DNA from: Bugula neritina
Lineage: Eukaryota; Animalia; Bryozoa
Length of the DNA stretch: 64,000 nucleotides
Assembly (NCBI GenBank): GCA_964035545.1
Contig: OZ037771.1
Location: forward strand, 3,297,628-3,361,627
Direction of reading: 5' to 3'
In this document: positions 1 through 64,000 of the stretch, in pieces
Layout: the number at the start of each line of letters is the position of its first letter
How positions within the stretch are numbered: the first letter of the stretch is position 1
The notes under the pieces: model-generated
What the model saw: only the letters and a program-made list of their open reading frames with translations
The model's database searches: none
What the model was told of the DNA's origin: nothing
Position numbers and translations under genes: made by a program

Positions 1-138
1 TGTACAAGATTTATCAAGTTAGTAAGTTTTTGGTAACAGGTAGAGTACAGAAGCCAAATTGCAGTAAAAACGATTCCTTGTAATATTTTTAAAGTCAAAT
101 TTCTAATTCCTGCCTCATGTGACTATTCCATGACTCAC

Positions 139-2548
139 CCTGCTGGTGAAATGCCGTAAGAAGTTATCCCCCCGACGTGAAAAGCCTTCCACAGATTCCT
201 CCAGTACTCGGCACGACCGAGTGACTTACTGTGAACCAACAGGTCCTTACTAATTCCCCACTCCCAGGTCCAGCACAGGTCTTCCAGGAAGAGATTCTCA
301 TATCCTGGAATAGACACGCCTACTATAGACACACCACTTAGACACGCCTACTGGACAAACACGACTTAGAGACGTCTAAATTTTAAATTCTTAAAGCACA
401 TTGTGATTGTCTTTGCGTGTACCAGCTGAACATGGACACTACTTCACCACACTACAGTATAATATACTATTAGTATTACCACACCACACTACAGTATAAT
501 ATACCATTAGTATAGCCTCACCACACCACAGTATAATATACTATTAGTATTACCTCGCCACACTACAGTATACTATACTATTAGTATTACCTCACCACAC
601 CACAGTATACTATACTATTAGTATTACCTCACCACACTACAGTATAATATACTATTAATATTATCTCACCACACTATTAATATTACCTCACCACACTACA
701 GTATAGTATACTATTAGTATTGCCACACCACACAGGAATAACAGACACCTTTATCTCGAAGGGGTTGCAGTGTTTCCTGTAGAAGTAGCGGAGATTTAGG
801 TGAGCCCTGCGTTGAGAAAGTCTGCTTCGTGTCAATAACTCCACCAAATAATGCCTGCATGTTCTCAAACGTGCGAGACTTGATGCTTTGAAAGAGCGGG
901 TAACTCAGCACCTGAACCAATATACACATCAATTAGATACATCTCAGCAATGCTTTTACAAAACCCAACACCTTCACAGATATGCAGAAATTCTTATTCT
1001 TATTACTTGATCAATACATCTTTTTATAAATGTTGGACAAAAATTTTGTTTTAGTAAACATTCTGATAAAACCAGCTTCAATATTTTTCGTCTAAACCGA
1101 GCAACACATTGGTTTTGATACACCATTTCACCTGAAGTGCGCAATTTCTAATACCTGTTGAACACATATCTCACCTAAATATCTCACCTTTATATCTCAC
1201 CTTTAGATCTCACTATTATATCTCACCATAACATCTCGCCATTGCATCTCACCATTATATCCCACCATTACGTCTCACCCACAGATCTCACCACTATATC
1301 TCACCTTTATATCTGTGGAATGTTGGAGGTTCTTTAGTTTGCCAACAGTTTTTGGCAGACTCCGGTGAAAATGGAAGTAGGAAACTGAGTCTAAGAGCAG
1401 TATATTGATGCTGACACTTGTCCTCTGCTCATTGGTCACATGATCTCTCTTGACAGGCTTGTCAGGTAGTATAAGTAATTGAGTACCTGCAGAGCACCTG
1501 CCAGTCCAACAAACATCACAATTAGTATGTTAAGACTTATCTCAAGATTGAATATTATATCTTCACACCTCATATATACATAGTTCAACAACTATATATT
1601 AATATTATACCCTCACACCTTATATATACATAGTTTGAATGACCTCCCTGGTCAATAAGCTGTCGAATAGCCTGGCTAAGTCTGTCTGATGATTGGTGCT
1701 CTCTCCAGATCATACGACCAGTTGCTATATTTAGATAGCCAGATTTCACACGACCTTGACAACTCACTAGGTCACATTTGACATCCTAAATATACAAACA
1801 ATATGACAAGTTGAAATGGCTTGGCAGTACAATGGTAAATATATAAAATCGGCTGCTTTTATACTCTGCCACTTAGCTGGCAAATATAGGCTACATTACT
1901 TTAAATCAACGTGAATAACTTTTTGGCTGGAGCTTGATTAAGATGCCAGTTAGATTGGGAAAAGCATGAATAATGAGTATTTTGTAGCATAAACATAGTT
2001 TACACTCCATCTTTGTTCTATCAGGTAACTGCAGTGTTACAAGGGTACACAAACCTTAGCAACAAGACTGCAGTAGAAGACTTTTTCTGACTTATCACAC
2101 TGTGTAACTTCGCCAGAGAAAATAGACTTGGTGAGTTTGCAAGAATCTTCTAGAGGGAACTTAAATTCACACGCCAAACCTCTCAGGTTCCCAGCATTTA
2201 AATACGGGAGGTCAATACCGCAAGCTGTTCTAGATTCTTCCTTAGATTTCTGTAACAACGAAAAATACTATTACGGCATCAATAATATTTTAATGGTTCA
2301 TGATATTTCTATATTACATTATAAATAAATAATACCTGCGATAACTCTTTCTTGTTATTTGATTTTGGTTTCTCTTTGGAGATTTTTCCTTTGCTAGAAA
2401 CAACCGGAAGCTGAATATTCAACCAGGTGAAGAAGATGATAGCTATCAGAGTGAAAACTAAAATACTCTTGAACCGAACCCGAGAATACATCACAGAAAG
2501 TGAATCCATTAGGTTTTTGAACAAAGTAACTGCTACATCTTTTCTCAT
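139..2548 (-). CDS. DUF229-family (alkaline phosphatase/sulfatase-like superfamily) type II membrane protein, multi-exon, 3' end off the left edge
   Basis: N-terminal TM segment (ILVFTLIAIIFFTWL). Exons at about 2548-2336, 2250-2056, 1786-1645, 1487-1305, 912-749 and 304-139. The 1305-1487 exon encodes INILLLDSVSYFHFHRSLPKTV, and later exons encode RTFENMQALF and GYENLFLED, matching the DUF229 pattern as I recall it. Confidence 0.75.
447..718. repeat. Intronic minisatellite, ~37-bp unit, ~7 copies
   Basis: Repeats of cacactacagtataatatactattagtattacctcac. Confidence 0.9.
1167..1313. repeat. 13-bp tandem repeat (~11 degenerate copies) built from a splice-donor junction
   Basis: Unit atctcacctttat, which reads ATAAAG|GTGAGAT on the minus strand; the first copy in transcript order is the real exon/intron junction. 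Confidence 0.85.
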
Positions 2549-4089
2549 CGGTTGATATCACACACACCTCATAGCTCTGTAAATAGAAAACAACAAGTGT
2601 GAATTCAAATTTAAATTATCTAGAATTGTTTATAAGAGTTTAGATAAGCTACACAAATGAAAATTTTTATCAAATTACAGTTCCCCACCACTTACTGGCG
2701 TGAATGTTTAATTGTAATGTACTACAGACCAATCAATTAGAAGATGTTAAATTTTTTTTAAAGAAGTAATTGGTAATAATAAAAACAAGAAATTCATTTT
2801 TATTTTAGAAAATTGAAAAATTTAAATTAATGTCACTTACATTGAGTGTTGCATAATAAATTAATTATAATATAAATTTAAATATTATTACTTAAACTAT
2901 CACTATTAGTATTACTGTCAGAAAAACTATTAATTTGATTATTATGACAAAATATATAAACTATCACTGTCCCATTTAATTTTACTCTCAGTCTCAGTGG
3001 CTACCAAAAACTTTTTTTGATTCTCAAAATGACAGTCACTTCTTTCACTGTTACTGCTCATGGTTAGTGTCACTACCAGTACCATCTATGATCTATCAGT
3101 CACTCAAACTGTAAAATTTTAAGAGTAAGTGACTGTGGGTATCAGTATTACTATGAGCACGGGTATGAGATTGAATACCTGACCGACTATCAACTATTAC
3201 TATATGTATCAGTATTAGAGTATCACTTTGAGTATGTCTATATTTATTTTATTCAAAATCAATGGCAATATGATATTATTGAATATAATATAAATATATG
3301 AATATGAATATCAAATTCAATATAATATTATAAATATAATTAATAATTAATACTATTAGTATTACTAATAGTAATACTTTACTAATACTAATACTAATAG
3401 TAATACTATCATAATCAACTTGATCTTGCAAATAATCAATAATCATCAAATGATGATCATAATGATAATGATACCGGCCCTTTACTGGTAATGAAATATT
3501 TTTATTTTATAACATTAAATGTCAATTGCCATTCACTTCATCGTGATTAATTATCATTTAATTGAATAACAATATTATACATAATTTAGTTTAGAGCCAA
3601 AGTGAAAGTATACAATTTCTCACAATTTAAATTTCTGTGAGAGAATAAAATTGAATCACTGAACTAGAAATAATAATTTTCCAGTTCAATGGAATAAATC
3701 ATGTTAGTGACCTGTGCTCTATGATAAAGCTTCAGTCTTATCAGTCTTGCGTTATTATTATATGGGTTTATTTCTTATGATTACCTCATCTGTAAATCAC
3801 AGGCTATAATAAAGTTTTTGCGTTTCATAGTCTGAGAAACTACCAACATGTATTTTTACTGATCAATTTCACAAAACTTTATGCCCTTTGGTGTAGAAAA
3901 CAATTTCCGCATGTAACTGTGCAAGAGGTGTGTCAAGCTTGCAGAATGATCAATGTTGCGAACACTCCAACTTATCGCTTATCAGTAACTCAAACTATTA
4001 AAAGTAATCAAACATTGTTATCACGATTGCTCTCTTGACGTTACTATTGTTTGATAAACAATTAATAGAATTTGACAGATTCAATAATT

Positions 4090-6981
4090 ATGTCTCATTA
4101 TATTGGTGTTGACGTAGGAACTGGCAGTGTCCGAGCTGCAGTTCTCAAAAAGGAAGAAGGTGGTTTGGTGAAACTACTGTCTACCAGCGTTAAATCAATA
4201 ACAATTTATAATGATTGTGCTAATAATTTTGAGCAATCAAGTCAAGAAATATGGGCTGCAGTTGTTTTTACTATAACTCAAGTTATAAAAACATCTTCGA
4301 TTTCACCTCACAATGTAAAAGGCATTGGCTTTGATGCAACTTGTTCGCTTGTTGCTTTAAACAAAAACTTTGATCCTATAAGCATATCACCTTTGCAGAA
4401 AGACAACAATGAAAAAAGTAAAAGAGATGATTGCAGGTAAAATTCAAAGCTGTTAAGATTATAATGTTTGGTATAAATATCCAAATGTTTGCTTTCAGTT
4501 TCTGATTAGTTTTTGTGATAAAACTGAACGCATTTTTCTTTGATTACTTTATGTTTAAATGACTGAAACTAAGTCTTTATTTGTTTCAGAATAATTAAAC
4601 TTAAAGGAAAAAATATGCCATCATTCGAAACTTTCCAAACACAAGTGAAAACTTCAATTTTTTAGAAACATTATTATGTGGATGGATCACCGGGCTACAC
4701 AGGAAACAGAACTTATTAATCAGACTAACCACTCACTTCTTCAATTTGTTGGTGGGGCAATTTCTGTTGAGATGGAGATGCCAAAAGTTTTATGGCTCAA
4801 AAAGGTCAGATTTAAAGATGCCAAAAATTTGAATTTTGTATTGATAGTTATAGGGACATGGTTCTACGTATTTATAATTACTATTAATTTTTTCATTTTT
4901 ATTTACTCATATTTTTATAATATGTCAATTTTAATTAGAATCTACCTGAGCAGTGGAACAATATTGGTGCCCTGATGGATCTACCAGACTTTTTAACATA
5001 CAAAGCGACTGGTGCTGCAAGCAGGTATAGAAAATAAATCATAATAATCATACCACTTTAATTTATCGTTAGTTGAAGGCTGATTACTAACTACTTGATG
5101 AAGTGCTATTTTATTCAAGGCTCATTGTAAAATTTTAGAATTATTTCTTACAAAGTAGTATCTATTTTAAGACTTATTGATCAATTATTATCCATTGCAC
5201 TATTTAGAGGTCTTGGTGTGTTCTGTAGATCTCTCTGCTCACTCGTGTGCAAATGGGCGTATGATGCTAGTAAAGGCAGTCTCACTGATCACCATTGGAA
5301 TGACGAGTTTCTAACTCAAGTAGGCCTTGCTGATCTGATCAAAAATAATCACGCTAAACTCGGGGAGGAAGTGGAAGCACCAGGAGAGGTCTGAGACTAT
5401 ATTTATCATTTTCTTACAAGTTCCACGCCGAATCATATACTGTTGTAGGATGAATACACAACGCTGTTGTAATACATGAGTATGAAGAAGACTGCAATTT
5501 TAATTTTACTTAAAAATTTGTATTTACTGTTCTGATTTGTTGATAGGCAGTTGGGAATGGTTTAAGCGTATCGGCAGCAGAAGAACTTGGCTTGCTGCCG
5601 GGAACTCCCGTTGGAACTTCACTCATAGATGCACATGCCGGCGGTAACTGTTCAGTCAGAGTTGTCTTACCATGTCAATGAGAGTTTATATCTGATCTAT
5701 AATAGTTATACTCTTGTGTAAAACCTTTTTCTGTTCTAGGAATTGGAATGCTGATTTGCAAACCTAAAGATTTATCCTCGTGTAGCATCAGTGTAGAGAA
5801 CAAGCTCGGCCTGATATGCGGCACTTCCTCTTGTCACATGGCCGTCAGCAAACATCCTGCGTACATTCCGGGAGTCTGGGGGCCGTACTTCTCCGCCATG
5901 GTGCCCGGTGAGGTCATTGTTTCTAGAGTATGATGGATAAAATGTAGTTTCTAGAATTTATAATAATAAAGTTTTATATTTAGTATGTTATATTTCATGT
6001 GCAAACTGCATTCTACTTGATGTATATGCTGTAATACAAATTAGTTTTAAATTTATGTAAAACAACATTCAAGGATAAACATAATCAGTTAGTATAATAG
6101 TAACTTGCAACAGAGCTAGTTGGTGATGGTATAAGTGAAAACACTTTAATCTTACTTAATTTATATTATTTAAATTCATCGTTATTATTACACCATTATT
6201 TACTGGTTTTTATGTTAACAAAATATTTTGAATAATAATAGCTATAATTATAAACTACTAAATATAGTGTGGAGTATAATGTTCATTTTCTCACAATATC
6301 CTTGCAGGAATGTGGTTGAATGAAGGAGGGCAGAGTGCAACTGGAAAGTTGATAGATCACATTCTCGAAACACATCCTGCCTACTCTACTCTGAAAGAGT
6401 GTGGAGAGTCTTTCTCTACCCTCAGTACACTTATAGAACAGCTGGCTATGGCCAAAGGAGTTCCTGAATATAAACTAACTAAAGATCTGCACGTTTATCC
6501 TGATTTTCACGGGAATCGTTCCCCCCTGGCTAACCCCAACATGAAGGGAATGATCTGTGGCCTCACTCTGGACACTAGTCTCAACAGCCTGGCAGTTTTA
6601 TATCTGGCGACACTCCAAAGTCTTATCTACGGAGCTAAGAACATTCTAGAAGAAATGGAGGTCAAAGGTTATGATATTTCTACTGTATACATGTGTGGTG
6701 GGCTAACCAAGAATCAGCTGTTTGTACAGATGACAGCGGACATATTGAATAAGCCAGTGGTGATATCGGACGAGCAAGAGTCAGTGCTAGTAGGTGCGGC
6801 GTTGCTGGGTATGTGTGCGTCTGAGCGGAAATCGTTGACTGAGATCCTGGAGGTTGTTCATTGTGGTGGGACGGTCTATGAACCCGATGTTGGCTCTCAA
6901 CCTTACCATTGTAAGAAGTACCTGGTGTTCAAGAGGATGTGTAATGATCAGCTAACCTATACTGAAATGATGAACAGCTGA
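4090..6981 (+). CDS. FGGY: FGGY carbohydrate kinase (ribulo-/ribitol kinase-like), multi-exon
   Basis: Motifs [74 protein letters not shown] and CGGLTKN across GT-AG exons. Confidence 0.95.
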
Positions 6982-7480
6982 GTACTCTAGTGGGAGTTGT
7001 GCTCTTAATAGTCATCCGGACCTCGGCTACACGAATAAGAACACGAGTGCAATACATTACTTTCCTCATCGAATTTTGTTAACTTTCATTTCTATTTAGA
7101 ATTATTTTATGCAAAAACAGTTGTTTGACTTACAACTCTGTTTTCTATTACTTTACAGCATAATTATATAAGCTAATATTATTTAGCATAACAGTTCTAT
7201 GACGCATTTAATTATATAGGCTAATATTATATGTTTTTAATATTTTATTCTAACATTTATGTGAAAGAAGCAAAATATTTTAAATAGTAAATGACGTAGC
7301 TTTACACAATGTCAAGTAAAAGTGTATCCACTAGTTAAACAAAGCACTTACATTCTTCAGCCTTGGAGTGACTTGCCATGTATGAACTATTATTACAGCA
7401 TTGCGTGCTATACTCACTCATACTCATGTTATATTTGCTGGCTAAAACACATCTATAGAAATAAATTAGGTTCAACAATT

Positions 7481-9031
7481 TTATTTAATGAATGGTCGTC
7501 TAGGAAATCTTATAAGGGAAGTCTTAGGTTTAAAGTATTTAACAAATAAAAATGCTGTCACTGCAACCAAGGAGCTGGCTAAGACTATCTTTCCCCAGCT
7601 GTAAGTAGTGCTGCTCTGTTGCTCGTTACACTGACTGCCATCTGCTGTCTGTTGGAACGTTTTTGTGTCTTCAAGGAGTTTAGTCAAGTCATAAGATGTC
7701 TTTTTCTCTTGTACTTCATTTTTCTTTGGTGACTTGAAATTTGTTATTTCCTTATCAAACTGAACTTTTCTTGAACTCTGTGGGTGAGGGTGTAGCTTAG
7801 TTGATCTCTCCGCTGCTTTTAGCTCTTCTGCAAAGTAAACAGATGCATGCAATAAATGTAAATATGGTTTAATTTCTACAATTCTCATTTATAGCGAGTT
7901 GACTGCACTATCAATCGAGTGTTGTAGGCGCTAATTCATAACTTTTTTCTATTCAAATGTTGCAACAGTCACCAACACAGAAATATGGACAACCAACCCC
8001 CCCCCCCCCCCAACAATATAACTTAATTTCACTTTACGTAGTCAAAGATAAGATTGTATTAAATTCCAATAATTAACTTGCCTAACAATATCACCAGCTC
8101 AAAAACACTACATGAGTATCTTATATTATGATTTTACTAGAAAGATTCTGAAAATTCTGACATGCTGGAATTATTATTATTAAGTCACAGCTAGAAGTTA
8201 TTTGCATGCAAATCTATATGTATGCTATGGGCAGTTCAATTTAACTAGCAGTCAAAAATCATAGTATATAATATTGCACGCAGGTGGAGTATTTAGACAT
8301 ACTAAAAAGTAGCATACCTTGTGTAAGATCCGTTTGTGAAGAGGATTTCACTAATTCATTATTAACATAAGTTAACCGACCATGCTGCAATAGATAAAGT
8401 TACACAGTCACGTGTCAATCTGAGACAATGTATGAGCCAATAGAAGGCTAGAAGCATGCAAAGTAGCTAACAGTTTTCCAGCTGGAAAAAGCTTCTTTGG
8501 CTAGCTGTGGGTAATTAATTTATTATACAAAGAGTCAGTTTGTATCAAATGCATGAAATGAAAAAAGCAAACTGTAAAAAATACGTAGAACACCTGCATG
8601 CTATGACTGGAAACTTTGCAATGGAAGAACCGATTGCTGTTACCGCAAAGCATGTGCAATAGTGCAATGTGCAAAGGTACAGAAATTTTCATAGCCCAAA
8701 TTCTTTAATATTTGTAATAAATTTTGGTTTAGAACGAAAAGAACATCACTTATTTTGCTACATTTCTAATCAAGAACACAGGCTTTTCTCAATTTCTCCA
8801 TTACCACACCTATAGCTTGTTTGTATGGTGCATAGATTTAGGTGTAGATTGTGTCAGTCTTACCACAGTATCAACTTCTCTCACCAACTTCTTACGGTCT
8901 GTTTTGCTGTAGTCGTATGACACCAGATGCTTTGCACCCTCATTGTACCATTCTTTAGACATGAAGTTATGCCCCGCCTCCTTATCTCCCTCACATCCTG
9001 TTGCTGGGGCGGAGTTTGTATGTTGAGCCAT
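7481..9031 (-). CDS. Uncharacterised ~193-aa protein with a C-terminal TM anchor and basic tail (tail-anchored)
   Basis: Three exons, 9031-8864, 8384-8318 and 7827-7481, join in frame (phases 0 and 1); C-terminus IVLASSLVAVTAFLFV-KYFKPKTSLIRFPRRPFIK. Confidence 0.7.
8691..8810. mobile_element. MITE, truncated copy (one intact TIR)
   Basis: Right TIR ggcttttctcaatttctccattaccacacc followed by TA; internal sequence similar to the copies at 18979 and 22014. Confidence 0.75.
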
Positions 9032-11596
9032 AGTTTATATTTGATGTCACTATATAATTAAACGTTACTTGGTTTGGTGTTACAACTGCTACTCTGTATT
9101 ACAATCAAAAGCTCTAAGTATATGGCAATAATCGTATATAAAAATTCTATGTTGGTTATAAAGCTGATGATGTGGCATAGTTTGTTGAAGCCATGTTGAT
9201 AAGGAAATTCTTTTTGTAAATTTCAACTATTAATTATTCAACAATATAAAAATTATAATAAAATGGGACCAGCTATGTCTTTTTTGGATTTAGCAATGTA
9301 TAAATAAGAGAGAAAACTAATGGGAAAGAAACTATATTAATCCTATATAAACCACTCTGCTATTAGACAAATTATTGGACATGAGAATAAATGTGACTGT
9401 GTGGTCTTTTGACAGTGCACCAAACTAGAAAACATTTTTAGAGGAGATAATCTCAAAAAAATGAAAAAGCGCTTTGAATTTTATTTTTGAATCAAGTCAT
9501 TCAAGTTACTCATGACAAGTAAACAATATAGAGTATGTATAATGTATGTTTTACACTAGAGATCTTATGATCATGCCTCAATACCCTCCCTAACCCCTCT
9601 GATTATTTATATGTTATTGCATACATGTAGTTTAGTAAAGGTCATGGGAAACATACCAGTGTTATGGTTATATGTTAATATTATTACCAGTATGAAAATA
9701 TCAGATAACCATATATTTGCCACAACCGCTATATTCAAAGAGTTAAAAGGGCAATATATCATGCTGTACCGCAAATTCATGCAATCAGTGAGTGACACAG
9801 TTTCAAAAGGGAGCCTCCTGTGAATGTCTGCATACTGTTATTAATTTACATAAAACTTAGTCTATTCCTATAGTCTACTGAAATAATATTGATAGCACAT
9901 GTGTTGCTTTCAGCCTGCAAGTCATTCTGAAAAATCTAAAGACCTCTTTTCTGATGAGTCTGGTATTGTGATGGAAGACATCCATAACTAATAAGCAAAT
10001 GTTCATCTTCACTGATTGCAATATTCACTGCAATCAAGAAATTATCAACAGTTGTTAGTAGTAGATCCATCTTTTCTTCTCTCAAATAATAGTAACATAC
10101 TAAATGATACACAGGTGAATTAGAAACTCTGTTTAAACTCCTGCTTGGTAAAAAATACAGCTGCTAATAGACTCCGTCATAAAAACTGAATCTTAATGAA
10201 AAACTATTTGGCTAGTCATTTAGCAGAAATTATTGACATAAAAATCTTATCATCAAGTAGTTTATCACCTGCACTGCAATCCTTATGTTTGATAGCTGAG
10301 AGAGTGGCTTAAAGTTGCGAAGGTAAATAATATACCCCTGTTGTCTAGCCTGTAAGCTGTAAGGCAACTGTTACGTGCGCATCTGATTGGTTGAGTCTCT
10401 ATTCATATCAAAGTTGTTATTTTGTCGCATGGCCAGTAATTGGCCAGTGTCGCGCTTGAGTAACCACCAATCTGAATTATTCTATTGAGTTCATTGACAC
10501 TGAATTAGAAATAATATCTTTTCCAGTTCATTGCTCATTTACTTCTATTTGGAGATCCAGACAGACAAGGCAGGGTGCGACCAGTTAGCTCATTCTTCAA
10601 CGTAAGTTAAAGTTATGTTGGTGCAGTTATTTTCGTTAAGTTTTAATTGCAAGATAATAGTATAAGGCTTATATAGATCTCGATATGAATATGCATTGAT
10701 TATACCAGTAAAAGATAGCCCGTGAGTGTGTTCTGGTGACAATAATCTGGGTCGGAGATATAAGTATAACTATAAGGTTGACCCCCCCATTTGTAGTACG
10801 TAAATTAAGTTGGCCAAAAAGTGTTCATAATGGATGAACGCATGACATACAGCTTACTATTTTTATTATATTGGATAAGAACTGCAAGACACTACTTGTA
10901 TGAATGTTTATCATAAGTCAATGAGCAGTGGTCGATTCGAAATAATTACTATAGGATGTGGATAGTGGGGTTTGAACCCCTTCAGCATCCCTTCACTTAA
11001 CAGTGTGGAACAAGAAGCACATTACCGTGCAGACCAACCCTGTACAACAGCTTCTACACTTGCTTTATAAGTGCTTATAAAAGTATTAAGAGTCAAGATT
11101 CCATGTGTTTTCCACCCTGGCGCAGATAATAATGTTAGTGGGTCACCAGAAAGAGCTATCGGAGCTGTATAGATTTGATGATCTGTGATTTGAATGTGTA
11201 AATACAGCTGCTCTTTCTATATCAACTGTAAAAGAGGAAAAATACTAAAATAAAACAAACTTTTGAATAGAAAATTTACTTTGAGCAGGTGCAAAATAAG
11301 TTGATATTGGTGACAAGTTGGATTCTTAGTTTGTGCTGTGTAATGCAGTTTTAACTCTGAGGTTATCACTATAGTCGCAAATGTTTGCTTTATTCATTAA
11401 ACACGTAGTGCATTGTGCCACTGCTAGTAGCTAGTAAACTGTGACCAATCAAATCAGCAAACTGTATGAAAGCTGCATGTATGCCCTACTTACATTTGTC
11501 AGCTCTTAGTTAAGAGATTCTCAATTTTTCACACAACCCCTGTGTAACAAACTTTGTGTTTCAGTATTGTAACCTAGGCAGAAAAGCTATCACAAT

Positions 11597-14500
11597 ATGG
11601 CTGAAACAGAATACAAAAATAAAGTTGATGGAATCTTAGCCAATGGATTTGCGTGCCTGGGAATTTCCATGGGTGAGTAGTCATGCTAGGCAGTATCGAT
11701 CTTGCCTCATACTGCAGACTGAATTTAGGTCAACATACAGCGCCAGTGCATGTTTTTATTCAAAGGATTGATGGGAAAGGCTGCATCTTAACTTTATTTA
11801 TTCAGATAAATTGATTTTCAATTAAAATGTTTCTCTTACATATACTTTTAATTTTTTGTTATATATATATATTTATATATGCAGTGTATAACATACTCTA
11901 CCTCTAGGAACGAGACTCGGCCTGTTTGAAGGCCTCTCCAAGTTGGCTCAGTCTCAAGAGACAGCAGTCAGCACACAGACACTGGCTGACAGCATGAACT
12001 TCAAAGAGAGGTGACTGTATAGTATATAATACATGTATATGCTATGACTACGATAGCAAACACTCCATCTACTCCCCCTCTTTCTAAATTTTCATGCACG
12101 TCTTCAGCATACTCGTATAATTATAGATATGCATCATAGATATGCGTAATATATCTAGAATCTAAATAATAGTTCTACGTAATATGTCTAGAATCTAGAT
12201 AATATGATAGTTCTACGTGATCGGACTCTAGAGCATTAGTTACAGATAATGGCATATACTTATAGATATACATGTATAATATATCTAGGGCATTAGTTAC
12301 AGATCATTGATGTGGTAAGGTGGCCTGATTATCTTAGCTATAAATAATATAAAGTGTGTCTTTGTGGTCTGCTCTACTTTTAAATGCTTCAGTGACAGTA
12401 GTATTTATTCATCTTCGTAAGCCTGTGAAGAACTAGGCTATGAAATTGACCTAGATATGCCTGGTGGAAGTCATGCCTGTCGCCTAGAATCTACTACACA
12501 TAGCTTAGCAGAAACTAGTTGATGTTACTGATAAGTTGAGTAACTGATTGCTTGCCCAGGTACATCAGAGAGTGGATAAATGGCATGGCGCTAGCTGGAA
12601 TCCTCAGTCATGAGGAGATAGATGGTGAGGACAGGTACTGGATTGAGCCTCACACCCTCCCTACTCTCCTCGGAGACGACACAACCTGGATTGCTCAGTC
12701 AGCAGAGTTACTCACTGGTGTGGCTGAAAAACAAGTTGCTGTAGAGAAATGTTTTCCAGTTGACGGGCCAAGAGGTACACTTCGCTGTTGTGATACTATT
12801 TAATTTAAGGATCCAAGACTATGCGACATATTTGGCAGAACTTTCTTTCATTAATTAGTATTCCCCGAACTTTCAAATTCCTGCATAATTTCAGTTAAAT
12901 CATTTTTACATGGCCACGTTAAATACAGCTACTTCATTCTGCACGCTCTAAATTTTTATGTTATGCATATAACATGACATTTCTGTAGCAAACAATGAAA
13001 CCAGCGTGTAAACCTGTTACTATGCAATCAAACCTGTGTTCTAAAGATAATTGTGAATTACTTCAATGAGTCTAAACTCAGTACCTAGATATAAGAATCA
13101 TCATAACTCAAATGTATACTTATGGAGTAGACTGTAGAGGTTAGAGCGCTGGTTAGTGAACGGCGACGTCAGTGGTTGATTCCTTGAACATCTGTGATGT
13201 TAGGAAAAGCATCCAGTCCTAATTATGTCACATATGAATAAGTGCTTAGCCCCTTAAAAACCGTTTCCATTAGGGGTTCTCACAGTCCACAGGGATATTA
13301 ACCATAAACTTGTGTAAGTTTATATAAGCCAATTATTTAGCTGCTGCTATTCAAATTATTGTAATCATTTTTAGTGTTTATTTTTGCTAATATCTTGACT
13401 AGTATGTCCACACTATAGCCTAATAATTCATCTCGCAGGTACAAATGTTGACGAATACCCGGTACTACATGAGTTTCTACTGAGAAGGTCCGTCATGTGG
13501 AAGTCACCAGGAATAATTCATAAAGTATTTGAAGATGAAGTCCTTCTATCTAAACTTGGTTAGTGATCGAATTTTATTAGCAAAAAAATTAGTCCTTTTT
13601 TATCGAAAGTGTTAGGTACGAGTACTTTACAAGATTGGTTTCATAAAGCAACAACGTGCTCTTTTATGGTAAATTATCCAACAGGTTCGCAGTTTTAAAT
13701 CGAATCTGACGTTTTAACGTTTGGTTTTTCGTTTGAAACTTTGGTATGATATTCTGACACTTTGGTATGATATTCTGACACTTTACTAAATTATGTGCTT
13801 TTGTAGAGAAAGGTATTAGCGTGGTAGAAGTAGGATGTGGTGCTGCCATACCAACAAAGACTCTTGCTACTCGGTATCCTCAGTGTAAGCTTCTTGCGAC
13901 AGACATATGCGCAGATAATCTGGAAAGAGCTAAGACTACCTGTCAAGGTAAGCGTTATAGTTTGTGCGACACTTGAGCTATCCATCTGCAGCTTGAGCAA
14001 TAATTCTGTTTGCTAGAAATTGATACTTATTAGTAGATCTAGTCTGCTTCATTGCAATCCATGTACTAGATTACAGTGAGATTATGGAACGAGAAATTTC
14101 ATAATATATTCTTGGAACCTTTATCCCTTATATATCATATATTACAGTAGTTCTTATGCAGTCAAACATACTCTACTCTAATCTTGAAAAGTTAGTACTG
14201 GTTCAAGAAATTTCTATTTTTAGTATTTTTGTGTATGATCAAGTCGACTGATTTTAAGCTGTAATAACTGGAAATGTCATATTACAATAATTTCATAACA
14301 TCTGTAGTTCAACATTTTTATAACCAAATTACTCATAATATCCTTTTAAATTTATCAAATTTTGTACAATATTTTGTATGATAATATTGCCAACCCGGAT
14401 AAAAAGTTACAAACTACATCAAGCCACTAATATTTCATTATTAGTGGCTTGAGGTAGTTAATGCTCATAATATTGTGTATTCCTATATTACGTATTATAA

Positions 14501-15239
14501 TTTCACTATTTTAGGACTGGAAAACGTTGAGCTAAGAGTGATGGATGCGTGCAATGCCTCACCAGACTTGAATGAAAAGTTTGACCTCGCGATGATGTTT
14601 GACGTTTATCACGACGTCCCATACCCTGATAAACTGATAGCCGGAATTCACCGTATCCTAAAGCCGGGAGGCATGTTACTGATGAATGACATCGGGGCTC
14701 ATGAGTCTATCACAGCGAACAAAGAAGAAAATGGTACACACAATTTCTTAAAACAACGCGCACAGCCAATATAGTTTTACCATTTTAAGATTACAGAAAG
14801 TCACTTTTGCAAGCTCTCCTACTCATAAGGTGTTGAAAGTGTGATAAGTTGACAATGATAACCTGGTATAAGAAGCTGCTAGTAAAAACCTACCTTTAGA
14901 CAATCGGTTTACCCCAAAATATGTTTTTTAAATTTGGCATTATATATAAGTTGCATATTATATCATCAGCTGTAGTGTATGTAGTATCTTAATGCAGGTA
15001 GTTATTTAAATCTATAGATAAGAGCAGTATTCTATGTGTTTTTTGTAGCCACCATGTTTGGCATGTACTACACAATTAGCTCACTGTACTGCATGCCTAC
15101 CTCCTACAAATACCCAGATGGTGCAGGTCTCGGTGCTTGTGGTGGCATGGAGCTGTATGAAAGGAAACTCAAAGACGTATTTACTGATGTTCGGAAAGTG
15201 GCTAAAGACGTAGGACTGTTTTTTCTCTGTACAAAATAA
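11597..15239 (+). CDS. Rv2258c-like SAM-dependent methyltransferase (N-terminal winged helix + class I MTase), paralogue A, 7 exons
   Basis: GTRLGLFE...KERYIREWINGM, CFPVDGP, YPVLHEF, VVEVGCGAA, FDVYHDVPYP, LKPGG and SLYCMPTS..GAGLG, colinear with the Rv2258c family as I recall it. Confidence 0.88.
13124..13318 (+). mobile_element. tRNA-derived SINE, diverged copy
   Basis: Alignable to 50179-50385 (gatgttaggaaaagcatccagtc...aaaaaccgtttccattagggg...cagggata). Confidence 0.7.
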
Positions 15240-15600
15240 TCAGTCACACCTACAACTTATCGGTCAGTTTATACAATCCATTGATAGTATATACAAGAAG
15301 ATAAGAAGCTGATTTGTTATAATTTGTTTTAGAATTAAAATACTAAACAAACTACAAAAATGTTGGAATAAATTTCTGTTCATCAATAAAAAACTAAAAA
15401 TTTTATTGCTGAAAAAATCAACTATCAAAACTAATAATCAATGATATAATCAAAATATTTCATCATTTGATCTTTAGAAAAATACTAAAGATTATTGCTA
15501 TTAATACATATCAGACTAGAAATACTGCTACAGCTATGCTCAACAATCAAAAGCTCCAATCTTGTAAATTAGCCTATTTTTAACTCAAACAGATTCAGGT

Positions 15601-18600
15601 TTATATTTTACAAACACCGTCATCACTTTTAGTCTTCTTTGTCTCTGGTTCAATTTCATGTATTTCTAGAGTTTTCGTAGCACAGAAAGTGAGGCCAATA
15701 ATTTCGTCACAACGTTTCACAATCTCACCCAGTCCGCTCTCTTTGAGCAGATCTTCAAAGACTTTAGGACCTGCACAGGGCCCCAACCCTGCTCCCCCGG
15801 GATGCTTCACAGATGTTGGCATGCAGTAGAGGGTTCCTATCATGTACATTATACAGCCCTGTGCACCTAAAATAGCATCACAATAACTTTATAGATTGTG
15901 ATTAACTCTATCACATCAGTAAGTGGTCTATCGACTTAAATTCAGAATAAAATAATGGTAAAGAACAGTAAATTGTAAATTAAAATTCTAAGCCACAGTC
16001 TTGAAGCTAACCAGAAACAAATATACAACAGTTGTTACGCATCAAACATTTACACAAAATCAGCACAGATGATATCAATGATCATATCAACCAATGACTG
16101 ATTTTTTAAATCAATATGATTATTCATCAAGACCACATAACTTTTTATTCTGGTTAGGAATGTATTATAACAAATAACTATTAATTATAGTCAGCGATTT
16201 TACCACATTTCACTTTGTTTTCTTCTACTGTGTCAAACATGTTGATCTCATTCATGATAAACCTCCCTCCTAGTTTGAGAAGTTTACAAGCTCCTTGCAA
16301 CAGCTTGATTGGATACGGCACGTCGTGAAAGACATCAAAGAGTATGACCAAGTCAAACTCGTCGGCCATACTGTCAGGTACATCACACGCATCCACTATT
16401 GCATAAGAGACGTTGGCTAAGTCTAAAATGCAGCAATAAACACAAGTAGCAACAGAGCTGAAACAGCATCAGACAAAATATACTTTTTGCAAGAATTTAA
16501 GGCATTTGTGAGAACTAGAAGCTTTAGACAACTGAATTTAACTGACCAATGACCTTGTATGATTCAAACAATGCTCCACCCACAACAACATGTCTCCGCC
16601 CACAATAATATGGCTGCTGCCAGTCACTGAAACCGCCATTCAATAATGTAGTGTCCATAAATCAAGGCAATAAAATCCCTAACTCTAATAGTTTAAACTC
16701 TAACACAGAATACCTTTACAGTTCTCTTTAGCTCTGGATAAAACACTTTCACTCATTTCAGACGCAACAAAAGAGCTGTTGGGGAATCTGGTAGCCATTG
16801 TTTTGACAGGATGTGCAGCTCCGCAGCCCAATTCAATGACCTTCGCACCTTTTTCTGGCAAAACATTCCCGATTCGAAATAAGAGAGGTTACAACACTTC
16901 TTTATCAGTGATACTGTATTAGGAAAATGAAGTATTTTGTCAAAGTAAAACAATTATGCTGGTACAAAAGACCAAATTCCCTTCACAAAAATTCAAGTTA
17001 AAACATGTGTCCACATAATTATATACTTGCACAAGTTTAATAGTAATAAATTTGAAATTTTAAACAATTCTTTAAACTGTCTAAATCACATCAGATAAAG
17101 CAGGAAATACAGACAAATATCTAAGTTACAAAGAAAGATATTTTAATATTTCATATTATCTCTAATGCTGCATTCAATGCACACTATTATTGAGCTTAAA
17201 CCAATATCTGATAGTGACAACATACCCAGTTTCTTAATGAGCTGTTCATCATTTAAAATGGCATCAATCTTATTCACATCTTGAAGAGGGCTGTACTTGG
17301 TGGCCAGAAACTCATGGAGCCCTGGATAATCATCTACTTCTGTACCTGTAACCAACACACTGTAGTTGTACCAGCTACTGTAACCAACACACTGTAGTTG
17401 TACCAGCTACTGTAACCAACACACTGTAGTTGTACCAGATACTGTAACCAACACTCTGTAGTTGTACCAGCTACTGTAACCAACACACTGTAGTTGTACC
17501 AGCTACTGTAACCAACACACTGTAGTTGTACCAGCTACTGTAACCAACACACTGTAGTTGTACCAGCTACTGTAACCAACACACTGTAGTTGTACCAGAT
17601 ACTGTAACCAACACTCTGTAGTTGTACCAGCTACTGTAACCAACACACTGTAGTTGTACCAGCTACTGTAACCAACACACTGTAGTTGTACCAGCTACTG
17701 TAACCAACACTCTGTAGTTGTACCAGCTACTGTAACCAACACATTCACTATTTTGCTGCACAACACACCTGGTGGTCCATCAATAGGAAAGCACGCCTCT
17801 ACATTTCTACTGTTTTGAGCGACTCCAGAAAGAAGCTGAGAGGACGAGGCGGGACAACCCTCCGCGGAGTGTGTAAGAGCTGGAAGACGAAATGGAGCTA
17901 ACCAGTACTTGTCTACCCCGTTCTCCACACAATGATCCACCATGTCCGCACACACCATTCCGTTTATCCACTCCCTGATGTATCTTGAAATTGCAATAAG
18001 AAAACTATGCTATACTGTAGGTGATTTTGGTTCATTATCACTATTATTTTGTTTATAATTAAACAAGTTCAACAAAAGAACTTTACAATTAATCACAGAT
18101 AAAACTAAACATAGGTAGCAAGTGAGTGAAAACAGAGTAAAGGCAACAGCACCTCTCCTTACACTTTGTATAATCTGCGATGACTTGTGTGGTTACTGCA
18201 GTCTCTTTAGACACAGAGAGAGATGCAATGGCATCAAATAGTTTTAGCCTAGTGCCTGCATGTACACAATACACTGTTACTCTAGATGCATATATAGAGT
18301 TATTTTACTTGCAATAGCAAAGATCGAAGAGTCTCCTTTAACCAAAAAACTAAACAAGTGGGATATGTTTGGATATTCTATTAAAACAAACCTACACCAG
18401 ATAGAAGTAACAAAGATAATTGAATGTTTACACAAATTAACCACAGGCATTTACTAAATCCTAAAGGCCATTCAATCAAGAGAGTTTTATGACAATGAAA
18501 CTGTGTTTTGTAGCTGATATATTTCAGAATCATCTGCCCTTGAAAAAAGAATGTGAAACATGACAGTAAACAATTTATCCCAAAACGCATTATTTTTAAA

Positions 18601-18861
18601 AGAAAATATATTTGCATGAAACAGAAAACATGGTATGGGTTGAACCAAAGATAACACCAGCATGTAATATTTTCACAGCAAAACATTTACTCTATTTATA
18701 ATAACAATGCAAGCTGTTTTCAGTAATGCGATATATCAACAAATAGAACAGCATCAGCCATTTATTGCAGCATTATAATACAGACCTAATGAAATACCAG
18801 CAGCTATGAATCCCTTCATTATAGCATCTTGGACCTTCTGGGAAAAGTCACTTGAAGACAT
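15601..18861 (-). CDS. Rv2258c-like SAM-dependent methyltransferase, paralogue B, 7 exons
   Basis: Starts MSSSDFSQKVQDAIMKGFIAAGISLG; motifs GTRLKLFD, KERYIREWINGM, VIELGCGAA, FDVFHDVPYP and TLYCMPTS..GAGLG; intron positions match paralogue A. Confidence 0.88.
17346..17742. repeat. 32-bp minisatellite, 12.4 copies, filling most of an intron
   Basis: Unit ctgtaaccaacacactgtagttgtaccagcta; the terminal copy supplies the real acceptor (GTTACAG|G on the minus strand). Confidence 0.95.
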
Positions 18862-18978
18862 ATTCCTAAAGAATCTTTGTTATTAGAGAACTGTAATTAC
18901 AATTAACGTAGCATATCAAATAAGATAATGAAACGAAACCTGGATTTCAAATCTGGAGCTGTGGAATGGCGTCATTTA

Positions 18979-19136
18979 GGAGCAGTAGTGGAGAAATTGA
19001 GATAGCCTAAGCTATTTGATTTTATTATTAAATTTCGGTTTAGGACGCGGGTTAAAATTTTCGCGAGAACATAACTTCTTATGCTACATTACTACGCTAG
19101 AACACAGGCTTTTTTAAATTTCTCCATTCCTGCACC
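18979..19136. mobile_element. MITE with ~30-bp TIRs and flanking TA
   Basis: ggagcagtagtggagaaattgagatagcct ... aggcttttttaaatttctccattcctgcacc, with TA on both sides. Confidence 0.85.
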
Positions 19137-22013
19137 TACCTACCTAACTGCTACCACTAGCTTTGAACCTTAGCTTAGCTTGTTCACTGCCTGATGCATT
19201 TATGAGTCACTTTCAGTAATTTACTAAAAAGCCTCGAACTTTCAATTAAATATAACTAATAACTATAGTCTATAAGGATATTATAATTATGGTAAATTAA
19301 TAATATTAAATATATTATTTAATAGTACTAGAACTAACACTAAGTAATACTAGAAGTAATATTAATACAGATTACAGATACTAATAGTAATTCACTAATA
19401 GTGATACTATAACTAAGTCTAATAGTAACTGCAATGTCCAAGGACACTTCGACTATGACTGACAGTCACACTCACTTTAAGTGACTGCGATAATTATAAT
19501 CTTACTTTGTTTTATTGATTATAAAATTAAATAACAGTCGAGTTAATTTTACCACTTATCTGTTATCACTATCACGGTGACACTGACTATTACATCCACA
19601 ATCACTGCTTCACCGAAACTATCACTATCAGTATTACTATGACTTTACCTGGTCTAGTCTATAACCTAAGCTTATACTCAACTTATAGCTAACAAATAAA
19701 CAAGTTTTATTTAATTTTATAACTATAATACCAAATAATAATATAAAGTTCTACAAGATTACAACTTGGGTACAACTATTATTATAACTATAAGTATAAG
19801 TATAACTATAACTATAAGTATAAGATTAAGTATAAGCCTAAGGCTAAGCATCGGACTAACTTTAAGAGTTAGAGTAAAAGTAAGACTAACAGTAACTGCA
19901 AGACTAACAGTAATACAATTACTCACTAATAGTAATACTAACTCAGTAACTGTAAGATTTATTACAATTAAACAATCAATATTATCATTATGATTATCAT
20001 TATATGATTATAAGATTAGGTGTAATTCTATTTTTTACTTTTTCTTTTAGTTTTAGTTCACAGTTAGACTTGCTTCAAGTTTAAAGTAATGGAGTTAAAA
20101 GTCTCATCTCTAAGAAAAACACAATAAACCTGATTAAATTTCAACAGGCTTTAATTACTATTCTATAGCAGTAGAGTCCAATTCCACCATGATTATTTAA
20201 TAAGCACAACCTTAAACTTTTAAGACTAAGTGAAAGTTTGCAGGAAACTCCCAGCAGCATTCACCGGAAACTTCGAAACCGCAAGTTTGGCAGGTTGCTC
20301 ATCTAGCATTATTTTTATCATGACTGCCAATAATATCAATATTATTAAAATATCAGTAATGCGTCATAAATTTTAAAAATAATTGAAGCATATCAGCAGT
20401 AGCAATGTCATAATTTAAATTACAAATAATTATTTTAAGCGCCCTATCAACTCGTAGAGCAAACGAACACAAAAAGGAGACAACTCTACAAAGATAGCCT
20501 GCTAGTGAGTGATGAACTGATATAGATGTTAAAAAATCAAGCAGCAACACTTGCACTCTCTGTGGTGTGCTCAAAATCACCAGTTAAATAAATTACTTTA
20601 TTCTTATTTAGCACAATGGTCCACTTTCGTAATCATATCTTATTGCAACCGATAATCAATTCATTCAAAGCTGTTGAGCAAATTAAGCTCTATAGTCTCC
20701 AGAGTACTATAGTAGGCCTGCAATGTTGCTGTAGCCAAAAGTATAGAACTTACCTGCTACATTATTATACCTGAATGCAGTTTCTTTTAAGCCATCAGAA
20801 AAAAATTACCAGTGCCACAGCTATTTGAGACTAGTTGATACATATTATTTATTCCAATTATAAGATATATTCCCAATAAAAGTAAGGAATCAGCCTGAAG
20901 CAACTCACAATCCTGCTGCCATAGACACTTGTTATTCATCACTAAAACACCTAAACCTTTGCACAATGGCACAGCGACAGGTGCAAGGATGTAACTCTTG
21001 TGAGTTTTAAGTGGTCATTTATATGATGCCTTAAGGAAAGTGTGGGCTGGTTCACAGTTGTAAAACAGGCTCTCAATATAATATTCTTCAGGAAGTAATT
21101 ACTGTTGATCATATGCAACCAAAAGTGCACTAGAATTTAGAGTATTATACCAACACTACATCATTATTCCAGTAGGCTATGCTATCACCTAAGTTGTAGC
21201 ACATTGCCAGGTCATAATGTAGGCTTGTATTGCAGTTGACAATGACACATTACAGACCATAATAGAAGCTTGAATTACCTACTTTATTACAAATTGGCGT
21301 ATTACAGCATTGCATTTTAACATTCATATAGGCTGCAAGAACTGTGTCAATAAGCCATGGGATGCATAGGATGCATAAGCCATACAATGCAGGTATATCA
21401 TTGCCCCCTCTCTAGTGTCTGTGTTGTCTTATAAATCTCTCAAACCGGAAATGCTGCAACATTCCTTGGCTTTGACATTATGTGAAGAATGGATGCTCTA
21501 AGGGATGAATTTGTGGTAGCCGTTAGCAAGAACTCATGGTTATGGTTTCATTTATGCAACTGTTACCAAACATCAAAAGAAAAATTCAGTTGAAGTTTGG
21601 ATACGAAGTTTCCTTATCAGGTGCTATACCTGCAACCATCATTCAAAACCTCATCTTCTGTTTACAGTGGCATGTATTTTACTGACAGAATATCTCCTCA
21701 ATGCTGCTAACTAAATCACTGCCCCACGCCTCAGATGTTTTACATTTAATAGCTGCTATATTACATTCATGACTTACAAACACAGCAACTGTTGTATCAC
21801 AATATAAAAGCTGTACACGGTATCTCATGTTGGCAAATCTGCCACCTATGTCATTACATAATATACCATAACATTCTTCAAGCTCTGCACTAGCCTGCCC
21901 ATTATATTAAGATTGCCACTTCTGTATCCAGAATCTTGTATTATTTACAATTTACATAGTTAGATTTTGAGAAATATCATGATCAAGTTACTGCATCAAG
22001 TAACTTGCCATTA

Positions 22014-22147
22014 GGTGCAGTAATGGGGAAATTGAGATAGCCAAAGTTCTTTAATTGGTTTGGGTGAGGTTGGAGATTTTCACGAGAAAACAACTTTTAT
22101 TTCTAATCTAGAATACAGGCTTTTCTCAATTTCTCCATTACTGCATG
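22014..22147. mobile_element. MITE with ~30-bp TIRs and flanking TA
   Basis: ggtgcagtaatggggaaattgagatagcc ... ggcttttctcaatttctccattactgcatg, with TA on both sides. Confidence 0.85.
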
Positions 22148-22199
22148 TACCTCAAAGCTGAAAACACAGCCGGCAAGGTAATTTGAGTTTGAATTGAGC

Positions 22200-22649
22200 T
22201 CAATTCGAGTAGTGATACTTGACAACGCACACTCCATTTACGCACTGACTGTAATGATTTTGAGCAAACATGATTACCCTCTTGAATTCTCGATCACTTG
22301 CAAGACTAAAGTAAATTTTATACAAGACAAAATCGTGTTCATTTAGTTTCCTACAATCAATGAAATCACGGTGTTGAGATCTTGTACATGTGAATTCACC
22401 ATCCGGCAACTGGCGATAGTTCCATTTGAATGTTCCCAAGTTCTTGTAACTTCCATTACCATCCGACTTAACGTCATCCAGTGAGTATTTAGATAGATCA
22501 ACAAAGAATGTGCAGCTGTGTTGAACTTTGTATGGTAGTTGGGGAGAAAACTGAAGAGATTTGGAAGTTATGAGCTTTAGCAGGGCTGTGTTATGTAAGC
22601 TCACATTAGCCCTAAAATCCAAAGAACTATCTATAGTTATCAGGCTAGT
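22200..22649 (-). CDS. Variable terminal exon 13: beta-rich domain of uncertain family (FFVDLSKYSLDDVKSDGNGSY...FKRVI)
   Basis: Acceptor tcacctcctag|ACT at 22649 is phase 0; open to the stop at 22200. Confidence 0.65.
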   Translation of the reverse strand, partial: TSLITIDSSLDFRANVSLHNTALLKLITSKSLQFSPQLPYKVQHSCTFFVDLSKYSLDDVKSDGNGSYKNLGTFKWNYRQLPDGEFTCTRSQHRDFIDCRKLNEHDFVLYKIYFSLASDREFKRVIMFAQNHYSQCVNGVCVVKYHYSN

Positions 22650-23294
22650 CTAGGAGGTGACCAGCAGCTAGTAATCGAATAACTTTCTATTTAAGAAACA
22701 CATGCACGGCTCTTAATAAATAACAACTTTGACTACTGCAAGTTCTCATTATTTCTGCCTAATGAGAGAGTTGTGTTAGAACTTAGAAGCATGCTTTCGT
22801 CTCCTACCAACATTTCAGGCAAAGTTTTATCTTTTTCAAAGTAAAAAGCACTTTGTTTTTAACCAAAGAAAAATGAAACTTGCGTGTTAAGAGAAATTTA
22901 TAGCAACTGCAGCGCAAATATTTTGTATATTTTATTTTTTTATATCGATTGTCATATGATCTTTTGATATATTATCAGAGCTTCACCACTGCAGTTGTTT
23001 TCAGAAATATTTACAAAAAATATTCCATTTACTCCAAACGCACTTTGCCAAGAAATGCTCGTATAATACGAGAATATACTTCTACAATCTAAAATACTCT
23101 TGTCAATATAACAGCATGTGACACACATTTGAAGTATACATTATAAAGTTTTCTGCAATAAAAGTTGGAGCCAATTTTTCTAGATAACGTGTAGAATCGA
23201 TGGTTACCATAAACAAATTAAAATATATTTGAGTGATAATTAGATTGTAGCACCAAAATAACAATAGCAAAACTAAAATTAAAGATGAAAAGAA

Positions 23295-23624
23295 TTAATG
23301 ATTGGAGCTTTCAACGAGTTTGAGAAAATCTGAGCAGAAAGAGTCCATTTCATCTGCGGATTTGGCTGTGAACAAGAAATGGTTTTTAATCTTTTTTGTC
23401 ACATAACCAAATCCTGCCAGAGCCATGCTGGACAGAAAATTTCTAGTTCGTTCAGCTGTATACCGATTGTTAGAATCAGGGGGTGCTGATTTCGCACATA
23501 ATACATTTCTAGCAGTGATTGTTCGGTCAACGTTACGATTGGCTAGAATAATGACCCTGTGAACATACTTTTTGTAAAGTAAAACAAGATCCTCTTTTCG
23601 GAATAGACCAGAATCAAGGACTGC
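23295..23624 (-). CDS. Variable terminal exon 12: winged-helix-like domain, subfamily A
   Basis: Acceptor cattgcag|GCA, phase 0; close paralogue of exon 11. Confidence 0.8.
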   Translation of the reverse strand, partial: AVLDSGLFRKEDLVLLYKKYVHRVIILANRNVDRTITARNVLCAKSAPPDSNNRYTAERTRNFLSSMALAGFGYVTKKIKNHFLFTAKSADEMDSFCSDFLKLVESSNH

Positions 23625-25111
23625 CTGCAATGTACACAACTAAAGAGTTCATATCAAATGGTGTTTCATCTACATATTGTCCTGGTATATTTCAAAGTTA
23701 TGAGCTGATTATGAGCCAATCAAAATTTGAGGAAATTTTAGAGGAATCGGCACAGGATTATTGAGCAATTAAAATTCTATACTCTGAAGACCAAATAAAT
23801 GCATAACCAATGCTCTATAGTCTCAATGCTTTAGATGTAGCCTCAGTTCTGAATTGATATGGTCAAGCGATTACAAGAAATAAAGACTTTTACAAGAGCA
23901 AAAACATGCAACGTAATTTTGATGTCCAAATTATTATAACACTTGAAAACGGCCCCAACTTTTTTGCAGAAAACTTACACATTTCAATATCAACATACCT
24001 GCTACAGTTTTGAAGCGGTATTATTTGAGATGCCAATTGATCTGTTTTCTACAAATACCCCAAACTTGACATTTGAAGAAAGTGATTGCACACTGCGAAG
24101 TCAGTTTTGGTCAGAACTTAATATGAAGTATGTATCTCGTGCCCCCCACCCTCACTTTAGTGCCAGCTTCTTTCTAACAAGTGTGGATATTTCTAGACAG
24201 AATAGGGGGAAATTATTACTATATTCAATACTGACATGCTTTTTTCGAGAACTTGTTCTATGTAAAAAAATTAGGATATATGACCAAGAGTTATACCTAT
24301 ACATTATTTTTAAGCCTGATACTAAATTTTTTGTATCAGAATATATTACGTGTGTTTGTGTGTGTGCTTAAAAATCTTGTGATTTAAAATTTTTTTAAAC
24401 CAGCTGTTCTTGCTCACAAAATTGAAATTCATCAAACCGGCTATACATTTTTCTATTATTTGTAACCTTGTTTTTATTGAAAACTGTTTGGGTAGGATTT
24501 AGGAAAAACTGGTGCAATTGAAAGTCAAGCATAGTTTTGCATGTATGTATTGCTCCTGTTCAACACGATCAATCTTAAATTAGTTGTATTCGGCTCAATA
24601 GATTGCATATATTACAGGCGCAAGGAGCAGAAAAGGAGACAAGCATAGCACTTGCTATTAATAGAGGCAACAGGGTTGGGAAAATATTGTTGTTGTCTAA
24701 CAGTAAAATTTTACAAATACTTGCTAGATATGAAGGGCAACTCTGTTAGGAGGTAGGATGATGGTTATTGTGAGGTATGTGCAAGTTCTTCTCATTAGGT
24801 TGTAAAATCATTACAGATACTTCTAATATAAGAACTTTCCAGCTCATGCTGAAGCTAATGTTATAGCTATCAAGTAAACTAATGTGAATGGATGAATCTT
24901 TAGTGGGAAGACTAAGATATGTTTATATGACCGAATACTGTTTCATACTTTCATAAACTACATAAAATATACATAACATGTATGTAAAATGTTAAAAAAT
25001 GTTGGAAGCATTTTAGCATAAAAAATTGTATCATTTAATATTTACAGGTCTGTTTTTAGGAACACAATTCTCACCAGAAATCATAGGTCTATCAGATGCG
25101 CAAGTATGAAC

Positions 25112-25447
25112 CTAATGTCTAGATAATTGAGCAAACTTCAGCAGTTCCAAGCAGAATGGGTCCATTTCTTCTGCTGATTTAGCAGTAAATGAAAAATAGT
25201 TCCTCTTCTTCAGTTTTTGAGTAACAGAACCAAATCCTGCCTGTGCCATGCAGGACAAAAAATCTCGAGTTCGTTCAGCTGTGAGTCTTTTACTATCATC
25301 TGGGGGTGCAGACTTAGCAGAAATTATGTCTCTAACAGAGATTGTTCTGTCAGTTTTACGGCTAGCTAATAGGATGACTTTTGAAACGTACTTTTTGTAG
25401 AGTAAAACAAGATCTTCCTTGCAGAAATTACCAGAATTAGGGTTCGC
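25112..25447 (-). CDS. Variable terminal exon 11: winged-helix-like domain, subfamily A
   Basis: Acceptor cattacag|GCG, phase 0; KEDLVLLYKKYV...TAERTRDFL..MAQAGFG. Confidence 0.8.
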   Translation of the reverse strand, partial: ANPNSGNFCKEDLVLLYKKYVSKVILLASRKTDRTISVRDIISAKSAPPDDSKRLTAERTRDFLSCMAQAGFGSVTQKLKKRNYFSFTAKSAEEMDPFCLELLKFAQLSRH

Positions 25448-25995
25448 CTGTAATGTACACAACTATAAAATTGACAAAAGAGCGCCCACTATAGTAAAAA
25501 GCCGCCATATACTTTGTATCTACTCTGAGGTAGAAAAGTTGTCGAATGCTGTTTGGAAAATATTAGGTTGCAGATATTGTATAAATTACTATTTTCTGTA
25601 GTAGTGGATGCAAAACTAAAGTACTTCAGGAATAAACAGACTGCAGAGATATATGTATATAAACAAAAAGTGTGCATTTTTGAACACTTGCAAAAGATGA
25701 TCCCTGAAGCTTTAATTTACATTATAAGACAACTTGATTTTGTAATTAAAACACTCAGGAAATTAAATTATGTTTTGTAGACAAAGTAACAGTTTTAATA
25801 GACGACTTATGCAGAGATTATGTTTTATAGAAAATATAGCTCAAAAATAAATATGTCACAAATAATAATTTTAGTTATCTTATTGTATTACATTATTGCG
25901 AAGTCAGTTTTGGTCTCGCCTGAAAACCTGATATCTAGAGACAAGCAAAACACTAATTACATGTGAATAGAATAGACCTATAGTTTATTAAACCC

Positions 25996-26382
25996 TCAAG
26001 AATAAAACGGGTAGGTCTGCGCAGCTAGTGCTTCGAGCTTCGTCTTTTGGCAGTCTGTTAGGCCATACTGGGTTAATTTAGGAGTTAAATAGTAGCTCTG
26101 CATGTATTCGGAATGAGCTACACTATAAATATTTAGCTGCTCAGCCGTTGCTGTAGGATTCTTAACAAACCCAACTTGTTCATTGTAGTCTCCTAAACCA
26201 TTCAATTTCAACTCATTGAACACTTGTAATACAGTAGATATATCTGGTCTTCTACCCCAACAGTATGACATCCGAATTTGACGACATGATACAAACTTTC
26301 CAGGAGACTTGAGTACTTTTTTGATGATACTGTTTCGGTTACATCTTTTACTTTTGGCAGCTTCTTCTAAATATGAATTTAC
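25996..26382 (-). CDS. Variable terminal exon 10: winged-helix-like domain, subfamily C
   Basis: Acceptor gtttttag|GTA, phase 0; IIKKVLKSPGKFVSCRQ...LKLNGLG...FVKNP. Confidence 0.75.
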   Translation of the reverse strand, partial: VNSYLEEAAKSKRCNRNSIIKKVLKSPGKFVSCRQIRMSYCWGRRPDISTVLQVFNELKLNGLGDYNEQVGFVKNPTATAEQLNIYSVAHSEYMQSYYLTPKLTQYGLTDCQKTKLEALAAQTYPFYS

Positions 26383-26506
26383 CTAAAAACCCACAACAGC
26401 AGTGAAATGCTTATGAAAGAAAACCCATAACCTGCAATATTCTCATCAAACAAGATGGAAATAAATCTTGCTTTTAAGGAAATCTACAAAGACTATTCAC
26501 CAAAAC

Positions 26507-26872
26507 CTATATTGCGCTACTTTTCCAATCGTCAAAAGTTGCTAAGCCATATAACTTCTGGTAAGTTTCTTGTTGATCTCTGCGAACACGGTCACTTGAA
26601 GAGCCGCCACAGGCAGATGCTGCATTCAATGTTTTTTTATAGGACTCTGGCTTTATGTCATATACCCCTAACATTTCACTAGTCAAATTAGGATTTTTAT
26701 AAAACACATTCCCAACGATGTGGCCATAACCTAAACTGGCTAACTTCTGCATAGAATAATAAATATTTTCCACAAACTCAGGTGTTCTCTGCTTGTAGCA
26801 TTGTGTAAATTCCAATTGCCTCTTACACACTGTGTTTCCTTTCAAACACAAGATCTTTCTCTCAAGAGATTT
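26507..26872 (-). CDS. Variable terminal exon 9: winged-helix-like domain, subfamily C
   Basis: Acceptor ttctgtag|AAA, phase 0; RKILCLKG...MQKLASLGYG...FYKNP. Confidence 0.78.
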   Translation of the reverse strand, partial: KSLERKILCLKGNTVCKRQLEFTQCYKQRTPEFVENIYYSMQKLASLGYGHIVGNVFYKNPNLTSEMLGVYDIKPESYKKTLNAASACGGSSSDRVRRDQQETYQKLYGLATFDDWKSSAI

Positions 26873-27130
26873 CTACAGAACAATTGATGGCTACACAGCT
26901 ACCAAACTTTTATATGAACTTCTTTACATCAACAATAGACTTAATATTCAATAAGTCAAAGGATAAGGTTGGTCTTTATAGACAGGAAGTAGATGTACTT
27001 TAGTTTACAAACACACAGCAACAAAAAACTTTATTACACATATCTGATAATGAATAAAGCTGAGAACGAAATCAGATTACAATTGTAGCATAACATGAAC
27101 ATATAAGCATGTGTTTATCTGCCACGTGGC

Positions 27131-27469
27131 TTAGAACAAAGAGTCATGAAGGTCATTCAGTTCTTTAAGTTTATCACTAGTCACTTGGTGATTTCCTTTA
27201 GTGGATGCCAGTTTCTGGGTGTATTCATAACGAGAAATTCCATAAAATTCAAGCTGTTGATCACTTAACCTTGGATTTTTAAAAAATCGTCCTTTTATTA
27301 GATAGCCATATCCAGTTTGCGAAAGGGCTTTCATAGCACGCTCAATTCTCAACCCAAGAGCTTTTTCATGGTTTTTCCGATTAATACAGTATCTAACTTG
27401 TGTTATGTTAACAACTTTTCCGTGGGCACATAGAATCCGTTGCACCAATAACTGCTGGCTAAGACTTTC
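27131..27469 (-). CDS. Variable terminal exon 8: winged-helix-like domain, subfamily C
   Basis: Acceptor atttttag|GAA, phase 0; ESLSQQLLVQRILC...; paralogue of exon 7. Confidence 0.8.
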   Translation of the reverse strand, partial: ESLSQQLLVQRILCAHGKVVNITQVRYCINRKNHEKALGLRIERAMKALSQTGYGYLIKGRFFKNPRLSDQQLEFYGISRYEYTQKLASTKGNHQVTSDKLKELNDLHDSLF

Positions 27470-27653
27470 CTAAAAATCCACAACAACATGCAGAAGAATA
27501 TGCCAGTTTAGCAAAAAATTTGGTCTCTATAGACAGGTGATTAGAATTTAGAAGACCAAAGTTAAAAATATTTTTTGACATAATTAAAAACCATTAAAAC
27601 CCTCAATTGCTTATTTTATGTACATTTTTGTAAAAGTATTTTCAACTAAATTG

Positions 27654-27992
27654 CTAAAACAATGTTTGGTGAATTTCCTCTAATTTTTTCAGCTGCTCTC
27701 CACTTATTCTGTAGTTGCCTTTGTTGGAAAAGAGTCTTCGGCTATATTCATCCCGTGAGATTCCATACATCTTCAATTGTTTGTCTGTTAATCGGGGATT
27801 TTTGAAAAACCTTCCTTTAATGAAGTAGCCGAACCCAGTATCAGCGAGTGTCTTCATAGTTGATTCAATTCGAAGTCCAAGGCCTTTTTCGTGGTTTTTG
27901 GAGCTGATACAATAGCGCACTTGAGTGATGTTGACAGCTTTCCCATGAGAACACAATATTCGTTGAACTAGTAATTGTTGACTTAGGCTTTC
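27654..27992 (-). CDS. Variable terminal exon 7: winged-helix-like domain, subfamily C
   Basis: Acceptor ctttgtag|GAA, phase 0; ESLSQQLLVQRILC...MKTLADTGFG...FFKNP. Confidence 0.8.
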   Translation of the reverse strand, partial: ESLSQQLLVQRILCSHGKAVNITQVRYCISSKNHEKGLGLRIESTMKTLADTGFGYFIKGRFFKNPRLTDKQLKMYGISRDEYSRRLFSNKGNYRISGEQLKKLEEIHQTLF

Positions 27993-28343
27993 CTACAAAG
28001 TGACACACTCAACTTTACATAGGCCTATAATTTACAGTATGGTCTTTATAGACAGTGTATAGCTATATTTGTATATTGAAAAACAGACTCCTTTTGCTCA
28101 ATTTTACATGGAAGTGTGAATATTTTATTTATTTCAGTGTTAGGCCAGTAGTATTTTCATAACCTATTGACGAAAATGGAAAACTAAGAACTTCATGATA
28201 TAAACTATATTGATGATTGAAAAATAAAATTTATTGTACATACGAGTTACATCATATGAACTCAAATTTATACATAAAATACATACCACTACACGCTGAT
28301 ACAATGAAATATGATTTACATTACCAAATTAGAAAATTTGAAC

Positions 28344-28718
28344 TTATATTTGGGCTGATTCACACCATGCCGATTCTGGTATTCCTAATACCAACAAAGT
28401 ACTCTTACAAAATGAATTGAGGGTATTCCACTTGTTTCTATAAAATGACACTTTTTTAGTTCTACCCTTTGCAACTCTACCAAACCCAATACTTGCAACT
28501 CTATACAAAAAGTTCTTCGCATTAGTTGCAGTGTACACTTTTTTTCCCAGTTCATTACGATCAAATGGACAATAGTGTAACTGCTGAATTCTAGTATGGG
28601 TTATCGCAATAACCGTATCGTCCATTGTAAGCAACCGTTTGATTTGGTATGCGAAATCTTTAACAAAATCTGCATCACTCATTGACAATATTTCTGATTC
28701 TTGTTGGATATTCAGTCT
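28344..28718 (-). CDS. Variable terminal exon 6: winged-helix-like domain, subfamily B
   Basis: Acceptor tgttccag|AGA, phase 0; YQIKRLLTMDD..ITHTRIQQ...ASIGFG; paralogue of exon 5. Confidence 0.8.
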   Translation of the reverse strand, partial: RLNIQQESEILSMSDADFVKDFAYQIKRLLTMDDTVIAITHTRIQQLHYCPFDRNELGKKVYTATNAKNFLYRVASIGFGRVAKGRTKKVSFYRNKWNTLNSFCKSTLLVLGIPESAWCESAQI

Positions 28719-29199
28719 CTGGAACAAAGTGCAAAAATTAAGACGTACAGAGCTGACACAGCACTGGACATGTGAAATTTTCATTGTAAGTCAGTTTCTT
28801 TGATTGTGAAATTTTAAACTTAATGACCAGTGCTTAAATTATGGCACCAAGTTACAAATAGTATTTTAAAAATGAGTTTAAGTCATTATATCAAGTGGAA
28901 TAAATATGAATAGCATGATTTCAACCAGCAAATAAATAATTATTGGGTCTTTATAGACGGTGTATACATTACAACTAAGTGTTAATCAGGAAACCCGCGT
29001 TCTATGAATAATTCACTAGAATTTAAATTGATCAACTGTATGTAATCAAAACTTATTATAATTGAAGACAGACTCGAGAATAGTGATTGAGAAATTTTAT
29101 TATGCGACCATATTAGTTTTGTGAAATATATACATATCTTAAAATTACAGCCATTAAATTCTATACAATAGGTTATTAACCAAAATTTCAAGGAAGAAT

Positions 29200-29574
29200 T
29201 TACGACAAAGCAGAAACCATCCACATAGACTCAGAAATTGCTAATGCTGCCAGAGTGTTTCTACAGAATGAGTTTAGATTTAACCACTTATTTCTATAAA
29301 ATGTTACTCTTTTTGTCTCACTCATGGAAACTGTGCCAAACCCAATACTAGCAATTCTACATAAAAAGCTTTTGGCTAAGGTAGCTGTAAAAACTTTCTT
29401 CCCTTTTTCGTTCCGTTCAAACGGACAAAAGCGAAATTGCTGAATTCTAGTGTGAGTTATCGCTGAGACAGTGTCATCCATTGTCAACAATCGCTTGATT
29501 TGATAGGCATAGCTTTTAACAAAGTCAGTATCACTCATTGACATTATTCCAGGTGGCTGATGGATTTTTACTTT
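29200..29574 (-). CDS. Variable terminal exon 5: winged-helix-like domain, subfamily B
   Basis: Acceptor ttttttag|AAA, phase 0. Confidence 0.8.
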   Translation of the reverse strand, partial: KVKIHQPPGIMSMSDTDFVKSYAYQIKRLLTMDDTVSAITHTRIQQFRFCPFERNEKGKKVFTATLAKSFLCRIASIGFGTVSMSETKRVTFYRNKWLNLNSFCRNTLAALAISESMWMVSALS

Positions 29575-29741
29575 CTAAAAAAACGAAATTATCTTTACAG
29601 ATTGAGAATAGAAGCCAAGAATCACATGTATCACATAAAAATATATTGACCCGAGACCATTAAATAAAAATTCAAACAAAGTTATGATGTACAAAATAGT
29701 GGTACCTAAGAAAATTCAAGAGCTGTAATACCATAACACTA

Positions 29742-30532
29742 CTAGGTGACCATATGCACATCTGGCATACCAGATTTTTCTTGTTCTAGACGACGAACAC
29801 GTTTCCAAAAGTATTCAAGCCAGCCTAAAATTATATTAAACACTAAAAGCAGTTGGTCTTTATTGCAGCAGACATGATATTATCTTGGAAATTTAGAACC
29901 ATATTATTATATTGTAAACATTACAGCCATGTCTGACCAAACTCACCATTTGAAGCTTTAAAAGTGTGATAGCCCAACTGTTGTGCGACTTCTTTTGCTT
30001 TAGTTTGAATTCCAACTCCTGTTGGAGTTTTCCCGGACGCTTTAAATGCCCAGTACCAATCAAGTATAGCAGCATTAATTTCAGCGTATGCATTTGATTT
30101 TAAAAGTCTCTGTTTTTTAGTGATGAAAGGATTGGAAAACCTAAACCATTCAGCCATTATTTTGTGCTTATTCTGGACAATGTTAGTTATTGTAAATTTG
30201 CTTTGACCATACTGTAGGCACAGAGCTTTTATTGATACACCACTGTCGTGAAGCTGGCAGCATTGAAACTTTTGTTCTAATGATAGTACTGTTGAAGATG
30301 GCTTGGTGTATGTATCTTTCATTTTCAGAGATGACATAACTCTTGATTGTTCAAGTGTAGTGGCACTCATAGAATCACCAACTTTAGATTTCAAAGCAAT
30401 GTCCTGATTAGAAGACGAATCAGCTGATTTCATGCCAAACCAATTGATGGAGTTATCTTCATTCATAGTTCTTTCATGATGTAGTAAACCATCGCCATGT
30501 GTGCTCAAAGGTGACTCATGCGAATTAAAGCT
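29742..30532 (-). CDS. Variable cassette 4 (two exons, 30532-29947 and 29824-29742): CENP-B/pogo-type psq HTH + Tc5 HTH DNA-binding domain
   Basis: Phase-0 acceptor cactgtag|AGC; LSLEQK..HDSGVSIKALCLQYGQSKFTITNIVQNK; splicing restores FKASNG|WLEYFWKR; no DDE domain follows. Confidence 0.85.
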
Positions 30533-30683
30533 CTACAGTGAATTAGTATGCCAGGTTGTTTATATAGAACTAATTTCGATATGCCCACTATAGAGGCTGT
30601 TTTGATGCCAAGAAAATAGGGAGGGGTGCTTTGTGATACATGTGATTCACAATAATCTAGTTAACACTGTTTTATAATTTCAC

Positions 30684-30716
30684 CACCTGTCTATAAAGAC
30701 CAAAACTGATTTCGCA
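30684..30716 (-). promoter_or_regulatory. Putative intronic RNA docking site
   Basis: Plus-strand CACCTGTCTATAAAGACCAAAACTGATTTCGCA; partial reverse complements at 29850, 28945, 28040, 27519, 26969, 25897 and 24094. Confidence 0.75.
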
Positions 30717-31132
30717 TTTTATGTTAAATGAAAACATGAAGGTTAGATTGATATTGAAAATTATATGAACTTGACTACCCATAGATTTACAATCGTTTGT
30801 AAATCTATAAGTTAAAAAACAGCTCGTAATTATTTGAAATATACAAGGATAATTCATTGCCATACCATGGCTTTAAAATAAAAATGTAACCAAGTCATAG
30901 ATAGTTCGCATAGTTTATACCACATCCAGCGTCATTTGCAATGTTGTGCCGGACATATAACTACATTTCTTAATAAAAAAAACACGCTACATTTTCAAAG
31001 CGACCGCAGAGTAATTGGCAAATTTATTATTTACAATTTTATTACAAAAAAAGATGTGAAAGTACATTAAAATATTTATTACAAAAATGAGGACTAGAAA
31101 ATCTGAAAAGCCATCCAAAAAGGCAATTGAAA

Positions 31133-31498
31133 TCAAAATACATAACTCTTCTTTTGCTTCCCAATTAAAAGTGGCCATAGCAATTGAAACCACCGAAGAT
31201 GAGATTTACTAGTGAAAGAAGCATCCAGCTCAGATCCACTTTGCGATTTCACTGCTCGGTTTACAATTCGAAGACAGTACTTAAACTTGTTACGTATTCT
31301 GTCCAGGCATTGGTGAGGACTATGTGGATGCTTGAGTAAGAATTCTTTAAGAACAGATTCATATGTTTGAGTAGTTCCAGTATAGTTTACTTCTGTTATA
31401 AGTTTCTTTCGATAAGCCTCATTAGATGTTATGATTGAGACCAAATCATTGACTTCTTCTAGCGACCAAGAAAGCTTTTGACATAGCTCCATATCAAT
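31133..31498 (-). CDS. Variable terminal exon 3: MADF/Myb-SANT-like (trihelix) domain
   Basis: Acceptor aattctag|ATT, phase 0; WSLEEVNDLV...YESV...RIRNKFKY...RWFQLL. Confidence 0.75.
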   Translation of the reverse strand: MDMELCQKLSWSLEEVNDLVSIITSNEAYRKKLITEVNYTGTTQTYESVLKEFLLKHPHSPHQCLDRIRNKFKYCLRIVNRAVKSQSGSELDASFTSKSHLRWFQLLWPLLIGKQKKSYVF

Positions 31499-32485
31499 CT
31501 AGAATTTCATGTAGATGGTTTATAAACGCATATCACCAAGCAACAGATTATGAGCTTACCATACAAAATCTCAGTAAAACAAAAAACATGTTCATTACGA
31601 GTTAGTTAGCTTGAAATACAAATTTGAACAAGTTTGAAAAACCATTATCAAACTCTATGCAACATAGGACAAAAAGCACAGTTGAGTGGACAGACAACTG
31701 CCTAACAGTGAACCTTTTCACAAATATTTTTATATTCAAAAATTTGTGCTTTACTGTTTGACTAAGTTGCAGTCAGCATATACATAGACAATGGATGCAT
31801 AAGCACAGTAATAGCTATAAACAAGTAATATAGTCTGGAAAACATGGCATAGAAAAAGTTTGGAGCACTTTGGCACACATGCTGATACAAATTATAAAAG
31901 TTTCAATTGAAAATTTTACCAAATTCCTAAATTCGATTGACAAGACTATGGCTAAAAATCTACTTACTTTGTGTACCAAATCTTGAGCATATCCCAGCAC
32001 AGTTCTTGAATGGTTAAGCACCATTTCATGGAAGTCCAAGTATTTGTAGACTATGCAGTATATACAGTATAGCTTTGCCATCGCGAAATTCATTTTGGGC
32101 GAAAACGACTAGGGTGTGGTATAAACTATGCTCGTTAAACAGTTGTCTGCCCATTAACAGACTGCTGCCCAGCCTTTGAGCTCTAAGTATTGCCAAAACA
32201 AACTATAGTTAGCATAGTTACTATAGCTGAAAATAGTACTGGCATTCCAATATTCAAAAATACTTTACACAATGGGGGACATTGTCTAGAGCATAGCTCA
32301 GAAGTAATGCCTACACTGCAGAAAATGAAGAGAGAGCAAGCATAAGAAATTGGGTAGTAAGAAATTATTTGTGGTAATATTGTTCTGGTGATCTTAATTT
32401 CTGGTAAACTTGAAGTCAACCATTTAATACTACATTCAGGTTTATTAGGTGAAAAATATGTAAAAAGTTCATTTTATAAAAAAAA

Positions 32486-32794
32486 CTACTGTAAACATCG
32501 AACACAAAACTCATTTAAGTCATCATGTAGACGGAATAAGATTTGTCCTTTTTGACCTTTTCGTATGGTACCGAAACCTGCACCAGTCATGCAGAGTAAA
32601 AACTGTAATGATCTGTTTCTTTTATGTTTCCCTTGACCATCCCGAGGACAGAACTTTCCCACGGTGAGGTCTCTTAGAGTCAATTCTCTACCCATATTTT
32701 CTAAACTTCTTGCTTTGTTCACAATTCGCTTCACGTGGGCTTTATACTTGCCAAATAAATCATCTTTTAGAAAATCTCCAAAATCTTCATTAAC
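32486..32794 (-). CDS. Variable terminal exon 2: winged-helix-like domain, subfamily A
   Basis: Acceptor tttcttag|GTT, phase 0; KDDLFGKYKAHVKRIV...FLLCMTGAGFG. Confidence 0.78.
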   Translation of the reverse strand, partial: VNEDFGDFLKDDLFGKYKAHVKRIVNKARSLENMGRELTLRDLTVGKFCPRDGQGKHKRNRSLQFLLCMTGAGFGTIRKGQKGQILFRLHDDLNEFCVRCLQ

Positions 32795-35036
32795 CTAAGA
32801 AAATGTGCAACTTGAATATAGTCAGAAACATCAATTTCATAATGAAACATGGATAAACTTGACTTCTGGATACAAGCCTACTATTGGTATAACTTAAACG
32901 AATCAGGCGACGTATTAGTTTTATAACTTATAACTTACACTAAACATGCAACAGTACTATTACCATGGCTTACATTGAGAGCAGATTGAATATTCACTAT
33001 CTAATTGCACAACATTATTGAGTCAAGGTAGAGTCATGAAAGCATAAAGATCAACTTCCAATCAATCCAAAATTATATTACTAAAAACTTTTGGCACAAA
33101 CATTTACCATTATTGTACAACAAGCAGGGAACAATAAATCATCTGCCCAATTATTTCACCCAGAACAAATTCAAATGTTGACTTTTCATAACAAAAACAT
33201 TCTTTTCATATGCTAATTAATTGACTGATGGATGATAAATTTTACTGTATCAATTAAAATTTACAATGTTTCTAGGTTAAATCAAAATCACTCTACAATT
33301 GATATTACAACAACTACACCACTTTAAAACTGCCTTTGGAAATTGCATTGCAAAGAGTTGCCAACACAAGGAAAGCATGTCACCATCTGAAATAGACTTT
33401 TATCACAGTGAAATATTAAAGGGTATATGCCCCCCCCCCCCCCCCCCCGTAAAATTGCTGACAGTTTGAAGAAAGCTATCAGTGGTCTCAACTTTCTATT
33501 TATTAATAAAAATTGAGATTCCTACATGGATTAGAGTATTGACTTGACGCTCAACAACTTTGCATTGTTCTCGAGGAAAGGTTAGCAAGTTTTCGCCAAC
33601 AGCTAGAGTAATTGTTGGGCACCAGAACGTATTACATGAGAAGCAATAATACATTGCATAGAGGAACACAACTCCTTAGGCAAGCAGGCAGTTTCACAAA
33701 TTCATCCGAATTGAACAAACATTTTCAGTTATAGACTTTAAAGCTGCTGATAAGATGCATATAGTAAGTGCCTATCTACCCTATCTAATACATAAGTTGC
33801 CCATCCTATTCCAAGTGACAGATTCTTACAGAAGCCATCAATTACAATATTTAAAGTAATTTAATATAATGTATACACACAGCTGTACATAAACAAATAG
33901 ACCCACACAAATAAAACCACAACTAATCAACAGTGTAATCATACATACAGCCATTACCATTCATATTTTCCTTACCTGATCCAACAGCAGCCACCAGCTT
34001 TGAGTATTCCAAGTTTTTCCACCAGTTATCACATTTCCTCAATATTTTTTGCAGTCAACCCACGGTTTCACTAGCAACTAGTGTTTATTAGCAGCAACAA
34101 CTTCAGTGTTTCCAAATATGTCACAGACTCTGCTTGAGATCATTTACTTTGAAATGTTCATATTGCAGGTACAAATAATAACACTATTGAAATACACAAG
34201 TAAAAATAGCATCTTGTAAATTGATGAGTAATATGAAAAAACATCCACTAGCAATAAGACGAAAAGCCACAAAACCTTAGGGGAACTTCACTACTACTAC
34301 TAACAGAAATCTCAATCTTATCACAAACATAAAAAAATGCTATATAAAAATCATGAATAAGAATTTGTCCACTCTTTAATACACTGAGCAGTAGTTCATC
34401 CCCACAGCAGTTAGCAGGTGAACGTATAAGAAGTTGAGACCACCGATTTCCTATGTTATGCTGTCTAGGTTACTTGAGTGTTAAGTGAAGGCAGTTATAT
34501 TGCCCACGCAGTGAAGAAGATGGCATTTAGAGACAGTTTAGATGCAGTATGAGGAGACATTGCACAGTGAAAACGCGAGAGTATATCCTGGGTAACACCG
34601 AAGTGGTACTCTATGAATATTGGAATGCCAACACAGCATTTTCACACTAACAGTGAAGTGGCCAGCAGCACTGGTGGTAGAAGAACTAGAAAGTCAAAGC
34701 ACTTTCTCATTTTTTAATTGAGAAAACTTCCTCAATTTGAAGAAGTGAAAATGAGTTTCTAGTACTTTTAACCACAAACTGCAGAAATCACACTGACTTG
34801 CTAGAGATGATGAGCTACGAATATGTATATTATATATTTTTAGAGCGAACAATCAAAACAAATAAATATATTAAATTTGATTTCAGGTTTCAATGGAAAA
34901 ATATTAAAAATCTGTGAGTCGGTATAAGTTTATACAATGTTTTGATTGGCGGTCATTAAATTATCAACTTCATATTACAAATCATGATATAAAAACCAGT
35001 CTGCCTGATTGACGACATAAGTGGCTAGCTAAGCGG

Positions 35037-35330
35037 TTACCCTATATCCTTCGAGTTAGTGAGTGTTTTTATGGTAGGTTTTGACCATACTCGGGTGGAC
35101 ACGATGGTAACACCGTGCTGACGCTTCAAGTGATTTATCATGTTACTTGTATTACCACCAGTGGACTTAATAACTTGTCTACAAGCTCTACAGACTGTAA
35201 AATCTCTGGAATTCTCCACAGACCCTTCTGCCAAAGTTTCAAAATATTTCCAAACCTCACTTCTAAAAGGGCGCGGAACTGTTTTATGCAGCTGAGTTGC
35301 TGGATTGGTGAGGTTACAAGAGTTCCGACT
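35037..35330 (-). CDS. Variable terminal exon 1: BED zinc finger
   Basis: Acceptor cttttcag|AGT, phase 0; RSEVWKYF...CRAC..VIKSTGGNTSNMINHLKRQH. Confidence 0.88.
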   Translation of the reverse strand, partial: SRNSCNLTNPATQLHKTVPRPFRSEVWKYFETLAEGSVENSRDFTVCRACRQVIKSTGGNTSNMINHLKRQHGVTIVSTRVWSKPTIKTLTNSKDIG

Positions 35331-35671
35331 CTGAAAAGACCAGATTCACGCGTCAACGAGCTGAGAAAGCAAATTCTCTTCACATCGGCTCATAACCTTC
35401 CTTGCAGGACTAAACACAGAACTCGTGCTTCCACATTGGTCGGGTATGCAAATTAACCTTCATTTGAGTAGCGAAAAGAAACACCACAAGTTTTTGTTGT
35501 CTTTTTTTTAGAAAAAAGGGGAATAAGGAATCTGAGGCCTCTCGAAGTCAGTGTGATTTGATAAGCATTGCAATGTGTAGCAACTTGAACCTTCAGAAAA
35601 TGCTCAGCCAGTTGGTGAACGTTCAAATTGTCACACGTTCCAATTTAAGAAAGAATGACATAAACACAAAC

Positions 35672-37725
35672 CTTTTGGCTAGACTGGCTAGGAGTAGGTT
35701 GAGAGTGGAACTGTGGACGATATATATGCTGATTGGGAGTCATACTGGGATAAGTCGACGAGATTGGCCCTGTGGGTATCTTTATTCCTGACAGCGGGCC
35801 CATAACAAAGTCTGGCCGTGACGGTGTTTCCTTTTTATACATGTGCTGCGGTGTGGAGGTGGTGGGAAGCGGGTTGATTGATTGTGAGGGTGTCATGGTT
35901 TGACTGTTGAATATGTTCATCATGGAGTCGATACTGGGGTCAGAGGGAGGAAAAACTACATCTACAAATGAAAGCATAAAAAGTGTATCAATTGTATGCA
36001 GCTTGGCTAAGGTTTACGATGAGCAAAGGTGTTAGCAATCATACATTAAAGAAACAGTAACATCAAAAGCTGTTGGGGAGCATCGTAAATAATTCTAAGA
36101 ATTAGAAAAACCTGGCGAAAGCAATGGAAGACCTACTAACCGGGCAATACATTCATATCCAGTTCTTTGTTGCGACTTGCACCATCTTGTTCCCCGACTT
36201 CCACCTTGATCTCTAGAATATCTGGGTCAAACTCGAATGGCTGTTGTTCAGTTGGGTCGTCCGAAGGTCGTTGTTCTGATTCCGAGTCTCGTTCCGTCTC
36301 AGGTTCATCCTACAGCAGAATGTAAGAGAAATACAGAAATTGGACGTTGTTTGGTTGTATGCAGTACCGACAGCCACATGAAGAAGTAAAGTGCTTGCGG
36401 TAACTCACCTTATTGGGTACATCTTCAAAGTCGAGTCCAGAGGGAGTTTCCGAGTCCTTATCAACAACAGGGGGGATATCAATGTAGCCCGGGCTGGCCA
36501 TCTCAGAGTCAAACTCCAAGCTAGCCGGCTCCATCGACACTATGTTAGAGTCCGCAGGATTGGTCTAATAAACAGGAAGTAAAAGAAGACTAACCAGACA
36601 TGTCTTACTAGACTCTAGAAAGAAAGACATGATGAAATGGCAAAGTTAAAAAATAGAACACAGCAGATAGAAATATTTATGATATCACATCATATGACTC
36701 ATGGTAATTATTTTTTGAAAACCAACTTTTGTTTCAACAGATTACTAGTCGAAAACTAAAGTAATGAGAGTCAAGGGTTTTAATTTAGTGCTAAACATGT
36801 CTGAAACAACAACATACAGCAGTCGATGTCATTATACAAAGGCGATGTGCTTACAGTGAGTGTAGGCATGCTGGAGGTAGCCACAGGTGTGGAAGTATTG
36901 TTTGATGAGGCTTGACTAGATGTTGGATTGCTGAGAGAAAAACCCGCCTTTAAGGGGGGCGGCACAGGAGGCGCCGAGAGTAGCACAGCCGACTGTGAGT
37001 CTGGATCTGAATCTACAAAGGAAAGACATGTATTTAAATCTGATAGGCTTTAAACTCCAAGAAAATGTTCACCTGGGAACACATACAGGTTAGCAGATAA
37101 TGGTGAGCACTTGACAGTACCTTCATTACGTGGGTGAGTGGTGCTAGAAACCCGTTTCGGTGCATTGACTTTACGCTTCTTGGTGTGAGATCTGAAATCT
37201 TGAGACATTATGCAGATGTGTTTGTGGTGCTCCATCTCGTGTGAGTAGAAGGCTTTATACTGACACTTATCACACTCAAAGTACCAGCTGAGTTTCTGAA
37301 TATAGCCGTCATGTGGCAGAGTCATGTCAGTGTGTTTGTGTCCATTAGGGTGCATCGACTCGACTATCTGTTGAAGAATATGACGCAGGGCTATCGAGAG
37401 GTTATGCTCTCCTGCAGTGTGCTACAAAAGAGGTAAAATGACAGTCGAAGAAAGGTATGTAGAGGCATGCTGATTAGATGAACTATAATTTCATTTCATT
37501 TCTACCAGAAACGTAAGCAAAACACATGTAATTATTACTACAATAACTTGTACTAGTTTTAAATACAGATGTGTGGGCTTGCATAAAACTAACAGAGAAC
37601 ATTATCGCATTGTTTTCATATTCAATAAAAAAAAATACATGAATTCTATCAAGTAACCAGAAGCTACTATAAAATATCACACCAGTTTTTATAGACATAC
37701 AAAAGGAAAAACTTACCACAACCAT
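35672..37725 (-). CDS. Common N-terminal exons (361 aa) of a putative multi-isoform transcription factor
   Basis: Exons 37725-37717, 37421-37121, 37012-36855, 36564-36409, 36309-36141 and 35961-35672 join in frame. They encode one zinc-finger-like motif (FECDKCQY..HHKHIC), a KKRK NLS-like motif, an IKVE SUMO consensus and an S/P/acidic disordered region, and end at the phase-0 donor AAG|GTTTGT. Confidence 0.8.
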
Positions 37726-39363
37726 CTTTGCTGTGTGGGGAATGTATTATTTGGAAGTCAAAAGCTGAAAGAATATAAAAGTAACTCAAAAGCCTGTTTT
37801 ACATGTTATAAAACAAATAAAAGAACAGGTATAAAATTATAGCAATCCACACCAGATTTTGCATAAATAGAAGACAATTGCAATGATAAAACTAATATGC
37901 ACAACATTACCAAAAAGGAGAGAAAACTATAAGACAAACTGAGTTGCATAAATACTTGTTGGAGAAAAGACGTGAATAAATACGATGCAAATGAATTAAA
38001 ATTCAGATAGCTCATCGTGGTTTGATTATTACAGCACTAAGCAATTGGGCGCTTGAAATTCAAATAGAATGCTATTTTTTACTTGGGAAGATTTATCAAT
38101 ATTATTATTCTCAGCTATGTCTAAATTTCTGCAATTTTAATGCAGGTTTCTCTTAAATCAAAATTTAAAAAAATTATTTACATCAATAATATTAAATTTA
38201 ATATAATTAAAATTATAAATATATTCAATTTACCTATTTATATTGATATTCATATTGACTCGTCAACCTCAACCTGGGGAAAAAATAAGATCAGTTTTAG
38301 TTTAACTTTAAGTTTAAGACTGAGATTGGGAATAAAACTTCAATTTAAATTTGAAGTAAAAATTCAAGCTCATAACTAATAGTAATACTATTAGTATTAT
38401 TCTTTAAGTTTAACTTCAAGTATTAGTATTACATTTTGATTTACTGTTACACTTACTGTTAGTTACTAGTAATACTAATATTTAATTGTATATTCATACT
38501 CGCAGTCAGTGTCACTTCATCATGATTAGAATAAAATATATAAATGACAAATATGTAACAACATGGCGCAGCCGCAACAGTTTTAGCTACTTAATAAACT
38601 TGCCTTAATATTTAACAAAACATATACTATAAGAATACTTGTGTACGACTCATTGAATAAATTCTACGAGAACCGACTTCGCCACGGTAAATTGAACGCT
38701 TTTGCACCTACAGGAAATACGGGCACTTGTTGCAGGGCGTAAATGTGTCAAATTACATTCAAATGAGTAGATAACTCTGAAACCTACCGATAAATCAAGT
38801 GATGATAGTTTAACAATTGTGTTACTAAGCTGGAAGGAGAGTTGCTAGACTACATAGACTTGGCTAAATAAAATCTGTACTGTCTACATGCATATTTTAT
38901 AGTTCAAAATGTATTACTTTAGCTGTCTTAATGAAGACTTTAGCTCTCTTAAAAAAGAACAACTTGAATTCAAAAGATGTGTGAATTCAGTCTATAACTA
39001 TTGCCAGCATAATATAATGATATATCATGCATTTAGGGCTAACCCCAATCATCAAATGCTGTGCTTTTCAAGTATAACTGCCAAATTAAAATACAAAAAT
39101 TTTATTAGAACTATATCAGAAAGCAGTGCATTGACAGTACAGTTCAGAACTGTATCTCAAAAGACAAAGACTCAACATACTATGAGAATAAACAAGATCA
39201 ACTAGTTTTATATTACAACAAAATGTTAAAATTATACACAAAACAAGATAGCTTCCGTAGCAGCCAGATACACATATTTGGCCTTGACCTTGGCCCAAAG
39301 AGTAGAGGGTGTGACAACAGCAGGTGAAGTGATATATGCATGTGATATGGCTGTTGGTGCCGT

Positions 39364-42300
39364 TTATACTGGCGCCAAAGCTGCTGCCGCCGGTGTTACT
39401 GATGCTGTCACCGGTGTTACTGGTGCTGCCGCCGGTGTTACTGGTGCTGCCGCCGGTGTTACTGGTGCTGCTGCCGGTGTTACTGGTGCTGCTGCTGTTA
39501 CTGATGCTGCTGGCACTGTGGCAGCTGATGGAATGGTGATAGGGGGTACGCTGTCAAACATGTCCTGCTCTACAGGCTTCCTCACCCACTTGCCATATCC
39601 CCGAGCTTCAAGATTGGAGTAAAGGTCCCTTTTCACCTCCTGAAAATATCCACACACATGATATTTGATCTGCTGCCAGAAATCTGGTCAGAAAATGATT
39701 GGAAGTTTACAAGAGAGTTTCTTGAACCAATAAGTAGTGATAAAACATGTAAGTACCAATATTTAAGGTGACAATAAATTTTATCACTGTAAGAACTTTG
39801 TCATTTTCTATAAAAGGTGTCTAGAAAATGTGCAGAATGTGTTCTAATCACAAAAAAACTGTTACATTTCGAATATTGGGGTAGAAATCATATCTCAATC
39901 AAAATACTGATACAGGAAATACACAGAGCCAATTACCAACCTGGTATTGTACGGCTTTGTCTTTAGCAGCAGAGTAAATGTCCGCCTCAGAGCTTACAGC
40001 AGTCTTTTGCACTTTCCTAAAAATCAATGACTGAACAGATATTTTGCAAAATTATGCAACCATTTATTAATTACAGTATAACTTGATTATATGATAAATA
40101 TTTTGCTAATCATACTGAATCTACACTCATTGCCATGGCCATAGCCATTAGTTATATTACAATACTTTATATTATGATTGCATGCAACTTTAGGTAATAA
40201 AAGTATTTAGCTAATGGTAACCATATTTAGAGTGATCTATTCAAGAAATACGAAATAAAAAAAGAGAAGACGAAACCTAATTACCATCAAATGCTTACCT
40301 GAACTGAAGAAACAGCATTTTCTTAGATAAGCTGGAGTAGCTGTTGTCAAAGCAGATACCAGTTCTAGTGGTGAGTATTTCTGAGATGTCATCAGTTGAA
40401 AGCCACACAATCCTACAACAACAACGTTGTATTAAATGTGGTAATAAATGATTATGATATGAATCTCAGAGATTCAATGAAAACTATTAGTGAAAAATAC
40501 AAACAGGTATTGAATTAAATGTGGTAATGAATGTTTGTAAGACAAGTTTAATGATCCTAATGAGTGAAAAAATTGGTGAAAAAGAAAACAAATTTTATGA
40601 TTTTAAACAGTGGACACGTTCATTCTTGAAAGTTACTCGGATGAATCATTCAAAATCATAAGGTTATAAAACAGACCTGGGTGAATGATATGTGGCAAAA
40701 AGCAAACTAATTAGTAATCAGCATCAAATTGTATTTAGTTTTCATTTTTCTTGCTTACAAAACTTTTCATCACATCTTTTAAAAGTTCAAATTTTTCATC
40801 GCTGTTGCATTGCACAATATTTAAAAAACGCAAGCTAGAGATGGTTACACAGCAAATTATACGTGAACTCAGCATTTAGAGACAATAATAATGCCTGGGG
40901 TACTTTCTCATATGTAATGAATCATAGGGCAGACAACTCACGAGTAGGTGGGGGGTTTGTGAGTGTCCCGAGGTTCAGGCATTACTGTTCCAATGATCTC
41001 TGGGCAATGATGTCTGTATGGAGCAGGTAGCTTCTCAATGAGCTCTAACTCATTAATACGGCCTTTAACATCAATAAAATAGCAACTGTAATACACAAGC
41101 TCATACTTGCAGACAACACACATATGAGCTATAGAGCAGGTGGGTGTTTACAAAAGGAACAATTACAGATATATTTCAGTTTAGTCACCCTCAAAACATT
41201 AGATACATGACAGCACAAATATCTCAACAACAAAATGTCTCAACAACTTCAAATCAAATCCTCCATAAATATCCAGTATTAGTTTTCGTTCATTCACAAG
41301 TTTTCACTGATCTTGTATATTTGTATGTGTTGCTAGCGAACATATTTACAACTGAAAATATACTGAAGTAAGGCATACGTTGATTACTTCAGCATATTGA
41401 AACATGCCTAGACTATGGGCTTACAACAATCACCATAACTATTAGGTTGGCCACCAGAAATAGCTGCTGTTATATACAGACAGCCAAGAGCTGTTGATAA
41501 ATTTCAAAGACTATCAAATATCACATTCTAGTATGTCATGGAGTACAAATAGACTGGCAGCTAGTATTACTGTATATTAGTTCAGCTATACGAGCTGAAG
41601 GCATGTGTACAATATAATAAACAGATGTAATGAGATACATACCATACAGCCCTCTGTATATATGAGCCTGATTAAACATGCTAGCCACAATGATGCTGGA
41701 GAAATAGACAGGCTGTATCAGCGTACTCAGCAGTGACCCTGTAAGTATTTCATACAACTATCACATAATATATACCTGTATATGTTTATATGTATATATG
41801 TATGTATGTAGGTATATATGTATGTAGGTATGTATCCATAACCATAACTGCTGCTACTCAGCAAAAAACACAATTTGCTAGTACACTGCATACTCACAAC
41901 CTTTAGGTATGCGACATCACGTTAAATCCATTATTCTTATAGAAATAAAAATAACAAACTGTTCTTGAAAACGTGTCGAGTAAATTTACAAGTTTTGAAC
42001 ACAATTACGATCATAAAATACATATCGACCTCAAAGTAAAATATATCAAATATTGACCACTAAGTTGAAAGTCTCTCCTACCTTGAAACCCGAGGACGGC
42101 CCACCTAGCCACCTTGTCACAGCAGGACATGTTCAAGTACCTGTCTCCAGATGCTATCCCATCTAGCACCTGCACCACATTCATTTCCTGTTCATTCACA
42201 GGCAGTGTACCTGTAACAACAACACACACATACTACTGTAAGTGGTGAATTACCTGTAGCAACATACACGTAGGTGGTATACTGTGAGAGTCAAGTGTAA

Positions 42301-45300
42301 ACTATAACTTGTGTACTAAACAACATACATAAATTCAACAATCAATAAACTATTTCGAAAATCTTTTTATAATAAATTGAGTAGTTGAAGTATTGAAGAT
42401 CTCCAACTGGTTATATAACATTTATAAGGATTTACACCATACATTTCCTATTAAGATAGTCAATATAATTAGGCATTCACTATTAAAAACTATTTTACGA
42501 ATTTCATGGTGCATTTCAATTTTTAATGAGAAGACAACTTCTATATATTATGAAAAATCTCTGGTAATAACTATCCAAAAAAGAACAGCCTAGTTACACA
42601 TTGACAGTCAATCACAAACTAGGAAGGTATAATGTAGAACAATCAGGAGGATAAGTACCCTGTCCAGTTTCCATCTTGACCCTCAGTTGACCCCTGCTAG
42701 CTCTCAGAGGATTCGTGTCGATGTTCTCAGATGAACTCTCGCCCTCCTTCAACAAACTGGAGGTGAAGACTCGAGAGTCTCCACAAGGAGGGGAACTTAT
42801 ATACAAGTGAAACTTCACTCCATCCGCCAACTTGTACGGAGCTCCGGAAGGATCTAGAACAGACACGTGAGTGGTACAAGTGACTAGAAACTATATGAAC
42901 CACCAGATTGTTTATTTGAATTACTAATTTATTTGACCTACTAATTTATTTGAATTACAAATTTATTTGAATTGCAAATTTACTTGAATTACTAATTTAT
43001 TTGAATTACTAATTTATTTGAATTACTAATTTATTTGAATTAACAATTTATTTGAATTACAAATTTATTTAAATTAACAATTTATTTGAATTACAAATTT
43101 ATTTGAATTGCAAATTTACTTGAATTACCAATTTATTTGAATTACAAAGTTATTTGAATTACTAATGTATTTGAATTACTAATTCAGCAAAGAACCTGAT
43201 CTAACTTGTTAGTCAAATGCTGTCTGCTACACTAGATTTGATCAAAGAGACCAAAGAGCTGACTGACACCAGAAACACTCACCATTGTTGACAGGCACCA
43301 GGATACTGGGCTGTGAGGCCTGCACCAACTCAACCTGCCTATACAGATATTTCTTCATAGCTCTTCTAACCAGAATCTCAGCGTGCATGTCATTGACTGG
43401 CAGACCAGAGGTTGCGATGAACTCACCGGAAATACATTTCGTACCTGTATAAGACAACCCTAGCTAGTAATATCCTAGATAATTCAGGGTTATACTCAGA
43501 TATAAGACAACTCCATCTAGTAATACCGAAAATACTTCAGATTTGCTATCAAGCCTCATCTGGTCAAGAGAATGATATTACAAGGTTCCAAGTAAGCAAA
43601 TATACAGTGCATATATCTGCTTTTCAAAAACACTGTTAATAAAAAGATATATAAAGCTATTATAGTAAAATCCCAACATAAAACAATACACAAATCATAT
43701 ATTCAAAGTTCTACAAATAGTTTCGAAGAATTAGTTCCAGGGCTACAGCGCAACGTCTACAGGCAGGTCACTTGACACAAACCTGAAGCAACTGCGAGCA
43801 CCTCTGCGGAGGTGAGGTCATCATCTCTGGTCATCACACAACCTGCCAGAACTTTCTTGGCGTGGAACTGAGAGCCGAAAATCGCCATCAGTTCACCATA
43901 CTTCTGCACCACCATGCGTTGGACCTGGCAAGAAACATTGTATATAGAAAGTCCATACGTAAGTAAATGTTACGAAGTTATATGGTAGACCTACTAAATG
44001 TGTTGTAGAGTTTATAGAGGCTCTACTGTTTATTATATGAGAATGCTGAATAAATCCCATCTCTCTTAGCAATTACGGTTCATAGATAGTTTATCACATT
44101 TACCCTAACGAAAAATAGTTGACAAGAAATGAACTCCTGCTATTATGTAATAAAATAAAATCAGGAGTTTACTAGATGAAACATGACTCCTACGGTAACT
44201 AACCTTAGTAGAAAGAGATTGATGGTCCAGCTTTCCAATATCCCCTCTCTTCATATCTGCAGCTGTCTTGGGAGAACTAAAATCCCCTGTCAAAAGAAGA
44301 TATAATGTTATTAAGAGAAGATATCTGCCAGCTATTGCCATAAAATGACCACCCACCAACAGCATGGAAATACGCTTTAATAAAAGTCATCAGTCACTGT
44401 CCTTTGCATAATTTTACTAAACCGTGCACCAAACAGTGAGCTGTGACCACACATAGCCTGTATCCTCAGTTGTTTGTGCAGCAGATGCTGTCCATGCAAC
44501 TGGAGCACCTGTTTGGCTCTATCACTTTCAGTAGAAGGTGGCACTTGGCAGATGACACATGTCAGTAACTTGACTCTTTGCACAGTGACCGACATGTGAC
44601 ACCAGCAGTCAGTGCTACTTTAGTAAGTGCAGTTGCTGCTGTTTGCTGCACACTGGGTGCTATGAGAGCACAGTCACAGAGCGCAGTAAACATGAACACC
44701 TGTAAATACAGAAGTTGTTAGCAAAAAGAGTTTTAAAACCCTACAGGATATGAGAATTTATTCTGTGAAAAACTTGACTCCCTTCCTCTGCCTATCACTA
44801 CTACAGGTTCTAAATATATCTAGGTGGTTTGGTTTCAATAGGTCATACAAATAGCATTGTCATGGTCATATACATTTAAATGTTTCCCATAATTCTAGAC
44901 GGTTTGCTTTATTTTTTATCCATTCTATCTGAAGAAAACACAGTGTTCACGAAATAACAAGTTTTCCACCAACCGCTTTTGACTCTGGAACCAGCAGTGG
45001 AATTTAAATTCAGAAATATCCATAAGGAAATGAATTAAATGTTTTATCTGCTAGAGAAAACTTTTAACTTAGTTGTTTCCAAAACAATGCATGTCAAAAG
45101 TAAAAAACACCCAATTGAAATTATTTTACAAACTTCAAAACTTATTCACGGAATAAAAAGCTTTTGTTTTATGAGATTTCAAACAAAACTGTTTATTATT
45201 CAACAGAATTCAGGGAAACTATACAGGAATGCCTCATTCAAAGTTTTTTTTGTAGGCTTTGCTATTAAAAAACTGAACAACAAGATATATTTCTTCTGTG

Positions 45301-48300
45301 TGGTGTCTAATCACAGAGGAAATAAGCCAAGCTTTAAATAGAACAGATTTCTCATTCCATTGTAAATACTCCACTCATCTTACTGATTAATGCCGGGCAG
45401 AACTCTCTCAAATAGAGTGTTTAGAAACTAGCAGTTTTCACCCTCCGTCCATCCTGCAAAATAATGACTAGAAATGACAACACATACCTAGAGGCAGCAG
45501 TAAGCAAATAGAACAGCACAGTCTTTATCTGGATGACTAGCGAAATTATGAAACATGTAACTTCCTAATGTTAAATGCCACAAAACTACTTGATATAAAT
45601 AAAAACCATAAGGAGAAATCCTAATAAAACTTCGACTTTTTTACAAAGAGAATTTTACTTTGTTTAATAAAATTAATTTAACAAGAAAAAATTAAATTAT
45701 AAGTAGATGCAACGGAAAAGAGAGAATATTAGTGGTAACAGAGAAAGAATAACTGATGTAGAGGAAACAATGCAATGGTTAGAAGAGCATTGAAAAAGAT
45801 GAGAAAACTCCTGAAAACATCAAATGTACACATTACGAGGGAAATACAATCAATAGAATAAAACACAAAACATCCATAAATATCCAACATTATTTGTATA
45901 GGGTAAGGATACAGTGAGGGGGTAACATACCTAAATTAAACTTATGCCCGTACACCTCCACTAAAATCACAGCCGCACAGTTGTGTTTGGCGTGCATCTT
46001 ACTTTTACCAGAGCCTTGGTATTCCTGCAACACGAAGCACACCATTCAGCATATGAAATGACATGAGCTTCCTGTACATCAGGGTAACAAAACTAAAAGG
46101 GGTTTATAGTCGCTATCCCAGTGAGGACCTCTGATGGAAAGGGGTTTTTGTAAGTGGTCTAATAACTTGTTTTCTATTATGGTACAGGAGCAATTATAAC
46201 TGAATGCTCTTCCTAACATCACCAATCGTACTTACTAGAATGTGTTTATTAAGCCATCAATCTAAACCTAGACCACAGAACAGGTTTAAAAGTTCTGCAC
46301 AAAAGGAGAGAGACGCTATAAACTTATAAACCTATATTAGTGCATCTAGTTTAGTCCAACTCACGTGTCCGTCCACAGTAGCCTTGGCTAGGAAAGTGTT
46401 ACCAACTCCTTGTGAACCCAGACATGTCACCTCAATGTTGATTTCTTTATCGACTTTCTCATTCAATATACTCATTGGTGTCTTCTGCAAACAAAGAGAG
46501 ATCCTTGTGAACATTATACGACACATCAGTTGATATTATACAACTCATCAGTTATTATTGTACACAAATCGACAAGAAATATGGTCAAACAATATTTTTA
46601 TATTTAAATCCCAAAATCACAAGTAATCATTTTAAGCTGAGATTCTGCCATTAGGAGACGACATGCTGGCGAGTGGACAGGAAATGAAAAGAGTAGAGCT
46701 TACCGGACCATCTGGATGCAGCACCATTTGGGCCTCCAGCGCTTGTCTAGCAACTTCCTGCTGGGCTTCCGCCGCTGACTCAGCAGCTACAAGTTATAAC
46801 TCAACGTCTTAATTGGTAGACAACACAACAGTACCTCTGAGAGGTACGCAAACAGTGACATGACACAACGTTGACTTGTGGGGCATGTCAAGTATAATCA
46901 ATATCACATTATATGACTACCAGGCTAGTTGCCATATATGGTACTCCAGCAATTACAAAATATAGTGCATATCCACTCGATCTATACACACAAAGATCTC
47001 TAAATATGTTTTAATGTAGGCCTAATTGATAAACAAAAAAGAAGTATTGCTAATATTAAAGTTTCATTACAAATACTATGGGATTCAATAGAAATTTTTA
47101 CAAAATCTCAGAGATTTTATAATGAAAAGGCTTTAATACCCATTCCTTAGCCTACATGAATACGTAGTGTAGACACTCACACGTGGCGCTGTACACTTTG
47201 TCACCGTGTGTGAATGTAGCTTTGTAAAGACTGCTTCCTTCAGATTCAGTCACCTCATACGGTATTGTCTTTTTCTTGAACATTCGCTTGAACTTGGCCA
47301 TTATTGGATTCTGGGGAAAGGCAAAGACAGCATAAATAAATGAGATTAAGAAAGATATGCCTTTAAAATCTGATCGAATTTACTGAAATATTTGCCAATC
47401 TATCTACTGATCACACTCCCTGCCAATCTATCTACTGATCACACTCCCTCCTAATCTATCTACTGATCATACTCCCTGCCAATCCATCTACTGATCATAC
47501 TCCCTGCCAATCTATCTACTAATCATACTCCCTGCCAATCTATCTACTCATCACACTCCCTCCCAATCTATTGCACTCACTCACACAGCTTAAACCACAA
47601 CACCCCATCATATCACTGCATCACAGCACCAGCATATCAAATGCTGGAGACAGACAGACAGAAAAAAGAATACCTGAACAGGTGTAGACGGAGCAGACGT
47701 CAGAGCACTGTTCTGTAAAGCACTGTTCTGTAAAGCACTGTTCTGTAAAGCGCTGTTCATAAGAGCAGCTGAAGCTTCTTCCTCAGTAGCCCCTACAAGT
47801 TTAAGTTGTATGAAAAACTCCCAGCCAAGTGACTTCTATTTTTCAGACAGTCCACAAACGTTCAGTTTAAAAAAATTCAATTCACAAATGATTAATAATT
47901 GCAAAACAGTTTTTGAAAAAAAATCCTATCAACTATTTATAATTTTTCATGTAACATAATTGTAAAATATTTTCTTTTTGTTTTATCACCTATGTGCTTA
48001 ATTAAATTAAAAAGATATTGTTTTACAAAGTTGTAAACTTCAAAACACAATGTAGAAACGGTTGATCATCCACATTATTTCTAGAATTGACAATAAATTA
48101 AAAACTTCAAGAGTCTGGTTACTTTAAGGTAATTACACTCAAAGCCAGAAAACTGTACACATTTCAAGTTCTACTTATCTTTTATATACTCACACTTTGA
48201 ACAATGAAAATATTTTTGACATTCTAAAAGATACGTCCAACAGAGTCACGGCCATCAAAATAAAGTGCATCTTAAAACAAACCAGTTTCAGTAATTGTCT

Positions 48301-51300
48301 GCCCATCAATGGTGGCCGATGCTTTATAGATAGGAGAGTCCTGGGAGTTGTCTGTTTCCAAGTTAATCTGAGGATTCCCAAATCTCTTATTGAACTTCTT
48401 GCTGAGAAAAAATGTTTTCGGGGCTTTCTGCAATCGTGAGAAACAAACAACACATCAGTTCAATTTGCACCTGAGATAACTTACCAAACTGCATTTCTAG
48501 GCAGAGGAAACAGAATACACAAAGCTATGAAATTACACAGTAATGAAAACAGGAGACCAGTAAACAAAATTTCAAGGTAAATTGGCTCCAAAAGACTTCA
48601 CAGGAAATGCACTACCAACAGGAAATGCACTAGTGACAGAAAATAAACGACTCACAGGAAATAAACTACTGACAAGAAATGAACTACTCACAGGAGCCGG
48701 AACGTGATGAGGATGGATAATGCTGGCAGCAGAAGCAGCCAAGATCTTCTGGCAGATCAACGCCTTGGCTTGTTTCTTGTTGCTACCTACAGATGGACAA
48801 TAAGACCATTACTACAGTTAAATATATACCATCAGCTGCTCCACACTCATAAAGGAAATATATACAGAAGGGATTAAATTCTCCAATATTCTGAATGGGA
48901 CAGCTTTGTCTTTGACAAGGACACTGCTGCCAAAGTACCGAATATGCAACTACACAGTAACTATATCAATTCTTTTATCTGAAACTGCCGGCAGATGTGA
49001 GCTATGAAAAATACTTACTAGACCATTTGGCAAATAGATCATCTACTCAATTAGCCAATTGTGGTGCAGAACCCAAGTATATATTCACAGCCCACAGCCA
49101 AATAATGAATCAGTAGAGCAGCGTCAGTAAATCAAGCAGGGCTACTTTAAAACCACCCTGAAGGTGTTCAAGTTGCAGGAAGCTTTACTTCAGTAAAAAA
49201 AACTACATTTTTAATGAAAAAGAGAAAACCAAGCACTTCAAAATATTATCACCACTGTCTGAGAATTGGACAGGTTAAATGGTAAGAATATCACTTAGCC
49301 CCCACCACTCACTCCCCCAATTTAACTGTGTAAAGCAGTAACTGAAATCTGCACCAAGACTAACCTGTCACTTCAAATGGTACTCCATCAATAGTAGTTG
49401 AGAAGTGACATAAGTGTTGGTTACCTTTAACCTCAATCCTGTGCTCCCATTCTAGCCCTGGCCACAGCCTGCCAACTACAGCTTGCGGAGGTTCAACCTA
49501 ACAATTAGTGGAGTACAAGACGTGTCTACACCCCACCGTGTCACTAACACAAATCAGGCATTCGGCAATATAATTCAATACAAACATGGCTTCTGTACTC
49601 GCTGTTACTGATAAATAATCTCAATGAAAAGGAGAGACTAAACTCTAATCGGCAAAATGGCATGAAAAGCTCACCGTAAACTACTTTGCCCCGTTTTAAT
49701 TATATTCATTGAAAAGAATCATCAAACAAACATGAAATAACGATTTTCCTGTGTTTCTATCAGCATATCATAAGCACACTAAAGGCTATACCATAATATT
49801 TATCTCAGAAATGAAACATTAGGATCTCAGTCTACACAACTACAAAAAATGGCCGTTATACTGATAAGTTGAGATGCAAACAAAAACTGCTTAGCAAGCA
49901 TTCTTATGCCAGCTAAATAAGGGGGTGGTATCCGAGCCTGCCTTCAACAGAACAGAGAACTAAACTAAAACACAACGCAAGACCGAACTGAAGTCAAGAA
50001 GGAAGAAAGAATACCCTTTCCTCAGCAGTTATCTCCCCATTCTCTAAGGCTAACAAGATTTTCTGACAGCATTCCATTTTGCATTGTTTCTTCGAAGCAG
50101 CTATAAAACAAAACATTGTGTGAGAGCGCAACTCCCCTTAATATTAAAAACTTGTACAATATCAATACACAATATTATGGAGCAGCCGTAGTCTAGGGGG
50201 TTAGAGTGTTTGCCTAGTAAACACGAAGTGATGGGTTCAAGTCCTAGTAATGCCCATTGGTGATGTTAGGAAGAGCATTCAGTCATAATTGCTCCTGTTC
50301 CGCATATGCATAAGTCCTTAGCCTGCTTTAAAAACCCCTTTCCATCAGGGGTACTAACAGGGATAATGACTTTAAACTTGCAAAAGTGAGTTTTTTTTTC
50401 TCAATACACTATATTAATAGAGACAGAGTAGCCGGTCTATGATAAATCAGTATCCATTGCCTAGTCTTTGGAGTTGTTCTCCCAGAGATCCTGTGTTACA
50501 GTAGAATACTACACATTGAACAACTCTCTTTGAAAGCCAGTCACAGCCTACATAGCCCTATCACTAAAGGTCAAACAAATCAGTCTGTATAGCTTACTAT
50601 CAAAGGGCAAAACAAGTCTATGAGGTTCACTAGGGAAAGCTGAACAGGCTTTAAACATTTTTTTACTAAAACTGCATGTGTATGAGAATCAGTTGACTGA
50701 CCAGTACTGCTGAACACTTTGTCTCCTATAGTAGTTGTCATGGAGATGAGTGGCTGGTTATTCAGCGTAGCCTCATTAGTCTGCTCCCAGAAGATATTGC
50801 TAAACTTCCTTGACACGAGAGATATTGGGTTGTTAGGCTACAAAAATACAACAACTCCCTGTACACAATCGCAAAAGGAATAACTGAAATCATGAAGTCA
50901 ATGAATAAAACTTGTTATTAAAAATGTACACTGGAAGGAATGGTGAGGGTCTAAGTTGGTAAAACGCAATCAGCACAAACTGTTTCCTTTAATTCTCAAA
51001 CTGTAACAACTTCTCTCTCTTGTCAACAGAATTGTATCTGAATCAACTATATGTTATACATATAAACAAGGTGAGACAGATAGTCATATGTGCCCGGCCA
51101 TCTCCAATAAAACAGAAAATCTGAGAGCTTACGTCATTCCCGCCTTCTGCACTCGGTAAGGTAATATCCTGCTGAGCAGGTTCAGCCACTTCCATAGACT
51201 CAGACTTCACTTTCTCCATATGCGGGGGTTTGACTTTGGGCGGAGGCTCAGCTATACTCCCATTGGCTAGTGCCTCCAGTGCTGAGACACACGCCAAGAA

Positions 51301-54300
51301 TTTAGCTTCTTTCTTATTACGACCTGAATGAAACACAACATACTGTAAAACTTTCTCCATCCTGCTTCATCTGATACAGCTGAGTTACTAATCAGAAGTG
51401 AAATATCTTCACAGGTGAGTGGATACACTTACCAGTGCCGTTAAATGTGATGCCCTGCAGTACAGTTGTAGCTGTACACTGCGGGGCGTGTGGAGGCCCC
51501 GCCAGCTGGAAGTCCCACTGCAGTCCTGGGAACTTCAGGTTAAGTTGACTAACAGGATTCAGACTCGTTGTCTCAGTTTTAACCTGAACAACAATGACAG
51601 TGTCAAGGGAGATAATAACCAATAGCTACAGAGTATGACGGGGGGAGGATAACAACCAATAGTTACGGAGTGTGAAAGGGATAACACAGCTTAACTTCTT
51701 ACTTTATTAACAATTTCCTAATTTTACCCTTAATTTCAGAAAATCTTTGCTGCAACTAACTATTGAAGCAGCGAGTCATGAGCTACTCACAGCTGACTCA
51801 CCTTTTTAATGGCTGGAGCCGCGTCAACACCTGGTGCGTCCGTGCTGTCAACCGGAACGGGACGTTTTAGTACCTTTTTAGGCCCCTCTGGCAGAACAAT
51901 AGTGCCTTTCTCTATTGCTTGCAGAATTTGGTCAGCAACAGCAGCCTTGGCTCCCTTTTTAGTTGAATCTAGATAATAGAGCCAAGAGTTGACAACTTCT
52001 GATCGATATTACTGAAAGAGTATATTCATATACTACTCTTTGCATACAGGTAATGCAGACAAGAGGCACATTGATTGTAAGAAGGAGCAGGCTATGGGGT
52101 TCATATTACTGAGAGAGTATATTCATATACAATGCAGAGAAATCAAGTTATAATAATATTAATACCTTCACATGCAGACAATATATAGAACACAGAGAAA
52201 AGTATTATCAGAAGGAGCAGGCTCTGCTACTTCTTACCAGATGCACGGAACTGCTGATGGTAAAACTCCACAGATGCAGTGTGCAGATGGGCATTTCCTG
52301 CGTTCAGCTTAGCTGACTGAAAGTCCCAGACGAGACTGGCAGCAGACAAACCAGCGGCCACTAGCTTGGAGTTCAGCTGGGAAAGTGGATTCGTCAAAGC
52401 AGACTTTGCTGCCTGGCCCTCCTCCTAGCAAAACAAACATGTAGGTTGGTAGGTAATATAAGATAAAAGGTACACCTCAAAGGGCTTGAAAATTCTGTTT
52501 ATCTCACAAAGAAACATGCCAGTGAGATGTGAATCTACGCAAGTTTGTAACAAGGTCTAACAAAGCACATCTTAAAAGATAATAAAGTCTATAAAAGGGC
52601 TCTAAACAGAAATGCATGATTTACATGTCCTGGACTATTCTAACTAGTTTCATGCAATAATTCAACAGTAAAACACATAACACTGTGTGAAGTGATGAGT
52701 CAACACACAACAACACAGATGAATACTTTTCATAAATACAGGGAAACTTTCAAAGCATCAACATTGACACATAATAATTTTCTTCCAAAATATACGAGGT
52801 AAAACCCCAGGGCATTAGAATGTTGATGCACATAGTAACTGCTCACGGCATCTGACAGTCACTAAGGACCTTAAGATGCCATGTTTAAACCACAGTTGTA
52901 CAAACACACCATTTTCTCTTCAGACGAGGGCACAGGGATCTCTAGAAGACCCACAGTGATGGCATCAATGATCCTCTGAGCCGTGGCAGCCTTGGCAACT
53001 TTTTTTGTGTTTCCTGCAGACAACAACCCAATGTATGTGAGGCCTAACAAAAATATCTTTACAAACAAATCAAATCATACATAAATAATGGAATTGTCTT
53101 CCCTCAACTTCAGCACAAGTTTTACACTTTACTTAGGTAACAAACACTGAAGTGTGAAAACTCCCACAAGTGTGCTTACCGAGTCCGGTGAAAGTGGTGC
53201 CAGCCACAGTGGAAAAGCAGACGAATGGCGTCACTTCACCGTTATATGTAAACTCCAGTTTCTCTGAATATTTCTTGGCCTGGAGAAGCTCGTACAGTTT
53301 GGGTATAACGTTAGACGCTGCCGGGTGCTGTCGGATGAATCATCACAACATCATCATACAATGAATAGTATGCGCACTAAATATAACAATAGTTGAAGTG
53401 ATAAGGTGAAGAAGATATTGCCAGCTTGCATGCTGGTAACAGCAAATGAGTAGTTATCTTCCCTCTACACAATATGCGTTCACGAGGGAAATAACTCCCA
53501 TGCTGACTAAAGTATACGTTTAAAACAGTGGCAAGCTCTAAACATATCCCAATACAAATATGCTTTTGTTTAGCTTGAGTTTTTAACTTTAGATTGAGGC
53601 TTGAGTTTAGAGTGTGACTGCTATATTTAATGGGGGAGAGTTTTTCAACCCATAAATATTTAATAAACTGCATTGTTTTTTAAAGCTCACAAATAAGTTT
53701 TATGGTGAAATTATTAAAATTAGCATATCAAATGGTTGGGGATTTATACATATCATTGTCATTATTTACTGTAAAATTTTATATAAGTATGCCTGCTGTA
53801 ATCGGTCTTAGAGTCATGCTTTAAAATGAAGTCCAGTTGCAAATCATCATAACATTTTAATTATTTTAATTACCATAAACTATAAGCAAACTCTAGAACT
53901 GAAAAAGCTGTAGGACTGTGAGTAAAACAGAGTTGCTAAACTAAACGTCAACTATAAAGTTTCTGAATAACTAGCAAACCTTTAGCCAACTCGTACATCT
54001 AACATATCTCAAATATTTTTTGAAACTTCAAGCTAAAATAAGACTCCCATTCAAATTCCAAGGTTAAAAATCAATTAAATTGCCTACTTTTGATCTCTGA
54101 TTCTATTCTGCAGTTATGGATATAAATAGTGTAATTTGTGTCTAATACTTTAAAAGAGCTAAAATAAAACCAATACCTAGTGCCAATAACGAAGTAAGAT
54201 ATTACAGAAACAAACACTTGGAATATTAGTCTGACAGGGGACATAACTACTAACCTCTTCAGGAACGAAGGCTAGGCTGTCACCGAGATACTGCAGCAAG

Positions 54301-56453
54301 TATTTAGAAGCATCATTATATGCATCATTCTGACTACGACCTGTCAATACATACAAAGCAGAGTATTTAGAATGTTCCAGTAAACTACTATAGTGAGAAA
54401 TTGTCTGCCCACAGCTGGGTCTTAACTTCAAAGATAAACTTCCAACTAAAACTCTAAATTAAAAGAACCATTGTTTTCACTCAACAATAATGCCAGATAG
54501 TAAAATGAAACTACCACATGCCTCCAGTTCCATTGAATTGGTTTAAAAAATAAAGAGAAGATTACTCCGCATACCAGTGCCGAAGAAATCGTGCTTTGCG
54601 TACGAGAATGAGGCTACATATATGCGCTCCTCGCCATCAACAACGCGAATATTTTGCACCAAACCAATTAGATTTTTCTGGTTCAGCATCTGAAGGGGAC
54701 TCAAGGCTGGCAGATTCTATAAAGTGGTAGATAGTTCACTATACAATGCTTATCAAACTATACCAAGTGATGTTGTGAGTGTGACTGCTAGGCAAGGGTT
54801 CAAATATGAGCACAACACTTATCAAATACAAGCATCTTTATATTTGCTGGGAGAAAATAACTACCAATATAAGCAGTAAATACTTGCAACAAAGTCACTA
54901 TCTCAAAACTACAATATATCTTCACTAACATGACAATATAGCTACAATTTTAGTAACAAACACTATTTTACAATAAGAAAAATCTTTGAAACATTTTTAG
55001 CAACAAAGTAAAAGCTAAGCATGCTAACTCATCAGTAATACTGTTTTCAGTTTGATTGTCATGACCACTAATATGTGAAAGTAAACATCTTAGACTGAGA
55101 TCTTACTGGTACCTTCAGTTGGGACTTTTGGCCAACTCCACCACGTGCACCCCATCCACGGCCTCGACCACTGACCATACGGGATGTTATTTGAGCGTTG
55201 GCCATCTGAAACACCTGGGCCTGTGGAAGTAGTGGGCCGGACCCATGTCCTGCTGAAGTTTACATGATAACAGTGCATGGTATCTAGCTCAATGACTTAG
55301 TAAGTGTTCACATTGAAGATAAGTCAGCAATCTCACGGGCTCTTCATTTTATAAATGAAAAACATGCTACAGAGTCTAGTGTCTAGATAGTATGAGCATG
55401 ATGATGAGTGATAATATACAGGATGCAGCATAAATGTTCTGTTTTCTTTACAAAAAAAACTATCAATAGCTAAAACATTACAGAAAAAATTTTCAATTGT
55501 AAAACCTCCATCTTGATTTTTACAAGAAATTAATTAAAGTAATACACTGAAATTGAGACCTTCAGTCAGTGTTTACAGCCCATACCTGAGGTATACACAT
55601 CATGGTTGAAGTCCTGGTGACTTTGAGATGTGAAGTTAGGCTTGAAGTCCTGCTGCGATGAAGGAGGTGTGAAGTACGGGGCCCTAGACTGTGAATCTGA
55701 TTGGCTGAACATCGAAGGTGACGGCTCAGCGTGCAACGATCCACCCTATCCGTGTACAGAAAGAATATGGAAATTAGGGCAAGTTGAGATCAAAAATAGC
55801 AAAAAATATAGACTAAACACTTAGTAGCATGTGAACTAAACACTTAGTAGCATGTGAACTGAACATTTGGTGGCGGGTAAACTGAGTGTCCCTAAAAACA
55901 GATATAATAAAGACGAGTAGCCTCACCTTGTGCCAGCCAGACCTCTGCTGCCACCCAATTCTTGCATCTGGTTTGGTGGACTGGTTGGGAGAAGAGTAGA
56001 AAGGAGTAGATGGTGTTTGGGGAGCAGGTTGAGTCCAGTTCTGTGTGCCTGGTGAATACATGATACAATACATGTCTTGATTGTATCATTAGTTCACACA
56101 CAGTAACAAGTTGTACAAAAATTATTTCGAAATATTGATAACATTTTATAAAATCATTTCACCAGATCAAGCTATCTACGGCCCGGTTTAATGGTGGCAC
56201 TACAAGTCTTGCTATAGATAAACTACTAGTTTATGGAAAACTATAGCAAAATATTTTATTTATAATTAGAATTTTAGAAGCCATTTCGAGGCTTCATGAA
56301 TTATATTGATTCTACAGAGTTTAGAAAGAGACTGAACACAGGTCTATGAGTACCTGGGTTGACTGGGTTAGCCTGTGCTGGAGAAGACATCCAATTGGTT
56401 GACTGATGGGACATTCCATTATCGTAGGGGTTGTAATACTGATTGTTTGCCAT
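39364..56453 (-). CDS. ADAR: Double-stranded RNA adenosine deaminase, ADAR2-like catalytic domain with ~9 dsRBM-like modules
   Basis: Deaminase motifs KVLAG, GTKCISGE, NDMHAEILVRR, FHLYISSPPCGDSR, RGQLRVK, MSCCDKVARWAVLGFQGSLL and GKWVRKPVEQDMF; repeated NP..L...F.G.G..KK.AK modules upstream; start MANNQYYNPY at 56453. Confidence 0.93.
39380..39512. repeat. Coding 21-bp repeat encoding (AAAPVTP)n in the ADAR C-terminal tail
   Basis: Tandem gctgccgccggtgttactggt units. Confidence 0.85.
42910..43184. repeat. Intronic 17-bp minisatellite, ~16 copies
   Basis: Unit aatttatttgaattact and variants. Confidence 0.9.
46097..46290 (-). mobile_element. tRNA-derived SINE, reverse orientation, in an ADAR intron
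   Basis: ctgatggaaaggggttttt and caggagcaattataactgaatgctcttcctaacatcaccaat are reverse complements of segments in 50257-50348. Confidence 0.8.
47393..47571. repeat. Intronic 28-bp minisatellite, ~6 copies
   Basis: Unit ccaatctatctactgatcacactccctg. Confidence 0.9.
48600..48695. repeat. 18-bp tandem repeat (~5 copies) derived from a splice-donor junction
   Basis: Units resembling acaggaaatgaactactc; the minus strand reads CCT|GTGAGT at the first and third copies. Confidence 0.75.
50179..50385 (+). mobile_element. tRNA-derived SINE, best-preserved copy
   Basis: Pol III A-box-like tagtctagggg and B-box ggttcaagtcc, followed by a body shared with two other copies. Confidence 0.8.
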
Positions 56454-58261
56454 GCTGAGCTGGCCTTAATACTAAAACTATCATTTCAGGTAATTGTTAG
56501 AAAAATACATCACTGTGAACTTTAAATCTTTTAAAAAATGATTAAAACTACAAACAAAATAAAAACCAAAGGTATTTGGTTAAATAAATGTCTTTTTTTC
56601 CCCAGTACTAACATAAAAGGTAGTGATTCCAATCACACTTTCAAATTAAGTAAACAATAAGTAAATAACCATACTCCATAGACCATAGCTATAAGTATTA
56701 CTATTAGTAATATTATTATTATAGTTACTAATACTGAGTATTTGTAACCGCAATCATAACTAGTAATATTAGTATGAGTACCTTTAAGTTTAAGTTAAGC
56801 CTTGAGGCCTACAAAGACTAAAACTGAAAGTATTACTATTAGTAATACTAATACTAAATAAGTAAAATCATATTAAATACTATAAGTAAAATACTAATAC
56901 TAATTTATTTATTTGCTAAATAGCAAACAATTAATCCAAGTTTATTTACATATACATATATTTCAATAATATTCAAATAAATTGCACATAAAATATATAT
57001 TGTACCAAAATAAATAAATAGCGTCTAACAGTATGAGTAACTGGGAAGCGTCTAAGAATAAGTGGGAAGCGTCCAAGTGGGAAATTTAGCCTAGCATCTA
57101 TGATTCTATCTGGGAAGTGTCTATGTGAGATGACACCACTGATTGTCATTGCCATTGTGATTGAAGCATTAAAATTGTGATCTTCATATAATAGTAATAC
57201 TAATAGTACTTAGTAGTAATACTCACTGATAGTGATAGTAATACTAAGTCTAATAGTAATACTAATAGTAATACTATTACTATTAGTATTTGTCATTAAG
57301 ACAAAGTGAGAGTGAGAGTCAAAGTGAGTAACAGTCTTAGTCATAATCTTCATTAGGTCTAAGTTTCTAAGAGCTTTAGTTTGGAATAGTAAACTTGACA
57401 CTAAAAGTAAAACTATGAGTATGAGTAAAGCTGGATTTATACTTACAATTAACTTATACTTAATCTTAGTTATAGTATTAGTTAAACTTAATGTTATACT
57501 TATACTGCTTATGATTATGAAAATTTACATAGCGGTTGTTATTGCGAGTAGTCGTAAACTTTACAAATAATTAACCATTATTCACATGGCCGTCAGTGGC
57601 AGTGGTACAGCGTTCAATGCTGATGACAATAAATATTAAAATGTTTAATTAAAAAATTAAAATTATTATTTGCTTGGACTAGCACAAATTTTACAAATGG
57701 AACTTTTGTAATCGCTGTTCGCCCTGAAGAGGAAAGACAACTTCACAAAGATGTATGCAATTATTGTTCAAGATTAAAATACTTAGTCTTCATGCACTTT
57801 AATACTTGTCTATTTTAATTATAAATCTGTCTATATAAACATAGCACTAACCAATATTTAAACTCTGTTCAATACGCAAAAATATTTTGCACGATATAAA
57901 CATTTGTAATTTATTGCCTTAGCAAGAGCAGTACAGCACCAACTGTACATTTGCATAAATTATTTGAAATTGATGATATTAAATCTCTATTATAAACAAT
58001 CAATATTATTTCAATCTCTTTATGGTGGCTTTATTGCCTGTTGAAGTTACACCACTTTTATTAGGAAGTTAAATGCTACAATTATTCCATCAAAACTAAA
58101 CTGTCCTGATACTCAGATAAATAATTCCTATTTATAGAATATTATGTTTAGCTTTATTAGTCTTTATTTCATATCAAGTATAGATTTTAGAGTCAAGTCA
58201 TGACTTGTACACATTTTCATTTTTATATTTCAAATACTGTTGCATATTTTACATGCATATT

Positions 58262-59762
58262 TTATTTTCCAAATACTAGTCCTGAAATGCCAAATGATGT
58301 TACATCCCTTTCACAAATGTAGTTAACCAGCACTTGACACCGGCCATCCCCCCATTGCAAGTTTGGTGAGATTCCCTTGTAGAAGAGTGAAAGGCAGTTT
58401 TGGCCATTGTAAAGGTTGTCTGGTTGGCCTCGGGTCCAATCAGTGCTTATTATTGGAGTTTCACTGGTTCTGGTTTCCCACATCCAGCGTCCCATGGAGT
58501 TCTTAAAGCCACCTATCCAAAATCCATCAGCTGCAAAAATTTTAGTCATAGTTACTATGTATGTTGTATTAGACTAGATAAAAGTCACCTTAGAGGTTAG
58601 AATTACATATATAAGATGGCTTAATAATAAATAATCCGAATTATAAAAAAATTTACCAACAATCACTAATTAGTACACCAACACATCATGCATATAAATT
58701 TATAAAAATCACAAAAAGCTCATTAGTAAAACATATGACCAATTAAACATGGTGTTCAACATTCTATAGCCACATGCATGTAATCTCTTGGTTAAGCTCA
58801 TCAGCTAATTTAAAACTTTGAAATCATTGACTGCTTCTTTGGAAGACATTTTATAGTTATTTTGTTATCAACCATAAGAATTGCTCTGTGTAATAATTAG
58901 CACCTGAAAGGAATGTATTGGTAGGTAGCACAAAAATACCTGTTTACTTACATACCTAAATGTGTTTCTATCAAATTTTTTTTATATAGACATCTACAGA
59001 TTAAAATATTTTTTATTCTATCTTGTTACTTTTTGCTTTGTAAATCACATTGTAACATTCTGCACATGTATTGCGTTGCATATCAAGATTAAATAAATAC
59101 TGCATCTACTATTTTGTTTCTTATAATATAATGTTAACAATACTCAATATAAACTCACTTAATCCATGGCTCAATCTGTAGCCTTTCATCCATGCTATTT
59201 CATCACGAGACTCTAGTACAGCGAGTACACCACCCAACTTTAGGCATGCTTTCTGGGCATTGTGCCAAGAAACTCGGCTTGAGGTCACAAACAAATAGCA
59301 TGAGCCAGACAAGCCTTTCACCCACCCATTACCACACGTACTCTCCGTAGAGGCTGTAAAAACATGTCTTGATACAGGAAAATAATACAAATGGTTTCAG
59401 AAACACGGGCAGAGATTGTTATGTATTGATTTGATGCAATGTGTAGAGGATCACTAGAAATTAGGCAACACTATTTAAAAAAGTACACTGACAATGACAG
59501 ATTTTAGTTGTTTGCCATTCAAACCAAAATAAATTAGATATATTGAAATGTAAATATAATATACATGACAGATGATACATTCTAAAGATTGAGGCTGTTT
59601 AAAGAATGTTGCAAATGGTGCATATTTTTACAATGTTTTAATACCAACTTCCATTAATAATACATATAATACACCAACATGATAAAAACAGTTCAGTTTA
59701 TGCTTACCGAGTAGAAAGAAGTAAGAGAGTAATATCAGCACACTCTTTGCTAACTGAACCAT
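58262..59762 (-). CDS. Secreted single-domain C-type lectin (perlucin-like), QPD type
   Basis: Signal-peptide exon MVQLAKSVLILLSYFFLL; CGNGW..SCY..SWHNAQKAC; FWIGG..W..GQPDN..QNCL..WGDGRC..YICE. Confidence 0.92.
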
Positions 59763-60480
59763 CTTGTAGCTTGCTGTCAGAGTAAGTCACATGCAACACA
59801 GCACAATAAGCCAGCTGTTAACTCCTTACCTTTACACCATCTGTATGTTCACATCAACATTAGTATTGTCAGTTAAAATTTTATTATGACAAGCATCAAC
59901 TGTTGAAAAAAGAAACACATATTATGTAAAAAGTTGTACTTATTGATGAAATTGTTGTATTGGTATAATTGTAATACAATATCAATAATCAGATTATTAG
60001 ATAAGATGTTGTATAAAAAAGAACAAGGGCTTTAGATTAGCATTTCAAAGTAGCCTTATTTCTTGCAAACATTTGACATCTAATTGCTGTAGTTATCCTT
60101 GTAAAAACTTATGGCTGAAATTAACTTGCAATGTTTAAAGATTATATAAAAGGTGTTTCTATAATTGAATTATTTATTTATAACACATTATTATCAGAGT
60201 TTCATATAAGCCAATATAACCTTCCCATTAACTGCTGAAATGCAAATTTTCCCATATTTTATAAACTCATAACTTTAGAGTTTGATTTATTTTAGCTTCA
60301 GATACTTTTGAGCAGAAACTAAAAGCTAGACTTTGATGGCAGCTAAAACCGCTGGTTTTCATTTATATCTTTCAGGTTTTATAAAATTAGCTCTAAAATC
60401 TGGAAGAACATGGATACTATCCCAGGTGCCTTGGTTATATTATTATAGTATGATATTGTGGTGTTCCCGAGTCTCTAACT

Positions 60481-62584
60481 TCACTCTTTTTCAACATACA
60501 GCTTGGTTATTAGGTAAAGAAGCTTTCTTTGTAGGTTAGCGAGATGCGGGATGAATCCTACGAACCCTATCAATTCCTTTTCACTCACACCAGTCCGATA
60601 GGCAAACAAGTTTTCTTTGGTATTATGAGTGTCGGTAAAATCGAAATCTAATTCACTTTTAACAGAAGCTTCTCTAGCTAAAGAATCAATCTGAGTTTTA
60701 ATGTTTGGGTCTCGCAGTCGAGTTATGGTAAAGCAGTAGGCGTTCACTGGAGCGAGTACTGAAGTGTCACACTCGCTTCTTAGCTCTTGCAGTCTGTCCC
60801 AGAATTCTCTGTACTTTTCTAAGTGTTCCAATCCATTGCAGGGCAGATATAGCTTGTTTGCTCTACATTGTATCAAGTAAGCATGAAACATAATTTTAGT
60901 TATATACCTGAGATAATTATAGGAAATAAGACTGTAATACAAGTTAGTATGAAATTTGTTGTTGGTAAATTTCCTTGACATAGTTCACTAAATATCAGAT
61001 TGAAAGACTAATTTTATAACTACTTAAGTTTCTCCGTAATTTGTTTTGAAACGATTAAGATGTGACTAACCTAGTAAATGGCAGTATAACAGAAAATGTA
61101 AATATAATATAATAATACCATATGTAACATATAATATTAATAATATAGAGCATGTAATATATTTATTACAGCTTATATCATATAACATATAACTGTATAG
61201 CTTTATAAATTATTAATTAAAAGTTAAGTTAATAGTTTATTGCTACTGTTTTGCTACTAAATAGAAGTATTATAAATTAATTACATTAAAGAGAAAATAA
61301 CAAAGATTTGTTGCTTTTAGATGAGCAAAATATATAACTGATTGGAATTGCATGCTTGGAGTACAAATTGTCTCTTGTATGACATGCAGATATATTACTT
61401 TGACTAAATGAAGCAGCGGTTGCATAAGTATTACTATAATCACTCCAAACTTATCTTGCCAACATTAACAGTTTGACATTACATAACCCAAATTAAATAT
61501 CAACTAATCAGACCTCACCTACAGCACCTGACTAAGCAAGTCGTCTTATCAAACCTACTTGAATTGCGCTCTGTAAGAAATAGCAGCATATCAAAGACTT
61601 TGAACTTATTGTATAAAATTTCCTACCTTTGAATTTACTTACATCTGATTTGTAATTGAACTTATTGTATGATATCTAACCTTTAAACTTACTGCATAAT
61701 ATCTGACCTTTGAACCTGATGTATAATTTATGTTTTACTTACAAGAAACCTACTAGGTTATATATTATCTAGCTTCTATCTCTATTGACTCACTTCTTGA
61801 AGATATATGTCATTTCCATTAGTTTATTGAAGTTGTCTATACACTGTATTTTCTGAGGACACATTGACCTGTCCAGCATCTGAACCGTGTGTAGTGCTTT
61901 TAGGAAAGAGCTTGACCTGTTACCCCACCACTCCTGTTCAATAATGGTAGTTATTTATACATCTAATTGGTAGCTGACAGCCGCTCAACTGAGCCACCGT
62001 TTTAATATCACTGCCTCAACAATAATTCTCATTACATGAACAATACATATGAAAAATACAATTTATGGTGAAAAGAAATTTAATAGATTTCATTGAAAAA
62101 CAGTGCCTACAATATAAACTTTAATGCTTCTACCTGCAGCCTACTCATATTTTTTGAGATTTAATGCAATCAAGTTCAAACCCAAGTTTATGCACGAAGC
62201 TCAATTGCAGAAATTAAAATCAACTAAAAGCTTTAATATTTAATATTTTCCCAACTACATGAATATATTGTTGAAAATTGTTTTTTGGAAACAAAAAGCA
62301 GCTATTTGTAGCATCAATTCCAATGTTTCACTTTTAAATTATGTGCAAGGCATGCAATAAATTGTCAACCAGCATGTGAAAGATTTTAATCTTTCTTAAT
62401 CATAAAAGTTATGCTATAGCTTTATACTTGCCATATATTCTAGTTTCAGTGCATTGACTTTTCTCATATGGAGTACTGCATCCCGTTTAAGTCTGTCCAG
62501 TTCAGAGGCTTTCTCGTCAAACGCCGTGATGGTCATCTGAGACATTGACCGAGGCGTTGAGCACGTTGAGTACAGGAAGGACAT
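60481..62584 (-). CDS. Uncharacterised ~230-aa protein, about 3 coding exons
   Basis: Candidate exons 62584-~62432, ~61933-61793 and 60862-60481. The last junction (AA|A) is frame-consistent; the first donor is uncertain and may be GC. No family recognised. Confidence 0.5.
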
Positions 62585-63553
62585 CTTTATTTAGCCCTTG
62601 ACCTTCAAAACCTGCAGTTTCAGTGAAACTACTTTTACATAAATACATTATAACCCAATAATGCTTCGTAAAAGGTTTAAGAACTGAAATTATTAAATAT
62701 AGATTATAGTGTTTAAATGGTATAGCAAAAATGTTTGCTATTATAATTTTGTTATATGTAACCAATAAAAAATTTAATTACTTGATATTCAGCATAATTT
62801 ACTTTACTTCTCACCTTTCTTTATTAGTTGTGGTCTCAATATATAATAGTGAATTGTTGTTATTCAGTACATAGTAACTAAGTATCAAATAGGGAATCTA
62901 GGCAACTTAAACTAATAGCTAGCACTGGTCTTTACCTGGAGCACACTATGAATAAGTGTTTAGACAGCACAAGAAGAAAATGTCGTCAACTATCAATCAA
63001 TCATGATTATAAGATTTACAAAGGTGAATTGTTGAATTCGAGTACACAAGCTATCACTCAAAATAAACACTCTTTACAGTATATTAAGCATTAGAAATAT
63101 GAAGTTGAAATTAATCGATAGTTTAGGTCCCTAACCGTAACAGATTGCTATTGGGACTTCGCATGTAGGTGCCTTACTTTTACAGTAATTAGCGTAAAGC
63201 TGTAACTTGTTCATCTGTAGTGTAAATATTGAATTGGTTGTGATCAATAATTTACATAATAGATATGCTATTGATAACTACCTGTATGTTGAACTTTTGA
63301 TTTCAAGTGTGTATATAGTAGAAGAGAATACATTTTATACAATAAACTTTGCTAAGCTTTAGCGTACACATGAAATACTAGGTAGGCACATGATTATTTT
63401 AGTAATTTTATATGAACCCACCACATAACAAAAATATATTAATATATTATATAATTGTTATTAGAATGTAATGATTATATACTGCTGTGATATCCAGAAA
63501 TATTATAGCAATAACTATGTATTATTTCTATGATGCATTGTGAATTTATATAT

Positions 63554-63715
<162 letters not shown>

Positions 63716-64000
63716 ACTAAAGTATTCTCTGTAAATAATGAAACTTATGGTTTGTAAAGAGAAAGCTCCAATACATCAAACTGCACAATAAAATGACAAA
63801 ATAAATATTTATTACAGGCTACATTTGAGAAGATTTTAAAAAATACCAAGGTGCTGAAAATAACAAAAATAATTTATTTGTAAATTAGACAAAAATAAAT
63901 CCAGATTTAATTTTATAGAATCACAAGAACTAAGTATTTAAAATCATTTAAAAAAAATCACAAAGATGACAAAAACGTACCATTTCAATAGTCTCACCAA

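Follow-up and report, generated by a model that had tools for sequence, protein, structure and literature searches.

A bryozoan gene with an array of alternative last exons and putative RNA pairings for their choice

Introduction

Does one donor site in this bryozoan locus serve 13 alternative C-termini and, if so, how is one of them picked for each mRNA? The window (the whole stretch of DNA analysed, 64,000 nucleotides) comes from a cheilostome bryozoan, most probably Bugula neritina. Its minus strand holds what is likely, at a probability of roughly 0.8, a single transcription-factor-like gene with 13 alternative terminal cassettes, c1 to c13 (Table 1). The first-pass annotation had described the locus as an alternative-last-exon array like those of Drosophila mod(mdg4) and lola. 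That description holds as an analogy, with splice junctions, purifying selection on the tested cassettes and conservation in Watersipora behind it. The array behind one constant region is shown to be real for 7 of the 13 junctions; for the other six the case is indirect.

Results

Common region

The exons were re-derived from the sequence, and the proposed common region held: 361 codons in six exons, all GT-AG, ending in phase 0 at the donor after 35672. This donor is the single branch point, the place where every joint and loose end in the contigs starts. RNA contigs reach 73–166 nt past exon 2, consistent with an upstream exon of undefined 5' end, and the junction of exons 5 and 6 is present in four of four runs (loose ends at 35963). 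The N-terminal C2H(C/H) module of ~70 aa in exon 2 occurs once in the genome and is conserved, with ten relatives at 44%–73% identity (phmmer) and 20 invariant columns in alignment A2. Its AF2 model has a pLDDT of 65, and a fold search with this predicted model returned no structural neighbour (top Z only 4.5). The KKRK..PKR stretch after it resembles a nuclear-localisation signal, a reading inferred from sequence alone. No Pfam family matched any common exon, which bears out the claim that a BTB domain is absent. The exon 5 motif is identical to its Watersipora counterpart at 12/12 residues (tblastn). The middle of the common region is acidic and is inferred to be disordered; together with the putative localisation motif, this is typical of transcription factors.

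Table 1. Features of the locus, in positions of the window
Feature	Positions	Strand	Description
Exon 1, coding part	37717..37725	-	ATG and two codons; donor GT 37716-37715; sequence reading
Exon 2	37121..37421	-	N-terminal module: helix, beta-hairpin, C-x2-C-x12-H-x4-C finger; then KKRK..PKR
Exon 3	36855..37012	-	Ser/Thr/Pro-rich, pI 4.2, no Pfam match; probably disordered
Exon 4	36409..36564	-	Acidic, pI 4.1; Watersipora exon matched weakly by tblastn
Exon 5	36141..36309	-	Acidic; 12-residue motif containing I-K-V-E
Exon 6	35672..35961	-	Last common exon
c1	35037..35330	-	BED zinc finger; Pfam zf-BED E 2.5e-11; joint 35672-35330 in run X5
c2	32486..32794	-	Winged helix; joint in X3 and X5, first-base polymorphism
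c3	31133..31498	-	Weak Myb/SANT-like match; joint in X3 and X5; single copy
c4, first exon	29947..30532	-	CENP-B_N and Tc5-type HTH (Pfam; pogo-transposase-like DNA-binding domain); joint in X3, X4 and X5
c4, second exon	29742..29824	-	Completes Tc5 HTH, carries stop; sequence reading; no junction read seen
c5	29200..29574	-	Winged helix (A1 profile); dN/dS 0.08; Watersipora orthologue; no junction read
c6	28344..28718	-	Winged helix, c5 paralogue; dN/dS 0.06; 63% identity to Watersipora ORF; no junction read
c7	27654..27992	-	Winged helix; X1 loose end at 35671 matches its start; dN 0
c8	27131..27469	-	Winged helix, c7 paralogue; dN 0; no junction read
c9	26507..26872	-	Winged helix (A1 profile); dN/dS 0.16; no junction read
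c10	25996..26382	-	Winged helix; X4 loose end at 35670 enters its start; 42% identity to Watersipora ORF
c11	25112..25447	-	Winged helix; loose ends in X3 and X4 enter its start, >255 nt; dN 0
c12	23295..23624	-	Winged helix (A1 profile), c11 paralogue; dN/dS 0.15; no junction read
c13	22200..22649	-	Basic 149-aa module, unknown fold; dN/dS 0.20; single copy; no junction read
Putative docking site	30676..30718	-	Intron just upstream of c4; two overlapping halves; complementary to six sites
Putative c6 selector	28943..28960	-	~240 nt upstream of acceptor; shares motif; score within shuffle noise
Putative c7 selector	28040..28055	-	63 nt upstream of acceptor; 16-nt perfect dock complement
Putative c8 selector	27519..27553	-	~70 nt upstream of acceptor; 35 nt, 80% complementary; strongest predicted duplex
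Putative c9 selector	26969..26991	-	~119 nt upstream of acceptor; 18-nt perfect complement
Putative c11 selector	25897..25917	-	~470 nt upstream of acceptor; dock 5' half; 20 nt, 95% complementary
Putative c12 selector	24094..24112	-	~488 nt upstream of acceptor; dock 5' half; 19 nt, 95% complementary
c1 stem arms	35545..35559 (upstream) / 34785..34799 (downstream)	-	15-nt perfect inverted repeat
c2 stem arms	34614..34630 (upstream) / 32240..32256 (downstream)	-	17-nt perfect inverted repeat
c3 stem arms	32112..32131 (upstream) / 30908..30927 (downstream)	-	17 nt perfect, 20 nt at 95%
c4 stem arms	30632..30648 (upstream) / 29619..29635 (downstream)	-	17 nt perfect; around both c4 exons

Terminal cassettes

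All 13 acceptors are preceded by AG and open phase-0 frames of 97–203 codons, each with its own stop, as had been proposed. At the stop-trinucleotide frequency of this strand (0.062), a frame would stay open with p ~2e-3 over 97 codons and ~7e-5 over 149. The claim that most cassettes have AATAAA or ATTAAA after the stop also holds: 9 of 13 have one within 110 nt, whereas only 18% of windows of that length drawn at random do (p 8e-5). For c9, no hexamer of its own turns up in the 400 nt that follow the stop, and the AATAAA earlier credited to c4 falls within that cassette's intron. The description as 13 short coding blocks failed in part: c4 consists of two exons, with an internal donor (G/GTGAGT) at 29947/29946. 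The two-exon layout is likewise found in Watersipora, and the second exon is 78/80 identical in the sibling lineage. The cassettes all have a pI of 8.8–10.2 versus 4.1–4.2 for exons 3–5. Only c3 has a methionine within its first ten residues, and in c13 the first does not come before residue 127.

Junctions in RNA contigs

Contigs join 35672, with GT..AG ends, to 35330 (one run), 32794 (two), 31498 (two) and 30532 (three runs from three studies), and others leave exon 6 at 35671 and carry on into the start of c11 (in two runs), c10 (in one) and c7 (in one). Seven junctions (c1, c2, c3, c4, c7, c10 and c11) are thus observed, in three or four studies and all at the acceptor coordinates first predicted. 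Those of c5, c6, c8, c9, c12 and c13 were not seen in the contigs of the four runs, and the support for these cassettes rests on low dN/dS and, for most, on orthologues or confirmed paralogues. One contig is unspliced between exon 6 and c1 and retains the whole intron, and the introns between cassettes are covered at a low level.

Several limits apply to these data. The runs are only presumed to be RNA, and X1 clearly holds DNA too. The exon-6 side of the junction contigs is only 27–29 nt where the tool's safe length is 30 nt; 27–29 nt is the anchor length expected at a branch of a de Bruijn graph. Contigs cannot reveal full-length molecules, 3' ends or relative use. By the seven observed junctions, and by the indirect evidence for the other six, the donor after 35672 is spliced to one of the 13 cassettes per mRNA and, since each has its own stop, each mRNA carries one C-terminal module.

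Domains encoded by the cassettes

A mix of unrelated DNA-binding folds had been inferred for the cassettes; this failed in part, as 9 of the 13 (c2 and c5–c12) are members of one unnamed winged-helix family. The rest are a BED finger, a CENP-B/Tc5 HTH, a weak Myb/SANT-like match (c3; Pfam Myb_DNA-bind_4, E 0.017, under that family's cut-off) and one unknown. The AF2 model of c2 has winged-helix topology at pLDDT 88, and the winged-helix model reaches Z 7–8.4 to MarR, ArsR and Zalpha. No member of the family was found elsewhere in this genome. The family diversified by exon duplication, and its paralogue pairs, at dN ~0.2 with dS saturated, are further evidence of selection on the cassettes. 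For c13 nothing matched in Pfam, PDB or Atlas, and no orthologue was found. That the cassettes are alternative nucleic-acid-binding domains is inferred from family, fold and charge, without binding data and, for c13, without fold evidence; the proposed DNA-binding C-termini have the same inferential standing. Winged helices can also bind RNA or protein. If the cassettes do bind DNA, one effector region would be directed to up to 13 target sets.

Selection and conservation in relatives

Comparison with the sibling lineage, at an intron divergence of 8.5%, gives dN/dS of 0–0.20 for c4–c13. Conservation in related species, put forward earlier as a check, is found in Watersipora subatra and in a third species, both of which carry the array. 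In Watersipora the orthologue shares the exon layout and keeps no fewer than eight of the cassettes in an unchanged order; it appears in NCBI only as "uncharacterized protein isoform X1-X7"; five sequenced isoforms share 409 residues and then diverge. The cassette of its isoform X1 is 67% identical to c4; that of isoform X5 is 79% identical to c8 and has its first residue at the homologous position. In the third species, eight winged-helix ORFs come after a cassette resembling c4.

Intronic elements and a model of cassette choice

Conserved intronic RNA pairings are likely to help select the cassette, an inference from complementarity, position and conservation; the pairing itself is untested. 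The introns contain five perfect inverted repeats of at least 16 nt versus none in 40 dinucleotide shuffles. Five of the putative selectors outscore the best of 50 shuffled docks, and the 15-mer core occurs nine times against 2.2 expected. The c12 selector is identical to that of c11; c10 and c13 have none. In the sibling lineage 206/209 positions of the RNA elements are identical, versus 91.5% in other intron (p ~1e-5); the dock is identical at 43/43, and the downstream arm of the c4 stem, which lies 45 nt upstream of the c5 acceptor, at 17/17. The dock, in its core, and the c4 stem (24 nt at 96% in Watersipora) retain both their place and their sequence in Watersipora and in the third species, where cassettes have only 30%–40% protein identity, and show compensatory pair changes (A-U to G-C, A-U to U-A). 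In the third species six selectors score higher than any shuffle, and a winged-helix ORF follows closely after each of them; Watersipora has only one clear selector. The evidence for the c1–c3 stems comes from this species only.

We propose that one long pre-mRNA is made and that the cassette is picked with the help of competing pairings. Short perfect stems would loop out the proximal cassettes c1, c2, c3 and c4, and the dock would pair with one selector at a time (c6, c7, c8, c9, c11 or c12). Such a pairing may draw the acceptor near, mask the skipped acceptors and poly(A) sites, and offset the advantage of the cassettes transcribed first.

Discussion

Alternative explanations

The most basic objection is that a number of the cassettes might be small genes in their own right or ORFs without function, with junctions that are assembly artefacts. 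The short exon-6 anchors and the six cassettes without junction evidence speak for it. Against it, independent studies place the joints precisely at GT-AG boundaries, two of the joints lie on contigs with more than 255 nt of cassette, the tested cassettes are under purifying selection and mostly lack a start codon, and NCBI has modelled the Watersipora isoform set alike; we regard this explanation as all but ruled out. It is also conceivable, though improbable, that the cassettes are not DNA-specificity modules: the winged helices and c13 might bind RNA or proteins, or alter localisation or regulation, in which case the gene would not be a multi-specificity transcription factor. The top structural matches are indeed generic (ribosomal protein, Zalpha for Z-DNA/Z-RNA, LOTUS and ScpA winged helices among them), no family assignment was found, and c13 matches nothing. 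On the other side, c1 and c4 fall in DNA-binding families, every cassette is basic, and the common part combines a putative localisation motif with an acidic region as transcription factors typically do.

If the array is granted, its intronic elements might still not act by RNA pairing, being by-products of cassette duplication in which selectors were copied together with their exons, remnants of transposon ends or protein-binding motifs, with the choice left to splice-site and poly(A)-site strength and protein factors. The selectors are direct repeats of one another (family D3) beside duplicated cassettes, the core motif is partly palindromic, and the inverted repeat flanking c4 could derive from terminal inverted repeats, since c4 encodes a pogo-type domain; a scanning model can, moreover, account for 3' cassette choice without pairing (Pan et al., PMC6191721). 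We nevertheless think this unlikely. Three species whose introns otherwise cannot be aligned have kept the dock, the only inverted copy, and the arms of the c4 stem in the same positions, and their paired bases have changed in a compensatory way; the elements are conserved far above neighbouring intron; and the cassettes c1, c2 and c3, unrelated to one another, are each flanked by a perfect stem that differs from the other two. A still weaker candidate is trans-splicing as in mod(mdg4), in which at least some of the cassettes would be transcribed apart from the common exons, from promoters of their own, and then joined to them in trans, with the dock–selector pairings bridging two RNAs. The isoforms of mod(mdg4) are made only in this way (PMC13490949, PMC6237743), RNA pairing is reported to aid trans-splicing of chelicerate sDscam (PMC9258826), and contigs cannot separate cis from trans for the distal cassettes. 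Yet the cassettes share one strand and follow the donor directly, in a single order, the unspliced exon 6–c1 contig and the intronic cover between cassettes point the other way, and the c1–c4 stems make sense only on a continuous RNA.

Comparison with known systems

For the proposed cis pairing, the nearest precedents are Drosophila PGRP-LC, CG42235 and Pip, with competing RNA pairings in their 3' variable regions (Pan et al. 2018, PMC6191721). There too one dock can base-pair with selectors that precede the alternative 3' cassettes, only one pairing can form at a time, and the choice is tied to alternative 3'-end formation. The bryozoan gene differs in having 13 cassettes and six putative selectors, and in the place of its dock, which lies 5 kb downstream of the donor; the three cassettes in between each have a loop-out stem to themselves. 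Those systems are described as lineage-restricted, whereas the bryozoan one is kept across genera but lacks mutational evidence. Dscam1 exon 6 (Dong et al. 2022, PMC8791459) likewise has a cluster-wide dock with selectors, and extra 'balancer' stems, which shift the choice from proximal variants, by looping them out, to distal ones and so work against a 'first come, first served' rule. Dscam variants, however, are internal exons of a cell-surface receptor and must be mutually exclusive; in the bryozoan gene they are terminal exons, which rules out splicing one to the next, and the role of pairing would thus lie in access and balance and not in exclusivity. As in ZBED proteins, CENP-B and pogo-derived genes, c1 and c4 are transposase-type DNA-binding domains without a catalytic core. 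Unlike those domesticated proteins, they serve as optional terminal exons of a host gene. They are single-copy, a statement that rests on c3 and c13 and on the conservation of c4 in three species, and they are under strong purifying selection.

By analogy, the gene most resembles lola and mod(mdg4) (with smaller sets in fruitless, broad and tramtrack), Drosophila genes whose BTB proteins receive alternative C-terminal zinc-finger exons. The shared plan is a constant N-terminus, one donor that is joined to a single member of a large, mutually exclusive set of 3' exons or groups of exons, variable exons with their own stop and 3' end that encode a DNA-binding module (inferred here), and multiplication by tandem duplication. 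The parts are different. The host is a bryozoan and not an arthropod; in place of BTB, the constant part is an unnamed zinc-finger module and an acidic disordered region; and instead of C2H2 or FLYWCH fingers, the modules are a new winged-helix family, BED, a Tc5/CENP-B HTH and others. Whereas mod(mdg4) relies on trans-splicing only (PMC13490949), the bryozoan cassettes lie on one strand and bear signs of transcription in cis.

One donor and thirteen terminal cassettes

The array comprises 13 alternative terminal cassettes (c1 to c13) on the minus strand, all downstream of a common region of six exons. Rereading of the minus strand confirmed the claim of the first-pass annotation that this region spans 361 codons and ends in phase 0 at the donor 35672, with GT-AG boundaries throughout. 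Scripted translation from the 13 listed acceptors likewise upheld the cassettes: 13 of 13 follow an AG, are open in phase 0, and have their own stops, with open lengths of 97–203 codons. Frames of this length are improbable by chance on the gene strand, where stop trinucleotides occur at a frequency of 0.062, which gives a probability of 2e-3 for 97 open codons and 7e-5 for 149. The G+C content of the assembly is ~35%. A poly(A) hexamer (AATAAA/ATTAAA) had been claimed near the stop of most cassettes, and one is found within 110 nt in nine of the 13, compared to 18% of random windows (p 8e-5). No hexamer lies within 400 nt of the c9 stop, and hence the c9 mRNA may continue through c10. One claim about layout failed. 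Cassette c4 had been read as one block, which ran through an internal donor (G/GTGAGT at 29947/29946); a second exon completes its Tc5 motif and carries the stop. This exon is inferred from sequence, with no junction read. The two-exon layout also occurs in isoform X1 of Watersipora subatra, and the second exon matches that of a sibling lineage at 78/80 positions.

Positions of common exons, observed joints, and RNA elements in the window
Feature	Position	Strand	Details
Common exon 1	37725-37717	minus	GT-AG
Common exon 2	37421-37121	minus	GT-AG
Common exon 3	37012-36855	minus	GT-AG
Common exon 4	36564-36409	minus	GT-AG
Common exon 5	36309-36141	minus	GT-AG
Common exon 6	35961-35672	minus	GT-AG
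c4 second exon (inferred)	29824-29742	minus	
Joint to c1	35672 to 35330		run X5; GT..AG on gene strand
Joint to c2	35672 to 32794		runs X3, X5; first-base polymorphism; GT..AG on gene strand
Joint to c3	35672 to 31498		runs X3, X5; GT..AG on gene strand
Joint to c4	35672 to 30532		runs X3, X4, X5; GT..AG on gene strand
Loose end from exon 6	c11 start		runs X3 and X4; >255 nt
Loose end from exon 6	c10 start		run X4; >255 nt
Loose end from exon 6	c7 start		run X1; one mismatch
c1 stem	arms 35559-35545 / 34799-34785	minus	15 nt
c2 stem	arms 34630-34614 / 32256-32240	minus	17 nt
c3 stem	arms 32131-32112 / 30927-30908	minus	17 nt (20 with one mismatch)
c4 stem	arms 30648-30632 / 29635-29619	minus	17 nt
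Dock	30718-30676	minus	just upstream of c4 stem; complementary to six selectors
c7 selector	63 nt upstream of acceptor		
c8 selector	72 nt upstream of acceptor		
c9 selector	119 nt upstream of acceptor		
c6 selector	240 nt upstream of acceptor		
c11 selector	470 nt upstream of acceptor		
c12 selector	488 nt upstream of acceptor		

Contigs from four runs of four studies (X1, X3, X4, and X5, labels unrelated to those of the Watersipora isoforms) were placed on 6,000 bases of the window, 29990-35989. Joints from the donor to c1, c2, c3, and c4 were recovered directly. Their exon-6 side is just 27–29 nt, and the tool's safe limit is 30 nt; anchors this short are to be expected when an assembly graph with k=31 forks at a shared exon. 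Longer contigs leave exon 6 at 35671 toward sequence beyond the placed interval, and their loose ends, reverse-complemented for matching, correspond to the starts of three more cassettes. Seven of the 13 predicted junctions have therefore been seen (c1–c4, c7, c10, and c11), exactly where the first-pass annotation had put them. The exon 5–exon 6 junction is present in all four runs. Contig depth in X3–X5 is 122–215 for exon 6 and at most 49 for the cassettes, which fits a shared exon, though the tool cautions against ranking by depth. One contig continues unspliced from exon 6 across the intron and past the c1 stop, and there is some intronic cover, at a low level, between cassettes. Run X1 contains DNA as well, and the contigs are uninformative on isoform proportions, 3' ends, and strand. 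A 45-nt stretch right after the c3 stop (window 31084-31130) is missing from the contigs of all four runs, the DNA-containing X1 included; its ends are not GT-AG, so it is an indel between the reference and other individuals and not an intron.

Modules encoded by the cassettes

Homology searches were made with single exons and cassettes one by one, or with full-length database proteins. The cassettes had been described as a mix of unrelated DNA-binding folds, and this failed for nine of the 13. Cassettes c2 and c5–c12 are mutually alignable, with two invariant features in common, a G-x-G that follows the third helix and a single Phe within the wing. AlphaFold (AF2) run on this alignment predicts a winged helix of topology H1-S1-H2-H3-S2-W-S3 (pLDDT 88, pTM 0.80), whose structural neighbors include MarR, ArsR, Fur, and Zalpha (Z 7–8.4; TM ~0.6 to MarR/ArsR clusters). 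None of the nine matches Pfam at E up to 1, no Foldseek match to the model reaches E 1e-3 or better, and its Atlas neighbors are all sub-threshold. As Foldseek, VIA-align, and Atlas return generic winged helices alone, no named family can be assigned. A word-based search with the nine-cassette profile yielded nothing but ORF fragments from the same species. Against the whole genome the profile matches exactly these nine places and no others, and hence this winged-helix family is confined to exons of the locus.

The remaining cassettes are of other kinds. Cassette c1 is a BED finger (PF02892, 43.8 bits against a cut-off of 20.6, E 2.5e-11). Cassette c4 encodes CENP-B_N and HTH_Tnp_Tc5 domains, with PF03221 at 27.9 bits (above the gathering threshold of 22.2) and PF04218 at 21.0 bits (marginally below its threshold of 21.2); the Watersipora orthologue of c4 reaches 38 bits for PF03221. 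The Myb/SANT-like match of c3 (PF13837) falls below gathering (16 bits versus 27, E 0.017), and c3 has no sequence match in PDB and no alignment to a Myb-like tail from a Watersipora paralogue. Searches of c13 against Pfam, PDB sequences, Atlas, and its own genome returned nothing; an impression that it was CG-1-like was supported by no tool and has been dropped. All cassettes are basic (pI 8.8–10.2), compared to 4.1–4.2 for the acidic exons 3–5. That the cassettes bind DNA is an inference that rests in part on this basic charge; no binding has been shown.

The constant region

No common exon contains a Pfam family, and the claim that the region lacks a recognizable BTB domain held in Pfam searches to E 1. 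A full HMMER scan with exon 2, which is single copy in the genome carrying the window, found ten relatives at 44%–73% identity. Their alignment defines a ~70-residue module, invariant at 20 positions, that comprises a helix, a hairpin, and a C-x2-C-x12-H-x4-C/H finger; next to it comes a basic, nuclear-localization-like motif. The model of this N-terminal module is of middling confidence (pLDDT 65). It has no structural neighbor (best Z 4.5) and at most chance-level matches among PDB sequences, and complex prediction with two copies scored 0.15, which gives no verdict either way on dimerization. Three distant relatives (P0012, P0013, and P0014; 44%–57% identical) have an extra C-x-E-C motif before the first helix, which in combination with a pair of invariant His could conceivably make a second zinc site, an inference from sequence alone.

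Conservation and selection

The closest annotated relatives are proteins of Watersipora subatra. Three of the ten exon 2 relatives are W. subatra RefSeq proteins labelled just "uncharacterized protein isoform X...", and cluster look-up recovered isoforms X1, X3, X5, X6, and X7, which have 409 residues in common and then diverge. The orthologous genomic locus (L014) has the same five large common exons with cassettes after them. In order along the gene these are a winged helix (isoform X7), the two-exon c4 orthologue (isoform X1, 67% identical), a c5/c6 orthologue (63%), a winged helix (isoform X3), a c7/c8 orthologue (isoform X5, 79%), a c10 orthologue (42%), and a winged helix (isoform X6). 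The cassettes are conserved equally to the N-terminal module (58%) or more, and the disordered middle far less, with the exception of a 12-residue motif identical in both species. The Watersipora gene lacks equivalents of the BED, c3, and c13 cassettes. Downstream of c13, both strands carry methyltransferase-like ORFs (window 12552-17958), and the Watersipora orthologue likewise has a methyltransferase gene downstream, indicating that the neighborhood is syntenic. Just upstream of that orthologue is a tandem paralogue (L014:1-6108) that shares the N-terminal module and has its own set of two or more alternative tails (P0009 and P0010), one of which looks Myb-like by eye, with no match in Pfam.

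A sibling lineage, represented by a 9.1-kb contig (Logan SRR4020080) aligned to window 31335-22116, provides a measure of selection. Introns outside the features are 91.5% identical over aligned positions. Each of c4–c13 exceeds this value, with dN/dS of 0 to 0.20, including the cassettes without a junction read (c5 0.08, c6 0.06, c8 0, c9 0.16, c12 0.15, and c13 0.20). An 8-nt deletion in the sibling lineage alters just the final few residues of c9 (26507-26872). In the paralogous pairs c5/c6, c7/c8, and c11/c12, dN is ~0.2 and synonymous sites are saturated. Except in c3, no Met occurs within the first ten residues of a cassette, and in c13 none precedes residue 127; ORFs without an early Met need an upstream exon.

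RNA elements in the array introns

A repeat search revealed an ordered set of complementarities in the introns of the array. Each of c1, c2, c3, and c4 sits inside a perfect stem, and five perfect inverted repeats of at least 16 nt occur in the region, versus none in 40 dinucleotide shuffles. The downstream arm of the c4 stem lies 45 nt before the c5 acceptor. At window 30925 all four runs have C where the reference has T; with this base, the one mismatched position in the 20-nt c3 stem would become a G-C pair on the gene strand, if position 32114, its partner, is unchanged.

Just upstream of the c4 stem is a putative dock. Five of its six selectors outscore the best of 50 shuffled docks, and all six share the dock core, a 15-mer with nine occurrences in the window versus 2.2 expected. 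The 5' half of the dock pairs with the c11 and c12 selectors and the 3' half with those of c6, c7, c8, and c9; because the halves overlap, the pairings are mutually exclusive. No selector was found for c10 or c13.

Several of these elements are strongly conserved. In the sibling lineage, 206 of 209 positions are identical across the dock, the two c4 arms, and all six selectors, compared to 91.5% for other intron sequence (p ~1e-5). In Watersipora the dock core and c4 arms are at the same places in introns that are otherwise unalignable, and one pair of the c4 stem has changed from A-U to G-C; there is one clear selector only, of 20 nt, 78 nt before the isoform X3 cassette. A third, more distant species was found by searching a metagenome collection with the 21-nt dock core. 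On its contig the dock precedes a c4-like cassette (40% identical) by ~225 nt, and eight winged-helix ORFs (30%–35% identical) come after that cassette. Six selectors score above the shuffle maximum, each directly upstream of a winged-helix ORF, and there is a c4-type stem with further compensatory differences. Because the contig was retrieved with the dock core, the sequence match of the dock carries no weight by itself; the evidence from this species lies in the position of the dock, the selectors, and the stem. The 21-mer also occurs in four near-identical JGI contigs (L019, L022, L023, and L025; up to 12.7 kb, 38% G+C) that represent one unrelated locus, with G at the variable position of the core. 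Cassette-like ORFs are absent from these contigs; the match is therefore probably due to chance, and they were set aside. The dock and selectors meet the sequence-level criteria of a competing-pairing system, conservation in three species included; any effect on exon choice has not been tested by mutation.

A model for cassette choice and its alternatives

The data establish one donor with alternative terminal exons, a conserved architecture, and selection that acts on cassettes and RNA elements alike. The mechanism we propose goes further. One long pre-mRNA would be transcribed across the whole array, and the proximal cassettes, made first, would win by default. Their private stems would place them in loops, so that their acceptors and poly(A) sites are concealed and the path becomes shorter, and the dock would then pair with one selector and offer that acceptor to the donor. 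Formation of the c4 stem would present c5, and a c9 mRNA may end at the c10 poly(A) site. The proteins would all share the N-terminal module and the acidic region and differ in which of the 13 basic heads they bear.

The bolder reading is that a "one effector, many DNA-binding heads" locus arose in bryozoans independently of arthropods, built from an undescribed N-terminal zinc module and a locus-only winged-helix family, and with head choice by a dock/selector and loop-out RNA code conserved since the cheilostome genera split. We would put its probability at roughly 50%.

One rival is trans-splicing of separately transcribed cassettes, as in mod(mdg4). It is left standing by the contigs, which cannot distinguish cis from trans. 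Strand, cassette order, the unspliced exon 6–c1 contig, and the loop-out stems argue against it; that contig favors cis for c1 in particular and, with the low-level intronic cover, favors a single long primary transcript. We consider trans-splicing the poorer explanation, without excluding it for the distal cassettes. Another rival is that the RNA elements are left over from duplication or from a pogo-type element, a reading disfavored by their conservation in three species and their compensatory changes. It also remains possible that the winged helices and c13 have ligands other than DNA, and this is still open.

Comparison with known systems

To our knowledge, the arthropod BTB genes are almost the only described case in which a constant effector is followed by an array of alternative DNA-binding exons. 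Our literature searches found no such locus described outside arthropods and no paper on this gene, which public annotation knows just as "uncharacterized protein isoform X1-X7". The first-pass annotation had likened the array to lola and mod(mdg4), and this held as an analogy. Like those BTB-zinc-finger genes, the bryozoan locus has one common donor and many mutually exclusive terminal exons, as seen in the seven junctions and also in the Watersipora isoforms. The defining domains differ. The lola/mod(mdg4) type has an N-terminal BTB/POZ domain and variable exons that encode C2H2 or FLYWCH fingers, whereas the bryozoan locus has no BTB and its exons encode a BED finger, a Tc5/CENP-B HTH, a weak Myb/SANT match, and nine winged helices. 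Hence, it is an analogue of these genes and not a member of their family. Two unnamed protein modules are defined here, one the finger module at the N-terminus and the other the winged helix restricted to this locus. A structurally unrelated lophotrochozoan version indicates that multiplying transcription-factor specificities in this way arose more than once.

Regulation can be compared as well. Trans-splicing has been reported for mod(mdg4) (PMC13490949, PMC6237743); separately transcribed 3' exons are trans-spliced in mod(mdg4) and partly in lola. Competing RNA pairings have been described in 3' variable regions in flies (PMC6191721), and balancer stems in Dscam1 (PMC8791459). The mechanism proposed for the bryozoan gene would unite these last two. 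The locus offers a natural system of ~16 kb for how one donor picks among 13 terminal exons, with a candidate RNA code that is clear, conserved, and sequence-defined. If the bolder reading is true, this would be the first terminal-exon array controlled by RNA pairing outside arthropods, and one gene would have converged on both the protein logic of lola/mod(mdg4) and the RNA logic of Dscam.

Follow-up and report, generated by a model that had tools for sequence, protein, structure and literature searches.

Control of exon choice by docking and selector sequences is known mainly from arthropod genes (Dscam1, 14-3-3xi, Mhc, srp, PGRP-LC, Pip), along with a few mammalian ones. In Drosophila mod(mdg4) and lola, a constant N-terminus is shared by proteins whose DNA-binding C-termini come from many alternative exons. 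Among the closest described systems to the one considered here are PGRP-LC, CG42235, and Pip of Drosophila, where competing RNA pairings in the 3' variable region have been proven by mutation and switch on the 3' splice site close to them (Pan et al. 2018, PMC6191721). The locus compared with them below lies in a 64,000-nt stretch of DNA from the bryozoan Bugula neritina (contig OZ037771.1, positions 3,297,628 to 3,361,627; "the window"). A first-pass annotation had proposed a single docking site there, with seven competing selectors choosing the terminal exon in the manner of Dscam1. Judged from its sequence, the element probably belongs to a docking/selector system, in which long-range RNA duplexes compete within the pre-mRNA, although the list of selectors and the role assigned to pairing both need amendment.

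The gene is on the minus strand, as are all features given below, and its pre-mRNA includes the docking element at 30682-30716. It is transcription-factor-like, with ~13 alternative last exons (cassettes, numbered c1 to c13) that swap a DNA-binding-type tail; a stop codon ends every cassette ORF. The last constant exon has its 3' end at 35672-35701, with a common donor AAG/GTTTGT at 35672/35671. This donor is joined to five cassette acceptors in assembled contigs from presumed RNA sequencing runs of two studies (X5 and X11, plus X2 for c4). A loose end of the constant exon, 23-28 nt long and mapping uniquely to 35674-35701, is identical at acceptors 30534, 28720, 27994, 26384, and 25449. These are tandem 3' cassettes sharing one 5' splice site, an arrangement of the type described in PMC6191721. 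An ADAR gene adjoins the locus.

The distal cassette array spans 22200-30532, as delimited by ORFs, splice joints, loose ends, and acceptor sequences. Its first unit has an acceptor at 30532 (c4a) and is spliced from c4a to 4b (29823-29706) and then to c5. The remaining acceptors are at 29574 (c5), 28718 (c6), 27992 (c7), 27469 (c8), 26872 (c9), 26382 (c10), 25447 (c11), about 23624 (c12), and about 22649 (c13, putative). The domains encoded are a BED finger (c1), Myb/SANT-like and CENP-B/Tc5 HTH domains, and nine copies of an unnamed domain in what are here called the GFG cassettes. An exhaustive profile search found 34 relatives. Pfam gave no match for the nine GFG cassettes or the constant exons, each exon being searched singly, and a Foldseek search of the cassette domain against the PDB returned nothing significant (best E = 0.11), with all of the weak matches being winged-helix proteins. 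The domain is winged-helix-like, without a Pfam family.

The docking site, here called D1, had been placed at 30684-30716. It is real, and maps to 30682-30716 on the transcribed strand, in an intron and 150-184 nt upstream of the c4 acceptor. It is the sole copy in the gene and in the genome, and the single such element between donor and array, but does not directly follow the constant exon: it sits behind three proximal cassettes (c1-c3), 5 kb from the donor. Six of the seven claimed selectors hold up, with predicted D1 duplexes of 13-23 bp and -27 to -42 kcal/mol. Type-A selectors pair with the 3' half of D1, occupying 30682-30704. They precede c6 (28945-28962; 13 bp perfect at 28946-28958 plus an extension, -26.7 kcal/mol, 227 nt upstream of the acceptor), c7 (28040-28055; 16 bp perfect, -32.0 kcal/mol, 48 nt upstream), c8 (27519-27541; 23 bp with two G-U pairs, -42.0 kcal/mol, 50 nt upstream), and c9 (26969-26986; 18 bp perfect, -33.0 kcal/mol, 97 nt upstream). 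Type-B selectors pair with the 5' half, at 30696-30716, and precede c11 (25897-25917; 6 bp, an A.C mismatch, and 14 bp, -31.2 kcal/mol, 450 nt upstream) and c12 (24094-24112; 6 bp, an A.C mismatch, and 12 bp, -28.2 kcal/mol, about 470 nt upstream). The acceptor distances of these last two (450-470 nt) exceed those of all the others. The c6 selector is the weakest of the six, its -26.7 kcal/mol barely past the minimum of -24.8 kcal/mol found in opposite-strand controls within the window. The original account is right about the A.C mismatches in the exon 11 and 12 selectors and about the G-U pair at 27527. It is also right that only one pairing can form at a time: because all D1 selectors overlap on a UGGUC core, with both types and all six duplexes using 30698-30702, a given pre-mRNA has room for a single D1 duplex. 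No significant local fold was predicted for the D1 region itself (z = +0.92), and strain SNPs are found in its flanks, with none inside.

The seventh claimed selector, a bulged copy at 29850-29874 assigned to exon 5, has to be withdrawn. It contains only an 11-bp match (29853-29863), at -21.2 kcal/mol, which is within background; by the RNA contigs it lies inside the internal intron of the c4 unit (29824-29945); and no above-background selector was found at the corresponding place in other species. The partner in front of c5 is instead 29619-29635, which is complementary to a second docking island, D2 (30632-30648, core UCACAUGUAUCAC), the two making up a perfect inverted repeat of 17 bp. Their pairing would loop out exons c4a and c4b. 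Six variable exons (c6, c7, c8, c9, c11, and c12) have a selector for D1 and c5 has one for D2; c4 is the default neighbor of D1. No selector for c10 or c13 was found in the window, in agreement with the first-pass annotation; an orthologue of c10 in another species has one (locus L002, 4628-4657).

Raw RNAduplex energies over 45-nt windows discriminate poorly, with background reaching -28 kcal/mol and unrelated sites at 34770 and 36545 scoring -32 kcal/mol, and contiguous-pair counts, shorter windows, and opposite-strand controls were adopted in their place. A genome-wide motif count, one of the checks originally suggested, shows the motif to be specific to the locus. A 17-mer version, allowing at most one mismatch, has four copies of one orientation and a single copy of the opposite orientation at the locus; elsewhere in the 216-Mb genome there is one unrelated hit, a copy with one mismatch on contig C2. 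A 19-mer version is confined to this locus. These counts rule out a dispersed repeat. A known structured RNA family was also ruled out, as no Rfam family reached its gathering score in 21500-37500.

Because D1 lies behind three proximal cassettes, the model requires relay stems between it and the donor, and three candidates were found, arranged in series. The first has arms at 35545-35559 and 34785-34799 (15 bp, perfect) and would loop out c1, the BED finger; the second, at 34614-34630 and 32240-32256 (17 bp, perfect), would loop out c2; and the third, at 32112-32131 and 30908-30927 (20 nt at 95%), would loop out c3, ending 192 nt upstream of D1. It is their position and exactness that suggest a relay function. 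The 14.1-kb gene has six exact inverted repeats of at least 15 nt, against 0.40 expected (maximum two in 100 shuffles), and all six are elements of the docking/selector model.

The proposal that terminal exons are chosen by Dscam-like pairing is supported. Orientation, position, conservation, compensatory changes, and RNA contigs all argue for the docking/selector logic. A last-exon array with one donor is already mutually exclusive, and so pairing more likely activates distal cassettes than enforces exclusivity (the argument is that of PMC6191721). As we infer it, a duplex would loop out the intervening cassettes with their acceptors and poly(A) signals, putting the chosen acceptor near D1, and the stems around c1-c3 would leave a few hundred nt between donor and D1 in place of about 5 kb. 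Distal cassettes might thereby hold their own against proximal ones, despite the latter being transcribed earlier.

The pairings could conceivably be real but serve some other purpose: masking of poly(A) sites in skipped cassettes, trans-splicing (as in mod(mdg4), lola, and sDscam), or formation of dsRNA for editing. Neither c7 nor c9 has a canonical poly(A) signal ahead of the next acceptor, and contigs run on past c7 to c8 and past c9 to c10; cases are known in which RNA pairing assists trans-splicing (PMC9258826); and there is the neighboring ADAR gene. Uses of this kind are nevertheless unlikely. The selectors adjoin acceptors, not poly(A) signals; with every cassette downstream of the donor and on its strand, cis-splicing suffices; and among the differences listed there is no clustered A>G at the duplexes.

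The docking/selector reading can also be examined in other species. D1 is a near-invariant island of 28 nt in about five of them, in an intron that is otherwise unalignable. Orthologous selectors are found upstream of cassettes in loci L001, L002/L003, L008, L014/L016, and L013, mostly at distances of about 20-130 nt, with a few to about 250 nt; for the c7 orthologues in L001 and L003 the distance is 49-58 nt. Over eight loci, the gene strand has 28 sites scoring -28 kcal/mol or lower, and the opposite strand has none. Selectors tend to prefer their own docking site to a foreign one: 18 of 26 do so when selectors are chosen with the shared core (one-sided Wilcoxon p = 0.014). Picking them by their own docking site biases the test (p = 1.7e-5), and the shared-core choice lowers the signal to the value given.

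Covariation in orthologous loci, another check suggested at the outset, is present as compensatory changes in both the D1 pairings and the D2 stem. In D1, a C:G pair in the window (GCGAAAUCAG with CUGAcUUCGC) is replaced by U:A in species B and C (GUGAGAUCAG with CUGAU(U)UCAC). At the position just 5' of UCAG, species B and C have an A:U pair and species D has G:C, where the window has the A.C mismatch. The signal for D1 itself is modest, since most of D1 is invariant. The D2 core of 13 nt is likewise invariant in five species, and its flanks co-vary with the partner: across the five, position +1 is A:U or U:A; position +2 is C:G, G:C, or A:U; and positions -1/-2 are A:U or G:C. Orthologous D2 stems are at 2441-2456/3412-3427 in L001, 2169-2187/3453-3471 in L003, about 1644/2801 in L008, and about 1010/3052 in L014. 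Docking sequences and complementarity are both conserved, with compensatory change.

These comparisons bear on the possibility that the elements are relics of tandem duplication without present function, the selectors having been copied along with their exons and the docking site having arisen by one inverted duplication. The cassettes are paralogues, paralogous cassettes share a selector type (c7 and c8 type A, c11 and c12 type B), and selector pairs are linked by direct repeats. However, the intron around the selectors is unalignable even between c7 and c8, bearing out the original remark that the motifs are kept amid dissimilar sequence; the dissimilar cassettes c6 and c9 are also preceded by type-A selectors; D1 and its selectors have been kept in about five species, although the rest of their introns cannot be aligned; and there are compensatory changes, with constraint of the kind seen arguing against relics. 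Relics are thus a very unlikely explanation. The smallest probability of all goes to a DNA or RNA site bound by a protein (a splicing factor, for instance, or a product of the gene itself), with pairing incidental: the gene does encode DNA-binding-type domains and the core GUCUUUAUAGAC is partly palindromic, but orientation is strict, with one docking copy against many inverted ones (28:0), types A and B match different halves of D1 and share no one motif, the G-U tolerance at 27527 makes sense only as RNA, and the compensatory changes link distant partners.

A docking/selector system at this locus would extend a known mechanism, Dscam-style exon choice, to a gene and an animal phylum new to it. 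A literature search, incomplete in its coverage, found nothing joining docking/selector control with lophotrochozoans or bryozoans. A clear, conserved bryozoan case would show that this solution recurs wherever tandem exon arrays expand, and would relate DNA-binding specificity, as chosen in a lineage-specific family of winged-helix-like factors, to RNA structure. It would also offer a natural system for studying how long-range pairing beats proximal last exons, one that is compact at about 14 kb, has short duplexes, and can be compared across several species. There is perhaps an even chance that a multi-tier RNA architecture arose independently in bryozoans, in which three stems in series each excise a proximal cassette, D1 and D2 lie side by side as docking islands, and either half of D1 has its own selectors, all making up a ~13-way switch of DNA-binding domains. 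Such an architecture would be the first docking/selector system described in Lophotrochozoa, and the first governing the choice of transcription-factor DNA-binding modules.

In overall design the gene resembles mod(mdg4) and lola, in having a constant region and many terminal exons that each supply a different DNA-binding module. It differs in that a scan of four constant-exon ORFs turned up no BTB domain; in that its cassettes are BED, Myb-like, CENP-B HTH, and winged-helix-like instead of FLYWCH or C2H2 fingers; and in that all of them are on the minus strand downstream of the donor, where trans-splicing is unneeded. With Dscam1 exon 6 (Graveley 2005, as cited in PMC6191721), it shares a single, highly conserved docking site, selectors complementary to overlapping parts of it, a docking site more conserved than the selectors, and one duplex per pre-mRNA. 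The Dscam1 variants lie internally, as mutually exclusive exons flanked by two constant ones, and their docking site comes directly after the constant exon, whereas the bryozoan cassettes are last exons and D1 follows c1-c3. The extra stems recall the balancer and long-range pairings and the "locus control region" of Dscam1, which counter the "first come, first served" advantage of proximal exons (PMC8791459 and PMC3535345); unlike those, the bryozoan stems are in series, each enclosing one whole proximal cassette.

There is a close likeness to PGRP-LC, CG42235, and Pip, which also have tandem 3' cassettes on one common 5' splice site, with intronic docking sequences and selectors before the cassettes; the Pip array, with 10 cassettes over >12 kb, is of similar scale (PMC6191721). 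The present gene belongs to another family, in Bryozoa and not Diptera. Its cassettes are single terminal exons swapping a DNA-binding-type domain, and it has two adjacent docking islands, with three stems that would loop out the proximal cassettes between donor and docking site.

The window DNA is eukaryotic and AT-rich, and the gene spans ~37400 to 22200 on the minus strand. RNA contigs at 30534, 28720, 27994, 26384, and 25449, from three runs (two studies and a metagenomic library), share a 23–28-nt loose end with a unique placement at 35674–35701, where the exon whose donor (AAG/GTTTGT) is at 35672 has its 3′ end. Corrected for the shared AG, these give phase 0 acceptors for cassettes c4a (30532), c6 (28718), c7 (27992), c10 (26382), and c11 (25447); a contig break at 27471 is consistent with use of the c8 acceptor. 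A stop codon terminates each cassette ORF, and the array (c1–c13, in transcript order) is therefore a set of alternative terminal cassettes with one donor. One RNA contig has joints from 29946 to 29823 and from 29706 to 29574, delimiting a 118-nt exon, 4b (29706–29823); c4a, exon 4b, and c5 can form a single composite 3′ end. Neither AATAAA nor ATTAAA precedes the next acceptor for c7 or for c9, and unspliced contigs run from c7 through the c8 acceptor and its upstream pairing element (27442–27994) and from the end of c9 through the c10 acceptor (25960–26505), so that c7 and c9 may each have a 3′ end that overlaps with the cassette that follows. The neighboring upstream gene region (~41000–55100, minus strand) contains 30 exact direct repeats of at least 17 nt.

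At the protein level, with exons searched singly and no joined spliced model, c1 encodes a BED finger (E = 1.7e-11), c3 has a weak Myb/SANT-like match, c4 encodes a CENP-B/Tc5 HTH, and nine other cassettes (23298–32794) encode an unnamed domain that contains a G-[FYL]-G motif and has no Pfam match. Its AlphaFold model (mean pLDDT 94.8) is helix-strand-helix-helix-strand-strand with extra C-terminal helices, and its PDB neighbors are weak but all winged-helix proteins; as modeled, the domain is winged-helix-like with additional C-terminal helices. Splicing of c4a through the 118-nt exon to c5, as in the RNA contigs, therefore puts an HTH and then a winged-helix-like domain in one isoform. Searching 1.84 billion representative proteins with a profile built from these nine domains recovered only 34 relatives, which are largely ORF-sized fragments from marine samples.

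At the RNA level, docking site D1 (30682–30716), in the intron ahead of c4a, is complementary in the pre-mRNA to six downstream elements, or selectors, each upstream of a cassette acceptor: those of c8 (27519–27541; 23 bp with 2 G-U, −42.0 kcal/mol, 50 nt upstream), c9 (26969–26986; 18 bp perfect, −33.0 kcal/mol, 97 nt), c7 (28040–28055; 16 bp perfect, −32.0 kcal/mol, 48 nt), c11 (25897–25917; 6 bp, an A.C mismatch, and 14 bp, −31.2 kcal/mol, 450 nt), c12 (24094–24112; 6 bp, an A.C mismatch, and 12 bp, −28.2 kcal/mol, ~470 nt), and c6 (28946–28958; 13 bp perfect plus an extension, −26.7 kcal/mol, 227 nt). The minimum predicted energy for the opposite-strand control in the window is −24.8 kcal/mol. 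The 3′ half of D1 pairs with the type-A selectors (c6–c9) and the 5′ half with type-B (c11 and c12), but all six cover 30698–30702, so that the pairings are mutually exclusive, as the first-pass annotation had proposed from overlap on a docking core. It had counted seven selectors: six stand (−26.7 to −42.0 kcal/mol), while the bulged seventh (29850–29874; 11 bp, −21.2 kcal/mol) is within background. This copy, proposed for c5, also sits inside the internal intron 29824–29945, and its proposed bulged part has several differences in a second strain. On these three grounds it fails as a selector. For c10 and c13, which the annotation had left without selectors, none was found in the window. Nor is the motif the common dispersed repeat it had raised as an alternative: 17-mer and 19-mer versions are limited to this locus in 216 Mb, bar one 1-mismatch match elsewhere. 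Local folding of the D1 region is not significant (z = +0.92), which should leave it available for long-range pairing; the locus has no Rfam family match. An unspliced contig from another strain (sequencing run X1) has six substitutions relative to the window, at 30650, 30657, 30665, 30666, 30669, and 30730, and a 7-nt insertion after 30725; none of the differences listed is inside D1.

The interval 22000–36100 contains six exact inverted repeats of 15 nt or more, vs. a mean of 0.40 and at most 2 in dinucleotide shuffles (n = 100). Two are D1-selector pairs. A third joins a second docking island just downstream of D1, D2 (30632–30648), to 29619–29635 (17 bp perfect); this second arm precedes the c5 acceptor by 45 nt, and the stem thereby loops out c4a and c4b. 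The others are three stems that each close around a single proximal cassette: c1 (35545–35559/34785–34799), c2 (34614–34630/32240–32256), and c3 (32112–32131/30908–30927). If all three form, the donor is separated from D1 by roughly 570 nt of unpaired RNA (the summed gaps between stem arms) instead of ~5 kb. Less perfect pairs are also present. A 21-nt pair (23676–23696/30833–30853, 90% complementary) has one arm 52–72 nt upstream of the c12 acceptor and the other ~120 nt upstream of D1, and may give c12 an additional docking/selector pair; another (23261–23281/25866–25886, 21 nt, 86%), whose upstream arm abuts the c11 selector, encloses both c11 and c12 and could act as a relay from the last cassette, c13, to D1. 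A 22-nt, 95% complementary hairpin with an 86-nt loop (22016–22037/22124–22145) lies a short way beyond the last cassette ORF on its downstream side, and the intron between c1 and c2 has a run of ~20 G at ~33430–33455 (minus strand). The docking/selector duplexes could serve other ends, for example poly(A)-site masking or trans-splicing, but this is considered unlikely.

Contigs of the cassette-domain relatives, some of them from marine biofilm metagenomes (PMC6355793), supplied orthologous loci for about five other taxa. Every locus extending far enough upstream has two islands in the intron ahead of the array: UCAGUUUUGGUC[U/C]UUAU[A/G]GACAGGUGGU, with 26 of 28 columns invariant, and, ~30 to 70 nt downstream depending on species, UCACAUGUAUCAC, with 13 of 13 invariant. 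Sequence flanking both is essentially unalignable across species. Selectors for each species' own docking site lie upstream of cassette ORFs, mostly by ~20–130 nt and in a few cases by up to ~250 nt, counted to the ORF start: at 4239, 4763, 6395, and 7125 in contig L001; 4065, 4869, and 4628 in L003/L002, the last preceding the c10 orthologue; 5215, 6030, and 6759 in L008; 2023, 3879, 4532, 5194, 5754, and 6549 in L014; 215, 734, 1394, and 2474 in L016; and 216 in L013. That selectors and docking sites are functionless relics of duplication is very unlikely, since this leaves the cross-species constraint unexplained. With an energy of −28 kcal/mol or lower required, eight loci together yield 28 gene-strand sites (~26 of them independent; L002 and L003 overlap) vs. 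0 on the opposite strand. In species D (L008/L009, 1565–3441) a “WTDAR” winged-helix cassette follows the docking site, with the c5 orthologue next; this contig showed no CENP-B HTH exon, and cassette content and order therefore vary between species.

The D2 stem keeps a 13-nt core, and its flanks change together with the partner. Position +1 is A:U in the window and species C, U:A in B and D, and U.G in E; +2 is unpaired in the window, C:G in B, A:U in C, and G:C in D and E; −1 is A:U in the window and C, G:C in B, and G.U in D and E; and −2 is A:U in the window and D, G.U in B, and G:C in C. The 5′ part of D1 is GCGAAAUCAG in the window, paired with ...UUCGC, and GUGAGAUCAG in species B and C, paired with ...U(U)UCAC, which replaces C:G by U:A. 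The base on the 5′ side of UCAG is in an A:U pair in B and C, a G:C pair in D, and the A.C mismatch in the window. With selectors picked by shared core only, avoiding circular selection, 18 of 26 bind their own docking site better than a foreign one (p = 0.014), a modest signal because most of D1 is invariant. A repeated protein-binding site, also a very unlikely reading, leaves three things unexplained: an orientation bias of 28:0, selectors that match different halves of D1, and these compensatory changes.

Taken together, complementarity, uniqueness, orientation, position, conservation, partial covariation, and the arrangement of one donor and many cassettes make it quite probable that the locus is a genuine docking/selector system. 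Duplex formation would loop out the skipped cassettes and activate the acceptor that follows the bound selector, with the three proximal stems working as a relay; c4 would be the default choice while D1 and D2 are free, and the c9 selector, which precedes the c10 acceptor by 587 nt, could conceivably serve c10 as well. One donor permits one last exon anyway, and the likely role of pairing is therefore in competition between distal and proximal cassettes, probably enabling the former to compete with the latter, which are transcribed earlier. The finding is of solid interest for studies of RNA structure in splicing. Literature searches, incomplete in coverage, found nothing joining docking/selector terms with bryozoans or other lophotrochozoans. 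This role of pairing in cassette competition was argued and tested for Drosophila 3′ variable regions (Pan et al., PMC6191721), and the docking/selector mechanism is already known, 3′ cassette arrays included; new here are the phylum, the gene, with its swap of DNA-binding-type modules from a family without Pfam models, and the joint presence of two docking islands and serial loop-out stems.

Follow-up and report, generated by a model that had tools for sequence, protein, structure and literature searches.

Serial long-range helices upstream of a docking site as a putative means of skipping alternative last exons in a bryozoan gene

Introduction

The locus control region (LCR) of Dscam1 exon 6 is, as we understand it, made up of tandem intronic stem-loops, which enhance the use of a cluster of internal exons (Wang et al. 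2012, PMC3535345; Dong et al. 2026, PMC12962786). The balancer pairings of Dscam1 repress proximal and promote distal exons and counter a first-come-first-served choice (Dong et al. 2022, PMC8791459). In Drosophila, competing docking-selector pairings operate in the 3' variable regions of the genes PGRP-LC, CG42235 and Pip (Pan et al. 2018, PMC6191721). Exon loop-outs are found in human GPR126 and FGFR1OP2 (a terminal exon) and in Drosophila Nmnat, where a flanking complementary pair lowers inclusion (PMC8052449).

Loci of the lola, Pip and PGRP-LC type pose the unsolved question of how one donor can pass a number of complete terminal exons that all carry an acceptor and a poly(A) signal. Here, we have analyzed a stretch of 64,000 nucleotides (the window) from a bryozoan of the Bugula neritina group that contains such a gene. 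In our literature search, which had incomplete coverage, neither this locus nor control of this kind in bryozoans was described.

Results

One donor and about 13 alternative last exons

The host gene gives rise to a minus-strand pre-mRNA with about 13 alternative last exons, which swap the DNA-binding tail of the protein across a final intron of roughly 13 kb (Table 1). The first-pass annotation had proposed a single donor serving alternative terminal cassettes, and this gene model is borne out by the RNA junctions: in transcript contigs, the donor at 35672 leads to six different last exons (cassettes 2, 3, 4, 7, 10 and 11), with junctions to 32794, 31498 and 30532 and loose ends that additionally link it with 27992, 26382 and 25447. 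Such contigs cannot place 3' ends, and their depth was not taken as a ranking of the isoforms. Alternative use was thus seen for cassettes 2, 3, 4 and the farther exons, while the BED isoform junction was absent among the RNA joints from four runs. No BTB domain was matched in the first coding exon or the last constant exon, which gave a weak zinc-finger-like signal only.

The AATAAA signals of cassette 2 (32446) and cassette 3 (31080, 31043 and 31028) are located inside the S2 and S3 loops, 100–190 nt ahead of the respective 3' arms, and are therefore transcribed before the stem can close. After the BED stop, the S1 loop contains no canonical AATAAA, only a TATAAA at 34934; the first ATTAAA past the stop, at 34718, is outside the loop. 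That the stems hide poly(A) sites, as the first-pass annotation proposed, is therefore doubtful for the BED cassette. The docking site displays 88–97% identity in five other species and is predicted to form duplexes with several mutually exclusive partners.

Table 1. Positions of exons, helix arms and the docking site in the window.
Feature	Position	Strand	Remarks
Last constant exon	35672..35961	-	phase-0 donor after 35672, common to all cassettes; RNA joints, loose ends, sequence
S1 5' arm	35545..35559	-	112 nt past donor
Cassette 1, BED zinc finger, 97 aa	35037..35330	-	Pfam zf-BED E=2.5e-11; predicted splicing
S1 3' arm	34785..34799	-	15 bp with 35545-35559
S2 5' arm	34614..34634	-	17 bp, all Watson-Crick, extended by 4 bp (2 G-U)
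Helix N 5' arm, nested in S2 loop	34431..34447	-	17 bp, -31.9 kcal/mol; in whole-region MFE
Helix N 3' arm	33478..33494	-	takes out 0.94 kb between S1 and cassette-2 acceptor
Cassette 2, winged-helix-like orphan domain, 102 aa	32486..32794	-	RNA joint to 35672
S2 3' arm	32236..32256	-	17-bp core 32240-32256 with 34614-34630; invariant in second Bugula type
Helix X 5' arm	32133..32153	-	21 bp, 4 G-U, -37.1 kcal/mol; abuts S3 5' arm
S3 5' arm	32115..32131	-	17 bp; invariant in second Bugula type
Helix X 3' arm	31687..31707	-	189 nt ahead of Myb acceptor; crosses S3
Cassette 3, Myb/SANT-like, 121 aa	31133..31498	-	RNA joint; Pfam Myb_DNA-bind_4 E=0.017 (below cut-off)
S3 3' arm	30908..30924	-	17 bp with 32115-32131; invariant in second Bugula type
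Docking site, end of relay	30682..30716	-	pairs with selectors ahead of distal cassettes (predicted duplexes)
S4 5' arm, fourth skip stem	30632..30648	-	sequence pairing
Cassette 4, CENP-B/Tc5 HTH, first exon	29939..30532	-	RNA joint in three runs; Pfam
Cassette 4, second exon	29824-29742	-	predicted from conservation
S4 3' arm	29619..29635	-	45 nt ahead of cassette-5 acceptor; compensatory changes in six species
Stem Y 5' arm (fifth skip stem; loop contains cassette 12)	23950..23976	-	sequence pairing
Stem Y 3' arm	23146..23173	-	upstream of cassette 13

Three stems in series

The three inverted pairs described in the first-pass annotation are exact reverse complements and are indeed arranged in series, with linkers of 112, 154, 108 and 191 nt. 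Their spans range from 0.7 to 2.4 kb, and each surrounds a whole coding terminal exon, as had been claimed, with one in-frame terminal ORF per loop: a BED finger, a winged-helix-like domain and a Myb/SANT-like domain. The suggested extension of S2 likewise holds, with 21 uninterrupted base pairs on the minus strand (2 G-U) followed by a TGAAAAT/ATTTTCA helix. On the transcribed strand, exons are thus flanked by complementary arms to a degree not expected by chance, and every arm of S1–S3 has one strong partner rather than the multiple partners of a docking-selector system.

Perfect pairs of this class were found to be far rarer in shuffled sequences and genomic controls, as the earlier reading presupposed. 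Three pairs were observed in 5.2 kb compared to a mean of 0.014 in 1000 dinucleotide shuffles, which never contained two. Twenty genomic controls of 10 kb contained about nine independent events by our own count, or about 0.23 per 5.2 kb, from which the probability of three or more pairs in 5.2 kb is about 0.002. The window has five such pairs in total, every one of them within the exon cluster. A chance origin of S1–S3 is ruled out by the shuffles and the genomic controls.

The 17-mers of S2 and S3 have exactly two copies each in 216 Mb, corresponding to their own two arms, and the 15-mer of S1 has six, of which four are scattered singles. The S1–S3 region is single-copy in the genome, and no target-site duplication (TSD) longer than 2 nt was identified beside any of the three stems. 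Transposon TIRs with TSDs, one of the findings that the first-pass annotation had named as refuting its reading, are rejected on these grounds.

Conservation and recurrence in other species

The comparison with the second Bugula type covered three arms, the 3' arm of S2 and the two arms of S3. None of the 51 core positions in the three arms differ, as compared to 247 of 1643 (15%) in the neighboring intron, and only 15% of 17-nt windows are invariant, giving about 0.004 for the three arms together. This indicates that the compared arms are under selection and more conserved than their flanks. Changes in or next to the arms preserve or lengthen the pairing: in the second Bugula type, S3 grows to 20 bp through a change at 30925, and pairing is kept by G-U to A-U changes in X and Y and by A-U to G-U changes in L047/L048.

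Orthologues of the BED and Myb cassettes were not found in other species and are absent from L046, L047 and species 3 in tblastn/phmmer searches; two metagenome scans provided nothing useful, and an exact look-up of the proximal ORFs had no match. The other species have no arms orthologous to those of S1–S3, for which the observed changes are single and pairing-consistent.

A related species, species 3 (L055 and L013), has its own two-stem relay from the donor to the conserved docking site, with arms unrelated to S1–S3 and different contents in the loops. Stem A begins 24 nt past the donor, and its loop contains a cassette with a winged-helix-like domain; stem B begins 77 nt after stem A and stops about 53 nt ahead of the dock. 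Each was recovered in 0 of 60 shuffles, and the species 3 relay is independent of the S1–S3 chain. The 1.3 kb enclosed by stem B contain no recognizable cassette, open frame or homology, which implies that bridging may matter as much as hiding. Two further species, L046 and L047, carry the same proximal multi-exon cassette inside dock-adjacent double stems of unrelated sequence, with a 0.85-kb linker left unbridged in L046, and tandem local hairpins are present between donor and dock in L046 and L015. Overall, tandem stems leading from the constant exon to the dock are present in the window, species 3, L046 and L047, but are not evident in L025, where no strong proximal stem was found within 1.65 kb.

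Folding models and additional helices

The proposed folding into stems is partly reproduced. In local models, S1 forms with P=0.999, and X with P=0.999 before the 3' arm of S3 exists, after which S3 forms with P=0.997. S1 and S3 are missing from the MFE structure of the whole region, in which X and the BED-exon helix Z were preferred to S3 and S1, by margins of only about 5 kcal/mol. Closure of all three stems would leave about 0.57 kb from the donor to the docking site.

All three inverted pairs are real, but the set was incomplete: S4 and Y bring the number of putative skip stems to five, and S3 has a crossing competitor, helix X, which is conserved and probably favors the Myb exon. The 5' arm of X could alternatively form a local hairpin. 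The changes in S4 are double-sided in six species. Cassette 13 is without a good selector, and cassettes 2, 3, 4, 5 and 13 each come after the 3' arm of a skip stem. The loop of helix N was considered for a hidden cassette (34140-33974), with no open frame or homology there. G-U pairs show a modest strand bias (19 versus 10), which is not uniform.

Discussion

We consider it reasonably probable that serial long-range helices loop out the nearest exons one by one and thereby give access to the farther ones. The proposal builds on observed sequences, uniqueness, junctions, arm invariance and recurrence of the layout, and on modeled folding; pairing in vivo, its effect on exon choice and the order of events are what we infer from these sequences. 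The distal exons would be selected through the old, conserved docking-selector pairing. Such pairing cannot skip exons located between the donor and the dock, and hence an exon gained there would be provided with a separate stem that loops it out. If a stem is not closed before its exon has been spliced and cleaved, that exon would terminate the mRNA; if it is closed, the exon would be looped out and the donor carried to the next unit. With S1, S2 and S3 all closed, linker hairpins might bring the donor even closer to the dock than estimated above. For the Myb exon, the crossing helix X would form first and pull the acceptor near, and S3 may displace X once its 3' arm has been transcribed. More tentatively, and with considerable doubt, we can imagine a modular, evolvable chain in which each newly captured upstream terminal exon gains its own skip stem, the change from X to S3, for one unit at least, works as a co-transcriptional attenuator that switches from inclusion to skipping as the polymerase moves past the poly(A) signal, elongation rate or helicases set the hierarchy among the transcription-factor isoforms, and the stems possibly clamp the cleaved RNA.

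Several other explanations can be thought of. The stems might be a constitutive bridge resembling the Dscam LCR, nearly always formed and carrying the donor to the dock, with the proximal exons as passengers inserted into the loops and chosen by splice-site strength, proteins or early cleavage. The cassette-free stem B in species 3 and the tandem hairpins in L046 and L015 fit this explanation, as does the LCR itself, whose tandem stems upstream of the dock are divergent in sequence and conserved in architecture (PMC3535345). We nevertheless find it unlikely: each stem in the window brackets exactly one cassette, as do S4 and Y on the 3' side of the dock where no bridge from the donor is needed, cassettes 2 and 3 are spliced in vivo, and X crosses S3. 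It is less likely still that the stems clamp the transcript against premature cleavage, such that cleavage occurs at the poly(A) sites in the loops and the cut halves are held together for splicing to a farther exon. This is a published hypothesis (PMC8052449; PMC10227441) that is compatible with serial skip stems, and the signals of cassettes 2 and 3 do precede stem closure. The S1 loop, however, has no canonical poly(A) signal. Moreover, cleavage normally commits the polymerase to termination, and yet 9 kb more must be transcribed.

We regard two further scenarios as very improbable. The cassettes encode transposase-type DNA-binding domains and inverted pairs in the control stretches frequently look repeat-derived, so that the arms could be DNA-level relics with no RNA role, either old transposon TIRs (BED from a hAT-like and HTH from a pogo-like element) or inversion footprints. 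This idea is largely refuted by arms that are unique, without TSDs and more conserved than their flanks, by G-U extensions in S2, X and stem B of L013 that pair only on the transcribed strand, and by the recurrence of the layout with different sequences in species 3. Alternatively, the cassettes may have transcripts of their own, which the pairings would bring to a second RNA for trans-splicing, as in mod(mdg4), where the gene logic is similar; trans-splicing in chelicerate sDscam is reportedly assisted by RNA pairing. But all cassettes are colinear on one strand, the stems nest and run in series as intramolecular folding requires, and contigs cover intron sequence across most of the region.

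Serial skip stems, the explanation that we favor, would make this locus a compact and testable answer to how a donor passes complete terminal exons, with short unique arms, one stem per exon and a predicted outcome for each. The species comparison suggests that, while exons are gained and lost around a dock that does not change, the RNA architecture is built anew out of different sequence, and such rebuilt architecture would escape screens for sequence conservation.

The gene shares a common N-terminus and many alternative DNA-binding C-termini with mod(mdg4) and lola, but is colinear, whereas mod(mdg4) trans-splices. The loop-outs in GPR126, FGFR1OP2 and Nmnat are single events and not a chain feeding a docking-selector array. 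With PGRP-LC, CG42235 and Pip it has in common the terminal cassettes on one donor and a docking-selector choice coupled to 3'-end formation; those genes belong to another phylum and protein class, and the sections consulted describe no chain of skip stems, each with its single exon, before the dock (PMC6191721). S1–S3 resemble the balancers in being a second set of long-range pairings beside the docking-selector system, and would likewise hold back proximal exons in favor of distal ones. The balancers, however, lie within the cluster from its first variable exon onward and pair one upstream element with several partners, whereas S1–S3 precede the dock, have a single partner for each arm and would act in series. 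As in the Dscam1 LCR, tandem intronic stems are located upstream of the dock, with the architecture kept and the sequence diverged between lineages. The LCR stems are, as we understand them, enhancer subunits whose loops are without alternative exons, whereas the stems here each enclose a coding terminal exon that can itself be chosen and is spliced (by prediction for BED). The serial skip stems ahead of the dock would be a variant of the known control of splicing by RNA structure, as represented by the Dscam LCR and balancers and by PGRP-LC and Pip.

Results

Gene organization and terminal cassettes

The gene, which is single-copy in the genome (216 Mb, 321 contigs searched), lies on the minus strand directly 3' of an ADAR gene. 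Its constant exons terminate at a phase-0 donor after 35672, and about 13 in-frame terminal ORFs (cassettes, or alternative last exons) follow between 35330 and 22200. They encode a BED finger, a Myb/SANT-like domain, a CENP-B/Tc5 helix-turn-helix (HTH), a winged-helix-like orphan domain that is present in nine copies and was seen at no other locus, and one further orphan; searches with the spliced protein covered it one exon at a time. Weak matches to the winged-helix-like domain were seen at the C-terminus of uncharacterised Uloborus (spider) and Nematostella (sea anemone) proteins (P0031, P0034).

In four probable RNA runs, contigs connect 35672 to 32794, 31498 and 30532, and their loose ends fit 27992, 26382 and 25447; the BED junction is absent from these contigs, which lose rare forms. 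The loose ends place the cassette-11 acceptor at 25447 rather than 25462, and cassette 12 probably uses the equivalent 23624. Cassette 10 (26382) is spliced in vivo, yet no skip stem precedes it and it lacks a clear selector. A second exon of the CENP-B cassette is predicted at 29824-29742, extending the HTH in phase 1, and is conserved in other species. In one run, 666 nt of the region before cassette 2 (33460-32794) are swapped for 63 nt.

Elsewhere in the window, several methyltransferase-like gene copies on both strands (12500-18300) produce long inverted matches. The ADAR gene contains a long imperfect inverted repeat (46131-46226/50256-50348) with arms about 4 kb apart, whose duplex of -139 kcal/mol on the transcribed strand is a candidate for self-editing or splicing.

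Stems around the cassettes

The first-pass annotation had described three perfect inverted pairs arranged in series, each looping out one proximal cassette. All three are exact, and the linkers between donor and docking site ("dock") are indeed short (112, 154, 108 and 191 nt). Three such pairs compare with 0.014 per region in shuffles and about 0.23 per 5.2 kb in genomic control stretches, and the 64-kb window holds five pairs of this type, all inside the exon cluster. The possibility that the arms are transposon ends was ruled out, since the genome has no further copy of the S2 or S3 arms, the region is single-copy and no target-site duplications were found around the stems; the S1 15-mer has four extra scattered single copies. 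The count of three proved incomplete, as a scan that allowed G-U pairs on the transcribed strand added two more cassette-enclosing stems, S4 and Y, together with further helices.

Paired elements and docking site of the exon cluster
Feature	Position	Strand	Description
S1	34785-34799/35545-35559		15 bp; around cassette 1 (BED)
N	34447-34431/33494-33478	minus	nested within S2 loop
S2	32240-32256/34614-34630		17 bp; around cassette 2 (winged-helix-like)
X	32153-32133/31707-31687	minus	21 bp, 4 G-U
S3	30908-30924/32115-32131		17 bp; around cassette 3 (Myb)
Dock	30716-30682		docking site
S4	30648-30632/29635-29619	minus	encloses CENP-B cassette
Y	23976-23950/23173-23146	minus	encloses cassette 12

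The 3' arm of a skip stem precedes each of cassettes 2, 3, 4, 5 and 13. The dock pairs well with selectors (dock-complementary elements) preceding cassettes 6, 7, 8, 9, 11 and 12 and with one within the intron of cassette 4, and weakly before cassettes 10 and 13. The selector-like match in the intron of cassette 4, the CENP-B cassette (29880-29852), crosses S4 and may offer a second route to cassette 5. Inside helix N, an exon-like segment (34140-33974) with a strong donor (GTAAGG) and no open frame may be a decayed exon that is held in a loop.

Helix X has its 5' arm adjoining that of S3 and its 3' arm 189 nt ahead of the Myb acceptor. Because it crosses S3, the two must be alternatives or form a strained pseudoknot. 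S1 likewise has a crossing helix, the weaker Z, which joins the BED exon to the linker that separates S1 from S2. S1 and S3 were present in the MFE and centroid structures of local windows, whereas the 5.1-kb MFE chose X and Z over them. With the transcript ended at 31000, X had a probability of 0.999; once the S3 3' arm was added, S3 reached 0.997 and X fell to 0.002. With margins of about 5 kcal/mol in models that exclude pseudoknots, these results show near-balanced predicted alternatives rather than in vivo states. For cassettes 2 and 3, AATAAA signals fall within the respective loop, 100-190 nt ahead of the 3' arm; the S1 loop sequence contains no canonical poly(A) signal.

Conservation within and beyond Bugula

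In a second Bugula type (L020, L023), 15% of proximal non-coding positions differ. The arm comparison, made for the 3' arm of S2 and both arms of S3, found 0 of 51 core positions changed; with clustering taken into account (15% of 17-nt windows show no change), the chance of such invariance is about 0.004. The second type does differ directly outside the S3 3' arm, where a change at 30925 extends S3 to 20 bp, and X and Y each show one G-U to A-U change. It also lacks 45 nt of the Myb 3' UTR (31085-31129).

Six orthologous loci were recovered, which we take, from protein identities of 40-80%, to be separate bryozoan species. The dock is 88-97% identical in all five loci that cover it, and S4 occurs in five of the six other species as well as in the window; its alignment has one break and, at several columns, double-sided changes. 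Neither the BED nor the Myb cassette was found in the other species, and the cassette-2 orthologue sits far distal in one of them, so that the proximal cassettes of the window appear to have arrived recently, upstream of a dock that is old.

The comparison that matters most is the third species, whose overlapping contigs L055 and L013 span the stretch between donor and dock. There, stem A (18 bp) starts 24 nt past the donor and has a winged-helix-like cassette in its loop. Stem B (22 bp, 3 G-U) starts 77 nt after stem A and stops about 53 nt short of the conserved dock region; no recognisable exon was found in its loop. Closing both would shorten about 3.4 kb to about 0.15 kb. Each was matched in 0 of 60 shuffles, and their arms have no sequence in common with S1-S3. 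In L046 and L047, a shared multi-exon proximal cassette sits inside a double stem that stops 17-25 nt short of the dock, and here too the arms are of unrelated sequence; the L046 inner helix by itself was matched in 4 of 60 shuffles, and L046 retains a 0.85-kb linker. No strong stem was found within the 1.65 kb available from L025. The multi-exon cassette of these two species (L046 5700-6520, L047 400-1245), conserved between L046 and L047 at 57-62% identity and giving no Pfam hit, is absent from the window, and L046 carries at least 14 winged-helix-like cassettes past the dock (7900-20347), together with several dock-complementary selectors.

Discussion

The stems are real and selected and probably functional. 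We favor a chain of skip stems as the most likely reading, with reasonable though not high confidence. Docking-selector pairing can skip only exons downstream of the dock, and the upstream exons thus need loop-outs of their own. Each of these exons would be looped out by its own stem, and the same stems would carry the donor to the dock. Exon choice would then depend, at each exon, on whether splicing and cleavage outpace the closing of its stem, with X tilting the outcome towards the Myb exon. Among the other species, the loop of stem B, the long linker and shuffle-matched inner helix of L046 and the L025 result count against this reading.

The leading alternative is a bridge of the Dscam LCR type that would form almost constitutively, a reading favored by stem B of the third species, which encloses no recognisable exon; we consider it rather unlikely. 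Less likely than either are a clamp that rescues cleaved RNA, which we regard as improbable, and, at the far end of the scale, DNA relics and trans-splicing, both of which appear very improbable.

Every single ingredient of the skip-stem chain has precedent. Stems arranged in tandem upstream of a dock (PMC3535345) and balancer pairings that favor distal exons (PMC8791459) have been described, competing pairings are known in 3' variable regions (PMC6191721), and looped-out exons, one terminal exon among them, show lower inclusion (PMC8052449). In the literature covered, into which few subscription papers fell, we found no description of the present locus and no report of one-to-one serial loop-outs of entire terminal exons feeding a docking-selector array. 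The stems are as such neither a Dscam LCR nor a docking-selector system, and instead work like the known exon loop-outs and balancers.

What the first reader, a model, noticed from the sequence alone, without database searches (positions are those of the whole stretch)
42657..42680. ADAR carries a natural Gln at the base-flipping position (equivalent to hyperactive ADAR2 E488Q)
Seen: the spliced sequence RGQLRVKMETGQ-GTLPV, with codon CAG at 42662-42660. Known: human ADAR2 has RGQLRTKIESGEGTIPV, and E488Q in the GEG loop is the standard hyperactive, lower-selectivity variant used in editing tools. The zinc ligands and catalytic Glu (HAE, PC, SCxDK) are intact, with MHAE in place of CHAE. Inference: a naturally hyperactive or promiscuous editor.
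Basis: partly seen in the sequence, partly recalled or inferred. Interest (0 to 1): 0.8.

Follow-up and report, generated by a model that had tools for sequence, protein, structure and literature searches.

The report
Natural Gln at ADAR base-flipping site
A divergent RNA-editing enzyme gene (ADAR) of a moss animal naturally carries glutamine where nearly all ADARs have glutamate. This is the same change engineers use to make human ADAR2 hyperactive, and related species keep it, but whether the enzyme really is hyperactive has not been tested.

Summary
**Observation: confirmed.**
- On the minus strand, CAG at 42662-42660 is the last full codon of a deaminase exon.
- The exon splices G|GT to the next exon and reads ...RGQLRVKMETGQ|GTLPV.
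- Alignment to solved human ADAR2 chains puts the Gln at residue 488 and the next exon's first Gly at 489.

**Not an error**
- Orthologous exons from independent assemblies of deeply diverged relatives share the same intron position.
- They carry Gln (CAG in one species, CAA in another), Met (ATG in a third) or Glu (GAA in a more distant orthologue with canonical GEGTIPV).

**The gene looks functional**
- All nine deaminase exons are open with AG/GT borders.
- The zinc ligands, the catalytic Glu, and all but one of the listed IP6 and RNA-contact residues are kept.
- Non-synonymous divergence (about 0.25) is far below saturated synonymous divergence.

**How rare it is**
- Among 148 ADAR-family cluster representatives, 130 have Glu and 4 have Gln; two of those four are orthologues of this gene.
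- A natural E488M is already published for Caenorhabditis ADR-2.

**Limits**
- "Hyperactive or promiscuous" remains an inference by analogy. The TWDG dimerisation helix has also diverged (VLDG).

The parts
42660..42662 (-). CAG codon = Gln at the position of human ADAR2 Glu488 (the base-flipping residue)
   Evidence: Sequence. PDB alignment (chain index 190 = residue 488). Orthologues carry CAG, CAA, ATG or GAA at the same place.
42659..42853 (-). Deaminase exon C: (D)PSGAPYKL...ISSPPCGDSR...RGQLRVKMETGQ plus the first base of the Gly489 codon. It holds zinc ligand Cys451, Arg455, the 5' RNA-binding loop and most of the flipping loop.
   Evidence: Pfam A_deamin E=4.3e-11. AG/GT borders and phase 1 in, phase 1 out. 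Residue mapping.
42211..42658 (-). 448-nt GT...AG intron splitting the Gly489 codon in phase 1. It lies 6 nt downstream of the homologous intron of the two paralogues.
   Evidence: The same position is seen in L011, L012, L016 and L018. The paralogues split the Gly487 codon instead. No unusual RNA fold around the codon (z=0.44).
42082..42210 (-). Deaminase exon D: (G)TLPVNEQEMNVVQVLDGIASGDRYLNMSCCDKVARWAVLGFQ. It holds the rest of the flipping loop, the diverged dimerisation helix (VLDG in place of TWDG), Arg510, zinc ligand Cys516, Lys519, Arg522 and Trp523.
   Evidence: Pfam E=2.5e-10. PDB alignment starts at ADAR2 Gly489. Residue mapping.
43283..43444 (-). Deaminase exon B: (G)TKCISGEF...NDMHAEILVRR... 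It holds Thr375, Lys376, His394, the catalytic Glu396, Arg400 and Arg401.
   Evidence: Pfam E=1.1e-14. PDB ADAR2 42.7 bits against ADAR1 25.8 bits..
43783..43924 (-). Deaminase exon A: N-terminal part of the deaminase domain (VQRMVVQKYGEL...LAVAS).
   Evidence: tblastn against ADAR homologues. Aligns to ADAR2 residues 327-374. Borders.
41643..41738 (-). Deaminase exon E: (G)SLLSTLIQPVYFSSIIVASMFNQAHIYRGLY, with Ser531.
   Evidence: Pfam E=2.6e-07. PDB search..
40942..41062 (-). Deaminase exon F: ...LPAPYRHHCPEIIG...THKPPTY, with Lys594.
   Evidence: Orthologous exons are present in L011 and L012.
40299..40412 (-). Deaminase exon G: IVWLSTDDISEILTTRTG...SKKMLFLQF, with Lys629.
39941..40016 (-). 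Deaminase exon H: KVQKTAVSSEADIYSAAKDKAVQYQ, with Tyr658, Lys662, Tyr668 and Gln669.
39364..39639 (-). Last coding exon: EVKRDLYSNLEARGYGKWVRKPVEQDMF... (Lys672, Trp687, Lys690), followed by a PVTPAAA-type low-complexity tail and the stop codon.
45911..54716 (-). Context only: an upstream run of about nine two-exon dsRBD-like modules of the same gene. This is the subject of a separate finding.
   Evidence: Open frames listed. tblastn to dsRBDs of ADAR homologues is best at 51616-51428 (E=1e-5) and weaker elsewhere. Pfam on the half-domain exons found nothing.

Best explanation
This is a real, selectively maintained gene for a divergent ADAR-type adenosine deaminase. Its deaminase domain is ADAR2-like, and a long array of dsRBD-like modules lies upstream. 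In this lineage the base-flipping Glu of the Gly-Glu-Gly loop was replaced by Gln through a single G-to-C change in the first codon base.

Shown:
- the codon, the splice junction and the alignment register;
- retention of the zinc ligands, the catalytic Glu, and all but one of the listed IP6-binding and RNA-contact residues;
- conservation of Gln in at least three deeply diverged species;
- purifying selection on the deaminase exons.

Inferred:
- The enzyme is catalytically active.
- As in engineered E488Q enzymes, the neutral amide inserts into the minor groove and hydrogen-bonds the orphan base without first needing protonation.
- Base flipping would then be more efficient, less pH-dependent and less selective for neighbouring bases than in a Glu version of the same protein.
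- Combined with many dsRNA-binding modules, this suits bulk or hyper-editing of long dsRNA, while the two canonical GEG paralogues in the same genome remain available for regulated editing.
For: Codon and junction.

Register: Gln at ADAR2 residue 488, with E488Q chains as top hits; the next exon starts at Gly489.

Intact machinery in human ADAR2 numbering: H394, E396, C451, C516, K376, R400, R401, R455, R474, R477, R481, K483, E485, G487, G489, T490, P492, R510, K519, R522, W523, S531, K594, K629, Y658, K662, Y668, Q669, K672, W687 and K690 are all kept.

Orthologues: L011 has CAG; L012 and L021-L023 have CAA; L016/L013 have GAA with GEGTIPV and TWDG; L018-L020 have ATG. All share the phase-1 intron in the Gly489 codon, and the HAE exon reads MHAE in the window, L021 and L016 and LHAE in L018.

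Selection: pN is 0.22-0.31 against a saturated pS of 0.70-0.85.

Paralogues with GEGTIP exist in the same genome.

Literature:
- E488Q raises catalytic activity through enhanced base flipping and fits a requirement for Glu488 protonation (PMC8053123, PMC11334849).
- Most polar-neutral or positive substitutions at E488 improve editing in a deep mutational scan (PMC8809894).
- The same change in Drosophila ADAR gives about 20 times more editing events and a weaker neighbour preference (PMC5769745).
Against:
- No transcript-derived protein of this gene appeared in the protein libraries.
- This gene is the most divergent of the three ADAR-like genes. Its exons D and E together score about 60 bits over about 77 aa against human ADAR2, whereas the paralogues score 73-89 bits over 63 aa.
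- The 488 position is not fixed within the orthologue group (Glu, Gln, Met). Loop positions 491-492 also vary: TLPV, TLTV, TVLF, TIPV.
- The TWDG dimerisation motif reads VLDG here and NWEA, SWEG or SWEA in relatives. Mutating this motif, D503A above all, greatly lowers editing in human ADAR2 (PMC11334849).
- Human ADAR3 is called non-functional (PMC11334849); from my own knowledge it keeps its catalytic residues, so intact motifs do not prove activity.
Confidence: 0.5

Rival explanations
1. Specificity shift rather than hyperactivity. The Gln, together with the changed loop residues (Thr486, Leu491) and the changed dimerisation helix, retunes which adenosines or orphan bases are accepted, without a higher overall rate. 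This would resemble the natural E488M of Caenorhabditis ADR-2, which was fixed together with E485D and two other changes.
For: PMC9989829 links the fixed E485D and E488M changes in ADR-2 to a shifted neighbour motif. One orthologue of this gene carries Met at the position. Natural Met also occurs in Artemia ADAR. Loop residues 486 and 491-492 vary in this clade.
Against: In every enzyme tested so far, E-to-Q raised activity as well as loosening preference (PMC5769745, PMC8809894). Glu485 is unchanged here, unlike in the nematode case.
Confidence: 0.25
2. Tolerated drift in a fast-evolving paralogue whose main job does not depend on editing. It would bind or mask dsRNA through its many dsRBD-like modules, or regulate the canonical ADARs by heterodimerising with them, so the flipping residue would no longer be constrained.
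For: The position takes Glu, Gln or Met among orthologues. The TWDG helix and loop positions 491-492 also vary. The gene is the most divergent of the three paralogues. ADAR3 is a precedent for a non-functional ADAR that may inhibit the others by dimerising with them (PMC11334849).
Against: Every zinc and catalytic residue, all but one of the IP6-binding residues and the Arg/Lys RNA contacts are kept across species whose synonymous sites are saturated. Gln itself is retained in three such lineages with a synonymous CAG/CAA difference. Both facts argue for constraint on the catalytic pocket and on this residue.
Confidence: 0.2
3. Artefact: a sequencing or assembly error at the codon, a wrong alignment register, or a wrong splice model.
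For: Reads of this species could not be inspected.
Against: Two independent alignments fix the register. The splice sites are canonical and the only alternative acceptor gives a stop. Independent assemblies of three other species show the same exon end, with Gln or Met at this codon.
Confidence: 0.02
4. The genomic CAG is itself an editing target (Q-to-R recoding, CAG to CIG) guided by an intronic complementary sequence, so the protein would carry Arg or a Gln/Arg mixture at the flipping position.
For: The codon lies next to an exon-intron border, as at the GluA2 Q/R site. Arg and Lys occur naturally at this position in a few ADAR-family sequences.
Against: There is no stable local structure: the 201-nt fold has z=0.44, and the only inverted repeats are short AT-rich ones inside the intron.
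Confidence: 0.03

Closest known systems
Human ADAR2 (ADARB1) deaminase domain, wild type and the engineered E488Q variant (PDB 1ZY7, 5HP2/5HP3, 5ED1, 6VFF)
   Same: Every exon matches ADAR2 best among solved structures. The zinc ligands, the catalytic Glu, all but one of the IP6 ligands and the RNA-contact arginines are the same. The loop reads G-Q-G-T-x-P-V, as in the E488Q crystal chains.
   Different: The Gln is natural here, not engineered. Other differences are S486T, I491L, C393M, S517C, E689R, a 4-aa insertion in the 5' binding loop, a 2-aa insertion after the flipping loop, VLDG in place of TWDG, a low-complexity C-terminal tail, and many more dsRBD-like modules than ADAR2's two.
Caenorhabditis ADR-2 with natural E485D and E488M (PMC9989829; structure 8ZEN)
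   Same: It is a natural, fixed replacement of the base-flipping Glu in an ADAR that keeps its catalytic residues. Met at this position also occurs in one orthologue of the present gene.
   Different: The residue there is Met, not Gln, and E485 is also changed in nematodes whereas it is kept here. The two cases lie in different phyla and arose independently. ADR-2 is known to be active and has a documented motif shift; this protein is untested.
Drosophila ADAR E488Q catalytic domain (HyperTRIBE, PMC5769745)
   Same: It shows that the Glu-to-Gln effect carries over to an invertebrate ADAR2-type enzyme.
   Different: That variant is an engineered fusion construct. [quoted passage not shown]
ADAR3 / ADAD-type non-editing relatives
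   Same: They are divergent paralogues that sit beside canonical ADARs and may regulate them or simply bind dsRNA.
   Different: ADAD proteins are described as catalytically dead. Here every catalytic and cofactor residue examined is present except E689 (Arg here).

Membership tests
ADAR (adenosine deaminase acting on RNA) | A_deamin (PF02137) editase-type deaminase domain | tested here: met
   Four exons each pass the Pfam cut-off and match in the six-frame genome search. The remaining exons align to ADAR2 residues 567-701.
ADAR (adenosine deaminase acting on RNA) | Zinc ligands His394, Cys451 and Cys516, and the catalytic Glu396 | tested here: met
   MHAE, PPCGD and SCCDK align to these positions.
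ADAR (adenosine deaminase acting on RNA) | Inositol hexakisphosphate (IP6)-binding residues | tested here: met
   K376, R400, R401, K519, R522, W523, S531, K629, Y658, K662, Y668, Q669, K672, W687 and K690 are kept; E689 is Arg. The residue list is from my knowledge of the ADAR2 structure.
ADAR (adenosine deaminase acting on RNA) | Gly-Glu-Gly base-flipping loop (called 'strictly conserved' in PMC11334849) | tested here: not met
   The loop reads Gly-Gln-Gly. This is the finding itself. The feature is not universal: 18 of 148 cluster representatives lack Glu.
ADAR (adenosine deaminase acting on RNA) | N-terminal double-stranded RNA-binding domains | tested here: inconclusive
   tblastn aligns dsRBDs of ADAR homologues to upstream exons (best E=1e-5), and about nine dsRBD-like two-exon modules are visible. 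Pfam dsrm does not score the half-domain exons.
ADAR (adenosine deaminase acting on RNA) | TWDG dimerisation helix | tested here: not met
   It reads VLDG: Asp503 and Gly504 are kept, Thr501 and Trp502 are replaced. TWDG is canonical in 73 of 91 Glu-bearing hits.
ADAR (adenosine deaminase acting on RNA) | A-to-I deamination of dsRNA | not testable with these tools
   This needs an enzyme assay or an editome.
Hyperactive E488Q-type ADAR variants | Gln at the residue that intercalates opposite the orphan base | tested here: met
Hyperactive E488Q-type ADAR variants | Higher deamination rate, reduced pH dependence and weaker neighbour preference than the Glu form | not testable with these tools
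   Known only for human ADAR1 and ADAR2 and for fly ADAR (PMC8053123, PMC5769745, PMC8809894).
ADAD / catalytically dead ADAR relatives | Loss of catalytic or zinc-binding residues | tested here: not met
   All are present, so the gene is not filed here.

The most novel reading that the evidence does not exclude
A clade of bryozoan ADARs has naturally fixed the 'hyperactive' E488Q state. It has kept it for a long evolutionary time, in a protein with about nine dsRNA-binding modules and a co-diverged dimerisation helix. That would make a constitutive, pH-independent hyper-editor of long dsRNA, for example against viruses or transposons. It would also show that Glu488 is conserved elsewhere to restrain and regulate editing rather than to catalyse it, and it would offer a natural high-activity scaffold for RNA-editing tools.
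Probability: 0.3. Interest if true: 0.75.

Novelty: new variant of a known kind. Interest (0 to 1): 0.55.

Why it matters
Reviews and comparative papers call Glu488 of the Gly-Glu-Gly loop strictly or ultra-conserved. Yet mutational work shows Glu is not the most active residue there, and Gln is the standard hyperactive substitution.

A natural Gln form that has been kept by selection would do three things:
- It makes the question "why do ADARs keep a sub-optimal Glu?" directly testable, by comparing Gln and Glu forms in a native scaffold for rate, pH response, neighbour preference and toxicity.
- It adds a second kind of natural exception beside the nematode E488M.
- It points to natural enzymes, and to compensating changes such as the altered dimerisation helix, that tolerate high flipping efficiency. 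That is useful for editing-tool design.

The small survey here also shows that about one in eight ADAR-family sequence clusters lacks Glu at this site while keeping the catalytic motifs. "Strict conservation" is therefore overstated.

Tried and rejected
- **Processed pseudogene as a fossil cDNA.** I checked whether the intronless A_deamin match on contig C160 was a retrocopy of this gene. It is an unrelated AT-rich ADAT1-like sequence with in-frame TAA/TAG codons.
- **Intronic editing-complementary hairpin at the CAG codon.** The fold is no better than shuffled sequence, and the only inverted repeats are short ones inside the intron.
- **Pfam dsrm on the upstream half-domain exons.** No hits.
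- **Per-variant E488 values from the deep mutational scan.** The stored supplement is truncated.
- **Kuttan and Bass 2012.** The paper is not held.
- **Sample names of the orthologue contigs.** They were not found in any paper, so the species of L011, L012, L016 and L018 remain unnamed.
- **P0142 and P0108 as further orthologues.** Their identity to this gene is no higher than that of generic ADARs, so I did not count them.
- All searches were exon by exon, by reference. Identity and dN/dS counts were summed numerically across exons.
Full report
**Where and what**

The window is G000:C7:3297628-3361627 of a 216-Mb animal assembly. Earlier notes of this scan call it a bryozoan (Bugula). I did not verify the species.

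On the minus strand, reads ...AGG GGT CAA CTG AGG GTC AAG ATG GAA ACT GGA CAG G|GTACTT.
- CAG is at 42662-42660.
- The exon ends with a lone G at 42659.
- The donor GT is at 42658-42657.

One search shows the acceptor ...ttgttgttacag|GT ACA CTG CCT GTG AAT GAA, with the exon starting at 42210. The junction gives Gly and then TLPVNEQ. The nearest upstream AG would run into a stop.

**Register**

- phmmer of the exon against all PDB chains finds human ADAR2 (E=1.4e-12). The Gln falls on chain index 190, which is residue 488 by the offset 298 that also puts Cys451 on PCG. The E488Q crystal chains score slightly above wild type.
- The next exon, searched alone, begins at chain index 191, which is Gly489, and runs through SCSDK.

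The two exons abut exactly at 488|489, so a shifted register is excluded.

**Gene integrity**

- tblastn with full-length ADAR homologues and inspection of the borders give nine deaminase exons: 43924-43783, 43444-43283, 42853-42659, 42210-42082, 41738-41643, 41062-40942, 40412-40299, 40016-39941 and 39639-39364.
- All have AG/GT borders, consistent phases and no stops.
- I aligned each exon to a vertebrate ADAR2 representative (P0080). Its numbering equals human ADAR2 plus 52, checked at HAE, GEG and the C-terminus.
- Kept: H394, E396, C451, C516; the IP6 ligands K376, R400, R401, K519, R522, W523, S531, K629, Y658, K662, Y668, Q669, K672, W687, K690; and the RNA contacts T375, R455, R474, R477, R481, K483, E485, G487, G489, T490, P492, R510, K594.
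- Changed: C393M, S486T, E488Q, I491L, T501V, W502L, S517C, E689R, plus small insertions in the 5' binding loop and after the flipping loop.
- The lists of IP6 and RNA-contact residues come from my knowledge of the ADAR2 structures. The review PMC11334849 confirms the loop, several of the arginines and the TWDG helix.

**Which ADAR**

- For exons B, C, D and E, human ADAR2 outscores ADAR1: 42.7 against 25.8, 50.7 against 36.1, 33.2 against 27.7 and 27.4 against 16.7 bits.
- The best named full-length relatives of exon C are "double-stranded RNA-specific editase 1-like" or "editase Adar" proteins.
- The genome has two further ADAR-like genes, on C4 near 23.46 Mb and on C2 near 5.15 Mb, both with GEGTIP and CSDK. 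It also has an ADAT1-like gene.
- The corresponding paralogue exons score 73-89 bits over 63 aa against human ADARs. That is well above this gene, which is therefore the divergent member of the set.
- Their homologous intron splits the Gly487 codon; here it splits the Gly489 codon, exactly 6 nt downstream.

**Orthologues**

A full HMMER search of 1.84 billion cluster representatives with the exon and a profile search found single-exon ORFs from other assemblies. I fetched their contigs. All share SSPPCGDSR, RVK(I/M)E and the phase-1 intron in the Gly489 codon. The HAE exon, where it lies on the contig, reads MHAE (window, L021, L016) or LHAE (L018).

| Locus | Codon at 488 | Loop after 488 | Helix (TWDG position) |
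|---|---|---|---|
| Window | CAG Gln | GTLPV | VLDG |
| L011 | CAG Gln | GTVLF | NWEA |
| L012, L021-L023 | CAA Gln | GTLTV | SWEG |
| L018-L020 | ATG Met | GTIPV | SWEA |
| L013-L016 | GAA Glu | GTIPV | TWDG |

L021 also has several two-exon dsRBD-like modules upstream.

Per-exon Nei-Gojobori counts, summed without joining sequences, give pN of 0.22-0.31 against pS of 0.70-0.85. Synonymous sites are saturated, and the coding sequence is under purifying selection. Gln has therefore been retained in three old lineages, with a synonymous CAG/CAA difference. The most distant orthologue keeps the ancestral Glu, and one lineage has moved to Met.

**How unusual**

- Of 148 representatives aligned at this position, 130 have Glu. 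Four have a genuine Gln; a fifth tallied Q came from a spurious stretch in P0021, whose real loop has Glu. Four have Met, three Lys, and single cases have Arg, Asp, Ala, Ile, Val or Ser.
- Two of the four Gln cases are orthologues of this gene. The others are a partial ADAR from run ERR1719423 (GQGTIPVE) and a firefly paralogue (GQD).
- Met occurs in the named ADAR of Artemia.
- Wherever the sequence is long enough, these non-Glu proteins keep HAE, PCG and CxDK.

**Literature**

- The literature calls Gly-Glu-Gly strictly conserved (PMC11334849) and E488 highly conserved (PMC8053123).
- Zhang et al. 2023 found E488 ultra-conserved in more than 30 non-nematode ADARs. They reported the natural E485D and E488M changes in Caenorhabditis-group ADR-2 and linked them to a shifted recognition motif (PMC9989829).
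- I found no report of a natural Gln, and none on bryozoan ADARs. The library does not hold most subscription papers.

**Mechanism by analogy**

- Glu488 occupies the space left by the flipped adenosine and contacts the orphan base. Protonation appears to be needed, and Gln mimics the protonated state, flips more efficiently and edits faster (PMC8053123, PMC11334849).
- A deep mutational scan found that changing E488 to positive or most polar-neutral residues improves editing, and that E488Q increases off-target editing (PMC8809894).
- The same change in the Drosophila catalytic domain gave about 20-fold more editing events and a weaker 5'U/3'G preference. The authors could not establish a stable cell line (PMC5769745).
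- These results make higher, less selective and less pH-dependent flipping the most likely effect of the natural Gln.

**Reasons for caution**

- Activity and expression are untested.
- The TWDG helix docks into the partner monomer's active site and touches residue 488's backbone, Gly489 and Thr490 there. Disrupting it, D503A above all, greatly lowers editing (PMC11334849). It has diverged in every Gln or Met orthologue.
- All Gln-bearing sequences seen have a non-canonical helix (the three Gln orthologue lineages counting the window, plus P0065 and P0146), against 18 of 91 Glu-bearing ones. This hints at coupled change, but it rests on only three independent origins and is confounded by overall divergence.
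- The variability of the site within the clade (Glu, Gln, Met) also fits relaxed constraint on the loop.

**Steps not done**

- There is therefore no whole-protein search, fold or tree. Every search used single exons by reference.

**Verdict**

The functional reading is plausible but unproven. I class it as a new variant of a known kind.

Noticed in passing
G000:C160:32084-32617 (-), L004 about 1501-2034: An AT-rich, intronless ADAT1-like deaminase match with 13 in-frame TAA/TAG codons and no TGA. One of them sits exactly where the catalytic Glu of HAE belongs (...DMHA*IL...). This fits the peritrich-ciliate nuclear code (TAA/TAG = Glu), so contig C160 may come from a ciliate epibiont or contaminant.
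   Followed up: partly
window 42211-42658, compared with L001 and L002: The intron in the flipping loop splits the Gly489 codon in this gene and its orthologues, but the Gly487 codon in the two paralogues. Both are phase 1 and they lie exactly 6 nt apart (G|GT GAA G|GT), an apparent case of intron sliding. It predates the Glu-to-Gln change, because the Glu-bearing orthologue already has the shifted position.
   Followed up: partly
P0001 (KAI5640413.1, Phthorimaea operculella): The gene model of a moth ADAR contains about ten tandem copies of the segment encoding the flipping loop and dimerisation helix (CKGQLRTKIES[G/N]EGTIPVKNCTNLIQTWDGVLQ). It could be a tandem exon array, possibly of alternative exons, or an assembly or annotation artefact.
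   Followed up: no
P0070/P0160-P0162 (Artemia ADAR, AOV92938.1); P0146 (Abscondita terminalis): The named ADAR of the brine shrimp Artemia has Gly-Met-Gly at the flipping position, with CHAE, PCG, SCSDK and TWDG intact. A firefly paralogue has Gly-Gln-Asp. I found neither mentioned in the papers searched.
   Followed up: partly
window 42082-42210 (exon D); L011, L012, L018: The conserved TWDG dimerisation motif reads VLDG here and NWEA, SWEG or SWEA in the Gln or Met orthologues, but TWDG in the Glu orthologue. This may be co-variation between the flipping residue and the helix that docks on it.
   Followed up: partly
window 39364-39540 (-): The protein ends in a low-complexity tail of repeated PVTPAAA-type units after the conserved WVRKPVEQDMF motif. 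Human ADAR2 ends a few residues after that motif.
   Followed up: no
window about 42917-43100: The intron between deaminase exons B and C holds a tandem array of a roughly 20-nt AT-rich unit (aattcaaataaattagta and variants).
   Followed up: no
window 45911-54716 (-): About nine dsRBD-like modules, each split over two exons, lie upstream of the deaminase domain. The related species contig L021 shows the same two-exon modules. This is already the subject of another first-stage note.
   Followed up: partly
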